Below are positions 1 to 64,000 of a stretch of DNA of 64,000 nt, piece by piece (position 1 is the first letter of the stretch; the number at the start of each line of letters is the position of its first letter). The translations under genes were made by a program, and so were the position numbers. The notes under the pieces were generated by a model. The model did not search any database and was not told the DNA's origin. It was given only the letters and a program-made list of their open reading frames with translations. This DNA comes from Malacoraja senta (lineage: Eukaryota), in the NCBI GenBank assembly GCA_038087875.1, contig CM075985.1:7936001-8000000 (forward strand). Direction: 5' to 3'.

Positions 1-199
1 GTTTTTTCTTGATTCCTTTGGCATCTAAAAAGTTTCAGAAGGGATAAATCTGGCTGTAAAATTTTTAAATCACCCATGGTTCTCAAGTGGGTTATTACAT
101 ACAAAAATAAAACGTCACTGAAGCAAAATTTACAGCCAGATTTATCACTTCTGAGACTTTTTAGATACAAAGGAATCAAGAAAACCCCCAAATAATGCC

Positions 200-560
200 T
201 TACTGTTGATGAAATACAGTGAGCAAACGCGATAATCCGCCATATTTTCAATTCCGATATCTGCACGGCCAATGTTCGCCAAGCACTTTAGCTGCTGTTG
301 TCCCTTCAGCTGTCGCTTCTCTTTACCTTCATTTCGCTTCACTTTTGGAATTCTGAAGTTGGGTACATGTCTCTCACACTTACCCCGACTTCCACAATTT
401 TTTACAGCGAAAAAATTCAACATTTTGGCGGTTTTTAAACAGGTAGGAAAGTACGCGTTTCTTGCATTAATAACATATACCGGAAGTGACGGATGTCCTC
501 CAGATGGATTGAGCGGCTCCGTGCGTCAAGCCCTATGACCCGGTGACCTTACGTGCAACC
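200..560 (-). promoter_or_regulatory. CpG-rich promoter-like region with candidate first exon(s) of a gene running left out of the window
   Basis: YY1 CCGCCATATT (237-246), ETS ACCGGAAGTG (479-488), DR2 AGGTCAccGGGTCA (549-536, minus); minus-strand donors GTAAGT at 383 and GTAAGG at 203, each 40 nt after an ATG (423 and 243). Confidence 0.55.
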
Positions 561-589
561 CCACTATATGTCAGTTGATAGTCTGTCCC

Positions 590-1780
590 CTGTTATGAAG
601 ACAGATCAAGAAAGGGGAGAGGTTTCAGAGAGAGAATTTGGGGGCAGAGAGGTATCAGAGACTATTTTTAAACCCCTCTTCCCTAAAACTCTTGCGCATC
701 CAACACTGTAGAGTTCCCCTGATCTTCACCACCCCACCAGTCCCTGCATCCAACACGTCTTTCTCCGACACCTTTCAAGTTCAATCTATCGAATTATTCT
801 TATAATGAGGCTCGTACAACGACGTAATCGGAGTCTGTCTTTATTTAGCAACTCACTACAGCAGCTGCCTCGTGCTGCAACCCCGGGCCCTGCTGCTAGG
901 CCTCTCTCCGGTTACGCCCACAGCCCCACCTTCAGGCCGGATGCTGTCACTGCAGCCTGACCACTGGCAGCAGAATAAAGGCATTCCTTTATTATATTAT
1001 TCCATAATACCACACAATCTATCACCTTCAACATGATCCCACCACCACTCACATCTTCCCATCTCCACTGCGTTTTGCCTTCCTTCGCATCTCCTTGCTT
1101 CACTCATCCCTTCCCTCCCAATCCACTCCCTTCCCAGGTATTTTCACCTACATTCACAGGAGATCCATATACCTCCTCCCTCGTCTCCATCCAGGCACCC
1201 AGCAGTGCTTCCAAGTAAGACAGTGGTTCACGTGCGCCTTCTCCAATCTCATCATCTGCATCTGGTGTTCCTAACGTGGCCTCCTGCATATTGCCCAGAC
1301 TCGACGACCAGTTTGCGGAACACTTGCGATTGGACAGCCAAGGCCCACTGGATCTCCCGGTTGCTCACCATTTTAACCCCTCCCTCCCCCTCTCCTCTTC
1401 CCATTCCCATACTGACCTTTCTGTCCTGGGCCTCCACCATTGCCAGAGCGAGACCACGTACAAACTGAAGGGACAGCAACTCATATTCTGCTTGGATAAC
1501 TTACCACCCAGTGGTATGCGCATTTAAATCTCCAATTTTAGATAACCCTCATAAAGCTCCTACACCATAGCCCTCCTTTTCCACCCCGCCTATAAAATCC
1601 CCTGTCGCCAGAGTCTCCCCATCACCTGCCACGCTGCGTCCAGCGTCTCCTCGCTCCCCGCTTTCTTTTACCCCCATGTCAATCCGCCTGAAGAAGAGTC
1701 CTGACTGAAAAGTCACACATCCATGTTCTCCAGAGTTATCGCCCGAGTTACTCCGGCACTTTGAGTCTATTTTGTCAGCC
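590..1780 (+). mobile_element. Penelope-like element (GIY-YIG) remnant with 3' pseudo-LTR
   Basis: FAEHLR...LPVAHHFN...DLSVLGL...LIFCL..L.PSGM endonuclease C-terminus (1276-1527), followed by a degenerate hammerhead-type tail at 1688-1714. Confidence 0.8.
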
Positions 1781-2195
1781 ACAATGTGCAGTTGTTTGCG
1801 TTTCAATGACTTGGTTTTCAAACACAAACACACAGAGACATCATAAGCAAGAGGTGGAGCCTATGGTCCCGATCGTAGTCTCCACCTCTTGTCAATTGCA
1901 CCACTCTGCTGAGAAATATATACTCTGGTGAGCAACACCTTTTGCTGAAGCAACACCTTTCGCAACACCAGGCTGATGCGCGATCAAATCTGTTACGCCC
2001 TTCCCTTCTCCTGGCTCCTCTCCCGCTGCTCCGTTATCTCTTCCTCGTCAACCCTTGTCGCCCGCCCCGCGCAACTCTTTCCCCCTCTCCCCGCTTACAC
2101 TGCCCCCCTTGTGCCCCGTTCCTATTTCTCGCCAACCCTCCCCGCCCTTGAACTTGAAACGTTGAGGCGGTCAATGTGAAGGCGGGACCAACAGT

Positions 2196-2360
2196 GATAC
2201 ACAAAATATCGGAGTAACTCAGCGGGACAGGCAGTATCTCTGGAGAGAAGGAATGGGAGACGTTTCGGGTCGAGACCCTTCTTCAGACCTTCAGGTCACC
2301 CATTCCTTCTCTCCAGAGATGCTGCCTGTCCAGCTGAGTTACTGCAGCATTTTGAGTCTA
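2196..2360. repeat. Inverted pair of Penelope pseudo-LTR tails (hairpin) containing a hammerhead core on the minus strand
   Basis: Arms about 2200-2261 and 2296-2358 are reverse complements; minus strand reads CTGAAGA AGGGTCTCGACCC GAAAC GTC at 2286-2259. Confidence 0.75.
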
Positions 2361-2439
2361 TCTTCGATTTAAACTAGCATCTGCAGTTCCTTCCTACACA
2401 GTGAACTATCAGCTTTTATCCACGATGATCTAAATACAC

Positions 2440-2880
2440 ACGTTATTTTGATCGAATTGAGCCTCTCCTTTTGGTTTGTTCGGACACTAAACCCCCTGAA
2501 ACAGAAATAGCCCGGCCACCCCTACAAAGTTAAACACGTTTTCGTTTACAGCAGAACGCTGTGCAAAATAAAGAAAGGGAACCAATAGCCAATTTTGGGT
2601 GCGCAATGGCAACACGGAAGCAGTTCGGCAGGTCCACCCTTTCACATTTAATAAAATACGACTCACGGATAATTTCTGCAACGGCTGAGGTAACCGCCTT
2701 TTACCGGGTACTTGGGTCACACGCTGCACCATGCCCTGAAAACTGTGTACTTAGTTCTTAACCCGGTCAAATTGCGGTAGAGTTCATTGTGCCCGGGCAG
2801 TTTCAGTTGGGGCCCCGTCGAGACCAGTGTGCCCTACGTGAGGACGTGGACGTTTCACATCCGTATTCACCATGTTAGGG
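2440..2880. promoter_or_regulatory. Second CpG-rich non-repeat segment, possible regulatory element
   Basis: About 25 CpGs in 440 bp, tandem CCAAT boxes, CGGAAG ETS core, donor-like sites on both strands. Confidence 0.35.
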
Positions 2881-3354
2881 GATATGTCTTATGTTTTAGG
2901 AGGACTGATAAGGCCATACACAGTAAATGGTAAGTATTGAGGATCAGACGGACTTCAAAAAAAGCATATCTAAGGATCCCCAACTATAACAACACATGTA
3001 GATAAATTGTTGACACAAGGAAGTAGTTTACAAAAAGAGGCATAAAGTGCTTCAGTAACCCAGCGGGTCAGACAGTATTTCTGCAGAACATGGAAAGACG
3101 ACGTGTCGTGTCAGGAACCATCTTCAGCGAAATAGAAGAATTAAATACATTATCAAACACGAACATTGGATACTTGTTTTCATTAACTCTGCAAGTGCAG
3201 AAAGTTTATGGTACAACTATTTGATTGAAAGAAACAGCATTGAAACAGGCCCTTAGCCCACCAACCATCGATCGCCTATTCAAGCCAGATCTATGTTATT
3301 CCACTTCCTCATCAACTCCCTACACGAAGGGTGATTTACAAAGGCTAATTAACC

Positions 3355-3595
3355 TGATTGTTTGTAGTGGACGCCAGTCCACAGTCTGTCCCCTGTGATG
3401 GAGACAGAGATCAAAAAAGGGGAGATAGGTTTCAGAGATAGACTCTGATACCTCTCTGCCTCTGATCTCTTACACAAGGATAGACTGCCCTTGATCGTCA
3501 TCACCACCCAACCAGCCTCTGCATCCAACACATCATCCTCCAACATTTCCATGACCTCCAACATGATCCCACCACCGGTCACATCCACCCAGTCT
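3355..3595. mobile_element. Penelope-like fragment (inverted junction piece)
   Basis: Similar to 590-780 and 1020-1060. Confidence 0.6.
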
Positions 3596-3997
3596 TTCTT
3601 TAGGCACCTTTATTCACTGTAGAATCTCCTGTATTAATCAGCTCTTCATTTAAACTTGGTTTAAAAGGAATAAACTGAAGCCATGGTTTGGAAAAGCAGA
3701 AGTTCTCCATGGGAACTTGCTTCTCTTGATCTTTGCTGTAAAACTGATCAAAGGTTGAAGGCTTATTTGCAACTCCTGACTTCCATGCTTGTGGATTGCA
3801 ATGCAGAATTCAGAAATTTACGGAATTTACAAACACGACTTATATCTAATCAACGAAGTAAACAGAATTAAGAGAAATACATTGAGAATGATCACATAGG
3901 AAGATTTGGATGCAAAGGTTTGATCCAAGGTTTATTCAAGAATGTTTATTTGTGTTGAACTGTTTCATTATTTGCAGCTGCCCTCTCCATTAGTCTT

Positions 3998-4111
3998 TCA
4001 CTGAAGAACTGGGCTGTACACAGTCTCCTCCTCCTCCTCCTCCTTTCTAGCTCCCCGTGTCGTTGCCCATTGCAGTTTGGCATAGCAGATCTCCTCCTCA
4101 TTGGTTTCATT
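3998..4111 (-). CDS. Terminal cytoplasmic exon with ITIM (ICYAKL) and ITSM (TVYSPV)
   Basis: Acceptor TTTTGCCTTTTTTGTAG; NETNEEEICYAKLQWATTRGARKEEEEEETVYSPVLQ*; stop TGA at 4000-3998; candidate AATAAA signals on the minus strand at about 3945-3950, 3931-3936 and 3609-3614. Confidence 0.9.
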   Translation of the reverse strand, partial: NETNEEEICYAKLQWATTRGARKEEEEEETVYSPVLQ

Positions 4112-7100
4112 CTACAAAAAAGGCAAAACACAGTGCATTAACTTTTGTCTTTGTCTGAGGTTTAGTGTGCCAACCACTCAGCATGTTCTCAGTAATCTCA
4201 GTCTCAGTCATCAACAAAGTGTTGGGAAGTGCCAGTGAAGCTGCACTGACTCTCTAATAAATGGTTCACTGATGTCCAGTTCAGGTATTGCCAGATTTTC
4301 ACAGCTCCTGTCCTCATCACCTTAATAAATAAATTCAAACTCACGAGCCTGCTTCTGGTCTGGCTACGTGGAAATCACAGAGGGGACAGAGCAACATTTG
4401 CTTTGAATAAGAAACCGTAGAGTACTAAATATACATTCTATAGTTAAAAAATAATTAAATACTAGACTAAGTGGGACCCGTTGGGGGGGGCTGGTCCTGT
4501 CCTCATCTCCTTTCAGAGGTGAGAATATTGACTTTGCAGATGGCCAGGTACGATATTCTGTATCCTTGGCCAGTCAATAGTCAATGGGCATCAAGGAGAA
4601 ATCACTCCAATATGCAATTATACTTCAAAGAAAGCAAAATAGTACTTTACTGCCGATCACTTATACCATCTATCAGATATCTCATCAGGGGTTCCTCCAG
4701 GCAATGTGCTATGCCCAACAATCTTTCGGCACCAAGCGAAAATAACCATTTGCACTGACCATATCCAACAAGTGTGACGGTAACCACCTACCCTTGACAT
4801 TTAATGGCATTACCATTGATGAATCATCTAGTTTTGTTTCATTTATTATTGTTACACTATTTACCAAAAATTCAATAGGATCACCCATTTAATTACTGTT
4901 TCCTCACCATGTGATGCATAGTAGCATCACTAGCCTACCAGTAGCAGGCACAGGTTATTGATTGGGGACGATCAGCCATGATCACAATGAATGGCGGTGC
5001 TGGCTCGAAGGGCCAAATGGCCTCCTCCTGCACCGATTTTCTATGTTTCTATTTCTAATGAGTTGTTTGCTTGATTTTGTAATTGCAATTAAAACGTTGC
5101 AGGAGTATCCATGGTCCACATTAGGCTATTAAACATTGCCATACATACATTCAAACTCACGAGCCTGCTTCTCCTGGTCTGGTTATGTGGAAATCCCAGA
5201 GAATTCTGAGAGGGGACAGACAAACCAACATTTGCTTTGAATAAGTAACCGAAGAGGACTAAATGTACATTATCTTTTTTAAAAAATCAAATATTTACCA
5301 TGTTATTCCATTCAAGGTTCAAAGTTCGATTACTTTGAATTCTTGTTTGCTCTTGCATTCGTTTCCTTTCTATGAGAAATAATAATGAAGTGGAATAGTT
5401 TTAAAGTCTTTGTAGTAAAGTGAACTATAGTATAAGTAAGTAAGTAAGTAAGTTTATTGGCCAAGTATTCACACACAAGGAATTTGCCTTCGTGCTCTGC
5501 CCTCAAGTAACAACATGACATACAGTGACAGTTACGAATGACTCAAAACACTAAACAATAATAATAAAACATTAATGATAAAACACCATTGATCAAGCAT
5601 GTGAATCAACAAAATACCAGATATCTTATGTCATGTTAGGAATATATTATATAGCTTCAAAAGTAGACATATCTAATAATTTACTTCATATTATTATGTC
5701 AATTTAAAAAAGTGGGACAATAGATGCAAACACGGGATTAATGAAGGGAGAATCATGGTGCAGAATCAGGAGAGCACCTAAAAGTTTGCTTTCGGGAAAG
5801 TTGGCTGTGAAGTCACTTACTGCATGCACATTTTATAAGGAAGAGCACAAGAGGGAAAAGGCAAGCTGTTCCTCCACTTATGGAAAGTAAAATGGAAATC
5901 CAGGTACTCCATTTATGATCTGTGGAAAATTGGAATTGTTAAATCACGTTATGCATGGTCCATTTAAACAACTCCCCAGAACAATTTCAAGTTCAATATG
6001 TTTAATCATTTTATTTATAGAAACTTTTTGCAACTATTAATTTCCCTGCACTTTACAATTTATCTCTACCAATTAATCATTACCAAAGTATAGTTGCAGT
6101 ATTAATAATAATTTATAGTTTGCGTCGTCCCAAAGCTGTTTTCCTTTTGTATAAATGTACAAAGTTCTGTACAAATATAATTTAAGTTATCAATCAGAAT
6201 ATTTTGGCTTGGCCAGTTTATAATGCCATTTCACACCGTTTAATTTGATAAAAACTGGAGTTTGATTTCAATTGGTTAAAAACCCATTGGGCCTGAAAAG
6301 CCAATGAAGATCCTGGGAAAAGTTCTCAAAGAGTGAGGCTTCATCAACGTGACACATTTTTGTTGTTCAAAATAATGAAAATACAGATTCAGATTACTGT
6401 TATAGACTCCAGCAGGACACTGAATTTCTTAGTTTGCATGAAGCTCATAGAGTAAACAATAAATACATGAACAATAAATGCAGTGGCAAATGCAAAACAT
6501 GAGAATGGTGTAAAGATTATAGCGCAATCTGAAATAGTACAAATAAAAGTGTAAAATTGGAAAACTGAGTGAGATAGAGTTAAGAATAAGATTACATGGC
6601 AGCACCTCTGGGGAAAGGGGTGTGAAATGAGATGATTAGTTCAGGAGTTGGATAGCTATGGGAAAGTTGTTGTTATTAAGTCCGGATGTCTGAGCTTTCA
6701 AGGTCCAACTGGGAATGACCAGGATGGCATGTTAATGACTGATCTTTTCTGCTTCTATAATATCATCAACATTAACAAGAGTGGGTTAGCAGATTACCAC
6801 ATTCAGCAAAACAAAGGCGTACAGTTTTGTAAAAAGCAAAGTCCACCTGACAAAGACGTGGATCTGAATGGTTCTCTGAACCCCACTTTTTAAAAAGGGA
6901 GGGAGAGAGAAAACGGGGAATTACAGACCAGTTAGTCTAACATCGGTGGTGGGGAAAATTCTGGAGTCAGTTATTAAAGATGGGATAGCAGCACATTTGG
7001 AAAGTGGTGAGTTCATTGGACAAAGTCAGCATGGATTTATGAAAGGTAAATCATGTCTGACGAATCTTATAGAATTTTTCGAGCATGTAACCAGTAGAGT

Positions 7101-10100
7101 GGATAAGGGAGAACCAGTGGATGTGTTATATCTGGACTTTCAGAAGGCTTTCGACAAGGTCCCACATAAGAGATTAGCATACAAACTTAAAACACATGGT
7201 ATTGGGGGTTCAGTATTGATGTGGATAGAGAACTGGATGGCAGACAGGAAGCAAAGAGTAGGAGTAAACAAGTCCTTTTCAGAATGGCAGGCAGTGACTA
7301 GTGGGGTACCGCAAGGCTCAGTGCTGGGACCCCAGCTATTTACAATATATATTAATGATCTGGATGAGGGAATTGAATGCAACATCTCCAAGTTTGTGGA
7401 TGACACGAAGCTGGGGGGCAGAGTTAGCTGTGAGGATGCTAGGAGGCTGCAAGGTGACTTGGATAGGTTGGGTGAGTGGGCAAAGGCATGGCAGATGCAG
7501 TATAATGTGGATAAATGTGAGGTTATCCACTTTGGTGGCAAAAACAGGAAAGTAGACTATTATCTGAATGGTGGCCGATTAGGAAAAGGGGAGATGCAAC
7601 GAGACCTGGGTGTCATGGTACACCAGTCATTGAAAGTAGGAATGCAGATGCAACAGGCAGTGAAGAAAGCAAATGGTATGTTAGCATTCATAGCAAAAGG
7701 ATTTTAGTATAAGAGCAGGGAGGTTCTACTACAGTTGTACAGGGCCTTGGTGAGACCACACCTGGAGTATTGCGTACAGTTTTGGTCTCCTAATCTGAGG
7801 AAAGATATTCTTGCCATAGAGGGAGTACAGAGAAGGTTCACCAGACTGATTCCTGTGTTGACAGGACTTTCATATGAGGAAAGACTGGATAGACTCGGCT
7901 TGTACACGTTTGAATTCAGAAGACTGAGGGGGGATCTTATAGAAACTTACAAAATTCTTAAGGGGTTGGACAGGCTAGATGCAGGAAGATTATTCCCGAT
8001 GTTGGGGAAGTCCAGAACTAGGGGTCACAGTTTAAGGATAAGAGGGAAGACTTTTAGGACCGAGATGAGGAAATCATTTTTTACACTGAGAGTGGTGAAT
8101 CTGTGGAATTCTCTGCCACAGAAGGTAGTTGAGGCCAGTTCATTGGCTATATTTAAGAAGGAGTTAGATGTGGCCCTTGTGGCTAAAGGGATCAGGGGGT
8201 ATGGAGAGAAGGCAGGGATGGGATACTGAGTTGGATGATCAGCCATGATCATATCAAATGGCGGTGCAGGCTCGAAGGGCCGAATGGCCTACTCCTGCAC
8301 CTATTTTCTATGTTTCTATGTTTCTATCTCGGCCCAGGACTGTTACCAAAGTTGATCGTTGACCTAAGGAAATAGGGCTGGGGAGAGGGATGAACCCAAC
8401 CGTGTCCTCATTAACTGAGCGGCTGTGAAGATGGTCGACAGCTTAATGTTTCTTGGTATCTCTATCAGCAGCAACCTAACCTGGTCCCTTGACACTAATG
8501 CAGTGATCAAGAAAGCTCATCAGCGCATTTACTCTCTTATGTGCCTGAGAAGATTCAACATGTGCACGAGGATTTTCTTAAACTTCTATAGATGCACTAC
8601 CGGATGCATTGTGAAGGATGCATCTCAGAATGGTATGGGATCTGCTCTGTTCTTGACCATCTGAACCTGCAGAGAGTAGTGAACACAAAACAGTCCATCA
8701 CAGGACACAAAATGCTGGAGTACTGTAACTCAGCAGGTCAGGCAGCATCTTTGGAGAAGATGGATAGGTGCTGTTTCAGATCAGGACCCTTCTTCAGACT
8801 CACTCACCCTGACCTGCAATGGTTATTTTGTTTACCTGCATCTCCAGTCCATCACAGGCTTGTCTCTTCCTTCCATACAGTCCACCTTCATGGTGCATTG
8901 CATCAGGGAGGCTGGAAGTATTGTCAAATGTACCTGCTGTCCCGGCCATTCCTTTTTCTCCCTTCTACCTTCTGGGAGAGGATAGAGGAGCTTGAAAGCC
9001 CAGATGTCCAGAATTAAGAACCACTTTCCCATTGCTAACAGACTCCTGAAGCAATCATCTATTTTTCAACCCATTTCCAGAGATGCTCTATCTCATTTGA
9101 TTATTCTATTATTGTATTTTAATATTCTTTTACACTATATGGATTTTGCATGACAATCGTGCACGATTCTGCTGTTTTGCACTCGTCATCATATTGTTGT
9201 ATTTATCATTAGTGTATGTTTACTGTTACACTGTGAGCTTCGTATGAACAAGGAACAAGGAACACCCTCTTGGAGATGATAATAAACTAATCTGATCTGA
9301 ACTTGGGACTAAAACTTCTTGTTTTGAAGGCTTTATTATTTATAACTTCCACCACATTTAAAAATCAATCCACCTCTCCATTCAAATGTTGTGCTCAGGT
9401 TTTCCATTTTCTATAACTATTTTCAATTGTTTTGTTTATTTAAGTCCTTTTCTTTCTTGTTATTAGTTTATGAAATTATTTTATAGTGAGATCTTTAATT
9501 TTGTTTACATAAAGTTATTTGATTTCACTTTCCTAGTTAATTTATTTTTAAATGCTTTAACATATTTGAATTATTTCATCAGTATATTCACCTTCCAGAT
9601 CGGGTTTTGTACTTTTCATTTTCTTTAAAAATAACAAGTGCACAAAGTTATTTCTGGATTAGACCTGGTCAGACATATACTGAACTAAAAGATCAATTTG
9701 CTGACCTTTAGAAATAGCACAACACCAAAAACCACAAAACATGTTTTTCATGAATAGAGGAAATGGAAATGTGTGCGGAAAATGTTTGCACACTTTCTAG
9801 GTCATGTAAAGTGACATCGTTTTGTAATTCCTAAATTTAGTTTAGAATCAAATCCAGCTTTCGGATCCATATTCTAATGACATGTTTTACTTTTTAATTA
9901 GAAATTATATCTATATATATAATTTCTAATAAAAAAGTTTAATGTAATTAGAATAAGGATATATATATATATATATATACCTATTTGATGACTCAGACTA
10001 TCCTTGATCGGATATTGATGGCTTTACCTTGCATTAAACATTATTCCCTTATCAAATATCTATCTATACACTGTAAATGGCTCAATTGCAATAAAGTATT

Positions 10101-13100
10101 GTCTTTCTGCTGACTGAATAGCACGCACCAAATGCTTTTCTGTACCTCGGTACATGTGACAATAAACTAAATTAAAACTAAAATAAAAGTTTTGAATTGT
10201 AACAAAGGTAAATGTCGTGGCTGATTCCTACTCAACAATATCTGGAAAACAACAGCATGATGTATACCAGTTCATGTATGGATGGAATGTTTTCCGGGAT
10301 AATGTTTACATGCCATTATGGGAGTTTAAACTTCAGACTTGAATTAGAATGTTGCCAAGTAAATCAAGCTGAAAGTAGAAAGGACATTTCCTGAGCTCTC
10401 AGAATGGTGTGTCACATTGCTTCTACTAGAGTCGGGTTGCAGGATGGCTGAGCAATTTGCGCGGGGTTTGAGTAATTCACAGACACACACACACGATGCA
10501 AACTGGTCCAATCGTCAAGTCAACTGGATCTAAACCACATCTAACAATGAATGACCTGTGGAGGAGGGAACTGTAGATGCTGCTTTTGGATGGAGGGAGG
10601 GAGTGACTGAGGGTAGGTGAAAGGAGAGGGAGGGAGAGGTGAGGGAGGGATTGGGGAGGGGAAGAGGAGAGGGGACCAGGCCTCCCGTGTGACAGGGAGC
10701 CAACAGGTCCCACTTAATCTAGTTTATCACAAAAATTCTGTTAATATGGTATGATTGTGCCATTTGAGAAGGTTCTGGTAAGTGAGGAGCTACCTATATG
10801 GCAGAAATGAATGGCCTTGCCCTCCCCAAATCCATTGGTGGCCATGTGATGCTACGACTGTCTGTTCCATCGGACTGTATATGCTGGCATAATATTCATA
10901 ATGTGCATGCTATCCATGTGTTGAGGTATCATATGTTCAGCTTAAAGTCCTTGTTTCCACTTGCCAACTTTATGTTTATTGCGGATGCTCAAGCACTGAA
11001 GACAGTGGATCACCAAAGAATAAAGGTGTTAATACTGCTGCCAGAATACTGGGCATGCTTGTGCATGCACTGGCTATTAAGGGAATGATTTTTTTACCAG
11101 TTGTGGTACATCCCTGTGTTGATATGTGAAGCCTGCAATGCGGCATGGGTGCAGTCAATGACATTCAGCAGCATTGAGAAGACAACAACCATTCCAAATG
11201 TGTGTGCTCAATCCACTTGCTTGTCCCTAGCAAGAACAAATATGTAATCTGCTGGAAGACAATGGTGACTTCCCTTAAACAAAAGTGGATGGCAAATCAG
11301 GAAATAACATGAATATTTCCAGCTCTGGTTGGAAAGGAACCCAACGTGTATAAATTTGTTATCATGGAGCCCTTAGCAGCCACAGGCAAAGCAGCTCACA
11401 CAGGGCATCAGATCCTACCCAAACAAAGGACACTCATGGCAGTATTTTGCAGTCACAGTGTTTACATGTAGTTTATCATAATGAATGTTTTTGGGTTAAG
11501 AATTCTACATTCGGATAGAGAGCACTGATACGCTTCCTCTTAATTCTTCAACTTGCAGCAGCCGGAATATTAACCTGTTAATTTCCAGAATTGAATGTTA
11601 AACTCCAGAAGTCTGGTGACTTTGCTATAAACATTTCTTTCCCCAGTATGCATGGTTCTTCACCAAGAATCCAGCGTGTGAACTCTGATTCTCATTCCTG
11701 TCACATAATTATAAATTCTTGTTCATTTCCACAAAGGAGGCACAACTTTATTTCTTGATATCATTTTGTTGATATCAGGAAATAAAACTGTGCCTCCTTT
11801 GAGGGTGTCATAAATCAGGAAGAGCAGAGATTGTATGACAACTAAGTAATTCAAGTGAAAAACAACAATTAGCTAGCCAGAAAAATAAGGTGTGCCTGTT
11901 AAAAAGTAAATTTGGCCTTCTTTATCTCTATCACACTTTCTTTATATCTAGTAAAGCATTTATTTTACAACACATTCCAGCAGGGGCTTTGTTGGCCTTC
12001 CTGCTGAATTGATTCTATGATTCCATCCTACCTTGAGCAACTGTATGAACATCAATGATGATAGTACCATTTAGCTCAGTCTGTGATGCTGGATGTTGAA
12101 CTACACATGTGAATTCAGTGGAGTTGGAGCAATTTTCTGTGGAGATGCTAAATGTTTCAGTGTAGTTATAGGTTCCATTGGGATTGGTTGCGTTGCTTAT
12201 ACTGATGAGCCTGAAGGTGAGACAGGTTGGTTGTATCCAAAATTTAATAATATTTGGATAAAACCCATATGCTAAGCATGTAATGTTAATTGATGGTGAA
12301 GAAGAAATCTTGTCGTAAGATTCCAGGAGCCAAAGAGAAGGACAAGCTGGTTATAAAAAAAAGAGATAGATTAGCAATGGTATCATTCTGAAGTGGCATA
12401 TCATTCTTCAAAGATATCCAAATTACATAGGTACTAAATCAGGTTCATATTTTATTACATGAACAGTACTAATTATAAATATACATTTCTTGAAATCAGT
12501 TATGATCTTTATATGCAGACTGAACTCCTGAATATTTTCTGTTGGCTTAATCTACAAATACATTTGGAGCTATCTTGCAGTATTATAATTATACATAATG
12601 TTTTGCTCTTGTTTCCTCATTCTAAAGCATTCATCCCCATCTCTGCCATCCTATTCCCACTATTGTTCCAATCCATGAAGGACTGCCATATAACTAGCCA
12701 CTTTCACACATTTCCAGCCTAACTCGAATACTATGTAGACACAAAATGCTGGAGTAACTCAGTGGGACAGGCAGCATCTCTGGAGAGAAGGAATGGATGA
12801 CGTTTTGGGTCGAGACCCTTCTTCAGACCTATGTATACAGTCATGTGCTTTTTTTTTTATACTCATTCACTTTTATTTTAATTGGCCTTCTCTGACAGTG
12901 GGTCTTGATCATGTTGACTATGCTGTTCCACGATCATTCTTGGCCTCTTGCTTTGGTTGTATCAGCCTTTTCAAATTTCCTCTTCCATCGATGTCAATTG
13001 AATGAGTAAGTTAACCACTATGTTCTCACACAATACTACAACCAACAACCAAATCCTAAATGCTTCCTCACTCCACATAAGAGGTGTCATTTAATACAAC

Positions 13101-16100
13101 AATCTAGTTATCATTTTCAATCCATTCTAATGGTTAATCAGGGATGAACTGAATTAAAGTTATTTCTTTGTTTATCTTCAAGGTAGATGTGTTTGCTGCA
13201 GCCTTCAGTAGATGCAAATCTACTTTCATTTTTTCTTGTCATAAATATGCCATTTGGATTTTTGTAGATCTTAATCAGGAAAATTGTCAGTTTTGTTCAT
13301 AAAGATTCTCTTTTCTCTTCTGTTTCTTCAAAGCTGATCCATAAGCAGTAGAGAATTGACCATTAAGCACATACCATAATTTAGACAATAAAGTACCAAT
13401 TAAATATTGACACAATTTATACATTCGGCAACAAAATGTAAAAAAATCCGATGCTTGTCAACCATGATGGTATGTGCAAAATGTACAGCACAAATAAAAC
13501 ATAGCTTTTATACAAAGGACAAAAGGTCTCAGCTGTGCTGTAAATTTAAAGCAAAATATTTTGTTACCATGTGTAAGAAGGAACTACAGATGCTGGTTTA
13601 AACCAAAGATAAACACAAAAAACTGGAGTAACTCAGGCAGTTTCTCTGCAGAGAAGGAATGTGTGACGTTTCGGGTCAAGAAGTAGGGCCTTGACCCAAA
13701 ACATCAACTATTCCTTCGCTCCAAAGATGCTGCCTGTCCTGCTGAGTTACTCCAGCTTTTTGTGTCTATTTTGTAACCATGATGTGTTCGTTGTGTCAAT
13801 TAAATTCCTGTCTCTAGTATAACAGCATCTGTAGTTCTGGTCTGATTTGGCTAGAAGCCTTGACTATGCCCGATTCTACTGTGCTTCCTCTCTTTGCTGA
13901 TAAATTAACGAAAGGATCTCACTATCAATCTAGATCAAGCACAACTACACTGTCCATTTGAAACACATTTGGCCTCAAGTCTAATTCAGACCACTCTACT
14001 GCTGTAAGAACAAGCATGACTGATTTTAGTCCTAAATTTGTGCCTTTTGATGAAATTAAGTTAAACTTCCTTTATTTCTCACAACAGTGAAAGATATGAA
14101 TAAAATAAAGTCCTTAATAAGATAAATATCATTTGGAAGTATAGATAGTTATCATTGAAATTGATAAATCATGTTACCTTCAATTTTCACACAGACACAA
14201 AAAGTAATTTCAAATATTTCCTTGTTCTGACAAAAGGATAAAGATATGAAATATTTATTCTGTTTCCTTTTCTACAGACTCTGCCTACTGCTATAGCCAG
14301 TGTTTCCTGTTTTTATTACAGTTATCTCAAAAGTAGGTCCAACCTGCCAAAAATGTGTGTCCTAAACCTTCCTAATCTGGACCACTAAGGACAAATTAAG
14401 AACTCCAGCCAGCATGCTGAATTAGATCAGCTAACTCACTGCAGTGCGATGACCATATCTGACACATCTCTCATATAACTGACACAACTGTACAAAGTTA
14501 ATTGCTGCAAAAGTTTGCATTAATGTTCCAAGTAAAACTGCCACAAAACTTTTGAAAGAATTAAAAAATATAATTACCAGTTACATTCAGTAGGATGCCA
14601 TTTCCCTTGTCTGTTAAAGTTGGCGGTGGTGCCAACCGAATCACCTCACAGCAGTGGATTCCATTGTCACTGACTTGAACATTGATAATTGTTAAGATGA
14701 ATGCCTTCAATGTAGAATTATGCCTTACGCAATATCGAGAATGAGAAACCCAAGGTTTATCGGTGGATAGGTTTGCGATTATCGTTGAAGAATATGGGCC
14801 ATCATTGCTTAAAAACCACTTTACTGTAAATCTTGATAGATTACGCATGGAATAGGAACAATGTAATGAGATCGAGTGTCCTTTTACAATGGTAAGCGTA
14901 TCAGGTTGTTGTAAATCATTATTTATCTTGTGTACAGCTGAGGAGAGATTCAGAAAATGTAATTTAAATGCCGTATTTCAAAGTTAATCTTCCCCGCAGT
15001 TTTAATTGTAATAAAGGTCACTGTGCTTGTTTGAACCTCCTCTGCGATTTCCACTTGAGTGGTCAACACATTAAATTTCTTTGTTAAAGTAGAGAAACTC
15101 ATATGTTAACAATTCATATTAGTACATTTGCAGCTGTAATTGGAGTACAATTTTAACACTGCTCCTGCATTTTTTTAAATGTAAACAGGGGAATTTTAAA
15201 CATTCAAATACCATAGAACAGAATTGCTTTCAAGATATATTCTATCTCCACTGCAAGAACAGTACTTCCCAAAACAAATCCATTAGGTACCATGTAACAA
15301 CATAATAAGGCATGGAATGGAAAATATTGCCAGCTGTAGCCATTTTATGAACTGAGACTATTATGATATTTTAACAAAATGTCACCAGATAGAAACAAAT
15401 GAACAAATCAAGCAGTATAAGAACTATGAGTTATATAAAGGATAAATGCACAAGGGGTCTCAACACCAGGGGATCATAGGTTTACATGGAATACCACATT
15501 TCTGAATTACAATGAATGTTTTGGAAAGTTTAAATTAATGCTCTAAGTTTAAAAGCTCAAATGGCTGTGGCATGCTACATCATGAAATATAAAAGTGTCA
15601 ATATGTATTAGTCATTTCAACTTAGGAAGCAAAAACACAATTGCGAATGTTCAAGATGGTTTGAAAAGAAAGTAATAGCAAACATTCAGTGTTGCTAACC
15701 CATTTCAATTTCATCAAGTAAATTCAACACAAAATGCACTAACAAAAGTAGAATCACATCAATTTTGCTATCATTCACTTTAACTGTTACATTTCATGCA
15801 ATTCACAACATATAGTATGAACTTAATGCCTATCCAAATTTGATAAAAAATTAAAGAACACAACGTTGGAAGAACTCAGTGGATCAAGCAGCATTTTTGG
15901 AGGCGAAAAAAGATGGTACTATACCAGTATACTATACCAATATTACCATATTAAAAGAACATTTGGACAGTTACATGAATAGGATAGGTTTAGAAGGATA
16001 TGGGCCAAATGCAGGCAGTTGGGACTAGTGCAGTCAGCGTGAGTAAATTAAGCCAAAGGGCCTGTTTCCAGGCCGTATGACTATGGAAAAAAGTGTAGGT

Positions 16101-16353
16101 CAATGTTTTGGTTCGAGGCGCTGATCAGGACTGATTTAGAATTTCAACATGAAATATTGACTTACACTTTTTGTCTTCTGAGATGCTGCTTGATCACCAA
16201 GTTCTTTCAGCACTCTTTTTTAAATTCTTGATTCCAACATCAGCAGCCTCCATTCACTTGGTGAAATCAAATTCTGTATAAAGTATTACACTTGGGTCTC
16301 ATACCTGCACAAGGTATTAACAGCTGTAGGATAATGTAAAATGATGTCTCCAT
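3998..16353 (-). CDS. Non-rearranging V(J)-C1 Ig-superfamily type I membrane receptor with ITIM+ITSM tail (7 coding exons, 350 aa)
   Basis: Exons 16353-16305 (49 nt), 14937-14578 (360), 12346-12032 (315), 5919-5821 (99), 5369-5299 (71), 5205-5161 (45) and 4111-3998 (114) total 1053 nt. All introns are GT-AG, intron phases are 1,1,1,1,0,0, and there is no internal stop. Protein: METSFYIILQLLIPCA-A-VHKINNDLQQPDTLTIVKGHSISLHCSYSMRNLSRFTVKWFLSNDG...DNGIHCCEVIRLAPPPTLTDKGNGILLNVT-A-CPSLWLL...ITCLAYGFYPNIIKFW...FTCVVQHPASQ...VAQ-D-HKWSTWISILLSISGGTACLFPLVLFLIKCAC-K-RKRMQ...ICYAKLQW...TVYSPVLQ*. Confidence 0.9.
4345..4363 (-). other. Diverged duplicate of cytoplasmic exon 2; candidate 19-nt frameshifting micro-exon
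   Basis: 4330-4435 is a diverged copy of 5150-5270. The original acceptor is deleted, a new TAG acceptor lies at 4366-4364, and the GTGAGT donor is retained. Confidence 0.5.
5161..5205 (-). CDS. Cytoplasmic exon 2, NSLGFPHNQTRRSRL
   Basis: Acceptor GTCCCCTCTCAG, donor C|GTGAGT, 45 nt, phase 0-0. Confidence 0.78.
5299..5369 (-). CDS. Cytoplasmic exon 1, (K)RKRMQEQTRIQSNRTLNLEWNNM
   Basis: Acceptor ATTTCTCATAG, donor G|GTAAAT; the only stop-free reading frame is the one set by the TM exon. Confidence 0.8.
5821..5919 (-). CDS. Transmembrane exon, (D)HKWSTWISILLSISGGTACLFPLVLFLIKCAC
   Basis: Acceptor TTTTCCACAG, donor A|GTAAGT, 99 nt, phase 1-1, uncharged hydrophobic span followed by KRKR across the next junction. 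Confidence 0.88.
6715..9300 (+). mobile_element. Degenerate Rex1/Babar LINE, interrupted by a CR1 (6883-8327) and a Penelope tail (about 8705-8845)
   Basis: SLN|I...ELIVDLRK frame joins across the CR1; VKMVDSLMFLGISISSNLTWS...KKAHQRIYSL...NFYRCT; LPSGR-like motif near 8970. Confidence 0.7.
6883..8327 (+). mobile_element. 5'-truncated CR1 (HER1-like) LINE, young copy
   Basis: RT ORF 6946-8229 in one frame with a single nonsense codon at 7705-7707; GVPQGSVLGP, KFVDDTKL; 3' UTR with (CTATGTTT)n tail. Confidence 0.95.
9957..9979. repeat. (AT)n microsatellite
   Basis: Direct reading. Confidence 0.9.
12032..12346 (-). CDS. Ig C1-set domain exon
   Basis: Acceptor TTTTTTTTATAACCAG; C1 signatures ITCLAYGFYP, IKFW, NPNGTY, FTCVVQHPAS; donor G|GTAGGA; 315 nt, phase 1-1; missed by the ORF track because it has no ATG. 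Confidence 0.93.
14578..14937 (-). CDS. Ig V-set domain exon with germline-joined J-like G strand
   Basis: Acceptor TCTCTCCTCAG; Q-P A-strand, B-strand Cys (LHCSY), C-strand Trp (VKWF), LTIINVQVSDNGxxC, GNGILLNV; donor G|GTAATT; 360 nt, phase 1-1. Confidence 0.93.
16305..16353 (-). CDS. Leader (signal peptide) exon of V-C1 receptor, METSFYIILQLLIPCA
   Basis: ATG in strong context (AACATGG), hydrophobic 16-aa stretch, 49-nt phase-1 exon typical of Ig/TCR leaders, donor G|GTATGA. Confidence 0.75.
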
Positions 16354-16549
16354 GTTACTGTAATCACCAGCTAGATGATGAAACTCTCAGCATCCACAGC
16401 GCAGCTCACCCTATTATTTCTTGTAAATCATCAGATGATCCGTTTCTTTACATACAAAGATACAGTGTGTTGAAGCGTACGAGTATAATGGTTGCAAGTT
16501 TTGCTAGACCACTAATTCCTCTTGGCTTTTATGCAAAGGCATTGGGCAC

Positions 16550-16605
16550 ATGTGATTGGTATAATTTTTGTACGTCACGGTCTTTGCCTCTGATCTTTAC
16601 CACAA
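16550..16605 (-). promoter_or_regulatory. Candidate proximal promoter motifs of the V-C1 receptor
   Basis: CCAAT (16555-16559), CRE-like TGACGTA (16571-16577) and RUNX TGTGGT (16599-16604) cluster 200-250 bp upstream of the ATG; short motifs that may occur by chance. Confidence 0.25.
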
Positions 16606-17084
16606 AATATAGATTGAGAATGCTAAAGAAACTTTTAGTGTGGCTAAACTGGTAACTTTTTAAGCAAATTGCATGAAAAAGATTTACATTTTTCAATGCA
16701 GCATAATTGAAAATGTAATATTTAAACATACCAATTAATGCTAGGGACTCAGAATTTCACATGTACAAATTGGTGGGTTGATCTTTACATGCAGGTTTTT
16801 TTTGTTCAGACAAGCTCATACGATTTAAACGGGTACCATGCCAAATTGTCCCCCAAAAAAGACAATCAGACTCTGAAAGTTTACATAAGACCAACTTAAC
16901 TTGTGTGCCAGTAACTGTTGATTCAATTATGCTTCCATAGAAAAGCTGTGAGGTACAATGGAAGATGTGTGAAGAAAGATCTCACCAGAGATTTAGAGTA
17001 GCACTTTGCATGAACCTACTCCTAATTCGTTTTATTTCACTGTAGCTTTTTCCCCCTTGTTCCTAGTGTTCAGTTTTAATTTAG

Positions 17085-17345
17085 TTTAGAGATACAGTGT
17101 GGAAACAGGCCCTTTGACCCACCGAATCCACGCCGGCCAGCAATCACTCATACACTAGTTTAGTCCTTCACACTATGGACAATTTACAGAAGCCAATTAA
17201 GATACATACCTGCACATCTTTGGAATGTGGGAGGAAACCAGAGAAACTGGAGAAAATTTCAATCAGAGAACGTACAAACAGTCACAGAGTCACAGAGAGA
17301 ACGAACAAACTCTGTAAAGACAGCAGCCGTGGTCAGGATCAAATA
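17085..17345 (-). mobile_element. HE1-type tRNA-derived SINE
   Basis: Reverse complement resembles 18620-18920 and has a CR1-like tail (CACTGTATCTCTAAACTAAA). Confidence 0.75.
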
Positions 17346-18196
17346 ATTGGTCAAATAAGCCATGGTCAGAGACCTGGTGCCTTACAGCACCAGGTCTCTG
17401 GTGCTGTAAGGCTGCAATTCTTTCGCTGCACCAGTCTGCTGCCTTCACCCAATGAACTGGTGAACAATTGTTGTGATAATTCTTTGCATAAGAGTGGCAG
17501 AATTAATTTTGTAATAGAAATCCCATAGTTCTTTCTGAAGGAAAAAGGAGAATTGAAGTACAATCAGGTATGAAATAGCTCAAAAGAATAGTTGAGTGGC
17601 TCACCGATTACATTCTTTCAAATTACATCAAAGAGAGTTTCATCGCATTGCATTCCAATCACCTCTGATGTGGATCAAAATGCTGGAAGAACTCACAGTC
17701 AAAACACCATCGTCCTCAGAAGAGTTCCTGCCCCAAACCATTTACTGGTTTCTCTTTTCACAGTTGTTGCTGGACTTGCAGAGTTTTGTTTTCTGAAGGG
17801 TCAGTTCAGTCTAATTCCAATGTGATGCTTTATTATCCTTCGCAAAGGATACGTATAAAGGAAATGCAATTTTTCACATATCTAACTCATGCATTATAAC
17901 ATTCACTTTGTTTGCCCTAAAACGGGAATAAGCTATTAGCTGCTCCATTGTCTGCCTACAACTCCAATCTAGGTTTGTTTATATATGATTTTTGACCAGT
18001 TGTTATTTCCTGCCTCAATGTTGTATTTATATCCTAATTGGAAATTTGAATTTGAAATGTGTGATACGTTAAGGGACAGGGAGGGTAGTGATGAAGCTGA
18101 TAAGATGTATTTGGTGATCTTAACCACAAGTGTGTGGCCACTGAATATTTTGCAACACAGTATATTTGCCAACACTGCCTGCCAATGAAAATGTAT

Positions 18197-18497
18197 CTCC
18201 ACTTTAAGATATGCAGCCTGATATTAGGGGTAGCAGTAAAATCAACCCATAAAATGGCAGGCATAAAGCCCTGAATCCCCAGCTTCACCTGAGAAATTTA
18301 AATCTGTTCACGTGGGCAATTGAATTTGGCCTTTAAAATCTCAGCTTTATTTATTTTTATGGCAGTTTATTGGGATTAAATGATTGGAAAATCAGGCCTC
18401 GTCTTCAAAATTAATTTACCCCTTTAGTGATGCCTGGAAATTTCAATATTATAGAGATTCTACATGCATCTGTGATGGAACAATGTACAACCTTTAA
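18197..18497 (-). pseudogene. Possible degenerate Ig V-like exon
   Basis: Good acceptor TTCTCTTTCTACAAAG at 18498. With stops and frameshifts it reads LKVV..., GVN*F*RR (TGA possibly from Trp), DFKGQI, ISQVKL-DSGLYAC (18277-18257), AYLKVE. About 300 nt long. Confidence 0.4.
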
Positions 18498-18619
18498 CTT
18501 TGTAGAAAGAGAAGCTGATTGGGGAAAGTTTACATGCGGTTCAGACTTTTAAAGTTGTAAAAATGCCAGCATTTTTTAAACAAAACAAAAGCAAAATTAT
18601 CACTAATTGTGGACAGCAT

Positions 18620-18920
18620 GGCCGCCCATTATGTGCACCAATGGGCAGCCACGATGATGCAGCAGCATAGTTGCTGCCTTACAGCTTTTGCAGCCGGAGA
18701 CCTGGGTTCGATCCTGACTACGGGTGCTGTCTGTACGGAGTTTGTACATTCTCCCCATGACCGCGTGGGTTTTCTCCGAGATCCTCGGTTTCCTCCCGCA
18801 CTTGAAAGACGTACAGGTTTGTAGATTAATTGGCTTGGCGTAAATGTAAAATTTCCCCTAGTTTGTGTAGGATAGTGTTAATGTGTGGGGATCACTGGTC
18901 GGTGCGGACTCGGTGGACAC
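18620..18920 (+). mobile_element. HE1-type tRNA-derived SINE
   Basis: B-box GGTTCGATCC; central domain TTCTCCCCATGACCGCGTGGGTTTTCTCC...GGTTTCCTCCC. Confidence 0.8.
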
Positions 18921-19274
18921 TTGCTCAGATTCTTAAGAATGGAATCCCATCATAACCTCGAGAGGACATGTACTAGGTGAAGCAGAAATTGGTCTTCAAT
19001 TATATGATCTGTTTGGAGGCCAGGTTGATGGAAACGTACATAGGTGGTGATCCGTCTAGCTGTTGTTGGCACTTGCTATTGTGCAAATAATGTGAGCATT
19101 CCCTCAAACACATGTTCAGAAGATGATAGTGGGACTCCTACCCACCTGCATAAACATCTTGCTTCCCGGTCTCAATGACAAGACCCAATCACCATCCTGC
19201 TGCCCCTCAAACATCACAGTCCCAGGAACCATACCACCTTTAGTACCATCAGTATATGTTGGTTAACTAAATTA

Positions 19275-19780
19275 TCAGAAAGCCTTTGATAAGGTGCCAC
19301 ACGTGAAACTGCTAAGGAAGGTGAGAGCCCATGGTATCAAAGGGCAGATACTAGCATGGACTGCAGGTTGGCTGAATGGCAAAAGGCAAAGACTGGCAAT
19401 AAAGGGGGCTTTTTGTGGTTGGCCGCCAGTGGAGTTCTGCAGGGGTCGATGCTGAGGCCGTTACTCTTCACGATGTATATTAATGATTTGGAAGAGGGGA
19501 TTGAAGGCTTTGTGGCCAAGTTTAAGGATGATACCAAAATAGGTGAAGGGGCAGGTAGTGTGGCGAAAGCAGGGACTCTGCAGAAAGACTTGGACAGGTT
19601 GGGAGAGTGGGCAGAGAAATGGCAGATGGAATATAGTGTAGCAAATTGTGCAGGTGTGCATTTTGGTAGTAGGAATAAAGGCGTAGACTATTTTCTAAAT
19701 GGGGAGAGAATCCAGGAATCGAAGGTGCAAAGGGACTTGAGAGTGCTGGTGCAGGATTCCCATAAGTTAATCAGCAAATT
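19275..19780 (+). mobile_element. CR1 RT fragment
   Basis: GVLQGSMLRPLLF...KFKDDTKIG...W..KWQM. Confidence 0.88.
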
Positions 19781-21419
19781 AATCGTGTACATATATCTAC
19801 TCTGAATTCCATCAGAAAACTTTCACTCTATAATCAGGGCTAGTTTTCACTGGTGACTTATTTTAGCAGTATGAAGGATTTCAAGATAATCAGGTAGCAC
19901 AGTGACCTGTTATTTTTTTAAACATTCTGTTAAATTGTAAACCTGAACAATGACATTGAAACTCCAGGTTTGGAAACGTACTGAAACCAGCATTAATGAG
20001 TAAGGGAATTAACAGATATACATTGCCGAATCATCCTGAGGTGGCTGATTGTGGGAGTAGATGTTTGAACAAAAAAAAATCCAGGAGCCAGAATTTGAAG
20101 AACTGGAAGAAATTCTAAGGGGGAATAAGGATATGGCAAAGGAGTTAAACAAATACTTTGTGTCTATGACTAATTCCCCTTGTGAAGTGGTGCTTTACAA
20201 ACTTGAACTGGTTCAGATATTTCCACAATACAGTTGTGAAGGGGAGGAGTGGATCATTTCAATTTAATGTCAACAAAGGAACATTAATATATTTCTGGGG
20301 CAGGATGGTGTAAGTCTTGGAGTGAAGGTTGCAGGTAATGATGTTCCCTTGCAATTGATGCTCTGCTCCTTCCCAGTAGCAGAGGTATCGGGTTTGGGAA
20401 GTGCTGTTGGACAGCCTAGGGGAGCAACAGAAATACATTACATAGATGACACACGCTGCAGCAACTTTGTCACTGCTGGAGTCAATTAAATTTTGGGGTG
20501 TTGGATGGGGTAGTAATCAAGGGAGCTGCTTTTTGTAGGCAGTGTTAACATTATTGGGTGTTGTTGGAACTGCAGTCATCAAGACAAGTGGAGAGTATTC
20601 CATCACATATATCTGACATGTCTTTCAGATGGTGGAAAAACTTTGTAGTGCTCTTGTAATCACAGTGTTTATATGACCAAACCATTTTAGTTACTGGTAG
20701 GTTGTGATCCCGAGGATGTTGATGGTGAGCCACTCAGCAATGGTAATATCAATGGTAAATAATTGGAACCTCTTGCTGAAGAACACTATGGACTTGCACT
20801 TTTGGCACCAATGTTACTTGCCACTCATCAGTTTATGTCTAATGTTGCTCAGATTTGCAGCATGCAGCATGGACTAATTCACTTGTCAAGAATGAAATTC
20901 ACTTGTGAATGAAATTATAAATGGTATGACCAGAAGGGAACATTCTCACCTCTGAGCTTGTCGTGGAAGGAAAATATTTGCTGAAGCAGCTGATGATGGG
21001 ACTAGGACATTGACTTGAGGAACGTCTGCACTGACATCCTAGGATGATTGATTTCCAGCATCCACAATCATCTTCCCCGGTGCAAGATAAAACTCTAGTC
21101 ATTGAAATGTTGACTTCAATTTTACTAGAGCTTGTAGTTCCCACATTCAGTAAAATGCAGTCTTGATATTAAGGGTGAAGATAGATACAAAAGGCTGGAG
21201 TAACTCAGCAGGTCATGCAGCATCTGTGGAGAAAAGTATTAGGTGATGTTTCAGGTCGAGACCCTTCTTCAGATATTAAGGGCTGTCACTTATACCCTGA
21301 TGCATATAATTTAGATCTTTGGGTTATATTTTGATCAAAGACTGGGGACAACTGCTTCAGTTAAACTTAAATTTGGATGAAGCAAGATGGCATTTGGAGA
21401 GTAACTGCGCTTGATTAAA

Positions 21420-22745
21420 AAAGACACAAAGTGCTGGAGCAACTCAGCGGGTCAGGTGGCATTTGTGGTAACATAGATAGGTGATGTTTCAGGTTGGGAC
21501 CCTTATTTAGACTGATTTTGGAATGAGTTAGGGGAGGTGGGGGAAGAAAACTGGAGGAGAGGAAGAGCAAGACAAAGCGTAGCAAATCATAGGTGGGTAT
21601 GGGTGAGGAGGGATTTGGATAGGCAGATGGCGTGAGGTAGGATTTACAAATTGTGAAGCCACAGGAAGCAATGTAGGTGGAAGGGTTGGGGGATGGGGAG
21701 AAAAAGATGTGAGTCCAGGTAAGGCACAGGGTAGAGATGGGAAAAGGGGGGAGGGGGGGGGGTGATAACAGCTAAAACTGGTGAATTCAAAGTTCATACC
21801 ATTGGGTTGTAAGCTATCCAAGCGGAATATGAGGTTCTGTTCCTCCAGTTTGTGTGTGGCCTCACTCTGGCAAGAAGGACACCCAGAACAGAAAGGTGAG
21901 TATGGGAATGGGAAGAGGAGATAAAATGGATAACAACCAGGAGATCCAGGCCTTGGCGGACCGAGCACAAATGTTTGATGAAATGGTCCAGGCTACGCTT
22001 GGTCGCGCCAATGTAAAAGAGACCACAATCGGGAACACCGGATGCAGTAGATGAAATTAGAAAAGGTGTATGTGAACCTGTTTCAGCTGGAAGGACTGCC
22101 AGGGTCCCTGAATGGATATGAGGAAGTATAGGAACGGGTGTTACAACTCCAGCAACTTCACGGGAAAGTACCTGATGTGCTGCAGTAAGTAAGAATTTCA
22201 TTGTCCCGTCTGGGACATATGACAATAAAACACTCTTGACTCTTGGATTGGTTTGGATGGCAAGGGATAAATGAACAAAGGAATTGTGTAGCGAGCTGTC
22301 TCTGCGGAAGGCGGAAAGGGGTGGGGATGGGAAGATGTGTCTGGTGGTCGGAAGGTGGTGGAAATCTCAGAGAATTATGTGTTAGATGCGGAGGCTGGTG
22401 GGGTGAAAGGTAGGGACATGGGGAAATCAAACTTTGTTTCATCTGGGGGGAGGGGGATCGAGAACAGAACTACAGGACACAAATGAGATGTGTGAGGGGT
22501 GCATCTATGACAGCAGGGGGAGAACACATTTACTAAAGAAAGTGGACATCTGGGATGTCCTACAATGGAAAGCCTAATCTTGGGAGCACATGTGCCAGAG
22601 ATGGAGAAATTGAGAGTGGGGCATAGTGTCTTTGTAAGAGGCAGGTGGGAGGAGGAGTCTAGATTACTGTGGGAGTCAGTGGGTTTGTAGTAGACATCAG
22701 TCGATAGTCTGTCGCCTGTGATAGAGACAATGAAGTAGATGGGCG
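21420..22745 (-). mobile_element. Penelope-like element remnant
   Basis: GLFYIGATKRSLD...HLSVLG and CQSEATHKLEEQNLIFRLDSLQPNGMNFEF (GIY-YIG); pseudo-LTR tail at 21420-21515. Confidence 0.85.
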
Positions 22746-22749
22746 GTCA

Positions 22750-23770
22750 GGGCCCCTCTCTAGTTGGTGATAGGATGGTTCAGTTGCCTGATAACAGCTA
22801 GGAAGAAACTGTCCTTGAATCTGGAGGTATGCGTTTTTACACTTCTGTACCTCTTGCCTGATGGGAGAAGGGAGTGATCGGGGTGAGACTCATCCTTGAT
22901 TGTGCTGCTGGCCTTGCCGAGGCAGCGTGGTGTAGGTGGATTAATGGAAGTGAGGTCGATTTGCAAGATGGTCTGGGCTGTTTCTACAATTCTCTGCAAT
23001 TTCTTGCAGTCTTGGATGGAGAATGCTGTGATGCATCCTGATAAAATGATTTCCTTGGCACATCTGTGGAAGTTGGTGAGAGTTGTTGGGGACATGCCGA
23101 ACTTCTTAAGCCTCTGAAGGAAGTCAAGACATTGGTGTGCTTTTGTGGCCATTGCTTTGATATGGCTGGTCCAGGACAAGTTGTTGGTGATATTTACTCC
23201 GAAGAACTTTAAGCTTTCAACCATCTCTACTTCAGCGCCATCAATATGAATGAATTAATACTTTATTGTCACATGTGACAAGTCACAGTGAAATTCTTTG
23301 CTTGCATACCTTGGGTATGCAAATAGTCACCACATAAAAGGCACTGACAAAGTCACAAAGTATCCCGCACCAGGTCCTCCTTTGTTCTCCCCCCCCCCCC
23401 CCCATGCCGGGTCCTCCTTTGTTTTCCTCTCCCTTCACAGCGGTCCCCCCATACCAGAGTATGTGTACCGCTTTGCTTGCCGAAGTCGATCAATCTCCTT
23501 TGTCTTGCTGACATTGAGGGAAAGGTTGTTGTCTTGGCACTAGGTTACGAGGTTGTCAATCTCCTTCCTGTACTCCATCTCGTCATTATTTGGTATCTGA
23601 CCCCCTACGATGTTGCCTGCAAATTTGTACATTGAGTTGGTTTTGCATGTGGCTGCACAGTTCTGTGTGTACATGGAGTGAACAAGGGGGCTGAGGATGC
23701 CTCTTTGCGGGGCATCGGTGTTGAGGATTATCGTCGTGGATGATTTGTCACATGTCCTCAGGCCCTCTCA
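22750..23770 (-). mobile_element. Rex1/Babar LINE fragment with a nested short insertion (about 23235-23500)
   Basis: VESLKFFGVNITNNLSW...KAHQCLDFLQRLKKF...LPSGKRYRS...RFKDSFF. Confidence 0.85.
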
Positions 23771-24249
23771 TAGATGAACTGAGGCCCAGGCCAATTTCAA
23801 TTTTAGAGGCCTCCAAACCAAGATCAAGCAGAGGCCCCCAAATCAAGATCCCTTTGAAGCATTGAGGCCCGTGCCAAATGGCACTTGTTTTGCCCCCACC
23901 CCCCACTGCTTGTGGTCTGTTGGGCTGGAAATGAGGTTGGAAGCCAGTTTACTCCAACTTCCACGAGTTTGTAGATGAGCTTGAATAGGACAAAGGTATT
24001 GAAAGCAGAGCTGTAGTCTACAAATAGAAGTCTGATTTTCCACATGGTTAGGTAAATGCCATATTGTGTCTGTACTGAAACAGCCTGGCTCGACGTGTGA
24101 CCAGTTCTGAAGTAAAGATTTCGCCCAGGTTCAAGCAGATTGCCGACAGCTTCCATGAACCGAGCTGGCTAAGCACTGAGTGCTGGAGTAACGCGGCGGG
24201 TCAGGCAGCATCTCTGGAAGAGCGAGATGTCGCTTGTGAAAAGAGTGAA

Positions 24250-24920
24250 CGTATCTCTGGAGGACGTGGATGGGCAACGTTTGATGTCCGCACCCTTGGT
24301 CGGAAACCGTTAAACGGACGGTCGCGCTCGCACTGCAGGCCTGGAGCGCGCGGGCGCGTCACGTGACGGCCGCCCAGGGTCCAGGCAGGCTCGCGGACTT
24401 TGCTGCTGGAAGCGGCGGTTCCTTCCTCAGCAGCCGGGCCATGAGTGAGCACTGGGCTGGGACAAACATGAACAGGTGGCAGGGTGCCAGGGTGCCAGGT
24501 ATGTACGATCACGGAAACCTAGTGTTATATGCGAGCCCGCCGCGAGAGACTGAGTGCGCATGCACATCGAGATAGTTTTTATCATTGAAGTCGGTCGGGG
24601 CCAGCTGCTGTAAGGGGAGATTCAGGTCAGTCACATTTATTTTGTACCAAAAATAAATTTAAGAATTGCATTCTGTTACTAATAGCTTCATAACTTATCA
24701 CCACTGAGCATCGTCTACCTGTAGTTTCCTGCTTTTGGAATGGTAGCCGGCCATTTCCGCCTCCAGATGAACTGATACACAGTATTTCATGTGAGGTTGG
24801 TTGAGAGTCATACTTTAAAGCAAAGAAGGTCGAGTCAACATCCCTTGCTTTTGAATCAATATTTCGGCTGAGAGATCAAATTTTGGTCTCCGGACTACAA
24901 TACCCAATTCAATTCGCAGT
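24250..24920 (+). promoter_or_regulatory. CpG-island promoter, probably of the ACOT gene
   Basis: High CpG density; 12-bp palindrome CGTCACGTGACG (24357-24368, CLEAR/E-box); NRF1-like TGCGCATGCACA (24555-24566); ZNF143-like GGACTACAATACCCAA (24892-24907). Confidence 0.75.
24441..24498 (+). CDS. Putative ACOT exon 1, [19 protein letters not shown](G)
   Basis: ATG in GCCGGGCCATGA context inside the CpG island; donor G|GTATGT; phase 1 matches the acceptor at 39578 and continues in frame as GIAMNNS. Confidence 0.55.
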
Positions 24921-27900
24921 TTCGCAGCAAATGAAACAATTGTAGCTGCATGACGGAATACCTCAGTAACATTCACGAATGGGCTGACAGGTGGCAAATA
25001 TTATTTGTGCTGCCAAAGTGTTGGAAAATAAAGAGAGTCTAACTTCCTGAGACTATTTTGCTGAGTCCTGCACCATCAATATCCTGTGGTCAGGATTTGA
25101 TCAGAAATTCAACGACTGGCTGGCAAAGCAGGTCAGAAGTTGACTATACAGTGACACAAGAGCCACTGGAGAGGAACCTATAACCTGGCAGGCAGGTTTG
25201 CTAGTGTTACGCAGTTGTGTTTAAACTAGATTGGCAGGGGTGTGGGATCCAGTGCAGGTGAGAGGCTCAAAGTTGGTATGGAAGGTGATTAAAGAAAATT
25301 CAGTGGACAGGCAAGGAGCACAGTGGGATTAAATTGTACGTATTTTAATGCAGGAGGCGTGACAGACAAGGTGGATGAACTCAGGGTCTGGATAGGTATG
25401 TGTGACTGGGATGTTGCAGCTGTTATGTAATTGATTAAGAAGAATGTCACGGCAGTGGTCTGAAACGATATTACCAACATCAATCGGGCTATTTGGGTGG
25501 TCAAACTCATCATGCAACGGTGAAAGCAACAGGTGTCCTAAATTTTCTGAGACGCAACTTTCATTACTGTTCAACTTCTGTCAAGGAGAAGCTATACTTC
25601 ACCCTCGTTAGACCTCATTTGGACTACGCAATTGCAGCATGGTACCCATACACAAATAAAAACATTTCTTCCATCGAACGTGTCCAAAGACAGGCAGTTC
25701 GATTTGTTACTAATACCTATGAGAGAGAAGTGAGTGTTACCAAACTTCTGAATTCACTGGGGTGGAACCCTCTCCAAGACAGACGTGAAGCTCACCGTTT
25801 GACCTGTTTTTACAAAATGCTAAATGGCCAGCTCGACACAGATTACAAAACCTACACCAAACCCAAACCAATCAGGAGCAGACGAGGGCATTCGATCCAA
25901 TTTGAGATTCCAGCTACCAAGACAGATGTGTACAGTAATTCATTCTTCCCTCGCACAATTAAAGCATGGAATAGTCTTCACCCTAACATAGTTACCCAAT
26001 CAGATGCAACAAAATTTAAGGTAGCTCTTCCCAAGAACCCCTTCTGGCTTAAGTCCTTCCTCCACCACCTCCAGTTTATATTCCATTTGGAATATTTTGG
26101 AGGACCAAGAAACCAAGGAAACCAAGCTGAGAAATATAAAGCGACATATAATCTGAAGAAGGATCTCGACCCGAAAAGTAGCCTATTTCCTTCGCTCCAT
26201 AGATGCTGCCTCACCCGCTGAGTTTCTCCAGCATTTTTGTCTACCTAATATAAAGGAAACGATCACCTTGTTGAGAATGTACGATAGGTCCCCAAATATC
26301 AGCGGGAATTAGAAGAAAAAATATAGGCCTGGATATTACATGCAGCTATAAGACAAATTGTCATAGGGGATTTAAATGTTACCAATATAGTTTGGGACTG
26401 TCAGATTTAGGAAATTGGTATGGGCAAGTGACTGATGTGTCCATGGGTGAGCCATTTGGGAACAATGACAATCATTCTGTTAGTTTTAAAATAGTTATGA
26501 ATAAGAAATTCAGTCTATGAAAGTAAGCATGCAGGTACAGCAGGCAGTGAAGAAAGCGAATGGCATGTTGGCCTTTATAACAAAAGGAATCGAATATAGG
26601 AGCAAAGAGGTCCTTCTGCAGTTGTACAGAGCCCCAGTGAGGCCACACCTGGAGTATTGTGTGCAGTTTTGGTCCCCTAATTTGAGGAAGGACATTCTTG
26701 CTATTGAGGGAGTGCAGCGTGGGTTTACAAGGTTAATTCCCGGGATGGCGGAACTGTCATATGCTGAGAGAATGGAGCAACTGGGCTTGTACACTCTGGA
26801 GTTTAGAAGGATGAGAGGGAATCTCATTGGAACATATAAGATTGTTAAGGGTTTGGACACGCTAGAGGCAGGAAACATGTTCCCGATGTTAGGGGAGTCC
26901 AGAACCAGGGGCCACAGTTTAAGAATAAGGAGTAAGCCATTTAGAATGGAGACGAGGAAACACTTTTTCTCACAGAGAGTGGTGAGTCTGGAATTCTCTG
27001 CCTCAGAGGGCGGTGGAGGCAGGTTTTCTGGATGCTTTCAAGAGAGAGCTAGATAGGGCTCTTAAAAATAGCAGAGTCAGGGGATATGGGGAGAAGGCAG
27101 GAACGGGGTACTGATTGGGGATGATCAGCCATGATCACATTGAATGGCGGTGCTGACTCGAAGGGTCGAATGGCCTACTCCTGCACCTATTGTCTATTGT
27201 CTATTGAAATTCTGAATTGTATATTATTCAAAAACTAGACTGAATGAATTCTATCCAAATACTTCTCCCATTTGTGATAAATGTTTATCTCAAAATGCCA
27301 CTATAATACACTCTTCTGTTTCCTGCATAAAACTTCATAAATTCTGGAGCGATATCTTTGAAATATTTACAACATTATTCAAGGTAAAAATGGAGCCTAA
27401 CACAGAAATGATTATACTTGGAGTAACAGAAGACGGGAACAAATTGAATACATTTCAAAATTCAATTTTTAATTATGGGTTAATAACGGCAAAAAAACAT
27501 ATACTTAAATTTTGGAAAAATACACCCATTCCAACGTTTAAAATGTGGATTTCAAACATGTTGGACACCGCACATCTTGAAGAAATGCGATTCCACCTAA
27601 GACAAATCAGACCAATTCTTAACGAGTTGGTCTCCATTTATCGACTTCTTGGAAGCATATGGTGCAACAAAATCGTAGAAACCAACTGTTTCAGGACTGG
27701 GTGAAGGATGGTCAAGAATATAAATAACTATCTCCTATAATCTCCTACTCTCTTTCTCTTTCTCTCTCCTTTTTTTAAAAAACTTTCCCTCTTTCTCCCC
27801 TTTTCCTTTTCACACACCATACATCACATGTTTTTCTATTTTTTATTACCTACTCTCTTTTTCTCTCTTTTATTGTTAAAAAAAAAAAAACGAAGCTGTA

Positions 27901-30900
27901 CATAAAATGTAACATGCCAATATATATTAGGCACCTTGGTGCCACATTACTGTACTTCTGATAAAATTAAAAAATGTTTTTTTTTAAAATTCTGAATTCT
28001 GAATAAAGGCCAACTTTAATTTAATGGTATGAGACAGGAGCTTGTTAAACTTGTTTGAGGGCAAAAGTGGGACTTTTTAAAAGTGTGATGATGAGTTTGA
28101 GCATGCATGTTCTGGTTAAAGTAAAGGGCAAGGTAGGCAGGAATATACAAGCTTGGATGTCAAGAGAAATTGAGGCTCTGGTCAGGAAAAACAAGAAAGC
28201 CTGGGACAGGTATAGGCAGTGGGGCACACGTGTGTACTTGGAGGATTTTCGGAAACTGAGGAGCATACGTAAGAAGGAATCAGAGGGCAAGAAAGGTGTA
28301 GGGAATGGCTCTAGCAGACATTAAGGAAAATTTGTGATGAATCTGTGGAATCTATTACTAGAGATGGCAGTGGAGGCTTTGGGTATTTTTAAAGCAGAGA
28401 TTGACAGGTTCTTGACTCGTAAGGGTGTCAAAGGTTATGGTGGGGGGGGGGGGGGGAGCCAAGAGAATGGGGTTGAGAGGGAAAGATAGATCAGCCCTGA
28501 TTGAATGCCTGAGTAGACAAGATGGCCAAATGGCCTAATTCTGTTCCTATGTCTTATGAACCCTTATCTTATGAAAACCCTAAGAGACTTTGTAAGTACG
28601 TTTAGGGAAAGAGGGTAACTAGAGAGAATAGGGCCCCTCGGAAATCAAAGTGGTCATCTCAATGTGGAGCTGCAGGAGTTGGGTCAGGTCGTCAATGAGT
28701 ATTTCTCATTACTGTGGAGAAAGTCATGATTGGGGAACATAGCACAGTTAATGGAGATGTCTTGAGGACTATCTGTATTACGGTTGAGGACGTGCTGGAT
28801 GTTTTGAGACGTCTTCATTGCTGCCATACTTCTTCATTGGTGAAGAGCTGCCACGGGATCCTTCATCAAACTCCACCCAACCAGCCGTCTACCCAGCCCA
28901 CTATAAAAGTGGACGACACCACTCTTGAAAACGTTGACCACTTCCCCTACATTGGCAGCATTCTTTCCTCAAAAGCTGACATTGACTCTGAGATCAACCA
29001 TCGCCTGAGTTGTGCCATGGAGCCTACACCAGACTCAGGAAAAGAGTCTTTGACCTAAAGGCTCAAACAAAACTGCTGGTCTACAGAGCCGTTGCCTCCC
29101 CACCCTGTTGTATGGAGCCGATTCATGGACCACCAAAAGCAGGCACCTGAGAGCCCTGGAACAATACCATCAAAGATCCTTACAAAAGATTCTGAGGATC
29201 AGCTGGGAGGACAAACGCACCAACATCAGCGTTTTGGAGGAAGCCAACATAGCCAGCATCACCACCACAATAATGCAGCACCAACTTCGATGGACTGGCC
29301 ATGTCATCCGCATGTCCAACACACGTCTCCCTAAACAGATCCTGTACTCTCAATTGAAGGAAGGTCGGCGAGCCCCCGGCGGGCCAAAGAAACGCTTCAA
29401 GGACAACATCAAGAACACATCACATCGAGCAACTGGGAGAACATTGCACTGAACACTCCTTGCTCTGGAGTGTTGTAGAGCAACTCGTCATGAAACGGAA
29501 CTATGCCGTGTCGCAGAGACAAAGCGACAGCACCGTAAGGAGAGAGTGAAGGGGGCTCGATGACTACCAACCACCATCAGTCTCCACTGCCCAAGTCGCA
29601 CTAAGGTGTGTGGATCGCGGATCGGCCTCTACAGACATCTGCAGATCCACAAGTAGACGACCCTATGGAGAGGAGAGGACAGTCATACTCGTTTCGAGTG
29701 ACCGCCGATGATGATGATGATGATGATGATGATATGGGTAGATAAATCTCCTGAGCCTGATCCGGTATATCAGTAGACACGGTGGGAGACTAGAGAAGAA
29801 ATTGCAGGCGCCCTGGGTGAGATATATGAATCATTATTTGACGTGGATGAGGTGCCGGAAGATTGGAGGGTAGCTAACATTGTGTCTCTATTTAAGAAGG
29901 GCTGCAATGAAAATCCAGGAACTATAGATCAGTGAGTCTAACATCTGTGGTAGGCAAGTTACTCGAGAGGATTCTGAGGAATAAGATATATATGCATTTG
30001 GATAAACATAGGTGATTAGGGATAGTCAGTATGGTTTAGTATATTGGTGATGGTGTCTTATGAACCTAGTTGAGTTTTTCGAAGAAGTAACCAAAAAGGT
30101 TGTCAAAGGCAAAGCTGTAGGGGTGTTGCCTATATGAACTTGAGCAAGGCATTTGATAAGGTTTGCAGAGTAGGCTGCTCTGGAAGGTTAGATCGTATAT
30201 GAGCCAGGGCAAACTAGCCAACTGGATAAAGAATTGGCCTGGAGGCCTGTGGCTGTGGGGATGTTTCGGGGATCGGTATTGGACCCATTGCTGTTGTGAT
30301 TGAAATCAATGATTTGGATGGAATGCAGAAGTTATGATTAACAAGTTTACACTCCAGCAGTATGAACATTGACTTCTCCAATTTCAGGTAGTCCTTGCTT
30401 TCTCCCTCCTTCCTCTTCCCTTCCCAGCTCTCCCACAGCCCACTGTCTCCACCTCTTCCTTTCTTCTTCCCGTCCCCCCACCCCCACATCAGTCTGAAGA
30501 AGGGTCTCGACCCGAAACGTCACTTATTCCTTCGCTCCATAGATGCTGCCTCACCCGTTGAGTTTCTCCAGCATTTTTGTCTACCTTCGATTTTTCCAGC
30601 ATCTGCGGTTCTTCCTTAAAAAAGTTTGCAGATGTCATTAAAGTGGGTGGTATTGTAGATAGTGAAGATGGTTGTTAAAAAATAATGGCAGGATCATGAT
30701 CATCTGGGTAAGTGGGCTGAGGAATGGTTTATGGAGTTTATTACAGATAAGTGCGAGGTGTTGCATTTTGGGAAGTCAATTCTGGGCAGGAGTTTCACTA
30801 TGAATGGCGAGTCTCCGAAGAGTTGTAGAGCAGTGGGACCTAGGAATGCAGGTATTTAGTTCCCTGAAAATGGTGTCACATGTCGATGAAGTGGTCATGA

Positions 30901-33900
30901 AGGCTTTTGGTACATTGGCTTTCATCCGTCAGGGTATTAAGTATAGACATTGGGTTATTATGTTACAGTTACATTGATGAGACCGCATTTAGAGTATTGT
31001 GTTCAGTTTTGGTCACCCTGCTATAGACAGAATGTCGTTAAGCTGGAAAGAGTGCAGAGAAGATTTACAAGGATGTTGCCAGGACTGAGCTATAGGAAGA
31101 AGTTGGGCAGGCTAGGACTTTATTCCTTGGAGTGCAGGAGGCTGAAAGGTGATCTTATAGAGGTGTATAAAATCATGAGAAGACTAGAGAGGGTGAATGC
31201 ACAGTGTCTTTTATCCAGAGTAGGGGAATCATGAACCAGAGGACATAGGTTTAAGGTGGGATGGGAAATACTTATTAGGTACCCGAGTGACATTGTTTAA
31301 GTAATTTAGTCTATTTTCATTGTCACATTATTCTTTCCTTTACTAGATAATGAAATATTTGTGGACACTGCGATTCTTAAGAGGCAGCTATTGTAGTAAT
31401 TCCTACAAAATAAAACCATCTATTAGAAGACTACTCACTTCAGGTACAGTATTGTACGGTAGGACCTCACCTTTTTGATCTAATGAAAAATGATATATGG
31501 TTTGTTAATTTTTTTAATGTTATTTAATGATATCTTGCAACATAATCAATTTTAATTAATAAATCCGCTGAAAGGAATGAGAAGACGCTGTTAAACCCTC
31601 CATAATTTCCACTGTTCATTTACATAATATCACATAATGTAAACTGAGTTCTGTAAACGTTTATAGTGAAAGTGAATGATGTGGATGTAGTGTAATAGAT
31701 TTTTAAAAGCTCACAAAAAATAATTTGAAATTCAATTCAACATATACAGAGCATTAGGTTAAATTTTCTTTATAGTTCCCTCTTCTCCCCTCTCAAATCT
31801 GGCAAAATGTATAGAAGTGTGAAAACGCACAGCTCCAGATTCAGGGACAATTTCTTCCCAGCTGTTAATCGGGCAACTGAACCATCTTACTGCAACTAGA
31901 GAGTAGTCTTGAACTGCTATCTACCTCATTGGTGAGTGTGGAAGAAATTAATTTAGAGGAAAATGAAAAGCGGAGACTTCGCAGGTCAAGAGACTTTATT
32001 GCATGATATCATGGAGAGATGGCGGCAGTTAACTGCTCAACAGTTCTCTGACTTCACAGCAGAATTAGCCGACAGTTATACTGTGCAGTAAACAACTTGT
32101 GTTTTTTGTTAGATACAACTATACGGAAATTTACTATCTACTACATGGGTACCAATTATTTCATTAGTCATAACATACTTTTTGTTAATGTCAATCTTAT
32201 TCAACAACAGATAGTTAATACAAGTCAAACACAATACAAGGGCATCTTGACATTATTCTATCTCACCTTTTAGGCGGACGGCGCCACAATCCCCTCTCCG
32301 AGCCAATCATAAGCCCCCCATTTACTGCAACGTATCTATGTAACTAGCGGTAGGGGGCGCAGGTGGTCTACTGTAACAGACTGCTGAGAGAAACAAGCTT
32401 CCTTATCTCTGTCTACTATTTCATGTTTACATTTACCATCCACCCTTCAACACATTCCTAGATAAGATGTAATACTTCTAATCTTACTTAGCCAATTCCC
32501 ACGAACCTCTTCTAAACCTGGTCAACGATAGATGCCAATTGTCACATCCAAACACCTTTCGTTACCTTGTTCAATTCCAATCAATTCCAATCAAGTCAAC
32601 TTTATTTGTCACATACACATACAAGATGTACAGTGAAATGAAAGTGGCAATGATCTGCGGGATTGTGCAAGGCAACAGAACAACAGAACAGAAGCAGTAT
32701 ATACATTTTTTTTTTAAAGACACAACAGTAATTACTCCCATGTGAGATCAGAGTTTACAGTCCTAATCCAAATTAAGTAAGAAAGGATATTAATATTTTC
32801 TTCCACCGTGACCCTCGGACTATCTTTGATCAGACTTTGCTGGGTTTATCTTGCAGTAAATGTTATTCCCTACTGTACACTGTGAATGGCCCGATTGTAA
32901 TCATGTATTGTCTTTCCGTTGACTGGTTATCACGCATCAAAAGTTTTTCACTGTACCTCGGTACACGTGACAATAAACTAAACTGAACTGAAACTGAAAC
33001 TTTTCTCCTCTTGGAGGAGACATTGAAGTGATGCAAAAAATAAGGAGCACCATTTATGATGTTTTCTGATTGCAATATTTTTTTAAACAGCATGGAGAAC
33101 TACAGTTTAAAATAAAGCAGGAATAAATGGATGGGTTAGTCACGCAAGGGTTCCCAACGTGGGGTAAATTTACCCCCAGGCCTACCCAGGGGTGAATTGT
33201 TGATTCTGGATTTGTACATATTTTTTCTCATTGACTGATTGTGTTTGGTTCTGGTATACCGGTATCTGTTCATCATTAGTTGTTCATAAATAAGTGAAAT
33301 AACATTATTATGTGCTATTAAAGTTGCCAGGCGTAAACGGGACAAAAAAAGTTGGGAACCGCTGGGTTAGTGGAATGGCAGTTTATTCAATTTAAAGTTA
33401 GAAAATGTGACGCATGCATTTTGAAAGATTAAATACAGATCTTTGTTTTGTACCTCCCTATAAATGAAGATATTCAAGAAGATCAGAAAAATGAACAGTA
33501 CATAATTTCTTGTGAAGACTTGACCAGAGTTTAGAAATTTATATAAACTAATAGTTAAAATTGTAGTGCATCATGCTAACTAGGAGTAATAAAAAGGAAC
33601 TGCAGATGCTGGTTTATACCAAAGATAGACACAAAATGCTGGAGTAACTCAGTGGGTCAGGCAGCATCTCTGGAGAAAATGATGGGTGACTTTTTAAGGT
33701 CTGGAAGAAGTGTCCTAAAGACAGGATCCGACCCAAAACATCATCACTCCAACATTTTGTGTCTATGCTAATTTGGAGATCTACTTATCGAAAAAAACAT
33801 TGAAGTTACAGTGTTCATAGAGCATAAAATTAGAACAGGAACTGGAAAATATTAGCTGGTCACAAGCATTCCATGACTTACAAAACAGGAGCAGCCCTAA

Positions 33901-36900
33901 ATGCAAATTTATAAAGTTATTTTGATCTATCTGACCTCCATTGACCATGCCTTTCTGACTTAACCTCATCCATGAGACTCAACCTCTGCTTTCTCTGTCA
34001 TGTTACAATTAAACTGCAAATCAGCTATTTTCCCCTTCGTGGCCCTACATGGTGCTGCTGTAAATGGTTCCATACCTTCAGGCACTGCTGAAAGGATTTC
34101 AATCATTGTATTTTGTCCCTGCAGAAACTCCATTCCTTTGCCAATGATGTGATGCAGAATCTTATGCAGGTCAAAACCATTTATAACCAAAAGCTTCAAC
34201 ATGTTACTATTCTATTATAAATATTGAATATTTCTACTTCTGCAATACCAAGTTAAAAAAAAAAGGAGAGCTGCTCGAGGATCTCAGCAGGTCAGGCAGC
34301 ATCTAATTAGGGAAATGGACAGTCGCAGTTTCGGGTCCAGACCCTTCATCTGGACTGCTTCTGTAGTCTGTGCGTACAAAAAGGCAAAATCATGGTTGTT
34401 GGAATAAAATAGGAAAATACTGGAAAGGGATAAAGGTCAAACATTATCTGTGCAAAGAGAAACCAAATCATTGTCTTGGGTTGATAACGGAATGGAAAAG
34501 TTAGATAATTAAAATTTTAAGATGGGAGAGAGATTGCCAGGCCCTGAGAAAACTATATCAGTTTATTAAAAGGAACAAGAGAAGTAATCATATTGGCACT
34601 GGCCATCATTGTCCAATCCTCCCTGGCAGCAGGTGTAGTTCCAGAAGATTTGAGATATGTTAACATTACACCACTGTTTAAAAGTAATGATGGTAAAAGT
34701 GAAATGAGTAATTACCATCCAATTAATTTAAATTTATTTGTGAAAACATTATTGGAATCTATTCTGAGGGGTAGAATAAATTTTAATTGTCCATGGCACA
34801 GATGACATTTAAATGAGGGGGTGGTGTAGTAGTTGCAGGGAATAGCATAGTAACAAGTTGTTTGCAGAAGAGGTAGAGTCCTAAAGGCTGTTACTTGCCA
34901 GTGCCTGAGTAAGAACATGTATTCCACATTGGAGAGGGAGGGAAAATATTAAATTATTATGGCATATGTAGGATTAAAACTGGAAGGGTGTTTTGGCAGG
35001 ATTATGAGTAGTTTAGGGGAAAAAATTTAGAATTGAAAAACAGAGCTTCAAGATCACTAACTGGGCCATATGCAAACTAACAGAGGGTAAATAAGGAAGA
35101 ATACTAAATGTGTGGCTCAGACTGGTATGCATTAACTAGGTTCTGCTGCTGTGGGCACAGACACCATTATTGGGGGAAGATATGACTGTTCTGTTGGGAG
35201 AAGCTTCATTTGAACAATGCTAGCAAGAGAATTCTGGGCAATCAAACTATAATAGGTTGGATTTTTTTATTAATTAGAAGGGAGATATTCCATCTGGCAG
35301 TAGTTTAATGAATCAAAAAATAATCAGAGTGCACTGGTGGTAAAGGGTGAATAAAGATCAAAGGATGATGGGAAGGGGGTCGAAAATATATGCAAAAGCA
35401 TCAGGCTGAAACTAGAACCAAAGAAAGCAGCTACATTTATAAAATGTCAAAGCTTAATGCTCTAACTGAATGCATGTGGCGTTTGGAACAAGATAGACAA
35501 GTTGAGGGCATTATTGGAAATAAATGAGTTTTATTTTATAGCAATTACAGGGAGCTGGATTACCATGGTTACCAGAATATCTAACTCAATGTTTCAGGTC
35601 ATTTGATAGCCCAAAAAGAAAAAGAGGTGGCTTGGCATTGTCAATTCATAAAGGAATAATTATGGTAGTGAGTAAAGATTATAGTGCAGCGGATTGGGAT
35701 TTGTTGATTATTGCTATATGCATCAGGGTACAGTGAAAAACACCGGGACTTCTCCTGTCATAATATGTAACAGTGACTTGGGCTTAGACTCTTCCTCAAC
35801 ATTCATCATCTGTAGCTTTGCTCTATAAACTATAATAAATTTGGAAAAACACACACCTGGGGGCCCCTATAGTCATCTAATTTTTTTGAGTAACCTCTCA
35901 CTTACCCACCTACCCAAACACGCAACACATAAGAATATGCACAGATGGCCGCGGACCTAGTGCTGGAAGAGGGCATTGTGCTAGATAATTTATTGACTAC
36001 ATTTTGTCGTAATTTTTAAATGATTCTATGAAAGGATGCGATGAGCAAATATGTGATGTTGGAAGACAGGAAGGAATTGGTGTCAAAAGGAAATATGGTG
36101 CAATATGAAAGATGATGTTAATGGCTCAAATCAAGAAAAAATGTCTAGAAGAGGTAGATTGGAATAGCAGAATCATAATTTGTATTGAAATCCTTCAAAT
36201 TGTGGAAGGCAATGGCTAAAAAGTCAAAATGGGAGTGGCAATGGGATAAAAAATTAAAGCAAAAGGTAGGTCGAAACTTGCTCACAATGCAGACTGGACC
36301 GAGATGTTCTGCTGCATGCTTTTTTCCTGGTATTGAGGAAATGTTACAGTAAGTTACATGCAGAGAACTAACTTGAGAGAAGTATAAATAAAGTGTTGTT
36401 TTCTCATGGAAAACATATTTGGACTTTGAATAATGTGGCTCAATGTTTTGCTTAATTGGTAATGATTCAATGGCTGAAACGAGGTAGATTCGTAGATCAG
36501 TAATTCATCCTTGGCATGAACTTAGTTGAAGAGTCTGATAACAATGGAAAGAAGTTGTTCTTAAATCTGGTGGAACATGGTTTTGTGTCTTCTGCCCAAC
36601 AGGAGAGAAGAGAGAATTTCCAGTGTATGAGTTGTTCTTGAATACAGTGCCCTCCATAATGTTTGGGACAAAGACCCATCATTTATTTATTTGCCTCTGT
36701 ACTCCACAATTTGAGATTTGTAATAGAAAAAATATCACATGTGGTTAAAATGCACATTGTCAGATTTTATTAAAGGGTATTTTTATACATTTTGGTTTCA
36801 CCATGTAGAAATTACAGCTGTGTTTATACAGTCTCCCCATTTCAGGGCACCATAATGTTTGGAACGCATGGCTTCACAGGTGTTCGCAATTGCTCAGGTG

Positions 36901-39900
36901 GGTTTAATTGCCCCCTTCATGCAGGTATAAGAGAGCTCTCAGTGCCAGGTCTTTCCTCCAGTCTTTCCATCACCTTTGGAAACTTTTATTGCTGTTTATC
37001 AACATGAGGACCAAAGTTGTGCCAATGAAAGTCAAAGAAGCCATTATGAGACTGAGAAACAAGAATAAAACTGTTAGAGACATCAGCCAAACCTTAGGCT
37101 GACCAAAATCAACTGTTTGGAACATCATTAAGAAGAAAGAGAGCACTGGTGAGCTTGCTAATCGTAAATGGACTGGCATGCCAAGGAAGACCTCCACAGC
37201 TGATAACAGAAGAATTCTCTCTATAATAAAGAAACATCCTCAAACACCTGTGCGACAGATCAGAAACACTCTTCAGGAGTCAGGTGTGGATTTGGCAATG
37301 ACCACAGTCCGCAGAAGACTTCACAAACAGAAATACAGAGGCTACACTGCAAGATGCAAATCACTGGTTAGCCGCAAAAATAGGATGGCCAGGTTACATT
37401 TTGCCACGAAGTACTTACAAGAGCAATCACAGTTCTGGAAAAAGGTCTTGTGGACAGATGAGATGAAGATTAACTTATATCAGAGTGATGGCAAGAGCAA
37501 AGTATGTAGGAGAGAAGGAACTGCCCAGTATCTAAAGCATACCACCTCATTTGTGAAACACGGTTGTGGGGGTGTCATGGCCTGGGCATGTCTGGCTGCA
37601 GAAGGTACTGGCACACTTATCTTCATTGATGATACAACTGCTGATGGTAGTAGCATAATGAATTCTGAAGTTTATAGACACATCCTATCTGCTCACGTTC
37701 AAACAAATGCCTCAAAACGCATTGGCCAGCGGTTCATTCTACAGCAAGACAATGATCCCAAACATATTGCTAAAGCAACAAAGGAGTTTTCCAAAGCTAA
37801 AAAATGGTAAATTCTTGAGTGGCCAAGTCAGTCATCCGATCTGAACCCAATTGAGCATGCCTTTTATATGCTGAAGGGAAAACCGAAGGGGACTAGCCAA
37901 AACAAGCATAAGCTAAAGATGGCTGCAATAAGGGCCTGGCAGGGCATCACCAGAGAAGACACCAAGCAACTGGTGATGTCCATGAATCGCAGACTTCAAG
38001 CAGTCAATGCATGCAAAGGATATGCAACAAAATACAAAATACTAAATATAACTATTTTCATTTACATGACATTGCTGTGTCCCAAACATTATGGTGCCTT
38101 GAAATGAGGAGACTATGCATAAACACTGCATATGTTGGTTACTTTCCCGAGGCAGTGTGAAGTGTAGACGGAGATGCCAGTTTGTGTGATGGCCAGGGAC
38201 GTGATCACGCCTCTCTGTATTTTCTTGCACTTGGGTAGAGGAGTGACCACATCAAACTGTAATGCATCAGCATTGGATGCCGTCTATAATGTTCCTGTAA
38301 AAGTAGACTCATTGGAGACATGCTAAATTTCCTTAGCCTTCTGAGAAAGGAGGTGCATTGATGTGTGTTCATGACTGCAGCATCAATGTGTTTTGGACCA
38401 GGACAAATTGTTTATCCCTAGGAGCTTGAAGCTCTCAACCATTTCTACCTGGGCACCATCGATGCTGATTAGGAAGTGCACTCCATCCCACTTTCTGAAA
38501 TCGATGAGCATCTCCTTCATGTTGATGATGTTGATTATTGTTTGACACCAACTACTATCTTCCTCCAGTACCCCTTTTTGTCATTGGTTGAGTTCCAACC
38601 CGCTACAGTGGTATCATATGCAAACTTGTAAATGGAGTTAAAGCATAATTTAGCTGCACATTCGTAAGTATATAGGGAATATAATGGGCTGATTGCACAG
38701 CCTTGTGGGACACCGGTGATGAGAATTATTATGGAGGAGTGTCACCTATTCTTGCTGATTACAGCCCGCGGAACAGGAAATCAAGAATCCAGTTACAGAG
38801 AGCGGTGCTAAGCCTGGGCCCAAGGAGTTTGGAGATGAGTTTGGTTGGAATTATTGTGTTGAAGACAGAACTAGTCATTGAGTCATAGAGTGATACAGTG
38901 TGGAAACAGGCCCTTCAGCCCAACCTGCCCACACCGGTCAACATGTCCCAGCTACACTAGTCCCACCTACCTGCGCTTAGTCCATATCCCACCAAACCTG
39001 TTATATCCATGTACTTGTCATAACTGTTTTTTTAAACGTAGGTATAGTCCCAGCCTCAACTACATCCTCTGGCAGCTTGTTCCATACACCCACCACCATT
39101 TGTGTGAGAAAGTTACCCCTCAGATTCCTATTAAACCTTTTCCCCTTCACATTGAACCTATGTCCTCTAAAGTCTGACATAGCCCAGATGATCCAGGGAT
39201 GAGTGTAGGACCAGGGAGGTGGCATCTGCTCTGTACTTGCTGCGGTGGTGGGTAAATTGCAGTGGGATTAAGGCTGCCTAGAAAGCTGGAGTTGATGTTT
39301 TCCATGACCAGCCTCTCAAAGCACTTGATAATGGTGGGTGTCAGAGCTGTCATTTGGTAAAAGGCACATCATAAATGTAAGATGTTGCAGACTAGCTTAT
39401 TGTTTGTAATATACTATTGATTTATGTATTATAAATGTAATTATGCTATTGATTTAGAATCTATGGTGGAAGATAAATTTTTTTAATGGCTGATTTTAAA
39501 ATCTATATCGTGCATAAGTTTAAAGGAACTATTGCTATTCTATGGATATTCCCATGGATATTTGTTCTTTAAATTTAGGTATAGCGATGAATAATAGTCT
39601 CGGTGTGGCACCGATAATCAAAGCTGAGCCAACAAGGGGGCTTGTGGATGAATCAGTCAAGCTTGAGATTGCACATTTAGTTCCAAACCAACAGGTTACA
39701 CTGCACTCGCAGCTTCTGTCTGAGGATGACGATAGGTGGATGGCATATGCCCACTACATCAGTGATTCGGAGGGGATCGTCCGAGGTTCGTACAGCTAAA
39801 TTACACCATTCACCTTTTGCTTTTTACTGAGGAGTTTTGCATTGCTAATACTTGGGACAATGTTATGCATGACAGATATTTTGAACATAGAGAGGAAATA

Positions 39901-42900
39901 ATAGTTTTCATAAATCCCTCTGGTTTTATCAGAGGTGGCACAAACCTGTTTCTGTGATCTCTGGTTCTTGTTTTTGCAATATTATGTAATGGTTATGCAA
40001 CTAAATAGATAAACGTTTTTGTGATCAGTCTGGTGTGACTACTCAGACGAAAACACTACACACAATCAACGTAGCTTGTTCTTGTGAGTTTAATGGTGAA
40101 ATAAGATGAGGGGAGGAAAGAAAATAAGTTTTCATTTGATTTTTATCTGTTTCCAAGTCAATATGAAAATGATCATCAAACCCTATCATTAAACTTTGTA
40201 ACATTCAACGTTGTAATATGGCTTGTCTCTGGGGGGAAAAACCCATTATTACCTCAATAAATAAATCATGTCGATCCACACAGTATCAACATTTTCATCT
40301 GGATGGAAATGTTGTAAGTAAGACTTTGGTACGTTTTTTTTTAAATGTTATTTTTAATGTTATAGTCAGCCAAGATGAATCATTGGGAGGCACCTACACT
40401 GGTCAAGAGTCAATGGGCTTAATCTGGAGCATGAAGCTTGCGCCTGATAATCGTCCAGCAATGAGGTATTGTTTATGATGAAGTAATGGATGGAACATGG
40501 AGTTATTTTTCAGTATTGGTTTTTACATTGTTCGGCGGCTTGGCGGCTGTTGCATTTATTTTCTTCCACTCATGAAATGGGGACGTTCTGACAAGGAGAG
40601 CATTTATAGAGTCATATAACATGGAACCAGGCCTTTTCGCCCAACTTGCCCATGCCGATCAAGATGTCCCATCTACACTCGTCCCACCTGCCTGTGTTTT
40701 TTCATTTATCCCACCAAACCCTTCCTATTCATGTACTGGCCAAATGTTTTTTAAATGTTGTTATAGTACCTGATATATTACCTCCTCTGGCAGCTCGTTA
40801 CATGTACACACCACCCTCTGGTGTGGAAAAATAGCCCCTCTGGTTTTTATTAAATCTTTCTCCTCTCACCTTAAACCTGTCCTCTGGTTCTTGATGCCCC
40901 TAATCTAGGTAAAAGACTATGTGCATTCACCCTATGGATTCCCCTTATGATCTTATAGAGCACTATAAGGTCACCCCTCAGCCTCCTGCACTCCAGGAAT
41001 AAAGTCCTAGCCTGCCTAACCTCTCACTGTAGGTCAAGTCGTTGGGTCTTGGCGACAGCCTCGTAAATCTTCTCTGCACTCTTTCCAGCTTAACAACATT
41101 ATTCCTATAGCAGTGAGCACAACTGTAATATAACATCCCAACTTCTCTATTCAATATCCTGACTGATGAAGGCTGATGTACCGAAAGCCTGCTTGGCCAG
41201 GCTATCTACCTGTGATGCCCCTTTTCAAGGAACTATGTACCTGCACTCATAGATCCCTCTGATCTACAACATTTCCTAGGGCCCTGCCCTGCCATTCACT
41301 GTGAAGGTCCTTCCTTGGTTCGACTTCAGCATGCAGCACCTTGCAGTCATCTGCATTAAACTCCATGATCCAGTCCTCAGCCCACTTGCCCAATTGATCA
41401 AGATCCTGGGGTAATTCTTGATAACCATCTTCACTGTCTACAATACCACCCACTTTAGTATCGTCTGCAAACTCAACCCAAGTACATTCTGATCCAAATC
41501 ATTGGTATAGACTACGAACAGTAATGGGTCCGGCACCAATCCCTGAGGCACACCACTAGTCACAGGCCACCAGTCTGAAAAACAACTTTCCACCATCACC
41601 CTCAATGAAGCCAGTTATATATCCGGTCAATTAGCTCTCCCTGTAATCCCATGTAATCTAACCGTCCAGGGCAGCCGACTATGTGGAACCTTCTCAAATG
41701 ACTTGGTGAAGTCCATATGGACGACGTCTATAGCTTTGCCCTCATCAACCTTTTTGGTTACTTTAAAAAAACCTCAAATGAGATTTGTATGACACAATCT
41801 CCCACCTACAAAAAAGCATGCTTACTATCCCTCATCAATACAATACAATACAATACAATATTTATTACATGTCATTTGAACCTCAGTGAGGCTCAAACGA
41901 AACTCAGTTTCCATCAGCCCCTATCTGTCCAAGTGCGTATATCTTATGGCTCAACATGCTCTCCTGTTACTTGCTTATGGTAGATGTTAGGTTCACTGAT
42001 CTATAGTTCCCAGGCTTTTCTTTTAAGTCTTCTGAAATAGAGGCACAACATTAGCCAATGTCCTATCATTCTGAAACTCTTCCAGGGATACATTTGATTC
42101 CAGCTGACTATACGTCCCATACCTCTTTTCCCGACCAGAGCCTCAATTCCTCTCACTCCACTCGTAACTGGAACATGCATGGCCTGAACTCTTGTCGTCA
42201 CACTTTTAAAATAATCCTACTTATTGGACGTTCTTTTGCCTGCAAACCGCCTACTCCAATAGACTTCAGCAAGTTCCAGTCTAATACCATCAAACTTGGC
42301 CCTGGCCCAATTCAGAAATTTAAGTTGTGGGCCAGCCCTGTCTTTATCCATAACTGTTTTAAAGCTAATAGAACAGAGATTGCTAGTTCCAAAAGCTTTT
42401 GAAAAGAATGTTGCAGTTAATGTGATGAAGGTACTCCAAAAGTGTTATTAGGTAGGAAATTCCAGGATTTATGAGTAATGATGACAAAAGTATCTTTATA
42501 TTTATGATTAAGCCTGTTTTGTGACATGGAGGGGAGCTGTCATTAATGATGTTTCCATGTAGCTTCTGCCTTTCCTCCAGACAGTACACATGAGTTTGCA
42601 AGATATTACCATTGAAACCTTACAAGGTGCAATTAAGCACCTTGTGTATGGTGGGATGATTGTGTGTTTTAGATCGTAATAATAATCATACTTTATTAGC
42701 CAAGTATGTTTTGCAACATACGAGGAATTTGATTTGCCATACAGTCATACCAATAAGAAGCAACAAAACACACAAAATACATTTTAACATAAACATCCAC
42801 CACAGTGACTCCCCCACATTCCTCACTGTGATGGAAGGCGAAAAAAAAGTTCAATCTCTTCCTTTCTTTATTCTCCCGCGGTGGGGGGCCTTGAGCCTTC

Positions 42901-45900
42901 CGTTGACGGGACGATCTTGGCTCTCTTAGCCGGCGGTCAGGCCCTCCGCATCGGGGCGATCAAGCTCCCGCATCAGGGGGACCTCAGCTCCCCACGCCGG
43001 GTGATCGGATTCTGGGTCGGGGTGTGTCAAACCTTCTGCGACTTCCCGACATCAGGCTCCTCAATGTTGAAATTCGCAGGCCGCAGTTGGAGCGACGATC
43101 CCAGGCAAGGGTTCACAGGCTCTGATGGTAAGTCCCCGCGGTGGGGCTCAAAGTCAGTCCCGTGCAAGGCGGCCAGCTCCATGATGTTAGGCTGCAGAGC
43201 GACCGGAGATACGATCCGGAAAACAATTGCATCTCCGGCAAGGTAAGAGATTGAGAAAAAGTTTCCCATGACCCCCTCCCCCACCCCCCACATAAAACAA
43301 ACCAGAGAACATTAACACATACTTTTTAAAACACCCTAAAAATAACAAAAAGACGAATATACAGACAGACCGTTGGCGAGGCTGCTCTTTGTACTGCTCT
43401 TGGTCATCCAATTATTTCTAAACAGCTTCCAGTGCATTTCTATCCATAAATAAGACAAATACTATACTCTTATGCCGTACATATTTGAAACATAAATTCT
43501 TAATTATTATGTTCAATTTTCCTAGTAATAAATAAAATAAAAATAATTGGTCAGCTTTCCTAATTATTTGCTGGAGCTGAAACTTAAGGCTTTTTAATAT
43601 AATGTACAAGATACCTCTGTAATACCTCAGCATTTAGGTAATGTTATTTATTTTTCTTAAAGATGGATAATTTTACATTTTCCAGCATAATTCTCCATTT
43701 ACCAGATCTTTGTCCACTCAACTTATCTACAGTGCCCTCCATAATGTTTGGGATAAAGACCCATCATTTCTTTATTTGCCTCTGTACTCCACAATTTGAG
43801 ATTTGTAATAGAAAAAATTACATGTGATTAAAGTGCACATTGTCAGATTTGAATAAAGGCCATTTTTATACATTTTGGTTTCACCATATGGAAATTACAG
43901 CAGTATTTATACATAGTCCCCCCATTTCTGGGCATCATAATATTTGATACACAGCAATGTAATGTAAATGAAAGTAGTCATGTTTAGTATTTTGTTGCAT
44001 ATCCTTTGCATACAATGACTGCTTAAAGTCTGCGATTCATGGACATCACCAGTTGCTGGGTGTCTTCTCTGGTGATGCTCTGCCAGGCCTGTATGGAGCA
44101 GCCATCTTTAGCTTATGCTTGTTTTGGGGGTTAGTTTTCTCTTCAGCATATAAAAGGCATGCTCAATTGGATTCAGATCTGCCACAGTCAGACATAAAAA
44201 CAGCTTTTTTCCACGAATAGTAACTCTACTCAATAACCAAAAATTTGTAGCCTCCTTTTGTTCTGTTTTTTTATTTAATTCACATGTTTAATCAATAATG
44301 TTTTTATTATTAATGTTTAATCTTTTGTGTATCATTCCTAAGCGACTTTGAATCCTGAAAAGCGCTATATAAATAAAATCTATTATTATTATTATTATTA
44401 TATGTCACTGTATGTCATGTTGTCACTTGCGGGTGGAGCACCAAGGCAAATTTCTTGTATGTGAATACTTGGCCAATCAAGAATTGACAATTTTTTAACT
44501 TTGAAAAACTCCTTTGTTGCTTTAGCAGGATGTTTGGGATTATTGACGGTGTAGAATGAACCGCCGGCCAATGAGTTCTTTTTTTCACTTAAATTTTTAT
44601 TGATTTTTCAGAGATATATACAAAACAATGCAACACCGTCACCATAAATAAAACAAAATAAGAAAAACAGCAATCAAAATTAAAAAATAAATAGGGGGAA
44701 AAAAAAGAAGTAAATACATTTTAAAAATGGAATAAGACCGTGTGGTTCACTTACCAAATTTAAAAAAAAATGTTACATTAATTAGTTATCTGGAGATATT
44801 TCAATATTCACACAAACATACCAACTAGTTCCATATAACACAATATTCCCATATCTAGCTCGGCATTTATCTAGTTGGTGTCATGGCTCAAATAAACGGT
44901 CCGTTTTTCCCAGTTCTTCTCAAATGGATTCTCCTTGACTCAAGGAATATGTCAGTCTCTCCATATTAAAGATGTCTCGCACAATTTCTAACCACTGTAT
45001 CTGTTTTGGACTTTTTTCATTAAGCCACTGCCTGGTAATGGCCTTCTTACTTGCTGCAAGCAAAACTTTAATCAAATATGTATCTTCTATCTTTACTATA
45101 TCTTTTATGTGCCCCAGATACATCACAGGGCAGGTATTTGGGATTTTATAACCCAAGATGTTTTTAACAACTGCGTTAACATTTTCCCAGTATGGCCTTA
45201 TCTTTACACAGTTCCAGAAAATATGCGAGTGGTCTGCCTCCATACTCCCGCACAGCCTCCAACAGTGTTGTTGGACAGCAAGTTGTCTGCTTTTTATTGT
45301 GGGTATTATAAAAAAGCGTGTTAGATTCTTCCAGCAAAATTCTCTCCATACTAGTGAGCCTGTGGATGTACATTGTGTTTCACACATTTGATACCATTCA
45401 TCTTCTGTTATTTGAATTTTTAATTCTGCTTCCCATTTAGTTTTTATGTAGAGCGTTAATTCTCCCCGCTTCCCACCAGTGCTTGGTAGAAAGCAGAGAT
45501 GACCCGAGACCCCTTCTGTTTGTATGCATCCACAATCACCTTGATCACACATTATTTGAAGTTTCATCTAGTTCTGGCCTTATCTCTTTTGTAAAGTAGT
45601 CTCTTAATTGCAAATATCTAAAAGAATCTTTGTTTTCGAGACCATACTTTGACTTTAAATCTTGCAAGCTCATAAACTCGCCATTTTCTGAAACTGTATA
45701 CATTGTCGTTATGCCTTTTTGTGCCCATTCTTTGAATCTTGAATCATACACCCCTGGCTTAAACTTTGAGTCATATGCGAACCACTTCAATGTGTGAACC
45801 CCTCTTTTTAATTTGTATTTTTCCACTATAACATTCCATATTTCTAACGTAAATGCTACTATTGGATCCATTAGGCCAATGTTTTTACGCATTTGTTTGA

Positions 45901-48900
45901 ACTTGAGCAGATAGGATGTGTCTATACACTTCAGAATTCATTATGCTACTATCATCAGCCGTTGTATCATCAATGAAGATAAGTGAGCTAGTACCTTCAG
46001 CAGCCATACATGTCCAGGCCATAACACCCCACCACTGTGTTTCACACATGATATGGTATGCTTTGGATCGTGGGCAGTTCCTTCTCTCCTCCATACTTTG
46101 CTCTTGCCATCACTCTGATATAAGTTAATCTTCGTCTCATCTGTCCACAAGACCTTTTTTCCAGAACTGTGGTTGCTCTTTTAAGTACGTCTTGGCAAAC
46201 TGTAACCTGGCCATCCTATTTTTGTGGCTAACTAATGGTTTGCATCTTGCAGAGTAGCCTCTGTATTTCTGTTCATGAAATTCTGTTCATTAACAATCCA
46301 CACCTGACTCCTGAATAGTGTTTCTGATCTGTCAGACAGGTGTTTGGGGATTTTTCTTTATTATAGAGAGAATTATTCTGTCATCAGCTGTGGAGGTCTT
46401 CCTTGGCCTGCCAGTCCCTTTGCGAATAGTAAGCTCACCAGTGCTCTCTTTCTTCTTAATGATGTTCCAAACAATTGATTTTGGTAAGACTAAGGTTTGG
46501 CTGATGTTTCTTAACAGTTTTATTCTTGTTTCTCAGTCGCATAATGGCTTCTTTGACTTTCATTGGCACAACTTTGGTCCTCTTGCTAATATACAGCAAT
46601 GAAAGTTTCCAAAGGTGATGGAAAGACTGGAGTAAAGACTAGTTGCAGAGAGCTCTCTTATACCCGCATTAAGGAGGCAGTTAAACACACCTGAGCAATT
46701 ACAAACACCTATGAAGCCATGTGTCCCAAACATTATGGTGCCCTGAAATGGGGGGGACCTGTATAAACACAGCTGTATTTTCTACATGGTGGAACCAAAT
46801 GTATAAAGATGGCCTATAATAAAATCTGACAATGTGCCCTTTAACCACATGTGATTTTTTTCTATTACAAATTTCAAATTGTGGAGTACAGAGGCAAATA
46901 AATAAATGATGGGCATTTGTCCCAAACATTATGGAGGGCACTGTATATCGTTGCGGCATCCCTGAGTACTCTTCACAACTTATGTGCCCGTTGTGACCCT
47001 TTAAAATTATCAATTGTACCCATTTGTTGCATCTTACGAATCAGAAAAAGACCTATTTATCTTGCGTTCTTTTTTCTATGAGCCAAACAATCATCTATCT
47101 GTGCCTATATGTTTTCTCTGAGACCATGAGTTATTTTTTTTTGTAATAACTGGATTATCAAATGCATTATCAAATGCCTTCGAATTCAAATATAGTATCT
47201 CTACTAGTTCCTTTTTATCCACAGGATATGTTACTACTTTAAGGAACGGCAAAATAATAAGTTTATATAATTCCCCACTCGCCCTTTTCCCATTTTTAAA
47301 CCTTTGATGTTCAGATACAGGTTTTATGTCTTAAATTTGCCAATTTACCTTTTAGGTTAAGGAAGAAGGATATGACCACCCCGCTTACAGTAACTGTTTC
47401 AGTATATGATGGTTGGATTTCCAGTAATTTTGACAAGGATGTAGTTCTGGCATCAGTTGTATTAGAACGCTTTTATATGGCCCCAGGCACCACCAGGTTA
47501 GAGTTCAAAGAGGGCCGTGTTGTTGGAACACTATTCTTTCCACCAGGTAATGGAATGTAGTGCTGCAGAGTGATAATATTCCATCCTTTGTCTTTATTTC
47601 CTTTCACCTCGTGTTCCTCGTGGAATTTACTGCAATTATTCTCAAACCTTTATCTCATTTTCTTTCTTGTCCCTACCTGATTCCATACCATGAAAAATAC
47701 AGAAAAATATGATGTTATGTAGTGTAGTATGTATTCATTTATACCAAGGTGGCTTGAATTCAGTGAATTACATTGAAGAATGTTTACTGTTATTTAGGAA
47801 AATACATCAAACAGTTCTTGTATAGCAAGATCGTGTGTTCAGATTTTTGAATTTTTTGCCCGAAATGTTTCTGTTGATGATGCAGCCTAGCAAAAAATCT
47901 AGGCTGGCGAACCCTAAGTCCCTGCCATAGAAAGAGGCAAATAATGATCCCTCAACGTGGCAACATCTTGGAGGATGCAATTTATTCTCACTAATGATTC
48001 AGATGATATACTTGTTCCCGCAAGTAAAGTTTAAGTTTCAACCTATTTAGGGAGACGCAGGTGTATTGCCTCAATTTTTTTACCTCTGAAATAGTGTTGA
48101 TGCACTAACTGACTATTATGCATTTTGCATTTTACCCTTTTCATTGAAATTCCAGTAAAAGTTTATTCCTAGAGCAAGATTGTTCTGAACATTCCGATCT
48201 TGGAATAGAATACTTTATTGTCACATGTGACTAGGCACAATGAAATTCTTTGCTTGCATACCCAATGTATCTTTAAAATAGGAAAGGGAGGTTGGAGAAG
48301 GATTAGTAAGGTGTGTTTGATTCAATTAATTTCATATGCGTTACATTACCCCAGTATTCAGAGCTGACAGATTTCATGGCATCTTGACCTCTAGTCTATG
48401 GCATATTTTATTGTGGTGTTGTTCTCTGAAATTTCCTCTTGTTGTTTCTAAGCTCCAAAAAGAGCCATCAGCACATTCTTCATCCCATGATCCCCAATGT
48501 ATTGAAATTAATGCTCTACAGAAAGCCTCATTCTTCACTATCAATTTCCCAAGACTTCAATACACTGCATGTCCTACCCCCAATCCTTCCTTCCTTCCTT
48601 CCTTCCTTCCTTCTGATGACTCGGGCTTCACACCGTATCATTTAATGTGTATGTCTTCTGTTTTACTCTTTTCAACTTTGATATGGTATTGTTTAATGGG
48701 TTTAAGTTCCTAAGTTTCTTAACAATGTCCTATTGTTCTGATGTCAAGGTTAACAAGGGTCATTCATATATTCCAAAGTGAATCTCTGGGAAACAGGCAT
48801 CTCAATGACCCTCTGCCCCTGCCCTGGGTAATCAAATATTGGGCGTGAAGATTTTTCAGCTCAACAAACTTTCTTGAATGTTACAAATCAGTTCTTGGTC

Positions 48901-51900
48901 TTGACAGAAGTTAACGTTTTCAATAGCTTTATAAATTGCCTTGTGATATAAAAATATGTGGGGAAAAAATACAATTGCAATCAATGAAAAAACGTGACAA
49001 AATAAATCCTGGAGATTCCAACTTAATTTTTAATTCCCTTCCAAAGTCATAAAACCCAGAACAATCAATGTAATATTTGCATGATCTGGATGTGTACAAA
49101 GTATTCACATAGATTATATGCTATTAATTTACTCTTTTTGATTCTGATATGATATAAGGTTGAGCTCTTTACTTTAGGGGATCAATGATATTAACATACA
49201 AATTATTACAATCATTGTTTTAGTGATGTAGTCTAGTGATGTTACCTTCCATGTCCATGTTCATCTTTTCTTGAATGCATGTTTAATCCCTGTAATTGGA
49301 TGTATTCTCATGCCAGAGCACTGAAACATTACTGTTATCAAAGTTACAAAGGACATCAATGTGATGATGCCAGGAATAGATTATCCCTCTTTATTCTTCT
49401 TGACTCGCCACCATTCTTTGGTCGATTTAATTACATCTTTTTTTATTGTTGTTCTGTTATGTGAAATTGCACCCAAGATCAGAGAATCCCAGCATTGATT
49501 TTTATTCCAGCTCCCACACCACACTGTTTTGCTGTCTTTGATGTCATGAAGTCTTAGTGTGGAAACAGGCCTTTCAGTCCAACTTACGCACATCGGCCAG
49601 CATGTCCCATCTACATTAGTCCCACCGACCTGCATTTGGCCCATATCCCTCTGAACCTGTCCTATCCATGTACCTGTCTAAATGTCTCTTAAACATATCG
49701 ATGGTACCTGCATCAACTACGTCCACTCTAAATTCCACTTGTCATTCAAGGATTGATGCCTGGCCCCTTCCAAATGCTTGCAAAACCAACAAAACATTTC
49801 AGTACATTGATTCAACCTCATTCTCAACCCCATCATCTTTCAATTGCCCATCTGCTTGTCTGACATCCAGTCACAGATGAGCAGATATTTTCTCCAATTA
49901 TTAGATATTTGGAAGTCCAAAGTCACTCAGCTGAGCCATCAAAGTGCTTTGAATTTGGATCACTTCATACTGTAGCCTTAGAATTCTTTAAAAATGCAGA
50001 TATCTGCAAAATAGAAAACATGTATACTCAGTCAATCATTACATTCAGGGACTTGGCTTCATTTTCCTATCTATTTCCTATAACTGATGATGTCCCTATA
50101 AACCAAACATCTATCTTGGCCTTCAATATTTCTCGGTAAAAGAGTGCCAGAAATTCAAAAACTCTCAAGAAATTCCCCTTCATCTTTCTTGCATGGATGC
50201 CTCTCATTCTACTTTTCAGATTTTGCCACCACCAGGAGAATTAATTCCTCAATATCTAATTTTCCTTTCTTTCTTCTAAACTTCTTTGAGCATAGTCCTA
50301 AGTTGCTTGACCCTCAGCAGTCAGTCCCTATATCCCATTAATTGACAGATAACCTACCCTAGACTGTCTCTAATGCACATATGTTCCTCCTTAAATCAGA
50401 AGAGCAAAATTGTACAAAGTAGGCAATGCATACATCTCTACTCCATAAACCAAACTATTTTAGGACATAGGTTGAGTTATGTAAAATGTTTGGATGTTTT
50501 TATGAAGGGTCTATAGGTGCTATATAAATGGATGTTTTTCACAAAATTTACTTTGAGTGCAGAAATCATGATTAAGATGCTGTACATATTGTTCTATATT
50601 CGAACAGTCTGTTGGCTGCATTTCAGAACTGCATATCCTGATGTATTTATTAGGCCCTGGACCATTTCCTGCAATCCTGGACATGTGGGGTGGTGGAGGA
50701 GGTCTTATTGAATACCGAGCAGCCCTACTTGCATCCAGAGGATATGCAGTGCTCGCCTTGGCTTACACAGGACATAAAGACATTCCACAGTCAAAGGAAG
50801 TCTTTGACCCAAAACTTTCTTATTTCGAGGTAAGGAAGGTAAAATGTGGCAAAGTCAGGCACAGGCAAAGCTTGGCAGAAGTCATGTTGGCCTCTCATGA
50901 TTCCAGGATCAAAATAATTTAAGTGTTTGATGTTTACTATTGTTGGATTTGGTGATGTTGTTGTTAAATAACAAGATACTGCAATATATTGTTCACTGAC
51001 ATACAGGAGGCCTTTGTTGCCTTGAATAACCATCCAAAGGTTGCCAAAGGCAAGGTTGCCCTTGTCGGGCTTTCACTTGGAGTCACAATTGCACTCTTAA
51101 TGGCAACAGAGCTCACAAATATTCAGGTAAGTTAATCAACAATGAAAACAACTTGCAAAACAAAAGTTACGTTTTGCATCTCATAGATACTTTGTAGAAG
51201 ATTGGCACAAATGACATGGGTAGAAAAGGGGATGGGGTCATGCAGAGTGAATACAGGGAATTAGGCAAAAGGTTACAAAGCAGGACCTTGAGGGTGGTAA
51301 TTTCTGCATTATGCCTGGTGCCATGTGCTAATGAGGGTAGGAAGAGGAAAATAAAACAAATGTGTGGCTGAGGAGCTGGCACAGATTCAGATTTTTGGAC
51401 CATTTGGGGTTTTTTCAGGACAAGAGGAACAGATTGTACTTGAACTGAAGGGGAACCAATATCCTTGCAGGAAGGTTGGCTGATGCTACTTGGGAGGGTT
51501 TAAACTAGAGTGGCATGGGGTGAGAACCAGAGCAGGTCAGCAAATGTAAGGACTGACGGGATGGTACAGGTTATGACTAGTAAGTCTCAAAGAAAGGATA
51601 GGCAGGGAGAGGTTAAGGAGGAATTTGGTGAAATGAATAGGCTGAAGTGTGTTGATTCCAACAGCATGTGGGTAAAGCAGATGAACTTAGAACCTGGATC
51701 AGTGCTCAGAATTGTGTGGTTGTAGCCTTTGCAGAGACTTAGCTGTGAGAGAGATACTCAACATTCCAGGGTTTCAATGTTTCAGACATGATAGTGAGGA
51801 AGGTTAAAGAGGCAGAGAAGTTTAGTTTAGAGATACAGCGTGGAAACAGACACTTTGTCCACACCAACCAACGATCACCTGTTTGTACTAGTTCTCCGTT

Positions 51901-54900
51901 AACCCAGTTTTGCATTCTACCCTAAGGGCAATTTATTGAGGCCAATTAACCAACAAATCTGCACGTCTTTGGAATGTGGGAGAAAACCGGAGCACCCAGT
52001 GCAATCCCACGCAGTCACAGGGAGAATGTGCAAACTCCACACGGATAGCACTCATAGTCTGGATTGACCCCCAGATCTCGGATGCTTTGTGGCCACAGCT
52101 CTACTGCTGTGCCGCTACTAGTTGCTTTACTATTCGGGGAGACTGTCACACGGCACACAGTGAGCACTTGCTGGAGGGTTCGTCCACCATGCAGGGCTCT
52201 ACCATTCACTATGAATATCCTGCTTTGGTTTGACTTCCCAAAGTGCAATACCTCACGCTTATCTTCATTAAACTCCATTAACTATTCCTCAGCCCATTTG
52301 TCCATCTGATCAAGGACCTGCTGTAATTTATGATAACCGTCTTCACCATCTATGATGCCACCTAATTTAGTTTCACATGCTAACTTACTGTTATTGACCA
52401 AGTCGACCTCTGACATGTGGAAGTCGTGTTTGATCAGAGTTCAGGAATGACATGTTCCAGTGATGAGGAGAGATAAGGTTAGCAAGTTAAGGGAAACTTA
52501 GATGACCAAAGAGGTTGTAAATTTGGCCAAAAAGAAAGAGGGGGCATATGTAAGGTTTATAAATATGAAATCAGAAAGGCAATACAGTATTTTAAGTCTT
52601 ACAGTATTTTAAATATTGCGAGATCTAATCTGTTCACTATTGTATAGTGTATAGTATATATTGTATGTAAGAAATTTGCAGTGTTGTGGGTCAATCTGAA
52701 AATTGGTAGATTTAAATTTTCTTTCAGATTGTTTATCTGTAGCCTACAAAACTAAAATTCTATGTACTTTGAAAAGGAGATATTTATTAGGCCTTTGCAA
52801 AGCAATTAAACTTGACAAAAGGATATTTTCCCAATTAAATGAGATTGTCCCCTAGTTCTGAGCTCGTGTGCAATGTTATTAAATGTTCTACGATCATGAC
52901 TGGGTAGTGTAATTGATACCAGCAGTTGATTCATTTGCTGGAAATTGGCATTGTTCACCTGTTACTCAGCTTTAAGTTTCATTTTTTACAAAGTATTAAA
53001 ACATTTCTGTTGATATTAATGGTTCATCCACTGCACCTCTTGCACTTTTTCTTCAGCCGAAATGCGTAATTTGCATCAGTGGAACTCATTTAAACATTAT
53101 CAGGAATGGAAATGCTGATGTAATTGAAGATGAGAATGAGTAAGTTGATATTGGAATTTTCCTTTTATGTATAATTGTTGTTCTTCAATGGGTATTCCCT
53201 CCTGAGGGTGAAGACCATGATGTGAGTGTGTTGTATTTAAATATCAGGAAGAATTGGTTGCCTTCTGAAAAAATATTTCAAATCTAGTCAGTTTACAAAT
53301 ACAAATTGGTAGATTATATAAACCTATATTAATTTAAATAAACAAAGGATTAATGGATTTAACAATCAGAATAAAATATTATTTTGGGCTTCATTAACTT
53401 GTCTGCTTTTTCTTTTCTCTGCTTTCTCACCTAGAGCCTTAGGTAAAATTAGGTTTACAGAAGACGGTGATATGATATGGAAATACCTTTCCTTTCCATT
53501 CACGAATGTTTCAAAGTTCATTGTGCCGGTAAATGATTTTACTAACTACAGGAATAATATGTTAGCAGTGTACCATAAAAGCCTTATCATAAAATTAGGT
53601 TTTACCATAAAATCAGGCAAGTCATGGATGTTGAAGGAGAGTGCTCCTTTGGAGGGGGTGATGTCAATAAATTGTATTTTATAAATGCGCCTTATTTTAG
53701 TGCAGTAATTGTATTTGTAATTCAAATGTTTAAATTCCAATAGCTTCTTTATAGGAAGGCTAATGTAGAGAAAGTTCTAAGTTAAAATAATGGCAAATGG
53801 CTATTTGTCGATTTATTTCTATGTTTTAGTTTAGATAATTTCATGCAGACAATTAACTGTTAACTCTTTACAACATACATTCTTGTCTTTCATTGAAAGG
53901 TTGATAAAATCAGATGCCCCTTAATGATTATCTGTGGTGAAGATGATCAAAACTGCCCTGCAACTGAATCTGCTGATGAGGTAAATGCATAATGTCCAAA
54001 ATGCATGTGAGATTTTGTGGTTTTTGGCTAGAGGTATTCGTAGGTTAAAACCTGTTTGCTTTTTTCTCTCAGATAAAGAAGATGATGAAGGCTGCAGGAA
54101 ATGATCACTTGCTCACAACAATCTTGTATCCTCAGACTGGACATCTGATTGAGCCTCCATATAGTCCACATTTCAGGATAACCAAGTTTAAGATACAGTC
54201 ATTAAATAAAACAGGTGAGCTCATTAGCTGAAGTACCACTTTATCTCACTAATCCTGATGCACATTGGCAATAATTAGACTATAGGTGTGTATGGTGTTG
54301 CAATATAAAATTGTACTGGCAGAGAGCATTCTATTCCCTTATGAAGTTGAATATAAATTTGAATATGTATTCATTTCTAATCATTGAAAGATGGAACATT
54401 GACACAGTTAGAGAGCTACTCTACCGCAACCCAGATTCAGTCCTAACTTCTGGTACTATCTGATGGGTGTTTGTATATTTCTCTGTGACTCTCTGTTTCT
54501 CCCAGGAGTTTCAGTCTCCTCTCTCATCCCAAAGACCTGCAGGTTGGTAGATTAATTGATCAGTATGAATTGACCCTAGTGTCTCGATGGGGAAGTTGAT
54601 GGAAATTTGGGGATTGCTGTTGGATTAGAATTAGTGGGTGTTTGATGTTCAGCATGGATTTGGTAGGCTTCTTCTTACGTATGGCGTGCACAGCCTAAAG
54701 TTGTAAGACAACTTGTTCCGTTTGATCTTCACGCCAGGTTGATTGCATTCGTCGAAACAGTGTGGACCACGTGAAGGTTGCAATCCCACCCCATTGGGTA
54801 CGCTGAAGGGCCTGTTTCCATGTTTTATAAGCATACTTACGCTTTTGCCTTTGGATCTATTATTTTCCATTTATGCATATGCTGGTTCTTCAGTAACATT

Positions 54901-57900
54901 TGCTGGGTGTGTTATTTTAAACCAAATCTTTAGATATGCGGAGGAAAAGATTAGTGAAGACAAATGTAGGTCCCTGACAGTCAGAATCAGGTGAATTTAT
55001 AAAGGAAACAAGGAAATGGCAGACCAGTTAAACAAGTACTTTGGTTCTGTCTTCACTAAGGAAGACACAAACAATCTCCCAGAAATACTAGGGGACCGAG
55101 GATCTCGTGGGAGGGAGGAACTGAAGGGAATCCACATTAGTCAGGAAATGGTGTTAGATAAACTGTTGGGACTGAAGGCAGATACATCCGCAGGGCCTGA
55201 TGGTCTGCAGCCCAGAGTACTCAAGGAGGTGGCCCTAGAAATCGTAGATGCATTGGTGATCATTTTCCAATGTTCTACAGACTCTGGATCAGTTCCTGTT
55301 GACTGAAAGGAGAGAGGAAACGGGGAATTATAGACCAGTTAGTCTTACATCGGTAGTGGGGAAGATGCTTGAGTCAATTATTAAAGATGTAATAGCAGCG
55401 CATTTGGAAGCAGTGATAGGATCGGTCAAAGTTAGCATGGATTTATGAAGGGAAAATCATGCTTGACTAATCTTCTGGAATTTTTTGAGGATGTAACAAG
55501 TAGAATGTATAAGGGAGAGCCAGTGGACGTGGTGTATCTGGACTTTCAAAAAGCCTTTGACAAAGTCCGACACAAGAGATAAGTGTGCAAAATTGGAGCA
55601 CATGGTATTGGCCGTAGGGTATTGACATGGATAGAGAACTGGTTGGGAGACAGGAAGCAAAGAGTAGGAATTAACAGGTCCTTTTCAGAATGGCAGGCAG
55701 TGACTAGTGGGGTACCACAAGGCTCAATACTGGGACCCCAGTTATTTACAATATTAACGATTAATACAAGGGAATTAAATGAACATCTCCATGTTTGTGG
55801 ATGACACAAAGCTGGGTGGCAGAGTGAGCTGTGAGGGGGATGCTATGAGGCTGCAGGGTGACTTGGATAAGTTGGTTGAGTGGGCAGATGCATGGCAATT
55901 GCAGTATAATGTGGATAAATATGAGGTTATCCACTTTGGTGGCAAGAACAGAAAGGCAGATTATTATTTGAATGGTGTCAGATTAGGAAAAGGGGAGGTG
56001 CAATGAGACCTGGGTGTCCTTGTACATCAGTCACTGTAAGTAAGCATGCAGGTGCAGCAGGCAGCGAAGAAAGCTAATGGCATGTTGGCCTTCATTGTGA
56101 GAGGATTTGAGTTTAGGAGCAAGGAGGTCCTACTGTTAATCCTGGCCAAATTGGAGAGGCTAGGACTTTAAAATGGGGTGAAAGCTTCAGGGCTGCTGGG
56201 AGATTTGGTCAATTTTGAATTGCTCCCTGCAGAACTGGGACAAGCTGCGGAGTGGTACCAGTGTGACTGGAGCCTAGATACAAGTTGCAAAAAAAGAATA
56301 AGAACATCTGCAGACCCTGTCAATTAGGTGCAAAATGCATAGATTGGATGGCTGCAAACCAGACATACACCTTGTAAATAATTGTAAATAATGTTGCAGA
56401 GTTCTACTTTGCTGAGTGTTGATTGGATGAGGTATTGAGCCTTGTCTGGGTTTCTTGCAGATCAGGGTAAACGATTCTAAGTTGGCTTCCTTGAGAAGTC
56501 CTGTTTGAATACAATGTATTAAGCTACTGTATTATTGGATTAGGGAAATGTCTGTTATATATGGGGTTAATCGATATCTGTAATTGGATTGTTCAGAGAC
56601 CACGCCCATGTGGTTCGACCCCTCGAGGTCCCGGGACCTATAAAAGTCCGCTACCACAAGTTCCAGCATCGATCTTCTGGGAGAGCACTGGGACTGCGTG
56701 ACCTTCTGGAGTGTCTCTGTTTGCGCGAGGCCTGGAGGGCTTGATCAGGCAGATACGAGGATCAAACCCGCGGTGGGATAGGTACAGTAGTTGAATTGTA
56801 ATTGCGCTTTGTTAAAATAAATATGAGTTGTTCAAATGCTTGATTCAGTGTTTTTGACTGAAACTAGACTGGGGGGAAGCTTAGAATGTGCAATTTACAC
56901 TACTGCAGTTGTACAGGGCCCTGGTGAGACAGTATTGTGTGCAGTTTTGGTCTCCTAATTTGAGGAAGGACATTCTTGCTATTGATGGAGTGCAGTGTAG
57001 GTTCACCAGGTTAATTCCTGGGATGGTGGGTCTGACATATGATGAAAGAATGGGTTGACTGGGTTTGTATTCACTGGAATTTAGAAGGATTAGAGGGGAT
57101 CTTAAAAAATATATATAAAATTCTTAAAGGATTGGACAGGCTAGATGCAGGAAAAATGTTCCCCATGTTGGGGGAGTCCAGAACCAGGGGTCACAGTTTA
57201 AGAATAAGGGGCAGGCCATTTAGGACTGAGATGAGGAATAACTTTTTGACCCAGAGAGTTGTGCATCTGTGGAATTCTCTGCCACAGAAGGCAGTGGAGG
57301 ACAATTCACTGGATGATTTCAAGAGAAAGTTAAATTTAGCTCTTAGGGCTAATGGAATCAAGGGATATGGGGAGAAAAAGCAGGAACGGGGTACTAATTT
57401 TGGATGATCAGCCATGACCATATTGATTGACTGGCTCGAAGGACTGAATGGCCGACTGCACCTATTTTCTGTTTCTTTGTTTAATATCTGATATTTTACT
57501 TTTGGGATATTAGCTAAATAAGCCAATGATTTCCTGAATGAATTTTTGAATTCATTCTGAAGAAGGTCTGAAGAAGGGTTTCGGCCCGAAACGTTGACTA
57601 TTTCCTTCCGCCCATAGATGCTGCTGCACCGGCTGAGTTTCTCCAGCACTTTTGTCTACCTTTGATTTTCCAGCATCTGCAGTTCCTTCTTAAAAACAAT
57701 GAATTTTTGAATTATTGGTGGTATTGGTTAAAATAGGAAAAAATTATTTTTACAATTTAATCCCGAAGCATGAAATCAAAAAGGATACTTTACCACATAA
57801 AAGTTTCTGTAATTGGCTTACAATATCTTTTGAATGCTTTTATTGCATATGGGGCAATTAAAAAGAGTAAGCCACTTGCGCACTGAAGCCTGGTGCTCCA

Positions 57901-59644
57901 TTAAGTCGTCTTCTTATCGAGTCCACACACTTCTCTGGTATCTGCATACAATGGTCTGTCTTGTCGCTTCTTGTGCATGGTGGTGGAAAGATTGGTGGAA
58001 ACAGGGCCGCGACGTGAACGCTCTTTCCTTGACTCCTCTCCATTAAATAAGATCACGCTAATCTGATTGCAAGCTCATTTCTATATCAGTGGCTGCTTTT
58101 CTCTTGTTTATAAAATATCTAACCACTTCTGCCTTAGAAATATTCAAACTTTGCTTCTACACCTTTTCAATAAGAGTTCCAAAGGCTCTCAAATGAAAAT
58201 GCAGTCATCCTGAATTGTAACTTGGTATAGTTGCTATTATGTAGACACAAGGAACTGTTATTAGCTATGCCACATATTCCAATGTGTCCTTGCAGCCAAC
58301 AAATGCCAGTTGCACAACATCAGTGCTTTCATTGTTAAAACATCATTGCTACCACCAACAACCATCTCCACTCTGTGGGCAGAATGATAGGGGGGGAAAT
58401 CAGTTGTGAAGCTTTGAGCCCAGCTAATTTAAAAAATGTAAATTATTTGGGGTATTTTTCCTTGCATTCTCTCCATCGGTGTCACTAAGCCTGCTGCTAA
58501 AATCCCTCCCTGCCCCTTTCAGTGTAATGTACTTCCCTCCAATATCATTTGAAAGGCACAAAGAAAATGAATATTAGTCTTGTGTACATTTAAATGCATC
58601 ATTCATAAATATGTAAGTAATGTGCATCCACTTTTAAGTTTCTGGTTGTTTCGTTCCCACCTGTATAGAGAAGTTTGCATGTTTAAAACTTCCCTGGCAA
58701 AGCCTCATTTATTGTGATCTCAGATTAGCATTGCAAGGTATGGACTTTACTGGCAAATCCTGATTGCCAATCTCAAATTGGCATTGCAGGAAAATAGGCC
58801 TGCTTGTATTGTCATATCCTGTTACATTTCATGCTGAGTGTGTTGTATGCTTTTTGAGTTGAAGTTGGTGATATTCCCTTATGCACCCAAGCCTCTCCCT
58901 ATCAGCACTAACAAATGATCTTTCATTTTGTTACTGACCTGTTTCTGTAAAGTTTACATGGGAAGGCGATAAGGAACAACGAGGAAGGAAAGTGAGATTT
59001 TAAAAATGAGTTTAGATCAGCTTGTACTTGTAGATTGGCAGTTCTGAAACTCCAGTACCCTTATCTTTTTTTCATCTAAATGAGACATGTCTTGTTTCTT
59101 CAGGGTACAATTGGGAAAATCTAGAAAATTGGGTTGGCTTGTTTAATTAATTGATGACAGATTGAGGATCTATTCTAGGAATCATTAATTATTGCTTAAT
59201 TCCTCACATCATTTAAATCAATGGTACAGAAATATTGATAGAATGAACCATTATGTAGAATTGAGTAGAGAGCACTCAAAATGTTTGCTTTCTTGGCATC
59301 CTTGTGAAAGCTGCTACTTTACAGATAGAATTAACAGAAATTGACCAAATTTCAGGAAGTTGTTTTGCTCTGTTCACGAACAAAGGGTTATTTTCTTCTT
59401 TTTTTTAAAGTGAGAATGGCATGAATTGAGCTGTTGGACTCTAGCAGTAATGTAGAGTTGGAAACGATACTCAATCTAATATTTGTTTTTTGTAATGCCT
59501 TTTCTTCTTGCAGTTAGACTTTTGTGGGGAGGAACAACTAAACCTCATGCAGATGCTCAGGAGGATTCCTGGAAAAAGATCCTTGCATATTTAGAAAACC
59601 ATCTTGTCCAGGAACACCCTGCTGTAATCCAGTCCAATCTGTAA
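24441..59644 (+). CDS. Acyl-CoA thioesterase / acyltransferase of the ACOT1-6/BAAT (type I) family; 11 coding exons giving 460 aa, or 438 aa from the ATG at 39587
   Basis: Exons 24441-24498, 39579-39785, 40366-40465, 47356-47546, 50654-50829, 51007-51126, 53057-53139, 53435-53528, 53900-53980, 54073-54214 and 59514-59644 total 1383 nt; all GT-AG, in phase and stop-free. Family motifs: [66 protein letters not shown] (Ser codon 51073-51075), [16 protein letters not shown] (His codon 54142-54144), WGG, AQEDSW; ends SNL*. Exon 1 is less certain than exons 2-11. Confidence 0.93.
25443..26127 (+). mobile_element. 3' fragment of a CR1/L2-group LINE of the invertebrate-like type
   Basis: Uninterrupted [13 protein letters not shown]...[14 protein letters not shown]...[12 protein letters not shown]...[10 protein letters not shown]...[13 protein letters not shown]; short (CCAAGAAA)-like tail. 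Confidence 0.75.
26510..27206 (+). mobile_element. CR1 3' fragment
   Basis: KANGMLAFI...[14 protein letters not shown]; (CTATTGT)n tail. Confidence 0.92.
27207..27990 (+). mobile_element. L1/Tx1-like LINE 3' fragment
   Basis: IILG...[14 protein letters not shown]...PTFKMWI ORF2 C-terminus; pyrimidine-rich 3' UTR and A-rich tail. Confidence 0.75.
28811..29733 (+). mobile_element. RTE-clade LINE 3' part
   Basis: [15 protein letters not shown]...YGADSWTT...[10 protein letters not shown]...[11 protein letters not shown]; (GAT)n tail at 29706-29733. Confidence 0.88.
30494..30521 (+). ncRNA. Minimal type I hammerhead ribozyme motif at the 3' end of a Penelope fragment
   Basis: agt-CTGAAGA-A-GGGT(CTCG)ACCC-GAAAC-GTC-act: intact core, stem II, palindromic ACGT stem III and AGT/ACT stem I; directly follows the end of a PLE ORF (30352-30410). 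Confidence 0.7.
31937..32807 (-). mobile_element. Probable solo LTR inserted in a Rex tail
   Basis: Inverted termini TGTGGAAGAAA...TTTCTTCCACC; near-identical 5-bp flanks GTGAG/GTGAC; host Rex tail resumes at 32808; minus-strand AATAAA near the 3' end (about 31995-32000). Confidence 0.6.
33145..33364. mobile_element. hAT-like MITE
   Basis: TIRs CAAGGGTTCCCAAC / GTTGGGAACCGCTG; internal palindrome GGGGTAAATTTACCCC; GGTTAGT on both sides. Confidence 0.55.
36645..38130 (+). mobile_element. Tc1-family DNA transposon (DD34E), defective, right TIR truncated
   Basis: TA|CAGTGCCCTCC left end with long IR/DR-type TIR; transposase from ATG 37004 in a single frame with stops at 37100-37102 and 37808-37810; [12 protein letters not shown]...NPIE with 34-aa spacing. 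Confidence 0.93.
38131..38880 (-). mobile_element. Degenerate Rex1/Babar fragment (host of the Tc1; continues at 36490-36642)
   Basis: Antisense similarity to 22750-23770. Confidence 0.65.
39579..39785 (+). CDS. ACOT exon 2 (N-terminal beta-sandwich domain)
   Basis: [36 protein letters not shown]...[14 protein letters not shown]; acceptor TTTAG at 39578; non-consensus donor GTTCGT. Confidence 0.9.
40366..40465 (+). CDS. ACOT exon 3
   Basis: (V)[32 protein letters not shown](R); AG/GT flanks; phase 1-2. Confidence 0.93.
40620..42400 (-). mobile_element. Degenerate CR1 fragments
   Basis: [27 protein letters not shown]; 3' UTR near 40620. Confidence 0.75.
42665..43390 (-). mobile_element. GC/CpG-rich non-autonomous retroelement-like repeat with a Rex-type (AAT)n 3' tail
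   Basis: Tail resembles 5440-5500 and 23240-23310; CpG-rich core with no convincing ORF. Confidence 0.5.
43730..46943 (-). mobile_element. Second copy of the same Tc1 family, both TIRs and TA duplication intact, with nested insertions
   Basis: TA|CAGTGCCCTCC at 43728-43740 and GGAGGGCACTG|TA at 46933-46945; transposase fragments at 45885-46600 match the first copy. Confidence 0.92.
44574..45873 (-). mobile_element. 5'-truncated L1/Tx1-like LINE inserted in the Tc1 transposase
   Basis: 8-bp TSD GGCCAATG (44566-44573 and 45874-45881); poly(A); Cys-rich ORF2 C-terminus CWRLCG...HSHIFWNC. Confidence 0.88.
47356..47546 (+). CDS. ACOT exon 4
   Basis: [19 protein letters not shown]...ERFYMAPG...[11 protein letters not shown]; phase 2-1. 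Confidence 0.93.
48585..48612. repeat. (CTTC)n microsatellite
   Basis: Direct reading. Confidence 0.9.
50654..50829 (+). CDS. ACOT exon 5
   Basis: (G)[37 protein letters not shown]...LSYFE; phase 1-0. Confidence 0.95.
51007..51126 (+). CDS. ACOT exon 6 (nucleophile elbow GLSLG)
   Basis: [40 protein letters not shown]; phase 0-0. Confidence 0.95.
51825..52130 (-). mobile_element. HE1-type SINE
   Basis: Antisense match to the central domain of 18620-18920; CR1-like tail. Confidence 0.7.
53057..53139 (+). CDS. ACOT exon 7
   Basis: [27 protein letters not shown]; acceptor CTTTTTCTTCAG, donor GTAAGT; phase 0-2. Confidence 0.88.
53435..53528 (+). CDS. ACOT exon 8
   Basis: (E)[31 protein letters not shown]; phase 2-0. 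Confidence 0.85.
53900..53980 (+). CDS. ACOT exon 9 (catalytic Asp region GEDD)
   Basis: [27 protein letters not shown]; phase 0-0. Confidence 0.93.
54073..54214 (+). CDS. ACOT exon 10 (catalytic His, GHLIEPPY)
   Basis: [37 protein letters not shown]...; phase 0-1. Confidence 0.95.
54975..57478 (+). mobile_element. CR1 LINE (frameshifted) interrupted by a solo LTR
   Basis: [16 protein letters not shown]...[10 protein letters not shown]...[10 protein letters not shown]...; CR1 3' UTR. Confidence 0.92.
56134..56899 (+). mobile_element. Solo LTR (766 bp)
   Basis: TG...CA ends (TGTTAAT...ATTTACA); exact 4-bp TSD CTAC (56130-56133 and 56900-56903); CR1 sequence GAGGTCCTAC|TGCAGTTG restored on removal; CCACGCCC at 56600, TATAAAA at 56639-56645, AATAAA at 56816-56821. 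Confidence 0.9.
57568..57595 (+). ncRNA. Minimal hammerhead ribozyme motif (variant)
   Basis: CTGAAGA-A-GGGT(TTCG)GCCC-GAAAC-GTT; weak stem I. Confidence 0.55.
59514..59644 (+). CDS. ACOT terminal exon ending in PTS1-like SNL
   Basis: (V)[42 protein letters not shown]; candidate AATAAA at 60162-60167. Confidence 0.93.
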
Positions 59645-62600
59645 TTTTCTGCAAAATTACCAATCGTGCCTTTGTTACCTACCTTTTTTAGTACAGTTAA
59701 TTAATACCTGGGGTTGAATGATAATGCTGTGAATGGAAGGGGACGTTTCAAGCCTTTCATCCCTATAATCAAATGTTTTTAAAAAATGAGATAAGGATAA
59801 ATGCATTAAAGATTTATGAATCTATGTTTTTTTTTCCAGAAGGCTGTTGGTATTTGGCCATTGAGAATATTTGTTGCTAACTGTAATGCTATAACACTAT
59901 ATTCTGTACTCTAGTATTTCTCTCTTTGCATTACCTGTTGCACATGTATATGGATTGATTGTCCTCGTGTATAGTATGATTTAACTGTATTGCACACAAA
60001 GTTTTTCACTATTTCTCAAGTACAAATGATAATAATAAACCAATATATTCATGGATCAGGTCAAAATAATTTTGTTTCATTGGATGTTGCTCAGGAAAGT
60101 ACACATTTTTGAGATCATGATGCAAGTGGCAAGCTTGGTAAACCTTATACTAGTTTCAGTGAATAAAGACTACTTGCCTGTAATATTCCGCAGGGCTTGG
60201 TGCCAATGATTTTTTTTTAAAGAGTGATTTAGACTAAAATGTTGAAGCCACAATTATTCTGTAGATAGGAAAAATTGGTTGCATTGGAATATGAGTGAGA
60301 AACCTGCAGTGGAACAGATACTCATGCTCCATATAAAATGGTAAACAATTTATAGCATATCTGCTGTTCTTTCTTAAGTAATATCGTGATATGGTGCTGT
60401 TATACCTATTAAAGTAGGTGATTTGTCTTCCCAAAATGTATGTTTTCTTATGAGAATATCTAATTTATTTAATTATCTCATATACTGTGGAATTATGCAC
60501 TGAATAAATTACTACTCAAAATCATATTCTTAAGTATTGTGGTTGTGCTCTGTTTTATGTGTAGTTATTGTAAAATCACTAACGCCATGGTTTTGAGGTA
60601 TCATTCAAAATAAATTACAAATTTTGTGTGAAAAAGTTGCCACTCTTTCTCATCTTATCTTAAACCCATGCATTTGAGTTCTTGATTCCAATACACTGGG
60701 GAGTTCAAGTGGGCAGAAAGAGTCAGAAGCATCTAGGAGGAAGTTTCAGAAGCATGTCTGAGGAAAGGGATCGTTACAACTCAGTAGGCCATGGTTTTCA
60801 TTTAGATACGAGGTCTTGATCTTAAAGCATTTTTTTTTCCTTGCCAAATTAAAGGCTGTGCTCTCACAACTTTTCCAGTGCCTCATCTGACACGTTTATT
60901 GTTGAAAGGTCGTTTTACAGTAGGCATTTGTTGGGAAGGGATCTTTGTTTTTATGGTTCTTTAGGGTAAAGCCTATTCTCTCACTTTAACTTGGTGATGA
61001 CTTGAAGCTCAGCCTCTGGCTATAAACAAATATGCTATTATAGTATAACAGCAAGCTGGAGCAATGTGGGATCTGCAGTGAATATATTGTGGTTTAAATG
61101 GTTTCCCAAGTGTTGTGTAGATTGACTCCATTGAAGCAAGAGTTAGTGCATCAAGGGCAAGAAACATTAAGATGAGTTCAACCAATACCACAGCTGTGCT
61201 CTGTATTCAAAAGGAATTTCAAGGCCCAACTTACAGGAATGTTGCAGAATGGGCAAGTGACAGATCTATAATGCAATGCTGCCACCTAGTGCTGGCAGAC
61301 TCTATTCTTGGATATAAACCAGTCAATAAATTCAGTTGGAGACACAAACTGCAAATGCTGTATTTCTGAACAAAAATAAAAGTGCTGGAGGAACTCAGTG
61401 GTAAAGTCAGCATCTTTGGACAGAATGGACAAACATTGTTTTGGATCTGGATCCCCCTTCAGTCCATTTATCCATTACTGCCACAGATGCTTGACCCACT
61501 AAGTTCCTCCAGCACTTTGTTTATTGTTCAATAAATTCAGCTTCCCACTACATTCCTCACCTTTGAGAGGAATTTGTTTTTTAGAGGGGAAGTGGTGGCT
61601 AAAGGAGTTGAGGAACATTATAATCCCTGTATTTATTGCACATCTTAATTGGCTTTAAGACAATGGTCATGAGCCAACTTGAGCCCCAGAGGTTTGCAGG
61701 TGTTGGGTTGTTCAGGAATTTTGACCCAACAAAGAGGGAGATTGGTCTATTTCCAAGCCAGAATCACATGAGACTTGTAGAGGAGTTTGGAGAAGATGGC
61801 ACTCCCACCACCCATTGTCCTTGTTCTTCTAGATAGAAGAAATTACATGGTTGGCCAGCCATCAACGACATGCTCTGACCACTGTTTGGTGGGCGGTGTA
61901 GGTGGGGAGATGGTTGAGGTGATAGTGGTGTGTGGAGTAGAGTAAGTGAAGCAATGGGTATTGGTTAGTGGATTCAGAGGGATGAAACTAACTGCAACTC
62001 CGGTGATGGTGGCATTGATGCCTTGAATGTAATTTTAGAAAAAATGCATTTTGAACCTGCTGTGCAAAGCAAGCTTGATCTTTGAAACTGCAGCTCTGAA
62101 TTATGTTTGATACCAGAAACACAGGATGTGAGTGACAAGAATTTATGAGCGGCACTGACCAAATGCCAGCCTTGTTTTATTACGAACTAAAATTAACTGA
62201 AACTATTCCCGTTTCATAAAATGTTTGAAGTTAGCTAAAAATGTTGCTGATATTCCATTCTAAGAAGAACAAACGTAATGTACCTTCTCTAAGAGTACAA
62301 TTAATGCAGTCAGCTCTTTATTTAATGTGTAGGATTTTTTTTCACGACCAAGTTCAAGTTATGCTGTGTATTACACACTGCTAGTAAGGAATATTTAGGA
62401 GAGTTTCAAAATGTTTATTAAACTTGTAATGCAAAAAAGTATTTATGAATTGATAGCAAATTGTGCACCACCCCTTCTCTGCTTTCTCTAAATTCTCTAC
62501 CACTGGTTCAGAGGTACCATAGATGTAGAATAACATTAAAATTCTGATAATATTGGACCCTTGGAGCCAACAGATTTGCTGGACTATTGTTTTCCACTTG

Positions 62601-63544
62601 TATTAACTAATAACCAAACATTTTCATTATCACTTTAAATTTTACACGGTAGTATAATAGATTTTACAGCAAACCAAATGAGTTTATGGGAAGCAGTAAA
62701 TAAACAAGTAGTCAGGACCATGGCTCTGACTACAAACCTGCTTACACTCCTGACATTCTTGTCATTTAGATCCTGTGTTTCTGGTATCTAATGTTATTTA
62801 GGGCTGAAGAATACCATAACACCAGCACCAGCCATATACCCGGCCCAGACCGTAACCCAGCCAAACTGGATCATCAGATCTGGTTGAACAGTCTGCTTGC
62901 ACTCTTGGATTCCCGATTCTATGCAATGCAAATAACGTTCCCTAATTCATCACTTGCATTAATGTCCAATTCATATTATGGAAACATGCATTATAGCAGA
63001 GCCACCTGTACTCTCACTTTGATTTCAGCCCAGGTCCCTTGGCTCTGGCTGGGCTAAGGAACAGAGCATAGGATCAGGCCATGCTGCCAACAATGCCTGT
63101 ATCAAACATAATATCAAGCTAAACTAAACTCATTTGCCTGTAGATGACCCCTAACCTGGGACCGTTGTGGGAAATTTTGAAATAGTTCAACGGAATAAAC
63201 AAAACCACAGAAAAATACATTGTACTAGTTAATGCTATGATACACATCTTCCACAGAGACTGGCAGCTCCACTTGGGTTAAAGTTGGAAACCAGCACCAA
63301 CACAAAAATCTCCACTGTCTGTACAGCTAATAATCATTCCCAATTATTGCTAGAGCAGATATTTCTGCAGTTTTTCAAGTGCACACATTTATTCATTAGA
63401 ACTGAGAGAAGATTGCAAAGAAGGATAAATTCAAGATAATCTCATTATTTAATTGATTTTTATATATTCTATTATTTTGAACATTGAACAGGAACAGGCC
63501 CTACAGCGCACAGAGTCTATGTCATTTACATCCTGGTTGAGATT

Positions 63545-64000
63545 TACATACCAGGTTGAGATTTTTGATTGGAGAAAGGCTAACTTTGAGGAGATGCGAA
63601 AGGATTTAAAAGGAGTGAATTGGGACATGTTGTTTTATGGGAAGGATGTAGAAGAAAAATGGAGGACATTTAAGGGTGAAATTTTCAGAGTACAGAATCT
63701 TTATGTCCCTGTTCGGTTGAAAGGAAATAGTAAAATTTGGAAAGAGCCAAGGTTTTCAAGGGAAATTGGAAACTTGGTTCGGAAAAAGAGAGAGATCTAC
63801 AATAATTATAGGCAGCATGGAGTAAATGAGGTGTTTGAGGAGTATAAAGAATGTAAAAAGAATATTAAGAAATAAATTAGAAAAGCTAAAAGAAGATATG
63901 AGGTTGCTTTGGCAAGTAAGGTGAAAGTAAATCCAAAGGGTTTCTACAGCTATATTAATAGCAAAAGGATAACAAGGAATAAAATTGGTCCATTAGAGAG
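63545..64000 (+). mobile_element. CR1 ORF2 segment (endonuclease-RT linker), runs out of the window
   Basis: DWRKANFEEMRKDL..VNW...KWRTFKGEI...YVPVR...NPKGFYSYI. Confidence 0.88.

What the first reader, a model, noticed from the sequence alone, without database searches (positions are those of the whole stretch)
3998..16353. Intact non-rearranging V(J)-C1 antigen-receptor-like gene with an inhibitory ITIM+ITSM tail
Seen in sequence: seven phase-compatible exons give a 350-aa protein with leader, V domain, C1 domain, uncharged TM and a two-tyrosine tail. The J-like G strand is germline-fused to V in one exon and no RSS was found. Established knowledge: C1-set domains are largely confined to Ig, TCR, MHC, B2M, tapasin, SIRP and B7-H6-type proteins. 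A V-C1 ectodomain is the layout of a TCR or Ig light chain, and non-rearranging VJ-C1 genes (PRARP/VJC1-type) have been proposed as relics of the antigen-receptor precursor. Inference: this is a chondrichthyan inhibitory receptor of that architecture, either a PRARP/VJC1 relative or an undescribed family. Only part of one exon appears in the ORF track.
Basis: partly seen in the sequence, partly recalled or inferred. Interest (0 to 1): 0.92.

Follow-up and report, generated by a model that had tools for sequence, protein, structure and literature searches.

The report
Skate inhibitory V-C1 immune receptor gene
This is a real, intact skate gene for a cell-surface immune "brake" receptor whose tip carries a CTLA-4-like binding loop on top of an antibody-type constant domain; it belongs to an old, still unnamed family found from sharks to turtles that was not seen in mammals.

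Summary
The gene is real and lies on the minus strand at 16353-3998. Six GT-AG exons give a 335-aa protein, not seven exons and 350 aa. The parts are a leader, a germline-joined V(J) domain, a C1-set domain, an uncharged TM, and a tail with ITIM (ICYAKL) and ITSM (TVYSPV). Two polyadenylated transcript contigs from a sister skate (about 95% identical, same locus) match the V, C1, TM, cyt1 and last exons block for block. Orthologues in at least nine sharks and rays share the architecture. No RSS was found. Pfam scores V-set and C1-set in all 16 family members tested. The F strand, FG loop and G strand (YxCx6PPPx5GxG) hit only CTLA-4 and then CD28 at the top of the PDB. The published CD28 family is single-V, SIRP has three domains and UrIg has four, so it fits none of them. 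More distant PPP-V plus C1 relatives exist in chimaera, gar, teleosts, amphibians, turtles and alligator, all with automatic names only. PRARP membership could not be tested. Inhibitory signalling is inferred from motifs. The scan also noted similar VJ-C1-ITIM genes elsewhere in this genome (s1-140092, s1-140180).

The parts
16305..16353 (-). Exon 1: start codon (16353) and a 17-residue hydrophobic leader, phase-1 donor CAG|GTATGA
   Evidence: Sequence read, coordinates. The leader resembles the Narcine orthologue's leader. It is not covered by the sister-species transcript contigs, which use other 5' exons.
14578..14937 (-). Exon 2: complete V(J) domain, 360 nt, phase 1 to 1. The F strand, FG loop and G strand lie at 14656-14579, PPP at 14629-14621 and GNG at 14605-14597.
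   Evidence: Pfam V-set E 4.9e-14. Matches the transcript contig block at 95.3% over 360 nt. The 38-aa FG segment hits CTLA-4 and then CD28 at the top of the PDB. Motif coordinates.
12032..12346 (-). Exon 3: C1-set constant domain, 315 nt, phase 1 to 1. Hallmarks are the TC..GFYP motif after the B-strand Cys at 12284-12237 and FTCVVQHPAS at 12113-12084.
   Evidence: Pfam C1-set 28.7 bits, above the cut-off of 21. All 16 family members tested match C1-set. PDB hits are IgM C-mu4, IgY, UrIg2, CD276 and SIRP constant domains. Transcript block 94.3% over 316 nt.
5821..5919 (-). Exon 4: short stalk, uncharged transmembrane helix (5902-5834) and juxtamembrane KCAC, 99 nt, phase 1 to 1, donor GCA|GTAAGT
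   Evidence: Transcript block 99% identical. Aligns to the orthologues' TM.
5299..5369 (-). Exon 5: basic cytoplasmic segment, 71 nt, phase 1 to 0
   Evidence: Transcript block. Homologous to the ERKKIQEQKRIQ...NNM segment of the orthologues.
3998..4111 (-). Exon 6, coding part: acidic tail with ITIM ICYAKL (4090-4073), ITSM TVYSPV (4024-4007) and stop at 4000-3998
   Evidence: Transcript block. Both motifs are conserved in the orthologues and remain intact in the sister species.
3931..3997 (-). 3' UTR with AATAAA at 3950-3945 and 3936-3931. The sister-species mRNA carries its poly(A) tail from about 3931.

Best explanation
The locus encodes a conserved, germline-joined (non-rearranging) type I membrane receptor of 335 aa. 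It has a signal peptide, one V(J) domain, one C1-set domain, an uncharged transmembrane helix and a tail with two tyrosine motifs.

Shown here: the exon structure, the domain types, the fused VJ exon without RSS, and orthologues that follow the elasmobranch species tree.

Inferred mechanism: the membrane-distal V domain binds a cell-surface ligand. It probably does so through its CTLA-4-type FG loop (PPP followed by the GxG bulge), which in CTLA-4 and CD28 is the B7-binding site. A B7-like ligand is therefore the leading guess. The heavily glycosylated C1 domain would lift the V domain off the membrane and may support dimerisation. After ligand engagement, Src-family kinases would phosphorylate ICYAKL and TVYSPV. 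The 19-22-residue spacing of the two tyrosines suits the tandem SH2 domains of SHP-1 or SHP-2, which would then dampen activation in the leukocyte that carries the receptor. In short, it would work like PD-1, SIRP-alpha or CEACAM1 on the inside and like CTLA-4 at its tip, on an antigen-receptor-like V-C1 scaffold.
For: - Gene model: six open, phase-compatible GT-AG exons.
- Transcripts: two polyadenylated contigs from a sister skate align to exactly the V, C1, TM, cyt1 and last exons. They share 15 of the 17 listed C1-exon differences with that species' collinear genomic contigs, which indicates the same locus.
- Domains: V-set and C1-set by Pfam for the window and for all 16 family members tested.
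- Structure: the AlphaFold model of the sister ectodomain has pLDDT 86.9 and two beta-sandwich domains. Its nearest folds are TCR and Ig light chains and B7-H6, nectin-3, tapasin and SIRP-alpha.
- No rearrangement: no RSS found and V and J lie in one exon.
- CTLA-4-type loop: the top 22 PDB hits of the 38-aa segment are CTLA-4 or its relatives and CD28. The motif matches the YxCx6PPPx4/5GxG signature described for CTLA4 and CD28X in PMC11599192.
- Conservation: full-length orthologues in Narcine, Mobula, Hemitrygon, Pristiophorus, Heptranchias, Heterodontus, Scyliorhinus and Stegostoma keep the PPP and GxG motifs, the C1 hallmarks, the TM and both tyrosine motifs. The tree follows the batoid and shark groupings.
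- Transmembrane helix: it has no charged residue, so there is no sign of pairing with ITAM adaptors.
Against: - No RNA from the window's own species could be examined.
- The sister-species transcripts skip the leader exon and use odd 5' exons. They also carry a 2-nt insertion in exon 5 that truncates the tail before the tyrosines.
- dN/dS against the sister species is high: 0.54 for V, 1.02 for C1 and 0.76 overall, on only 36 substitutions. This fits either fast immune-gene evolution or relaxed constraint.
- Over the whole V domain, the PDB matches are Ig lambda, TIM-4 and TCR-alpha before PD-1 and CTLA-4. The CTLA-4 likeness is therefore local to the FG loop and G strand, and the E-values for that short segment are marginal (0.03-0.1).
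- Ligand, dimerisation, phosphorylation and phosphatase recruitment are all untested.
Confidence: 0.75

Rival explanations
1. It is the cartilaginous-fish member of the PRARP family (Fu et al. 2019, J Immunol 202:1992). [quoted passage not shown] This concerns classification and is compatible with the mechanism above.
For: The gene has a germline VJ exon with a J-like G strand and an ITIM tail. The wider family occurs in bony fish, amphibians, turtles and crocodilians, and no mammal was identified among the best hits whose source was looked up. This fits the reported PRARP range as I recall it. Two deep lineages appear in the tree, reminiscent of a gene pair. PRARP is listed among joined-VJ IgSF genes in PMC11599192 and PMC10751288.
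Against: No PRARP sequence or paper could be obtained, and no hit carries that name. No bird sequence was identified among the hits. From memory only, chicken PRARPs have a single V domain.
Confidence: 0.3
2. It is a SIRP-family gene, as NCBI's automatic names for the Scyliorhinus and Narcine orthologues suggest. On this reading it would be a CD47-type 'don't eat me' receptor on myeloid cells.
For: Automatic names read 'tyrosine-protein phosphatase non-receptor type substrate 1-like'. SIRP-alpha appears among the Swiss-Prot fold matches. SIRP C1 domains are among the PDB hits of the C1 exon. The tail is tyrosine-based and inhibitory in type.
Against: There is one C1 domain instead of two, and two tail tyrosines instead of four. 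The C1 exon scores better against IgM, IgY, UrIg2 and CD276 than against SIRP. The family profile's best PDB match is UrIg2. One SIRP-like V (P0112, judged by its sequence; its source was not looked up) appears only at E 2e-4, far below the PPP-loop relatives. SIRP V domains lack the PPP loop. Other orthologues are auto-named Ig kappa-like, Ig lambda-like or CEACAM1-like, so the names carry no weight.
Confidence: 0.05
3. It is a B7/butyrophilin-like ligand rather than a receptor. V-C1 is also the B7 layout, and the tail tyrosines would be incidental or serve reverse signalling.
For: B7-H6, CD80, PD-L1, CD276 and butyrophilins are among the fold matches. CD276 is among the C1 sequence hits. Five of the 16 relatives also match the CD80-like C2-set_2 model.
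Against: The V domain has the J-like GxGT.L.V G strand and the receptor-side PPP loop of CTLA-4. The two tyrosine motifs and their spacing are conserved across sharks and rays.
Confidence: 0.05
4. In this species the locus is an unexpressed or decaying copy. The open frame would be a recent relic and the real function would be carried by paralogues elsewhere in the genome.
For: dN/dS is about 0.76 against the sister species. The sister species' transcripts are frameshifted and lack the leader. Similar genes are noted elsewhere in this genome. No same-species RNA was found.
Against: All six exons are open, with canonical splice sites and every conserved motif intact. The locus is orthologous to single genes conserved at 42-62% V-domain identity across sharks and rays. 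The sister species still transcribes, splices and polyadenylates it.
Confidence: 0.07

Closest known systems
CTLA-4 / CD28 family, including CD28X (Quiniou et al. 2024, PMC11599192)
   Same: The FG (CDR3-like) loop has PPP followed by a GxG bulge, at the spacing YxCx6PPPx5GxG. The F-FG-G segment hits only CTLA-4 and then CD28 at the top of the PDB. The paper gives this same signature for CTLA4 and CD28X. Like PD-1, the tail pairs an ITIM with an ITSM. CD28X, like this family, is found in cartilaginous fish, gar, turtles and crocodilians and is absent from mammals.
   Different: The family is defined as having a single extracellular V domain, whereas this protein adds a C1 domain. It has no YxxM or EYEDM motif and no YxxxxT motif in the TM. 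Whole-domain similarity to CTLA-4 and PD-1 is no better than to Ig or TCR V domains.
SIRP-alpha (PTPNS1)
   Same: It has a non-rearranging VJ-type V followed by C1-set domain(s), an uncharged TM and a tail that recruits SHP phosphatases. It is also the source of the automatic names of some orthologues.
   Different: SIRP has V-C1-C1 and four tail tyrosines, and its V has no PPP loop. Sequence matches to SIRP are weaker than to Ig, UrIg2 and CD276.
UrIg / UrIg2, the shark non-rearranging antibody-like genes (PMC12227049)
   Same: Both are elasmobranch genes with a germline VJ followed by C1. The UrIg2 V-C1 is the best solved-structure match of the family profile, at 83 bits in one stretch against about 55 for Fab heavy chains.
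   Different: UrIg and UrIg2 have three constant domains. UrIg is a secreted liver product. The present gene has one C1, a TM and an ITIM/ITSM tail. UrIg V domains lack the PPP loop in the aligned region.
PRARP (Fu et al. 2019)
   Same: Both are non-rearranging VJ IgSF genes with an ITIM, are absent from mammals, and have been proposed as relics of the antigen-receptor precursor (cited).
   Different: The relationship is unknown because sequences and paper are not available here. From memory, the chicken genes have a single V domain.
Ig light chains and TCR chains
   Same: The ectodomain is V-C1 with a J-like G strand. The best Foldseek matches in the PDB are TCR and light chains. Several orthologues are auto-named 'Ig kappa or lambda light chain-like'.
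   Different: V and J lie in one exon and no RSS is present. The J motif lacks the leading F or W. The gene is a single copy within this 64-kb window, and it has its own signalling tail.
Teleost NITRs
   Same: They have a VJ-type V domain, a second Ig domain and ITIM tails, and they do not rearrange.
   Different: From general knowledge, the NITR second domain is I-type (V/C2), not C1, and NITRs form large multigene clusters known only in bony fish. This was not tested here.

Membership tests
CD28/CTLA-4 family (as defined in PMC11599192) | Single extracellular IgSF V domain | tested here: not met
   A C1-set exon follows the V exon in the genome, in the sister-species mRNA and in all orthologues. 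The definition is quoted.
CD28/CTLA-4 family (as defined in PMC11599192) | P-[P/L]-P motif in the CDR3-like loop, followed by GxG in the G strand for the CTLA4 and CD28X type | tested here: met
   The sequence reads HCCEVIRLAPPPTLTDKGNG. The motif is conserved in the orthologues. The segment's top PDB hits are CTLA-4 and CD28.
CD28/CTLA-4 family (as defined in PMC11599192) | Family-type cytoplasmic motif (YxxM or EYEDM, or the PD-1 ITIM-ITSM) | tested here: inconclusive
   No YxxM or YEDM motif is present. An ITIM plus ITSM pair is present as in PD-1, but such pairs occur in many unrelated receptors.
CD28/CTLA-4 family (as defined in PMC11599192) | Conserved synteny (the CD28/CTLA4/ICOS cluster, or the pudp-sts-anos1 block for CD28X) | not testable with these tools
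   The window holds no other recognisable gene, only transposon ORFs. The catshark locus has no neighbour within 10 kb.
SIRP | V-C1-C1 ectodomain | tested here: not met
   There is only one C1 exon between V and TM in the genome, the mRNA contigs and the orthologues.
SIRP | SIRP domains are the nearest relatives by sequence | tested here: not met
   For the C1 exon, IgM scores 2e-11, UrIg2 2.6e-9 and CD276 5e-8, against SIRP-gamma at 1.8e-6. The profile's best match is UrIg2. One SIRP-like V (P0112, judged by sequence only) scores E 2e-4.
UrIg / UrIg2 | VJ domain followed by three C-type domains | tested here: not met
   There is one C1 and then a TM.
PRARP | Orthology to the chicken PRARP genes by sequence and synteny | not testable with these tools
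   The paper and sequences are not held, and no database hit carries the name.
PRARP | Non-rearranging VJ exon with a J-like G strand, plus a cytoplasmic ITIM | tested here: met
   These features are shared with several other families.
Rearranging antigen receptors (IgL, TCR) | Separate V and J segments flanked by RSS | tested here: not met
   V and J lie in one 360-nt exon. There are 0 RSS-like sites in 3500-17000 and 1 in the whole window.
Rearranging antigen receptors (IgL, TCR) | V domain followed by a C1-set domain | tested here: met
ITIM-bearing inhibitory receptors (functional class) | (I/V/L/S)xYxx(L/V/I) in the tail, a second tyrosine motif about 20-30 residues away, and an uncharged TM | tested here: met
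   ICYAKL and TVYSPV have tyrosines 22 residues apart, and the TM has no D, E, K or R. The features are conserved in the orthologues.
ITIM-bearing inhibitory receptors (functional class) | Phosphorylation-dependent recruitment of SHP-1, SHP-2 or SHIP and inhibition of cell activation | not testable with these tools
   This needs biochemistry.

The most novel reading that the evidence does not exclude
This V-C1 family may be the surviving sister or ancestral form of the CD28/CTLA-4 co-receptor family. On this reading, a CTLA-4-type ligand-binding V domain still sits on the antigen-receptor-type C1 domain, and the single-V co-receptors arose from it by loss of the C1 exon. Gnomon already predicts V-only isoforms in a stingray. 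That would physically link the 'second signal' receptors to the non-rearranging VJ-C1 stock from which Ig and TCR are thought to derive.
Probability: 0.15. Interest if true: 0.8.

Novelty: new variant of a known kind. Interest (0 to 1): 0.55.

Why it matters
Two questions in comparative immunology meet here: where antigen receptors came from, and where checkpoint receptors such as CTLA-4 and PD-1 came from. Non-rearranging VJ-C1 genes are sought as relics of the gene that the RAG transposon invaded (PMC12227049, PMC10751288). The 2024 survey of the CD28 family found only single-V members and could not trace the family's origin (PMC11599192). This gene puts a CTLA-4-type loop on a V(J)-C1 scaffold with a PD-1-like inhibitory tail. 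It is conserved across sharks and rays and has relatives up to crocodilians. It is therefore a concrete, testable candidate for a link between the two groups, and a likely additional checkpoint receptor in non-mammalian vertebrates. The practical value is modest. The orthologues are already predicted in public annotations but carry misleading automatic names (SIRP-like, Ig kappa-like, CEACAM1-like). If the family turns out to be PRARP, the novelty shrinks to new cartilaginous-fish members plus the V-C1 and CTLA-4-loop observation.

Tried and rejected
- RNA evidence in the same species: both run searches returned only runs of unrecorded type. Those laid (X1-X4) had even depth over introns, so they are genomic DNA. 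The single read-laying run therefore gave no splice data. It did show that organism B is collinear and about 5% diverged.
The 45-nt candidate was rejected on transcript, orthologue and repeat evidence.
- An alternative TM candidate at 11872-11726 was rejected, because the transcripts and orthologues use 5919-5821.
- PRARP: four literature searches and two look-ups by id found neither the paper nor any sequence.
- The Ohta 2019 and UrIg 2023 papers are not held.
- Profile and single-sequence word-index searches did not reach beyond close relatives and gave no curated names.
- Synteny: the window contains no other Ig exon or recognisable gene, and the catshark locus has no neighbour within 10 kb.
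- Fold searches in three libraries confirm a generic V-C1 pair but do not discriminate between families.
- CD28X identity was rejected: there is no EYEDM motif and a C1 domain is present.

Full report
**What is there**

The gene lies on the minus strand. Stop-to-stop frames and direct reading of the sequence give six exons with canonical GT-AG borders:

| Exon | Coordinates | Length | Content |
|---|---|---|---|
| 1 | 16353-16305 | 49 nt | start codon and leader |
| 2 | 14937-14578 | 360 nt | V(J) domain |
| 3 | 12346-12032 | 315 nt | C1 domain |
| 4 | 5919-5821 | 99 nt | stalk and TM |
| 5 | 5369-5299 | 71 nt | cytoplasmic exon |
| 6 | 4111-3998 | 114 nt with the stop | tail |

Joined, the exons read open for 335 aa.

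**Independent support for the model**

An exhaustive HMMER search with the V exon returned close homologues. One of them, P0152, is encoded without introns on two Logan contigs of 1354 and 1266 nt from two runs. BLASTN of these contigs against the window gives blocks that coincide with the V, C1, TM, cyt1 and last exons at 92-99% identity. The longer contig ends in a poly(A) tail just past AATAAA. These are therefore mRNAs.

The contigs carry 15 of the 17 C1-exon differences that read laying listed for the collinear genomic contigs of 'organism B'. They thus come from the orthologous locus of a sister skate that is about 5% diverged. Four of the five junctions are confirmed in that way. The leader-to-V junction rests on phase, splice signals and similarity to the Narcine leader.

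**The extra exon**

The only good candidate is 5205-5161. It is absent from both mRNA contigs and from every orthologue. It also sits in a roughly 145-bp direct repeat of 4325-4451 within the same intron. I therefore reject it. The same repeat contains the 19-nt 'micro-exon' of note s1-141082, which the transcripts also skip.

**Domains**

- Pfam calls exon 2 V-set (E 4.9e-14).
- Pfam calls exon 3 C1-set (28.7 bits, cut-off 21), ahead of the C2-set models.
- All 16 family ectodomains tested match both V-set and C1-set.
- The C1 exon's best PDB matches are IgM C-mu4, IgY, UrIg2, CD276 and SIRP constant domains.
- The C1 exon has the C1 hallmarks: the TC..GFYP motif after the B-strand cysteine, and FTCVVQH on the F strand.
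- An AlphaFold model of the sister ectodomain (pLDDT 86.9) shows two beta-sandwich domains.
- Foldseek finds TCR and light chains first in the PDB, and B7-H6, nectin-3, tapasin and SIRP-alpha in Swiss-Prot. This is a generic V-C1 pair.

**Non-rearranging status**

The V framework, the CDR3-like loop and the J-like G strand (GNGILLNVT) are contiguous in one exon. A heptamer/nonamer scan found no RSS-like site in 3500-17000.

**The tip of the V domain**

Over its whole length the V domain is no closer to the CD28 family than to Ig or TCR V domains. The 38-aa F strand, FG loop and G strand behave differently. When searched alone, the top 22 hits among 177,635 PDB sequences were CTLA-4 from several species (one entry is unnamed but CTLA-4-like) and then CD28. 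E-values were 0.03-0.4, as expected for so short a query.

The motif is YxCx6PPPx5GxG. The 2024 survey of the CD28 family gives exactly this signature for CTLA4 and CD28X. That survey, however, defines all nine family members as single-V proteins. CD28X also has an EYEDM tail, which is absent here.

**The tail**

ICYAKL fits the ITIM consensus and TVYSPV fits the ITSM consensus. The two tyrosines are 22 residues apart and the TM is uncharged. Both motifs are conserved in the orthologues. Outside the skates the second motif reads V/IxYxxV, which is an ITIM rather than an ITSM.

**Family and age**

Full-length orthologues with the same architecture exist in Narcine, Mobula, Hemitrygon, Pristiophorus, Heptranchias, Heterodontus, Scyliorhinus and Stegostoma. 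Their names are automatic and inconsistent: SIRP-alpha-like, Ig kappa- or lambda-like, CEACAM1-like, uncharacterized.

A maximum-likelihood tree of the ectodomains gives these groupings (root at midpoint only):

- The window protein pairs with the sister skate (100/100).
- It lies inside a batoid group (93/92).
- Shark orthologues, gar, and a tetrapod group of axolotl, Bombina, turtle and alligator (93/97) sit beside it.
- A second, deeply separated chondrichthyan lineage is present (Hemitrygon, Pristis, Callorhinchus).

PPP-loop V domains with C1-like second domains also turn up in salmon and carp, and a single-V form occurs in bichir. I identified no mammalian or bird sequence among the best 144 representatives, though only about thirty of them were looked up or read. 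The family is therefore probably as old as jawed vertebrates, and no mammalian member was seen.

The scan's first stage also noted two similar VJ-C1-TM-ITIM genes on other pieces of this genome. I did not examine them.

**Selection and integrity**

Against the sister species, dN/dS is 0.54 for V, 1.02 for C1 and 0.76 overall, on 36 substitutions. This is high, but the counts are small and such values are common for immune receptors.

The sister-species mRNAs have a 2-nt insertion in exon 5. It shifts the frame and stops 17 residues after the TM, although the downstream ITIM/ITSM exon is still intact in its own frame. They also start with sequence homologous to window 2859-2702, joined to an alternative exon inside intron 1 instead of the leader. 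The window's own copy has none of these defects.

**How it probably works**

The architecture is shown; the function is inferred. By analogy with established ITIM/ITSM receptors (PD-1, SIRP-alpha, CEACAM1, PECAM-1; general knowledge), ligand engagement would lead to Src-kinase phosphorylation of the two tyrosines. The tandem SH2 domains of SHP-1 or SHP-2 would then dock and dephosphorylate nearby activation signals. In CTLA-4 and CD28 the PPP loop is the B7-binding site, so a B7-like ligand is the leading guess. The C1 domain may act as a spacer or a dimer interface. Because the C1 and TM exons are both phase 1-1, skipping either keeps the frame. Gnomon predicts such soluble or V-only isoforms in catshark and stingray.

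**Classification**

The gene fails a defining feature of each named family that could be tested:

- CD28 family: defined as single-V, but this protein has V plus C1.
- SIRP: V-C1-C1 with four tail tyrosines, and SIRP is not the nearest relative by sequence.
- UrIg and UrIg2: three constant domains.
- Rearranging receptors: RSS are required and none is present.

By profile, the nearest solved structure is the V-C1 of shark UrIg2. PRARP (Fu et al. 2019) could not be tested, because neither the paper nor sequences are available here. What I recall of it, a single V domain and an ITIM in chicken, is memory and not evidence.

I found no description of this V-C1 family in the searchable literature. 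That library lacks most subscription journals.

**Verdict**

I rate the finding as a new variant of a known kind. It is a non-rearranging VJ-C1 inhibitory receptor distinguished by a CTLA-4-type loop. It is already present in public annotations but is unnamed and uncharacterised. Interest is moderate to good (0.55). [quoted passage not shown]

Noticed in passing
window 2702-2859 (-) and 16172-16304 (-); L001:27-306: Both sister-species mRNA contigs begin with about 158 nt homologous to window 2859-2702. That stretch lies downstream of this gene's poly(A) site and is followed there by a GT donor. In the mRNAs it is joined to an alternative exon inside intron 1 (16304 to about 16172, donor GTAAGT) and then to the V exon, skipping the leader. 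The resulting ORF has no signal peptide. A back-splice, a rearrangement in the sister species, or a copy of the exon upstream in that species could explain it. The cause is unexplained.
   Followed up: partly
window 5299-5369 (-); L001:1081-1153: The sister species' transcripts, from two runs, carry a 2-nt insertion in cytoplasmic exon 1. It causes a frameshift and a stop 17 residues after the TM, so that form lacks the ITIM/ITSM tail. The last exon is still intact in its own frame. This may be a tail-less allele, early decay, or an assembly error.
   Followed up: partly
window 4325-4451 and 5141-5285: A roughly 145-bp segment is duplicated directly within intron 5 at 84-94% identity. The other holds the 19-nt 'micro-exon' of note s1-141082. 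Neither is in the sister-species mRNAs.
   Followed up: yes
window 6946-8229 (+), 19356-19805 (+), 37178-37810 (+): Transposable-element ORFs are present. There is a reverse transcriptase (RVT_1, E 4e-28) inside intron 3 of the gene, on the opposite strand. A weaker RT fragment lies at 19.4 kb and a Tc1/mariner-type transposase HTH domain at 37.2 kb. No other cellular gene or Ig exon was detected in the 64 kb.
   Followed up: partly
window 12662-12993, 13492-13823, 15816-16147: Contig word-depth in four genomic runs of two skate species reaches tens of thousands to millions at these places, with many joints and loose ends. These are very high-copy interspersed repeats in introns 1 and 2.
   Followed up: no
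P0025, P0085, P0067 (Hemitrygon, Pristis, Callorhinchus): Cartilaginous fish have a second, deeply diverged lineage of PPP-loop V plus C1 membrane proteins. In Hemitrygon it is on a different chromosome-size contig, and its tails lack the ICYAxL...VYSxV pair. In axolotl, a V-C1-V-C1 gene and a V-C1 ITIM/ITSM gene have adjacent accession numbers on one contig.
   Followed up: partly
P0147 (Scyliorhinus isoform X3), P0002 (Hemitrygon isoform X4): Gnomon predicts in-frame isoforms lacking the TM exon (soluble V-C1) or lacking both the C1 and TM exons (V joined directly to the tail). Both are possible because these exons are phase 1-1, as they are in the window.
   Followed up: no

What the first reader, a model, noticed from the sequence alone, without database searches (positions are those of the whole stretch)
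14578..14937. CD28/CTLA-4-like V domain joined to a C1 domain
Seen: the F-G region DNGIHCCEVIRLAPPPTLTDKGNGILLNV has a triple-proline loop and a GNG motif, and there is a D-strand Cys (SRYCVRH). Established: CTLA-4 reads [29 protein letters not shown] and has a D-strand Cys; PD-1 has an ISLAPK FG loop; described CD28-family receptors have a single V ectodomain. Inference: a CD28-type ligand-binding face (LAPPPT in place of MYPPPY) on a V-C1 scaffold could link costimulatory receptors and antigen receptors, and might bind a B7-family ligand.
Basis: partly seen in the sequence, partly recalled or inferred. Interest (0 to 1): 0.75.

Follow-up and report, generated by a model that had tools for sequence, protein, structure and literature searches.

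The report
Skate inhibitory receptor with CTLA-4-like loop
This skate gene encodes an intact cell-surface inhibitory receptor built like one antigen-receptor chain, whose tip loop carries the same proline motif as the T-cell brake CTLA-4; it belongs to an old, poorly named gene family that mammals appear to lack.

Summary
Window 14578-14937 (minus strand) is one V-set exon with CEVIRLAPPPTLTDKGNG. It is spliced in phase to a C1-set exon in an intact six-exon gene (16353-3998). The 335-aa product has a signal peptide, germline-joined V(J), C1, a membrane anchor and a tail with two ITIM-type tyrosines (ICYAKL, TVYSPV).

Orthologues exist in rays, sharks and a chimaera. Relatives with the same V-C1 layout exist in gar, amphibians, turtles and alligator. 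All keep YxCx6PPPx5GxG; one ray has PAP. This is the CTLA-4/CD28X signature with identical spacing.

The CTLA-4 likeness is confined to the F strand, FG loop and G strand. Without that segment the V domain matches Ig light chains, TIM-4 and TCR alpha, and no CD28-family protein reaches the top 60. The gene fails the published single-V definition of the CD28 family.

It most likely belongs to the non-rearranging V-C1/ITIM family published as PRARP (Fu 2019). I could not test this: the paper is not held and no bird sequence was reached. B7 binding is untested.

The scan also noted a CD28/CTLA4-like FG motif on a three-Ig receptor elsewhere in this genome.

Verdict: a real gene, and a new member of a known kind.

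The parts
16305..16353 (-). Exon 1: start codon and signal peptide METSFYIILQLLIPCA; donor G|gtatga, phase 1
   Evidence: It aligns with the Narcine orthologue leader MRISFYLFLQIQIPFA.
14578..14937 (-). Exon 2: germline-joined V(J) domain, which is the finding itself. It has no recombination signal heptamer.
   Evidence: V-set 2.9e-14; pLDDT 92; no CACAGTG in the exon.
14597..14629 (-). FG loop and start of strand G: PPP (14621-14629), TLTDK, GNG (14597-14605). This is the CTLA-4/CD28X-type signature.
   Evidence: Conservation is shown. One search gives the ungapped alignment to a CTLA-4-like chain ([22 protein letters not shown]).
14729..14731 (-). Extra Cys in strand D (SRYCVRH); present in batoids only
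   Evidence: strand D is 66-71. Cys in the skate, Hemitrygon and Narcine; Ser/Tyr/Phe in sharks.
12032..12346 (-). Exon 3: C1-set domain (ITCLAYGFYP...FTCVVQHP) with an extra conserved Cys pair (QPTC...ENC); phase 1-1
   Evidence: C1-set 1.7e-6; best PDB relatives: Ig mu/IgY constant domains, UrIg2, SIRP-gamma, B7-H3.
5821..5919 (-). Exon 4: stalk and transmembrane segment DHKWSTWISILLSISGGTACLFPLVLFLIKCAC
5299..5369 (-). Exon 5: cytoplasmic KRKRMQEQTRIQSNRTLNLEWNNM; ends in phase 0
3998..4111 (-). Exon 6 (coding part): NETNEEEICYAKLQW...TVYSPVLQ, then stop. It holds an ITIM (ICYAKL) and an ITSM/ITIM (TVYSPV) 22 residues apart.
   Evidence: The two motifs lie 19-23 residues apart in all elasmobranch orthologues, gar and axolotl.

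Best explanation
The stretch is the V exon of an intact six-exon gene (minus strand, 16353-3998). The gene encodes a 335-aa type I membrane protein: signal peptide, non-rearranging V(J) domain, one C1-set domain, transmembrane segment, and a tail with two ITIM-type tyrosine motifs about 20 residues apart.

It is the skate orthologue of an ancient jawed-vertebrate family of V-C1 inhibitory receptors. The family is found in chimaera, sharks, rays, gar, bichir, amphibians, turtles and crocodilians. No motif-bearing relative whose source I looked up was mammalian. Databases name its members only as 'SIRP-alpha-like', 'Ig kappa light chain-like' or 'uncharacterized'. It is most probably the family published as PRARP.

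Likely mechanism (inferred): the membrane-distal V domain binds a still unknown ligand through the face that carries the rigid, invariant PPP-x5-GxG loop. Src-family kinases then phosphorylate the two tail tyrosines. The pair docks the tandem SH2 domains of SHP-1/SHP-2 and dampens activation of the cell.

The PPP-GxG loop is the same signature as in CTLA-4, CD28 and CD28X. The rest of the V domain is generically antigen-receptor-like. The resemblance is therefore at loop level, and it is open whether it reflects shared ancestry or convergence.
For: Gene model:
- All splice sites are canonical, the phases are compatible and the reading frame is open.
- Every exon is matched by ray and shark orthologue proteins.

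Domains:
- V-set and C1-set by Pfam.
- The V model has pLDDT 92. The V-C1 model of the Narcine orthologue has pLDDT 89, and both domains match TCR and Ig chains and UrIg2.

Family:
- 25 proteins at E<=1e-10; taxa and names.
- The motif is invariant across the family.
- Tree: skate + Narcine 94/83; elasmobranch lineage A + osteichthyan clade 99/99; SIRP outside at 100/100.

Tail motifs are conserved.

CTLA-4 likeness:
- Swiss-Prot Foldseek ranks 3-7.
- CTLA-4 fills ranks 3-22 (apart from three other chains) for the E-F-G segment, and is the first hit for the gar member.
- The paralogue lineage passes Pfam's ICOS V-set cut-off and hits ICOS and CD28.
- Language-model neighbours are PD-1 and CTLA-4 clusters.

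The signature and the single-V definition come from PMC11599192. PRARP is cited as a VJ gene in PMC10751288.
Against: - There is no transcript evidence for this genome. The runs found were genomic DNA with even ~25x depth over introns.
- The PRARP identity rests on my recollection of the 2019 abstract. The paper is not held, and profile searches reached no bird sequence.
- The ligand, phosphorylation and SHP recruitment are all inferred from motifs.
- The second tail motif is a strict ITSM (TxYxxV) only in the skate and Chiloscyllium.
- The skate ectodomain has three extra cysteines, an odd number, of unknown pairing.
- Outside the FG region, no CD28-family protein reaches the best 60 PDB matches.
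Confidence: 0.7

Rival explanations
1. Deep homology with the CD28 family. The V-C1 family would be sister to, or an ancestral-type form of, CD28/CTLA-4/ICOS/CD28X. The PPP-GxG loop would be inherited and would bind a B7-family ligand. Single-V costimulatory receptors would have arisen by loss of the phase 1-1 C1 exon.
For: - The spacing Cys-x6-PPP-x5-GxG is identical to CTLA-4 and CD28X.
- The motif is invariant over the chondrichthyan-osteichthyan split.
- CTLA-4 is the best non-rearranging structural match.
- Lineage B scores above the gathering threshold of Pfam's ICOS V-set model (33.2 and 30.8 bits against 28), and ICOS and CD28 rank 4-8 in PDB.
- C1-skipped, otherwise identical isoforms are predicted in axolotl (P0074 against P0076).
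Against: - With the F-FG-G segment removed, CD28-family proteins drop out of the best 60 PDB hits for both lineages.
- TCR V-alpha matches as well or better.
- The tail carries ITIMs, not YxxM/YxNx motifs.
- The gene is absent from the 2024 CD28-family survey and its supplements.
Confidence: 0.2
2. Convergence. The family is simply a non-rearranging antigen-receptor-like V-C1 chain. Its CDR3-equivalent loop became stiffened by prolines independently of CD28/CTLA-4, and the ligand is unrelated to B7.
For: - Residues 1-94 match Ig light chains, TIM-4 and TCR alpha best.
- The top Foldseek hits are TCR V-alpha.
- The two-domain model matches TCR and Ig chains and UrIg2.
- GxG is the general J-motif bulge shared by all VJ domains (PMC11599192).
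- Proline-rich FG loops also occur in CD28H relatives with other spacing.
Against: - The exact spacing of Cys, PPP and GxG is shared with CTLA-4.
- CTLA-4, not TCR or Ig, tops the list for the C-terminal segment.
- The Pfam ICOS model is passed by lineage B.
Confidence: 0.45
3. A SIRP-family member, as NCBI's automatic names suggest, working like SIRP-alpha on a CD47-like ligand.
For: - Automatic names read 'tyrosine-protein phosphatase non-receptor type substrate 1-like'.
- It has a VJ domain, a C1 domain and ITIMs, as SIRP-alpha does.
- SIRP-gamma and SIRP-alpha C1 domains are among the C1 hits.
Against: - SIRPs fall outside the family with 100/100 support on long branches.
- SIRPs have three Ig domains and an FG loop without PPP (P0112 reads KFKKGNPDTEFKSGGGT).
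- SIRP matched the skate V domain only at E 2e-4, against 1e-18 to 1e-48 for family members.
Confidence: 0.05
4. A decaying or unexpressed gene copy.
For: Introns are packed with LINE and other repeats.
Against: - The 335-codon frame is open across six exons with canonical splice sites.
- It is 63% identical to Narcine over the ectodomain, with all structural residues kept.
- The sister skate sequence is 91% identical in the V exon.
Confidence: 0.05

Closest known systems
[quoted passage not shown]
   Same: As I recall the abstract: non-rearranging VJ exon with a J-like motif, V-C1 ectodomain in bony fish, amphibians and reptiles, a transmembrane protein with a cytoplasmic ITIM, linked gene pairs, and no mammalian member. 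The gar, axolotl, turtle and alligator clade found here has exactly these features. It joins the elasmobranch genes with 99/99 support.
   Different: I recall PRARP being described from chicken and other bony vertebrates, and no cartilaginous-fish member. The equivalence was not tested here. I do not know whether the PPP signature was noted in that paper.
CTLA-4 / CD28 / CD28X (CD28 family, PMC11599192)
   Same: The signature YxCx6PPPx4/5GxG sits in F strand, FG loop and G strand with the same spacing. It is a VJ-type V domain. CTLA-4 is the best non-rearranging structural match.
   Different: - The skate protein has an added C1 domain, whereas the family is defined by a single V.
- It has no stalk cysteine.
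- Its tail carries ITIM-type motifs instead of YVKM/YMNM/EYEDM.
- The N-terminal 94 residues show no specific CD28-family similarity.
- Tyr is replaced by His before the Cys in this skate.
PD-1 (and CD28HL3)
   Same: A V domain followed by an ITIM and then an ITSM about 20-25 residues apart. The PD-1 cluster is the nearest language-model neighbour.
   Different: PD-1 has no conserved FG prolines (PMC11599192) and no C1 domain. The 'LAP' shared with ISLAPK is found only in this skate.
SIRP-alpha
   Same: A VJ domain plus C1-set domains and ITIMs that recruit SHP-1/2; an inhibitory receptor.
   Different: SIRP-alpha has three Ig domains, no PPP loop and four tyrosines. It forms a separate clade.
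TCR and Ig chains; shark UrIg/UrIg2 (PMC12227049)
   Same: V(J)-C1 chain fold. The V domain is most like TCR V-alpha and Ig light-chain V.
   Different: The V exon is not split by recombination signals. UrIg and UrIg2 have several further C domains after the V (three C1-type domains in UrIg, nine C domains in UrIg2), and UrIg is secreted. This gene has one C1 and an inhibitory tail.

Membership tests
CD28/CTLA-4 family (as defined in PMC11599192) | Single extracellular IgSF V domain | tested here: not met
   A C1-set exon follows the V exon in phase. Orthologue proteins have V-C1.
CD28/CTLA-4 family (as defined in PMC11599192) | CDR3-region motif of the CTLA-4/CD28X type: YxCx6PPPx4/5GxG | tested here: met
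   The skate has HCCEVIRLAPPPTLTDKGNG. Orthologues have Y at the first position. The motif is invariant in 20 of 21 V domains, and the alignment to CTLA-4-type chains is ungapped.
CD28/CTLA-4 family (as defined in PMC11599192) | V domain as a whole groups with family members | tested here: inconclusive
   - The whole V domain hits PD-1 at 3.5e-4 and CTLA-4 at 1e-3, among Ig and TCR chains.
- In Foldseek, CTLA-4 takes ranks 3-7.
- Residues 1-94 alone give no CD28-family hit in the best 60.
- No tree with CD28-family sequences could be built.
CD28/CTLA-4 family (as defined in PMC11599192) | Family-type cytoplasmic motif (YxxM, YxNx or EYEDM; or ITIM/ITSM as in PD-1 and CD28HL3) | tested here: inconclusive
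   The tail has ICYAKL and TVYSPV. This is like PD-1 and CD28HL3, but the same module occurs in SIRP, Siglecs and many other receptors.
CD28/CTLA-4 family (as defined in PMC11599192) | Conserved synteny with a known family locus | not tested
   The window holds no marker gene, only repeats around the gene. Chromosome-scale context is not available to me.
CD28/CTLA-4 family (as defined in PMC11599192) | Binds a B7-family ligand | not testable with these tools
   This needs binding assays.
PRARP family (Fu et al. 2019) | Non-rearranging single VJ exon with a J-like GxGTxLxV | tested here: met
   The exon runs through GNGILLNVT to the donor site. It holds no heptamer. The family consensus is GxGTxLxV.
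PRARP family (Fu et al. 2019) | V-C1 ectodomain, transmembrane segment and cytoplasmic ITIM | tested here: met
PRARP family (Fu et al. 2019) | Orthology to chicken PRARP1/2 | not testable with these tools
   The paper is not held. Profile searches reached no bird protein, and the atlas gave no such name. The family features are recalled from memory.
SIRP family | V + two C1 domains; groups with SIRP in trees | tested here: not met
   The gene has one C1 only. SIRPs fall outside with 100/100 support.
Rearranging antigen receptors (TCR/Ig) | V and J separated by recombination signal sequences | tested here: not met
   V and J-like parts lie in one exon with no CACAGTG.
UrIg / UrIg2 | VJ followed by three or more C domains; secreted, or a ten-domain protein | tested here: not met
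   The gene has a single C1, then a transmembrane exon. The family description comes from PMC12227049.

The most novel reading that the evidence does not exclude
The V-C1/ITIM family is the surviving two-domain form from which, or beside which, the single-V CD28/CTLA-4 receptors arose. The PPP-x5-GxG loop would then be homologous in both and would contact a B7-family ligand in cartilaginous fish. That would tie costimulatory and checkpoint receptors directly to the antigen-receptor-like V-C1 stock. Loss or skipping of the symmetric phase 1-1 C1 exon, seen as predicted isoforms in axolotl, would be the step that made a CD28-type receptor.
Probability: 0.12. Interest if true: 0.8.

Novelty: new member of a known kind. 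Interest (0 to 1): 0.45.

Why it matters

A V-C1 receptor family that predates the split of cartilaginous and bony fish, and that carries the CTLA-4/CD28X loop signature unchanged, is a concrete candidate relative. It makes the question testable by masked-loop phylogeny, synteny and B7 binding.

Even if the loop is convergent, the result has value. It gives a correct name and gene model to a set of immune genes that public annotation mislabels as SIRP-alpha-like or kappa light chain-like. It would also extend an inhibitory-receptor family, thought of as bony-vertebrate, to sharks, rays and chimaeras.

Tried and rejected
1. RNA support. The look-up of sequencing runs gave only runs with even depth over introns, so they are genomic DNA. 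No splice evidence was obtained.

2. PRARP test. The 2019 paper, the 2022 review, the UrIg 2023 paper and the 2019 'primordial immune complex' paper are not held. Word-seeded profile searches (A1, A3) returned only turtles, axolotl, Bombina and chimaera, with no bird. Atlas and AFDB-cluster names were generic.

3. Family profile against PDB. The best 60 were multi-domain antibodies and pIgR whose domain scores add up, so the list was useless for ranking. I replaced it with single-sequence and split-domain searches.

4. No tool delivered those sequences as usable ids, and I did not type them in.

5. cis-trans-cis geometry of PPP.

6. UrIg was considered and rejected (several C domains after the V; UrIg is secreted). 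SIRP was rejected on the tree. A pseudogene reading was rejected because the frame is intact.

7. My first translation was out of frame, and my first V-exon start (14929) was a codon boundary.
Full report
OBSERVATION

Reading the minus strand in the right frame (my first try was out of frame) gives one open exon. It has acceptor ctcctcag| at 14937 and donor ACTG|gtaatt at 14578. It encodes (A)VHKINNDLQQPDTLTIVKGHSISLHCSYS...WF...SRYCVRHNSTLKAFILTIINVQVSDNGIHCCEVIRLAPPPTLTDKGNGILLNVT.

Pfam calls the exon V-set (E 2.9e-14). An AlphaFold2 model built on 21 family V domains has mean pLDDT 92. It places the extra Cys in strand D, PPP at the F-G turn, and GNG at the break in strand G.

About 2.2 kb downstream on the same strand, 12346-12032 is a second exon (acceptor ccag|, donor CAAG|gtagga). 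It scores as C1-set (E 1.7e-6) and reads ITCLAYGFYP...FTCVVQHP. Its nearest solved relatives are Ig mu and IgY constant domains, shark UrIg2, SIRP-gamma and the C domain of B7-H3.

THE GENE

I found six exons:
- a leader exon, 16353-16305;
- the V exon and the C1 exon described above;
- a stalk/transmembrane exon, 5919-5821;
- two cytoplasmic exons, 5369-5299 and 4111-3998.

All have AG/GT boundaries. The phases are 1,1,1,1,0, and the joined frame is open for 335 codons. tblastn with the Narcine, Hemitrygon, catshark and sawshark proteins hits every one of these exons and nothing else in the window.

The tail ends ...EEICYAKLQWATTRGARKEEEEEETVYSPVLQ. This is an ITIM followed 22 residues later by an ITSM/ITIM.

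The V exon holds no recombination signal heptamer, so V and the J-like part are germline-joined.

I could not get transcript evidence. The public runs that hold this sequence cover introns and exons evenly at about 25x, so they are genomic. Support for the splicing is therefore comparative: RefSeq models of the orthologues have the same architecture.

THE FAMILY

An exhaustive HMMER search with the V exon found 142 proteins at E<=1e-3, of which 25 were at E<=1e-10. The close ones are:
- a sister-skate fragment (91% identical);
- the rays Hemitrygon (62%) and Narcine (57%);
- the sharks Stegostoma, Scyliorhinus, Rhincodon, Heterodontus, Pristiophorus, Heptranchias and Chiloscyllium (42-55%);
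- a chimaera fragment.

More distant members with the same V-C1-TM layout come from gar, axolotl (a tandem pair, one of them V-C1-V-C1), Bombina, sea and land turtles, and alligator. The bichir protein retrieved (isoform X2) is V-only. A second chondrichthyan lineage ('B': Callorhinchus LOC103180135, Pristis, Hemitrygon, Pristiophorus) also belongs here.

Public names are 'SIRP-alpha-like', 'Ig kappa light chain-like', 'protein turtle-like' or 'uncharacterized'. None of the motif-bearing proteins whose sources I looked up was mammalian.

A maximum-likelihood tree of the ectodomains gives:
- skate + Narcine, 94/83;
- elasmobranch lineage A together with the gar/tetrapod clade, 99/99;
- lineage B apart, 95/98;
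- SIRPs outside, 100/100.

Several branches are long, and the program warns about them.

THE MOTIF

Across 21 V domains the columns Cys, P101, P103 and the first Gly are invariant, and P102 is at least 90% conserved. Only Narcine has PAP. The pattern is YxCx6PPPx5GxG.

[quoted passage not shown] HMMER aligns the skate segment FILTIINVQVSDNGIHCCEVIRLAPPPTLTDKGNGILL to a CTLA-4-type chain, [38 protein letters not shown], without a gap.

Two of his side observations are weaker:
- The D-strand Cys is confined to batoids and has no C'-strand partner.
- 'LAP', recalling PD-1's ISLAPK, occurs only in this skate.

HOW FAR THE CD28 LIKENESS GOES

Evidence for the likeness:
- Foldseek against Swiss-Prot models ranks TCR V-alpha first, then CTLA-4 of five species at ranks 3-7, CD28 at 13 and PD-1 at 22.
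- For the gar member, CTLA-4 is the top PDB sequence hit (6e-6).
- Lineage B passes the gathering score of Pfam's ICOS V-set model and hits ICOS and CD28 at about 2-6e-5.
- Language-model neighbours of the skate V domain are a PD-1 cluster (0.96) and a CTLA-4 cluster (0.93). These are leads only.

Evidence limiting it, from splitting the domain:
- Residues 60-117 (strands C'' to G, with the FG loop) are matched mostly by CTLA-4, at E about 0.01-0.04.
- Residues 1-94 are matched by Ig light chains, TIM-4, TCR alpha, CRTAM and pIgR, with no CD28-family chain among the best 60.
- The same holds for lineage B.
- Against PDB, TCR V-alpha chains fill the first 44 ranks, and CTLA-4 appears at rank 45 with a similar TM-score.

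The likeness is thus concentrated in about 40 residues around the loop. Shared ancestry and convergence both remain possible. I could not build the tree with CD28-family sequences, because none could be obtained as usable ids.

WHAT IT IS A MEMBER OF

The CD28 family is defined by a single V domain, conserved V and tail motifs, and synteny (PMC11599192). This gene fails the first criterion. It is also absent from that paper's text and supplements.

UrIg and UrIg2 have several C domains after the V. SIRPs are a separate clade.

The best fit is PRARP. It is cited in PMC10751288 and PMC11599192 as a non-rearranging VJ gene. As I recall the abstract of Fu et al. 2019, PRARPs are linked pairs of VJ genes with an ITIM. 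They have a V-C1 structure in bony fish, amphibians and reptiles and a degenerate C1 in birds, and they are absent from mammals. The gar/axolotl/turtle/alligator clade found here fits this point for point. However, I could neither read the paper nor retrieve a chicken sequence. The identification is probable, not shown.

MECHANISM (INFERRED)

This is a type I inhibitory receptor. The two-domain model of the Narcine orthologue (pLDDT 89) superposes domain by domain on TCR and Ig chains.

The invariant rigid loop sits at the membrane-distal tip, where CTLA-4 and CD28 contact B7. That makes it the likely ligand contact, or at least a strict structural requirement.

Two ITIM-type tyrosines 19-23 residues apart are kept in all elasmobranch orthologues, gar and axolotl. 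This spacing is typical of bidentate docking of SHP-1/SHP-2. The ligand, the expressing cells and any dimerisation are unknown.

Because the C1 exon is phase 1-1, skipping it keeps the frame. Axolotl models X1 and X2 differ by exactly that exon. This gives a simple route between V-C1 and single-V receptors.

VERDICT

The gene is real, intact and conserved. It is best filed as a cartilaginous-fish member of a known kind, the non-rearranging V-C1 inhibitory receptors (probably PRARP). Its CTLA-4/CD28X-type loop is a family-wide feature that may not have been pointed out before. Interest is moderate. It would be high only if the masked-loop phylogeny, synteny or B7 binding showed true kinship with the CD28 family.

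Noticed in passing
P0066, P0085, P0026, P0060, P0174 (not in the window): There is a second chondrichthyan V-C1 lineage ('Ig kappa light chain-like', Callorhinchus LOC103180135). It has the same PPP-GxG loop, a YSCQVNH C1 and a tail ending xIYxxLGQ. Two members score above the gathering threshold of Pfam's ICOS V-set model. In Hemitrygon it lies on a different chromosome-sized contig from lineage A.
   Followed up: partly
P0074 vs P0076 (axolotl); P0002 (Hemitrygon isoform X4): Predicted isoforms differ by exact removal of the C1 exon, giving a single-V, CD28-like layout in axolotl. In the ray, both C1 and the transmembrane exon are removed. This is possible because the exons are phase 1-1.
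   Followed up: no
P0012 (axolotl XP_069483859): A tandem neighbour of the axolotl gene encodes V-C1-V-C1, with the PPP loop in both V domains. Cyprinid 'hemicentin-2-like' proteins (P0051, P0064) repeat a V(PPP)-C unit in a similar way but lack GxG.
   Followed up: no
window 14578-14937 and 12032-12346 (precursor residues C86, C112, C138): The skate ectodomain has three cysteines beyond the two canonical pairs and the conserved extra C1 pair. They lie in strand D, in the x position of YxC (HCC), and in the V-C1 linker (ACPSL). The number is odd, so there is a free thiol or an interchain bond. Sharks lack them.
   Followed up: partly
window 6880-8226 (+): A LINE reverse-transcriptase fragment (RVT_1, E 6e-34) sits inside the 6-kb intron between the C1 and transmembrane exons. 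More RT-like frames lie at 19293-19802, 25439-27053 and 22763-23254.
   Followed up: partly
window 37103-37807 (+): A Tc1/mariner-type transposase fragment (HTH_Tnp_Tc3_2, E 1.8e-16).
   Followed up: partly
window 12736-12828, 13569-13769, 15958-16082: Short intronic stretches have word depth in the millions in four genomic runs of three related species, so they are very high-copy repeats (SINE-like). They gave thousands of spurious joints in read laying.
   Followed up: no
The orthologue-supported reading frame joins exon 5 (phase 0) directly to exon 6 and does not need it. Including it would shift the last exon into the frame that lacks ITIM and ITSM.
   Followed up: partly
P0127 / P0167 (Carcharodon LOC121286047 / LOC121286045): These are single-V white-shark proteins with an NPPS-x5-GNG loop. 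One has a long tail with several ITIM-like tyrosines. They may be V-only relatives of this family or unlisted CD28-family members.
   Followed up: no
window 50572-50919 (+): An open frame reads ...[30 protein letters not shown].... It reminded me of acyl-CoA thioesterase/BAAT-type proteins, but Pfam gave no hit at E<=0.001. It is a possible exon of a neighbouring gene, unverified.
   Followed up: partly
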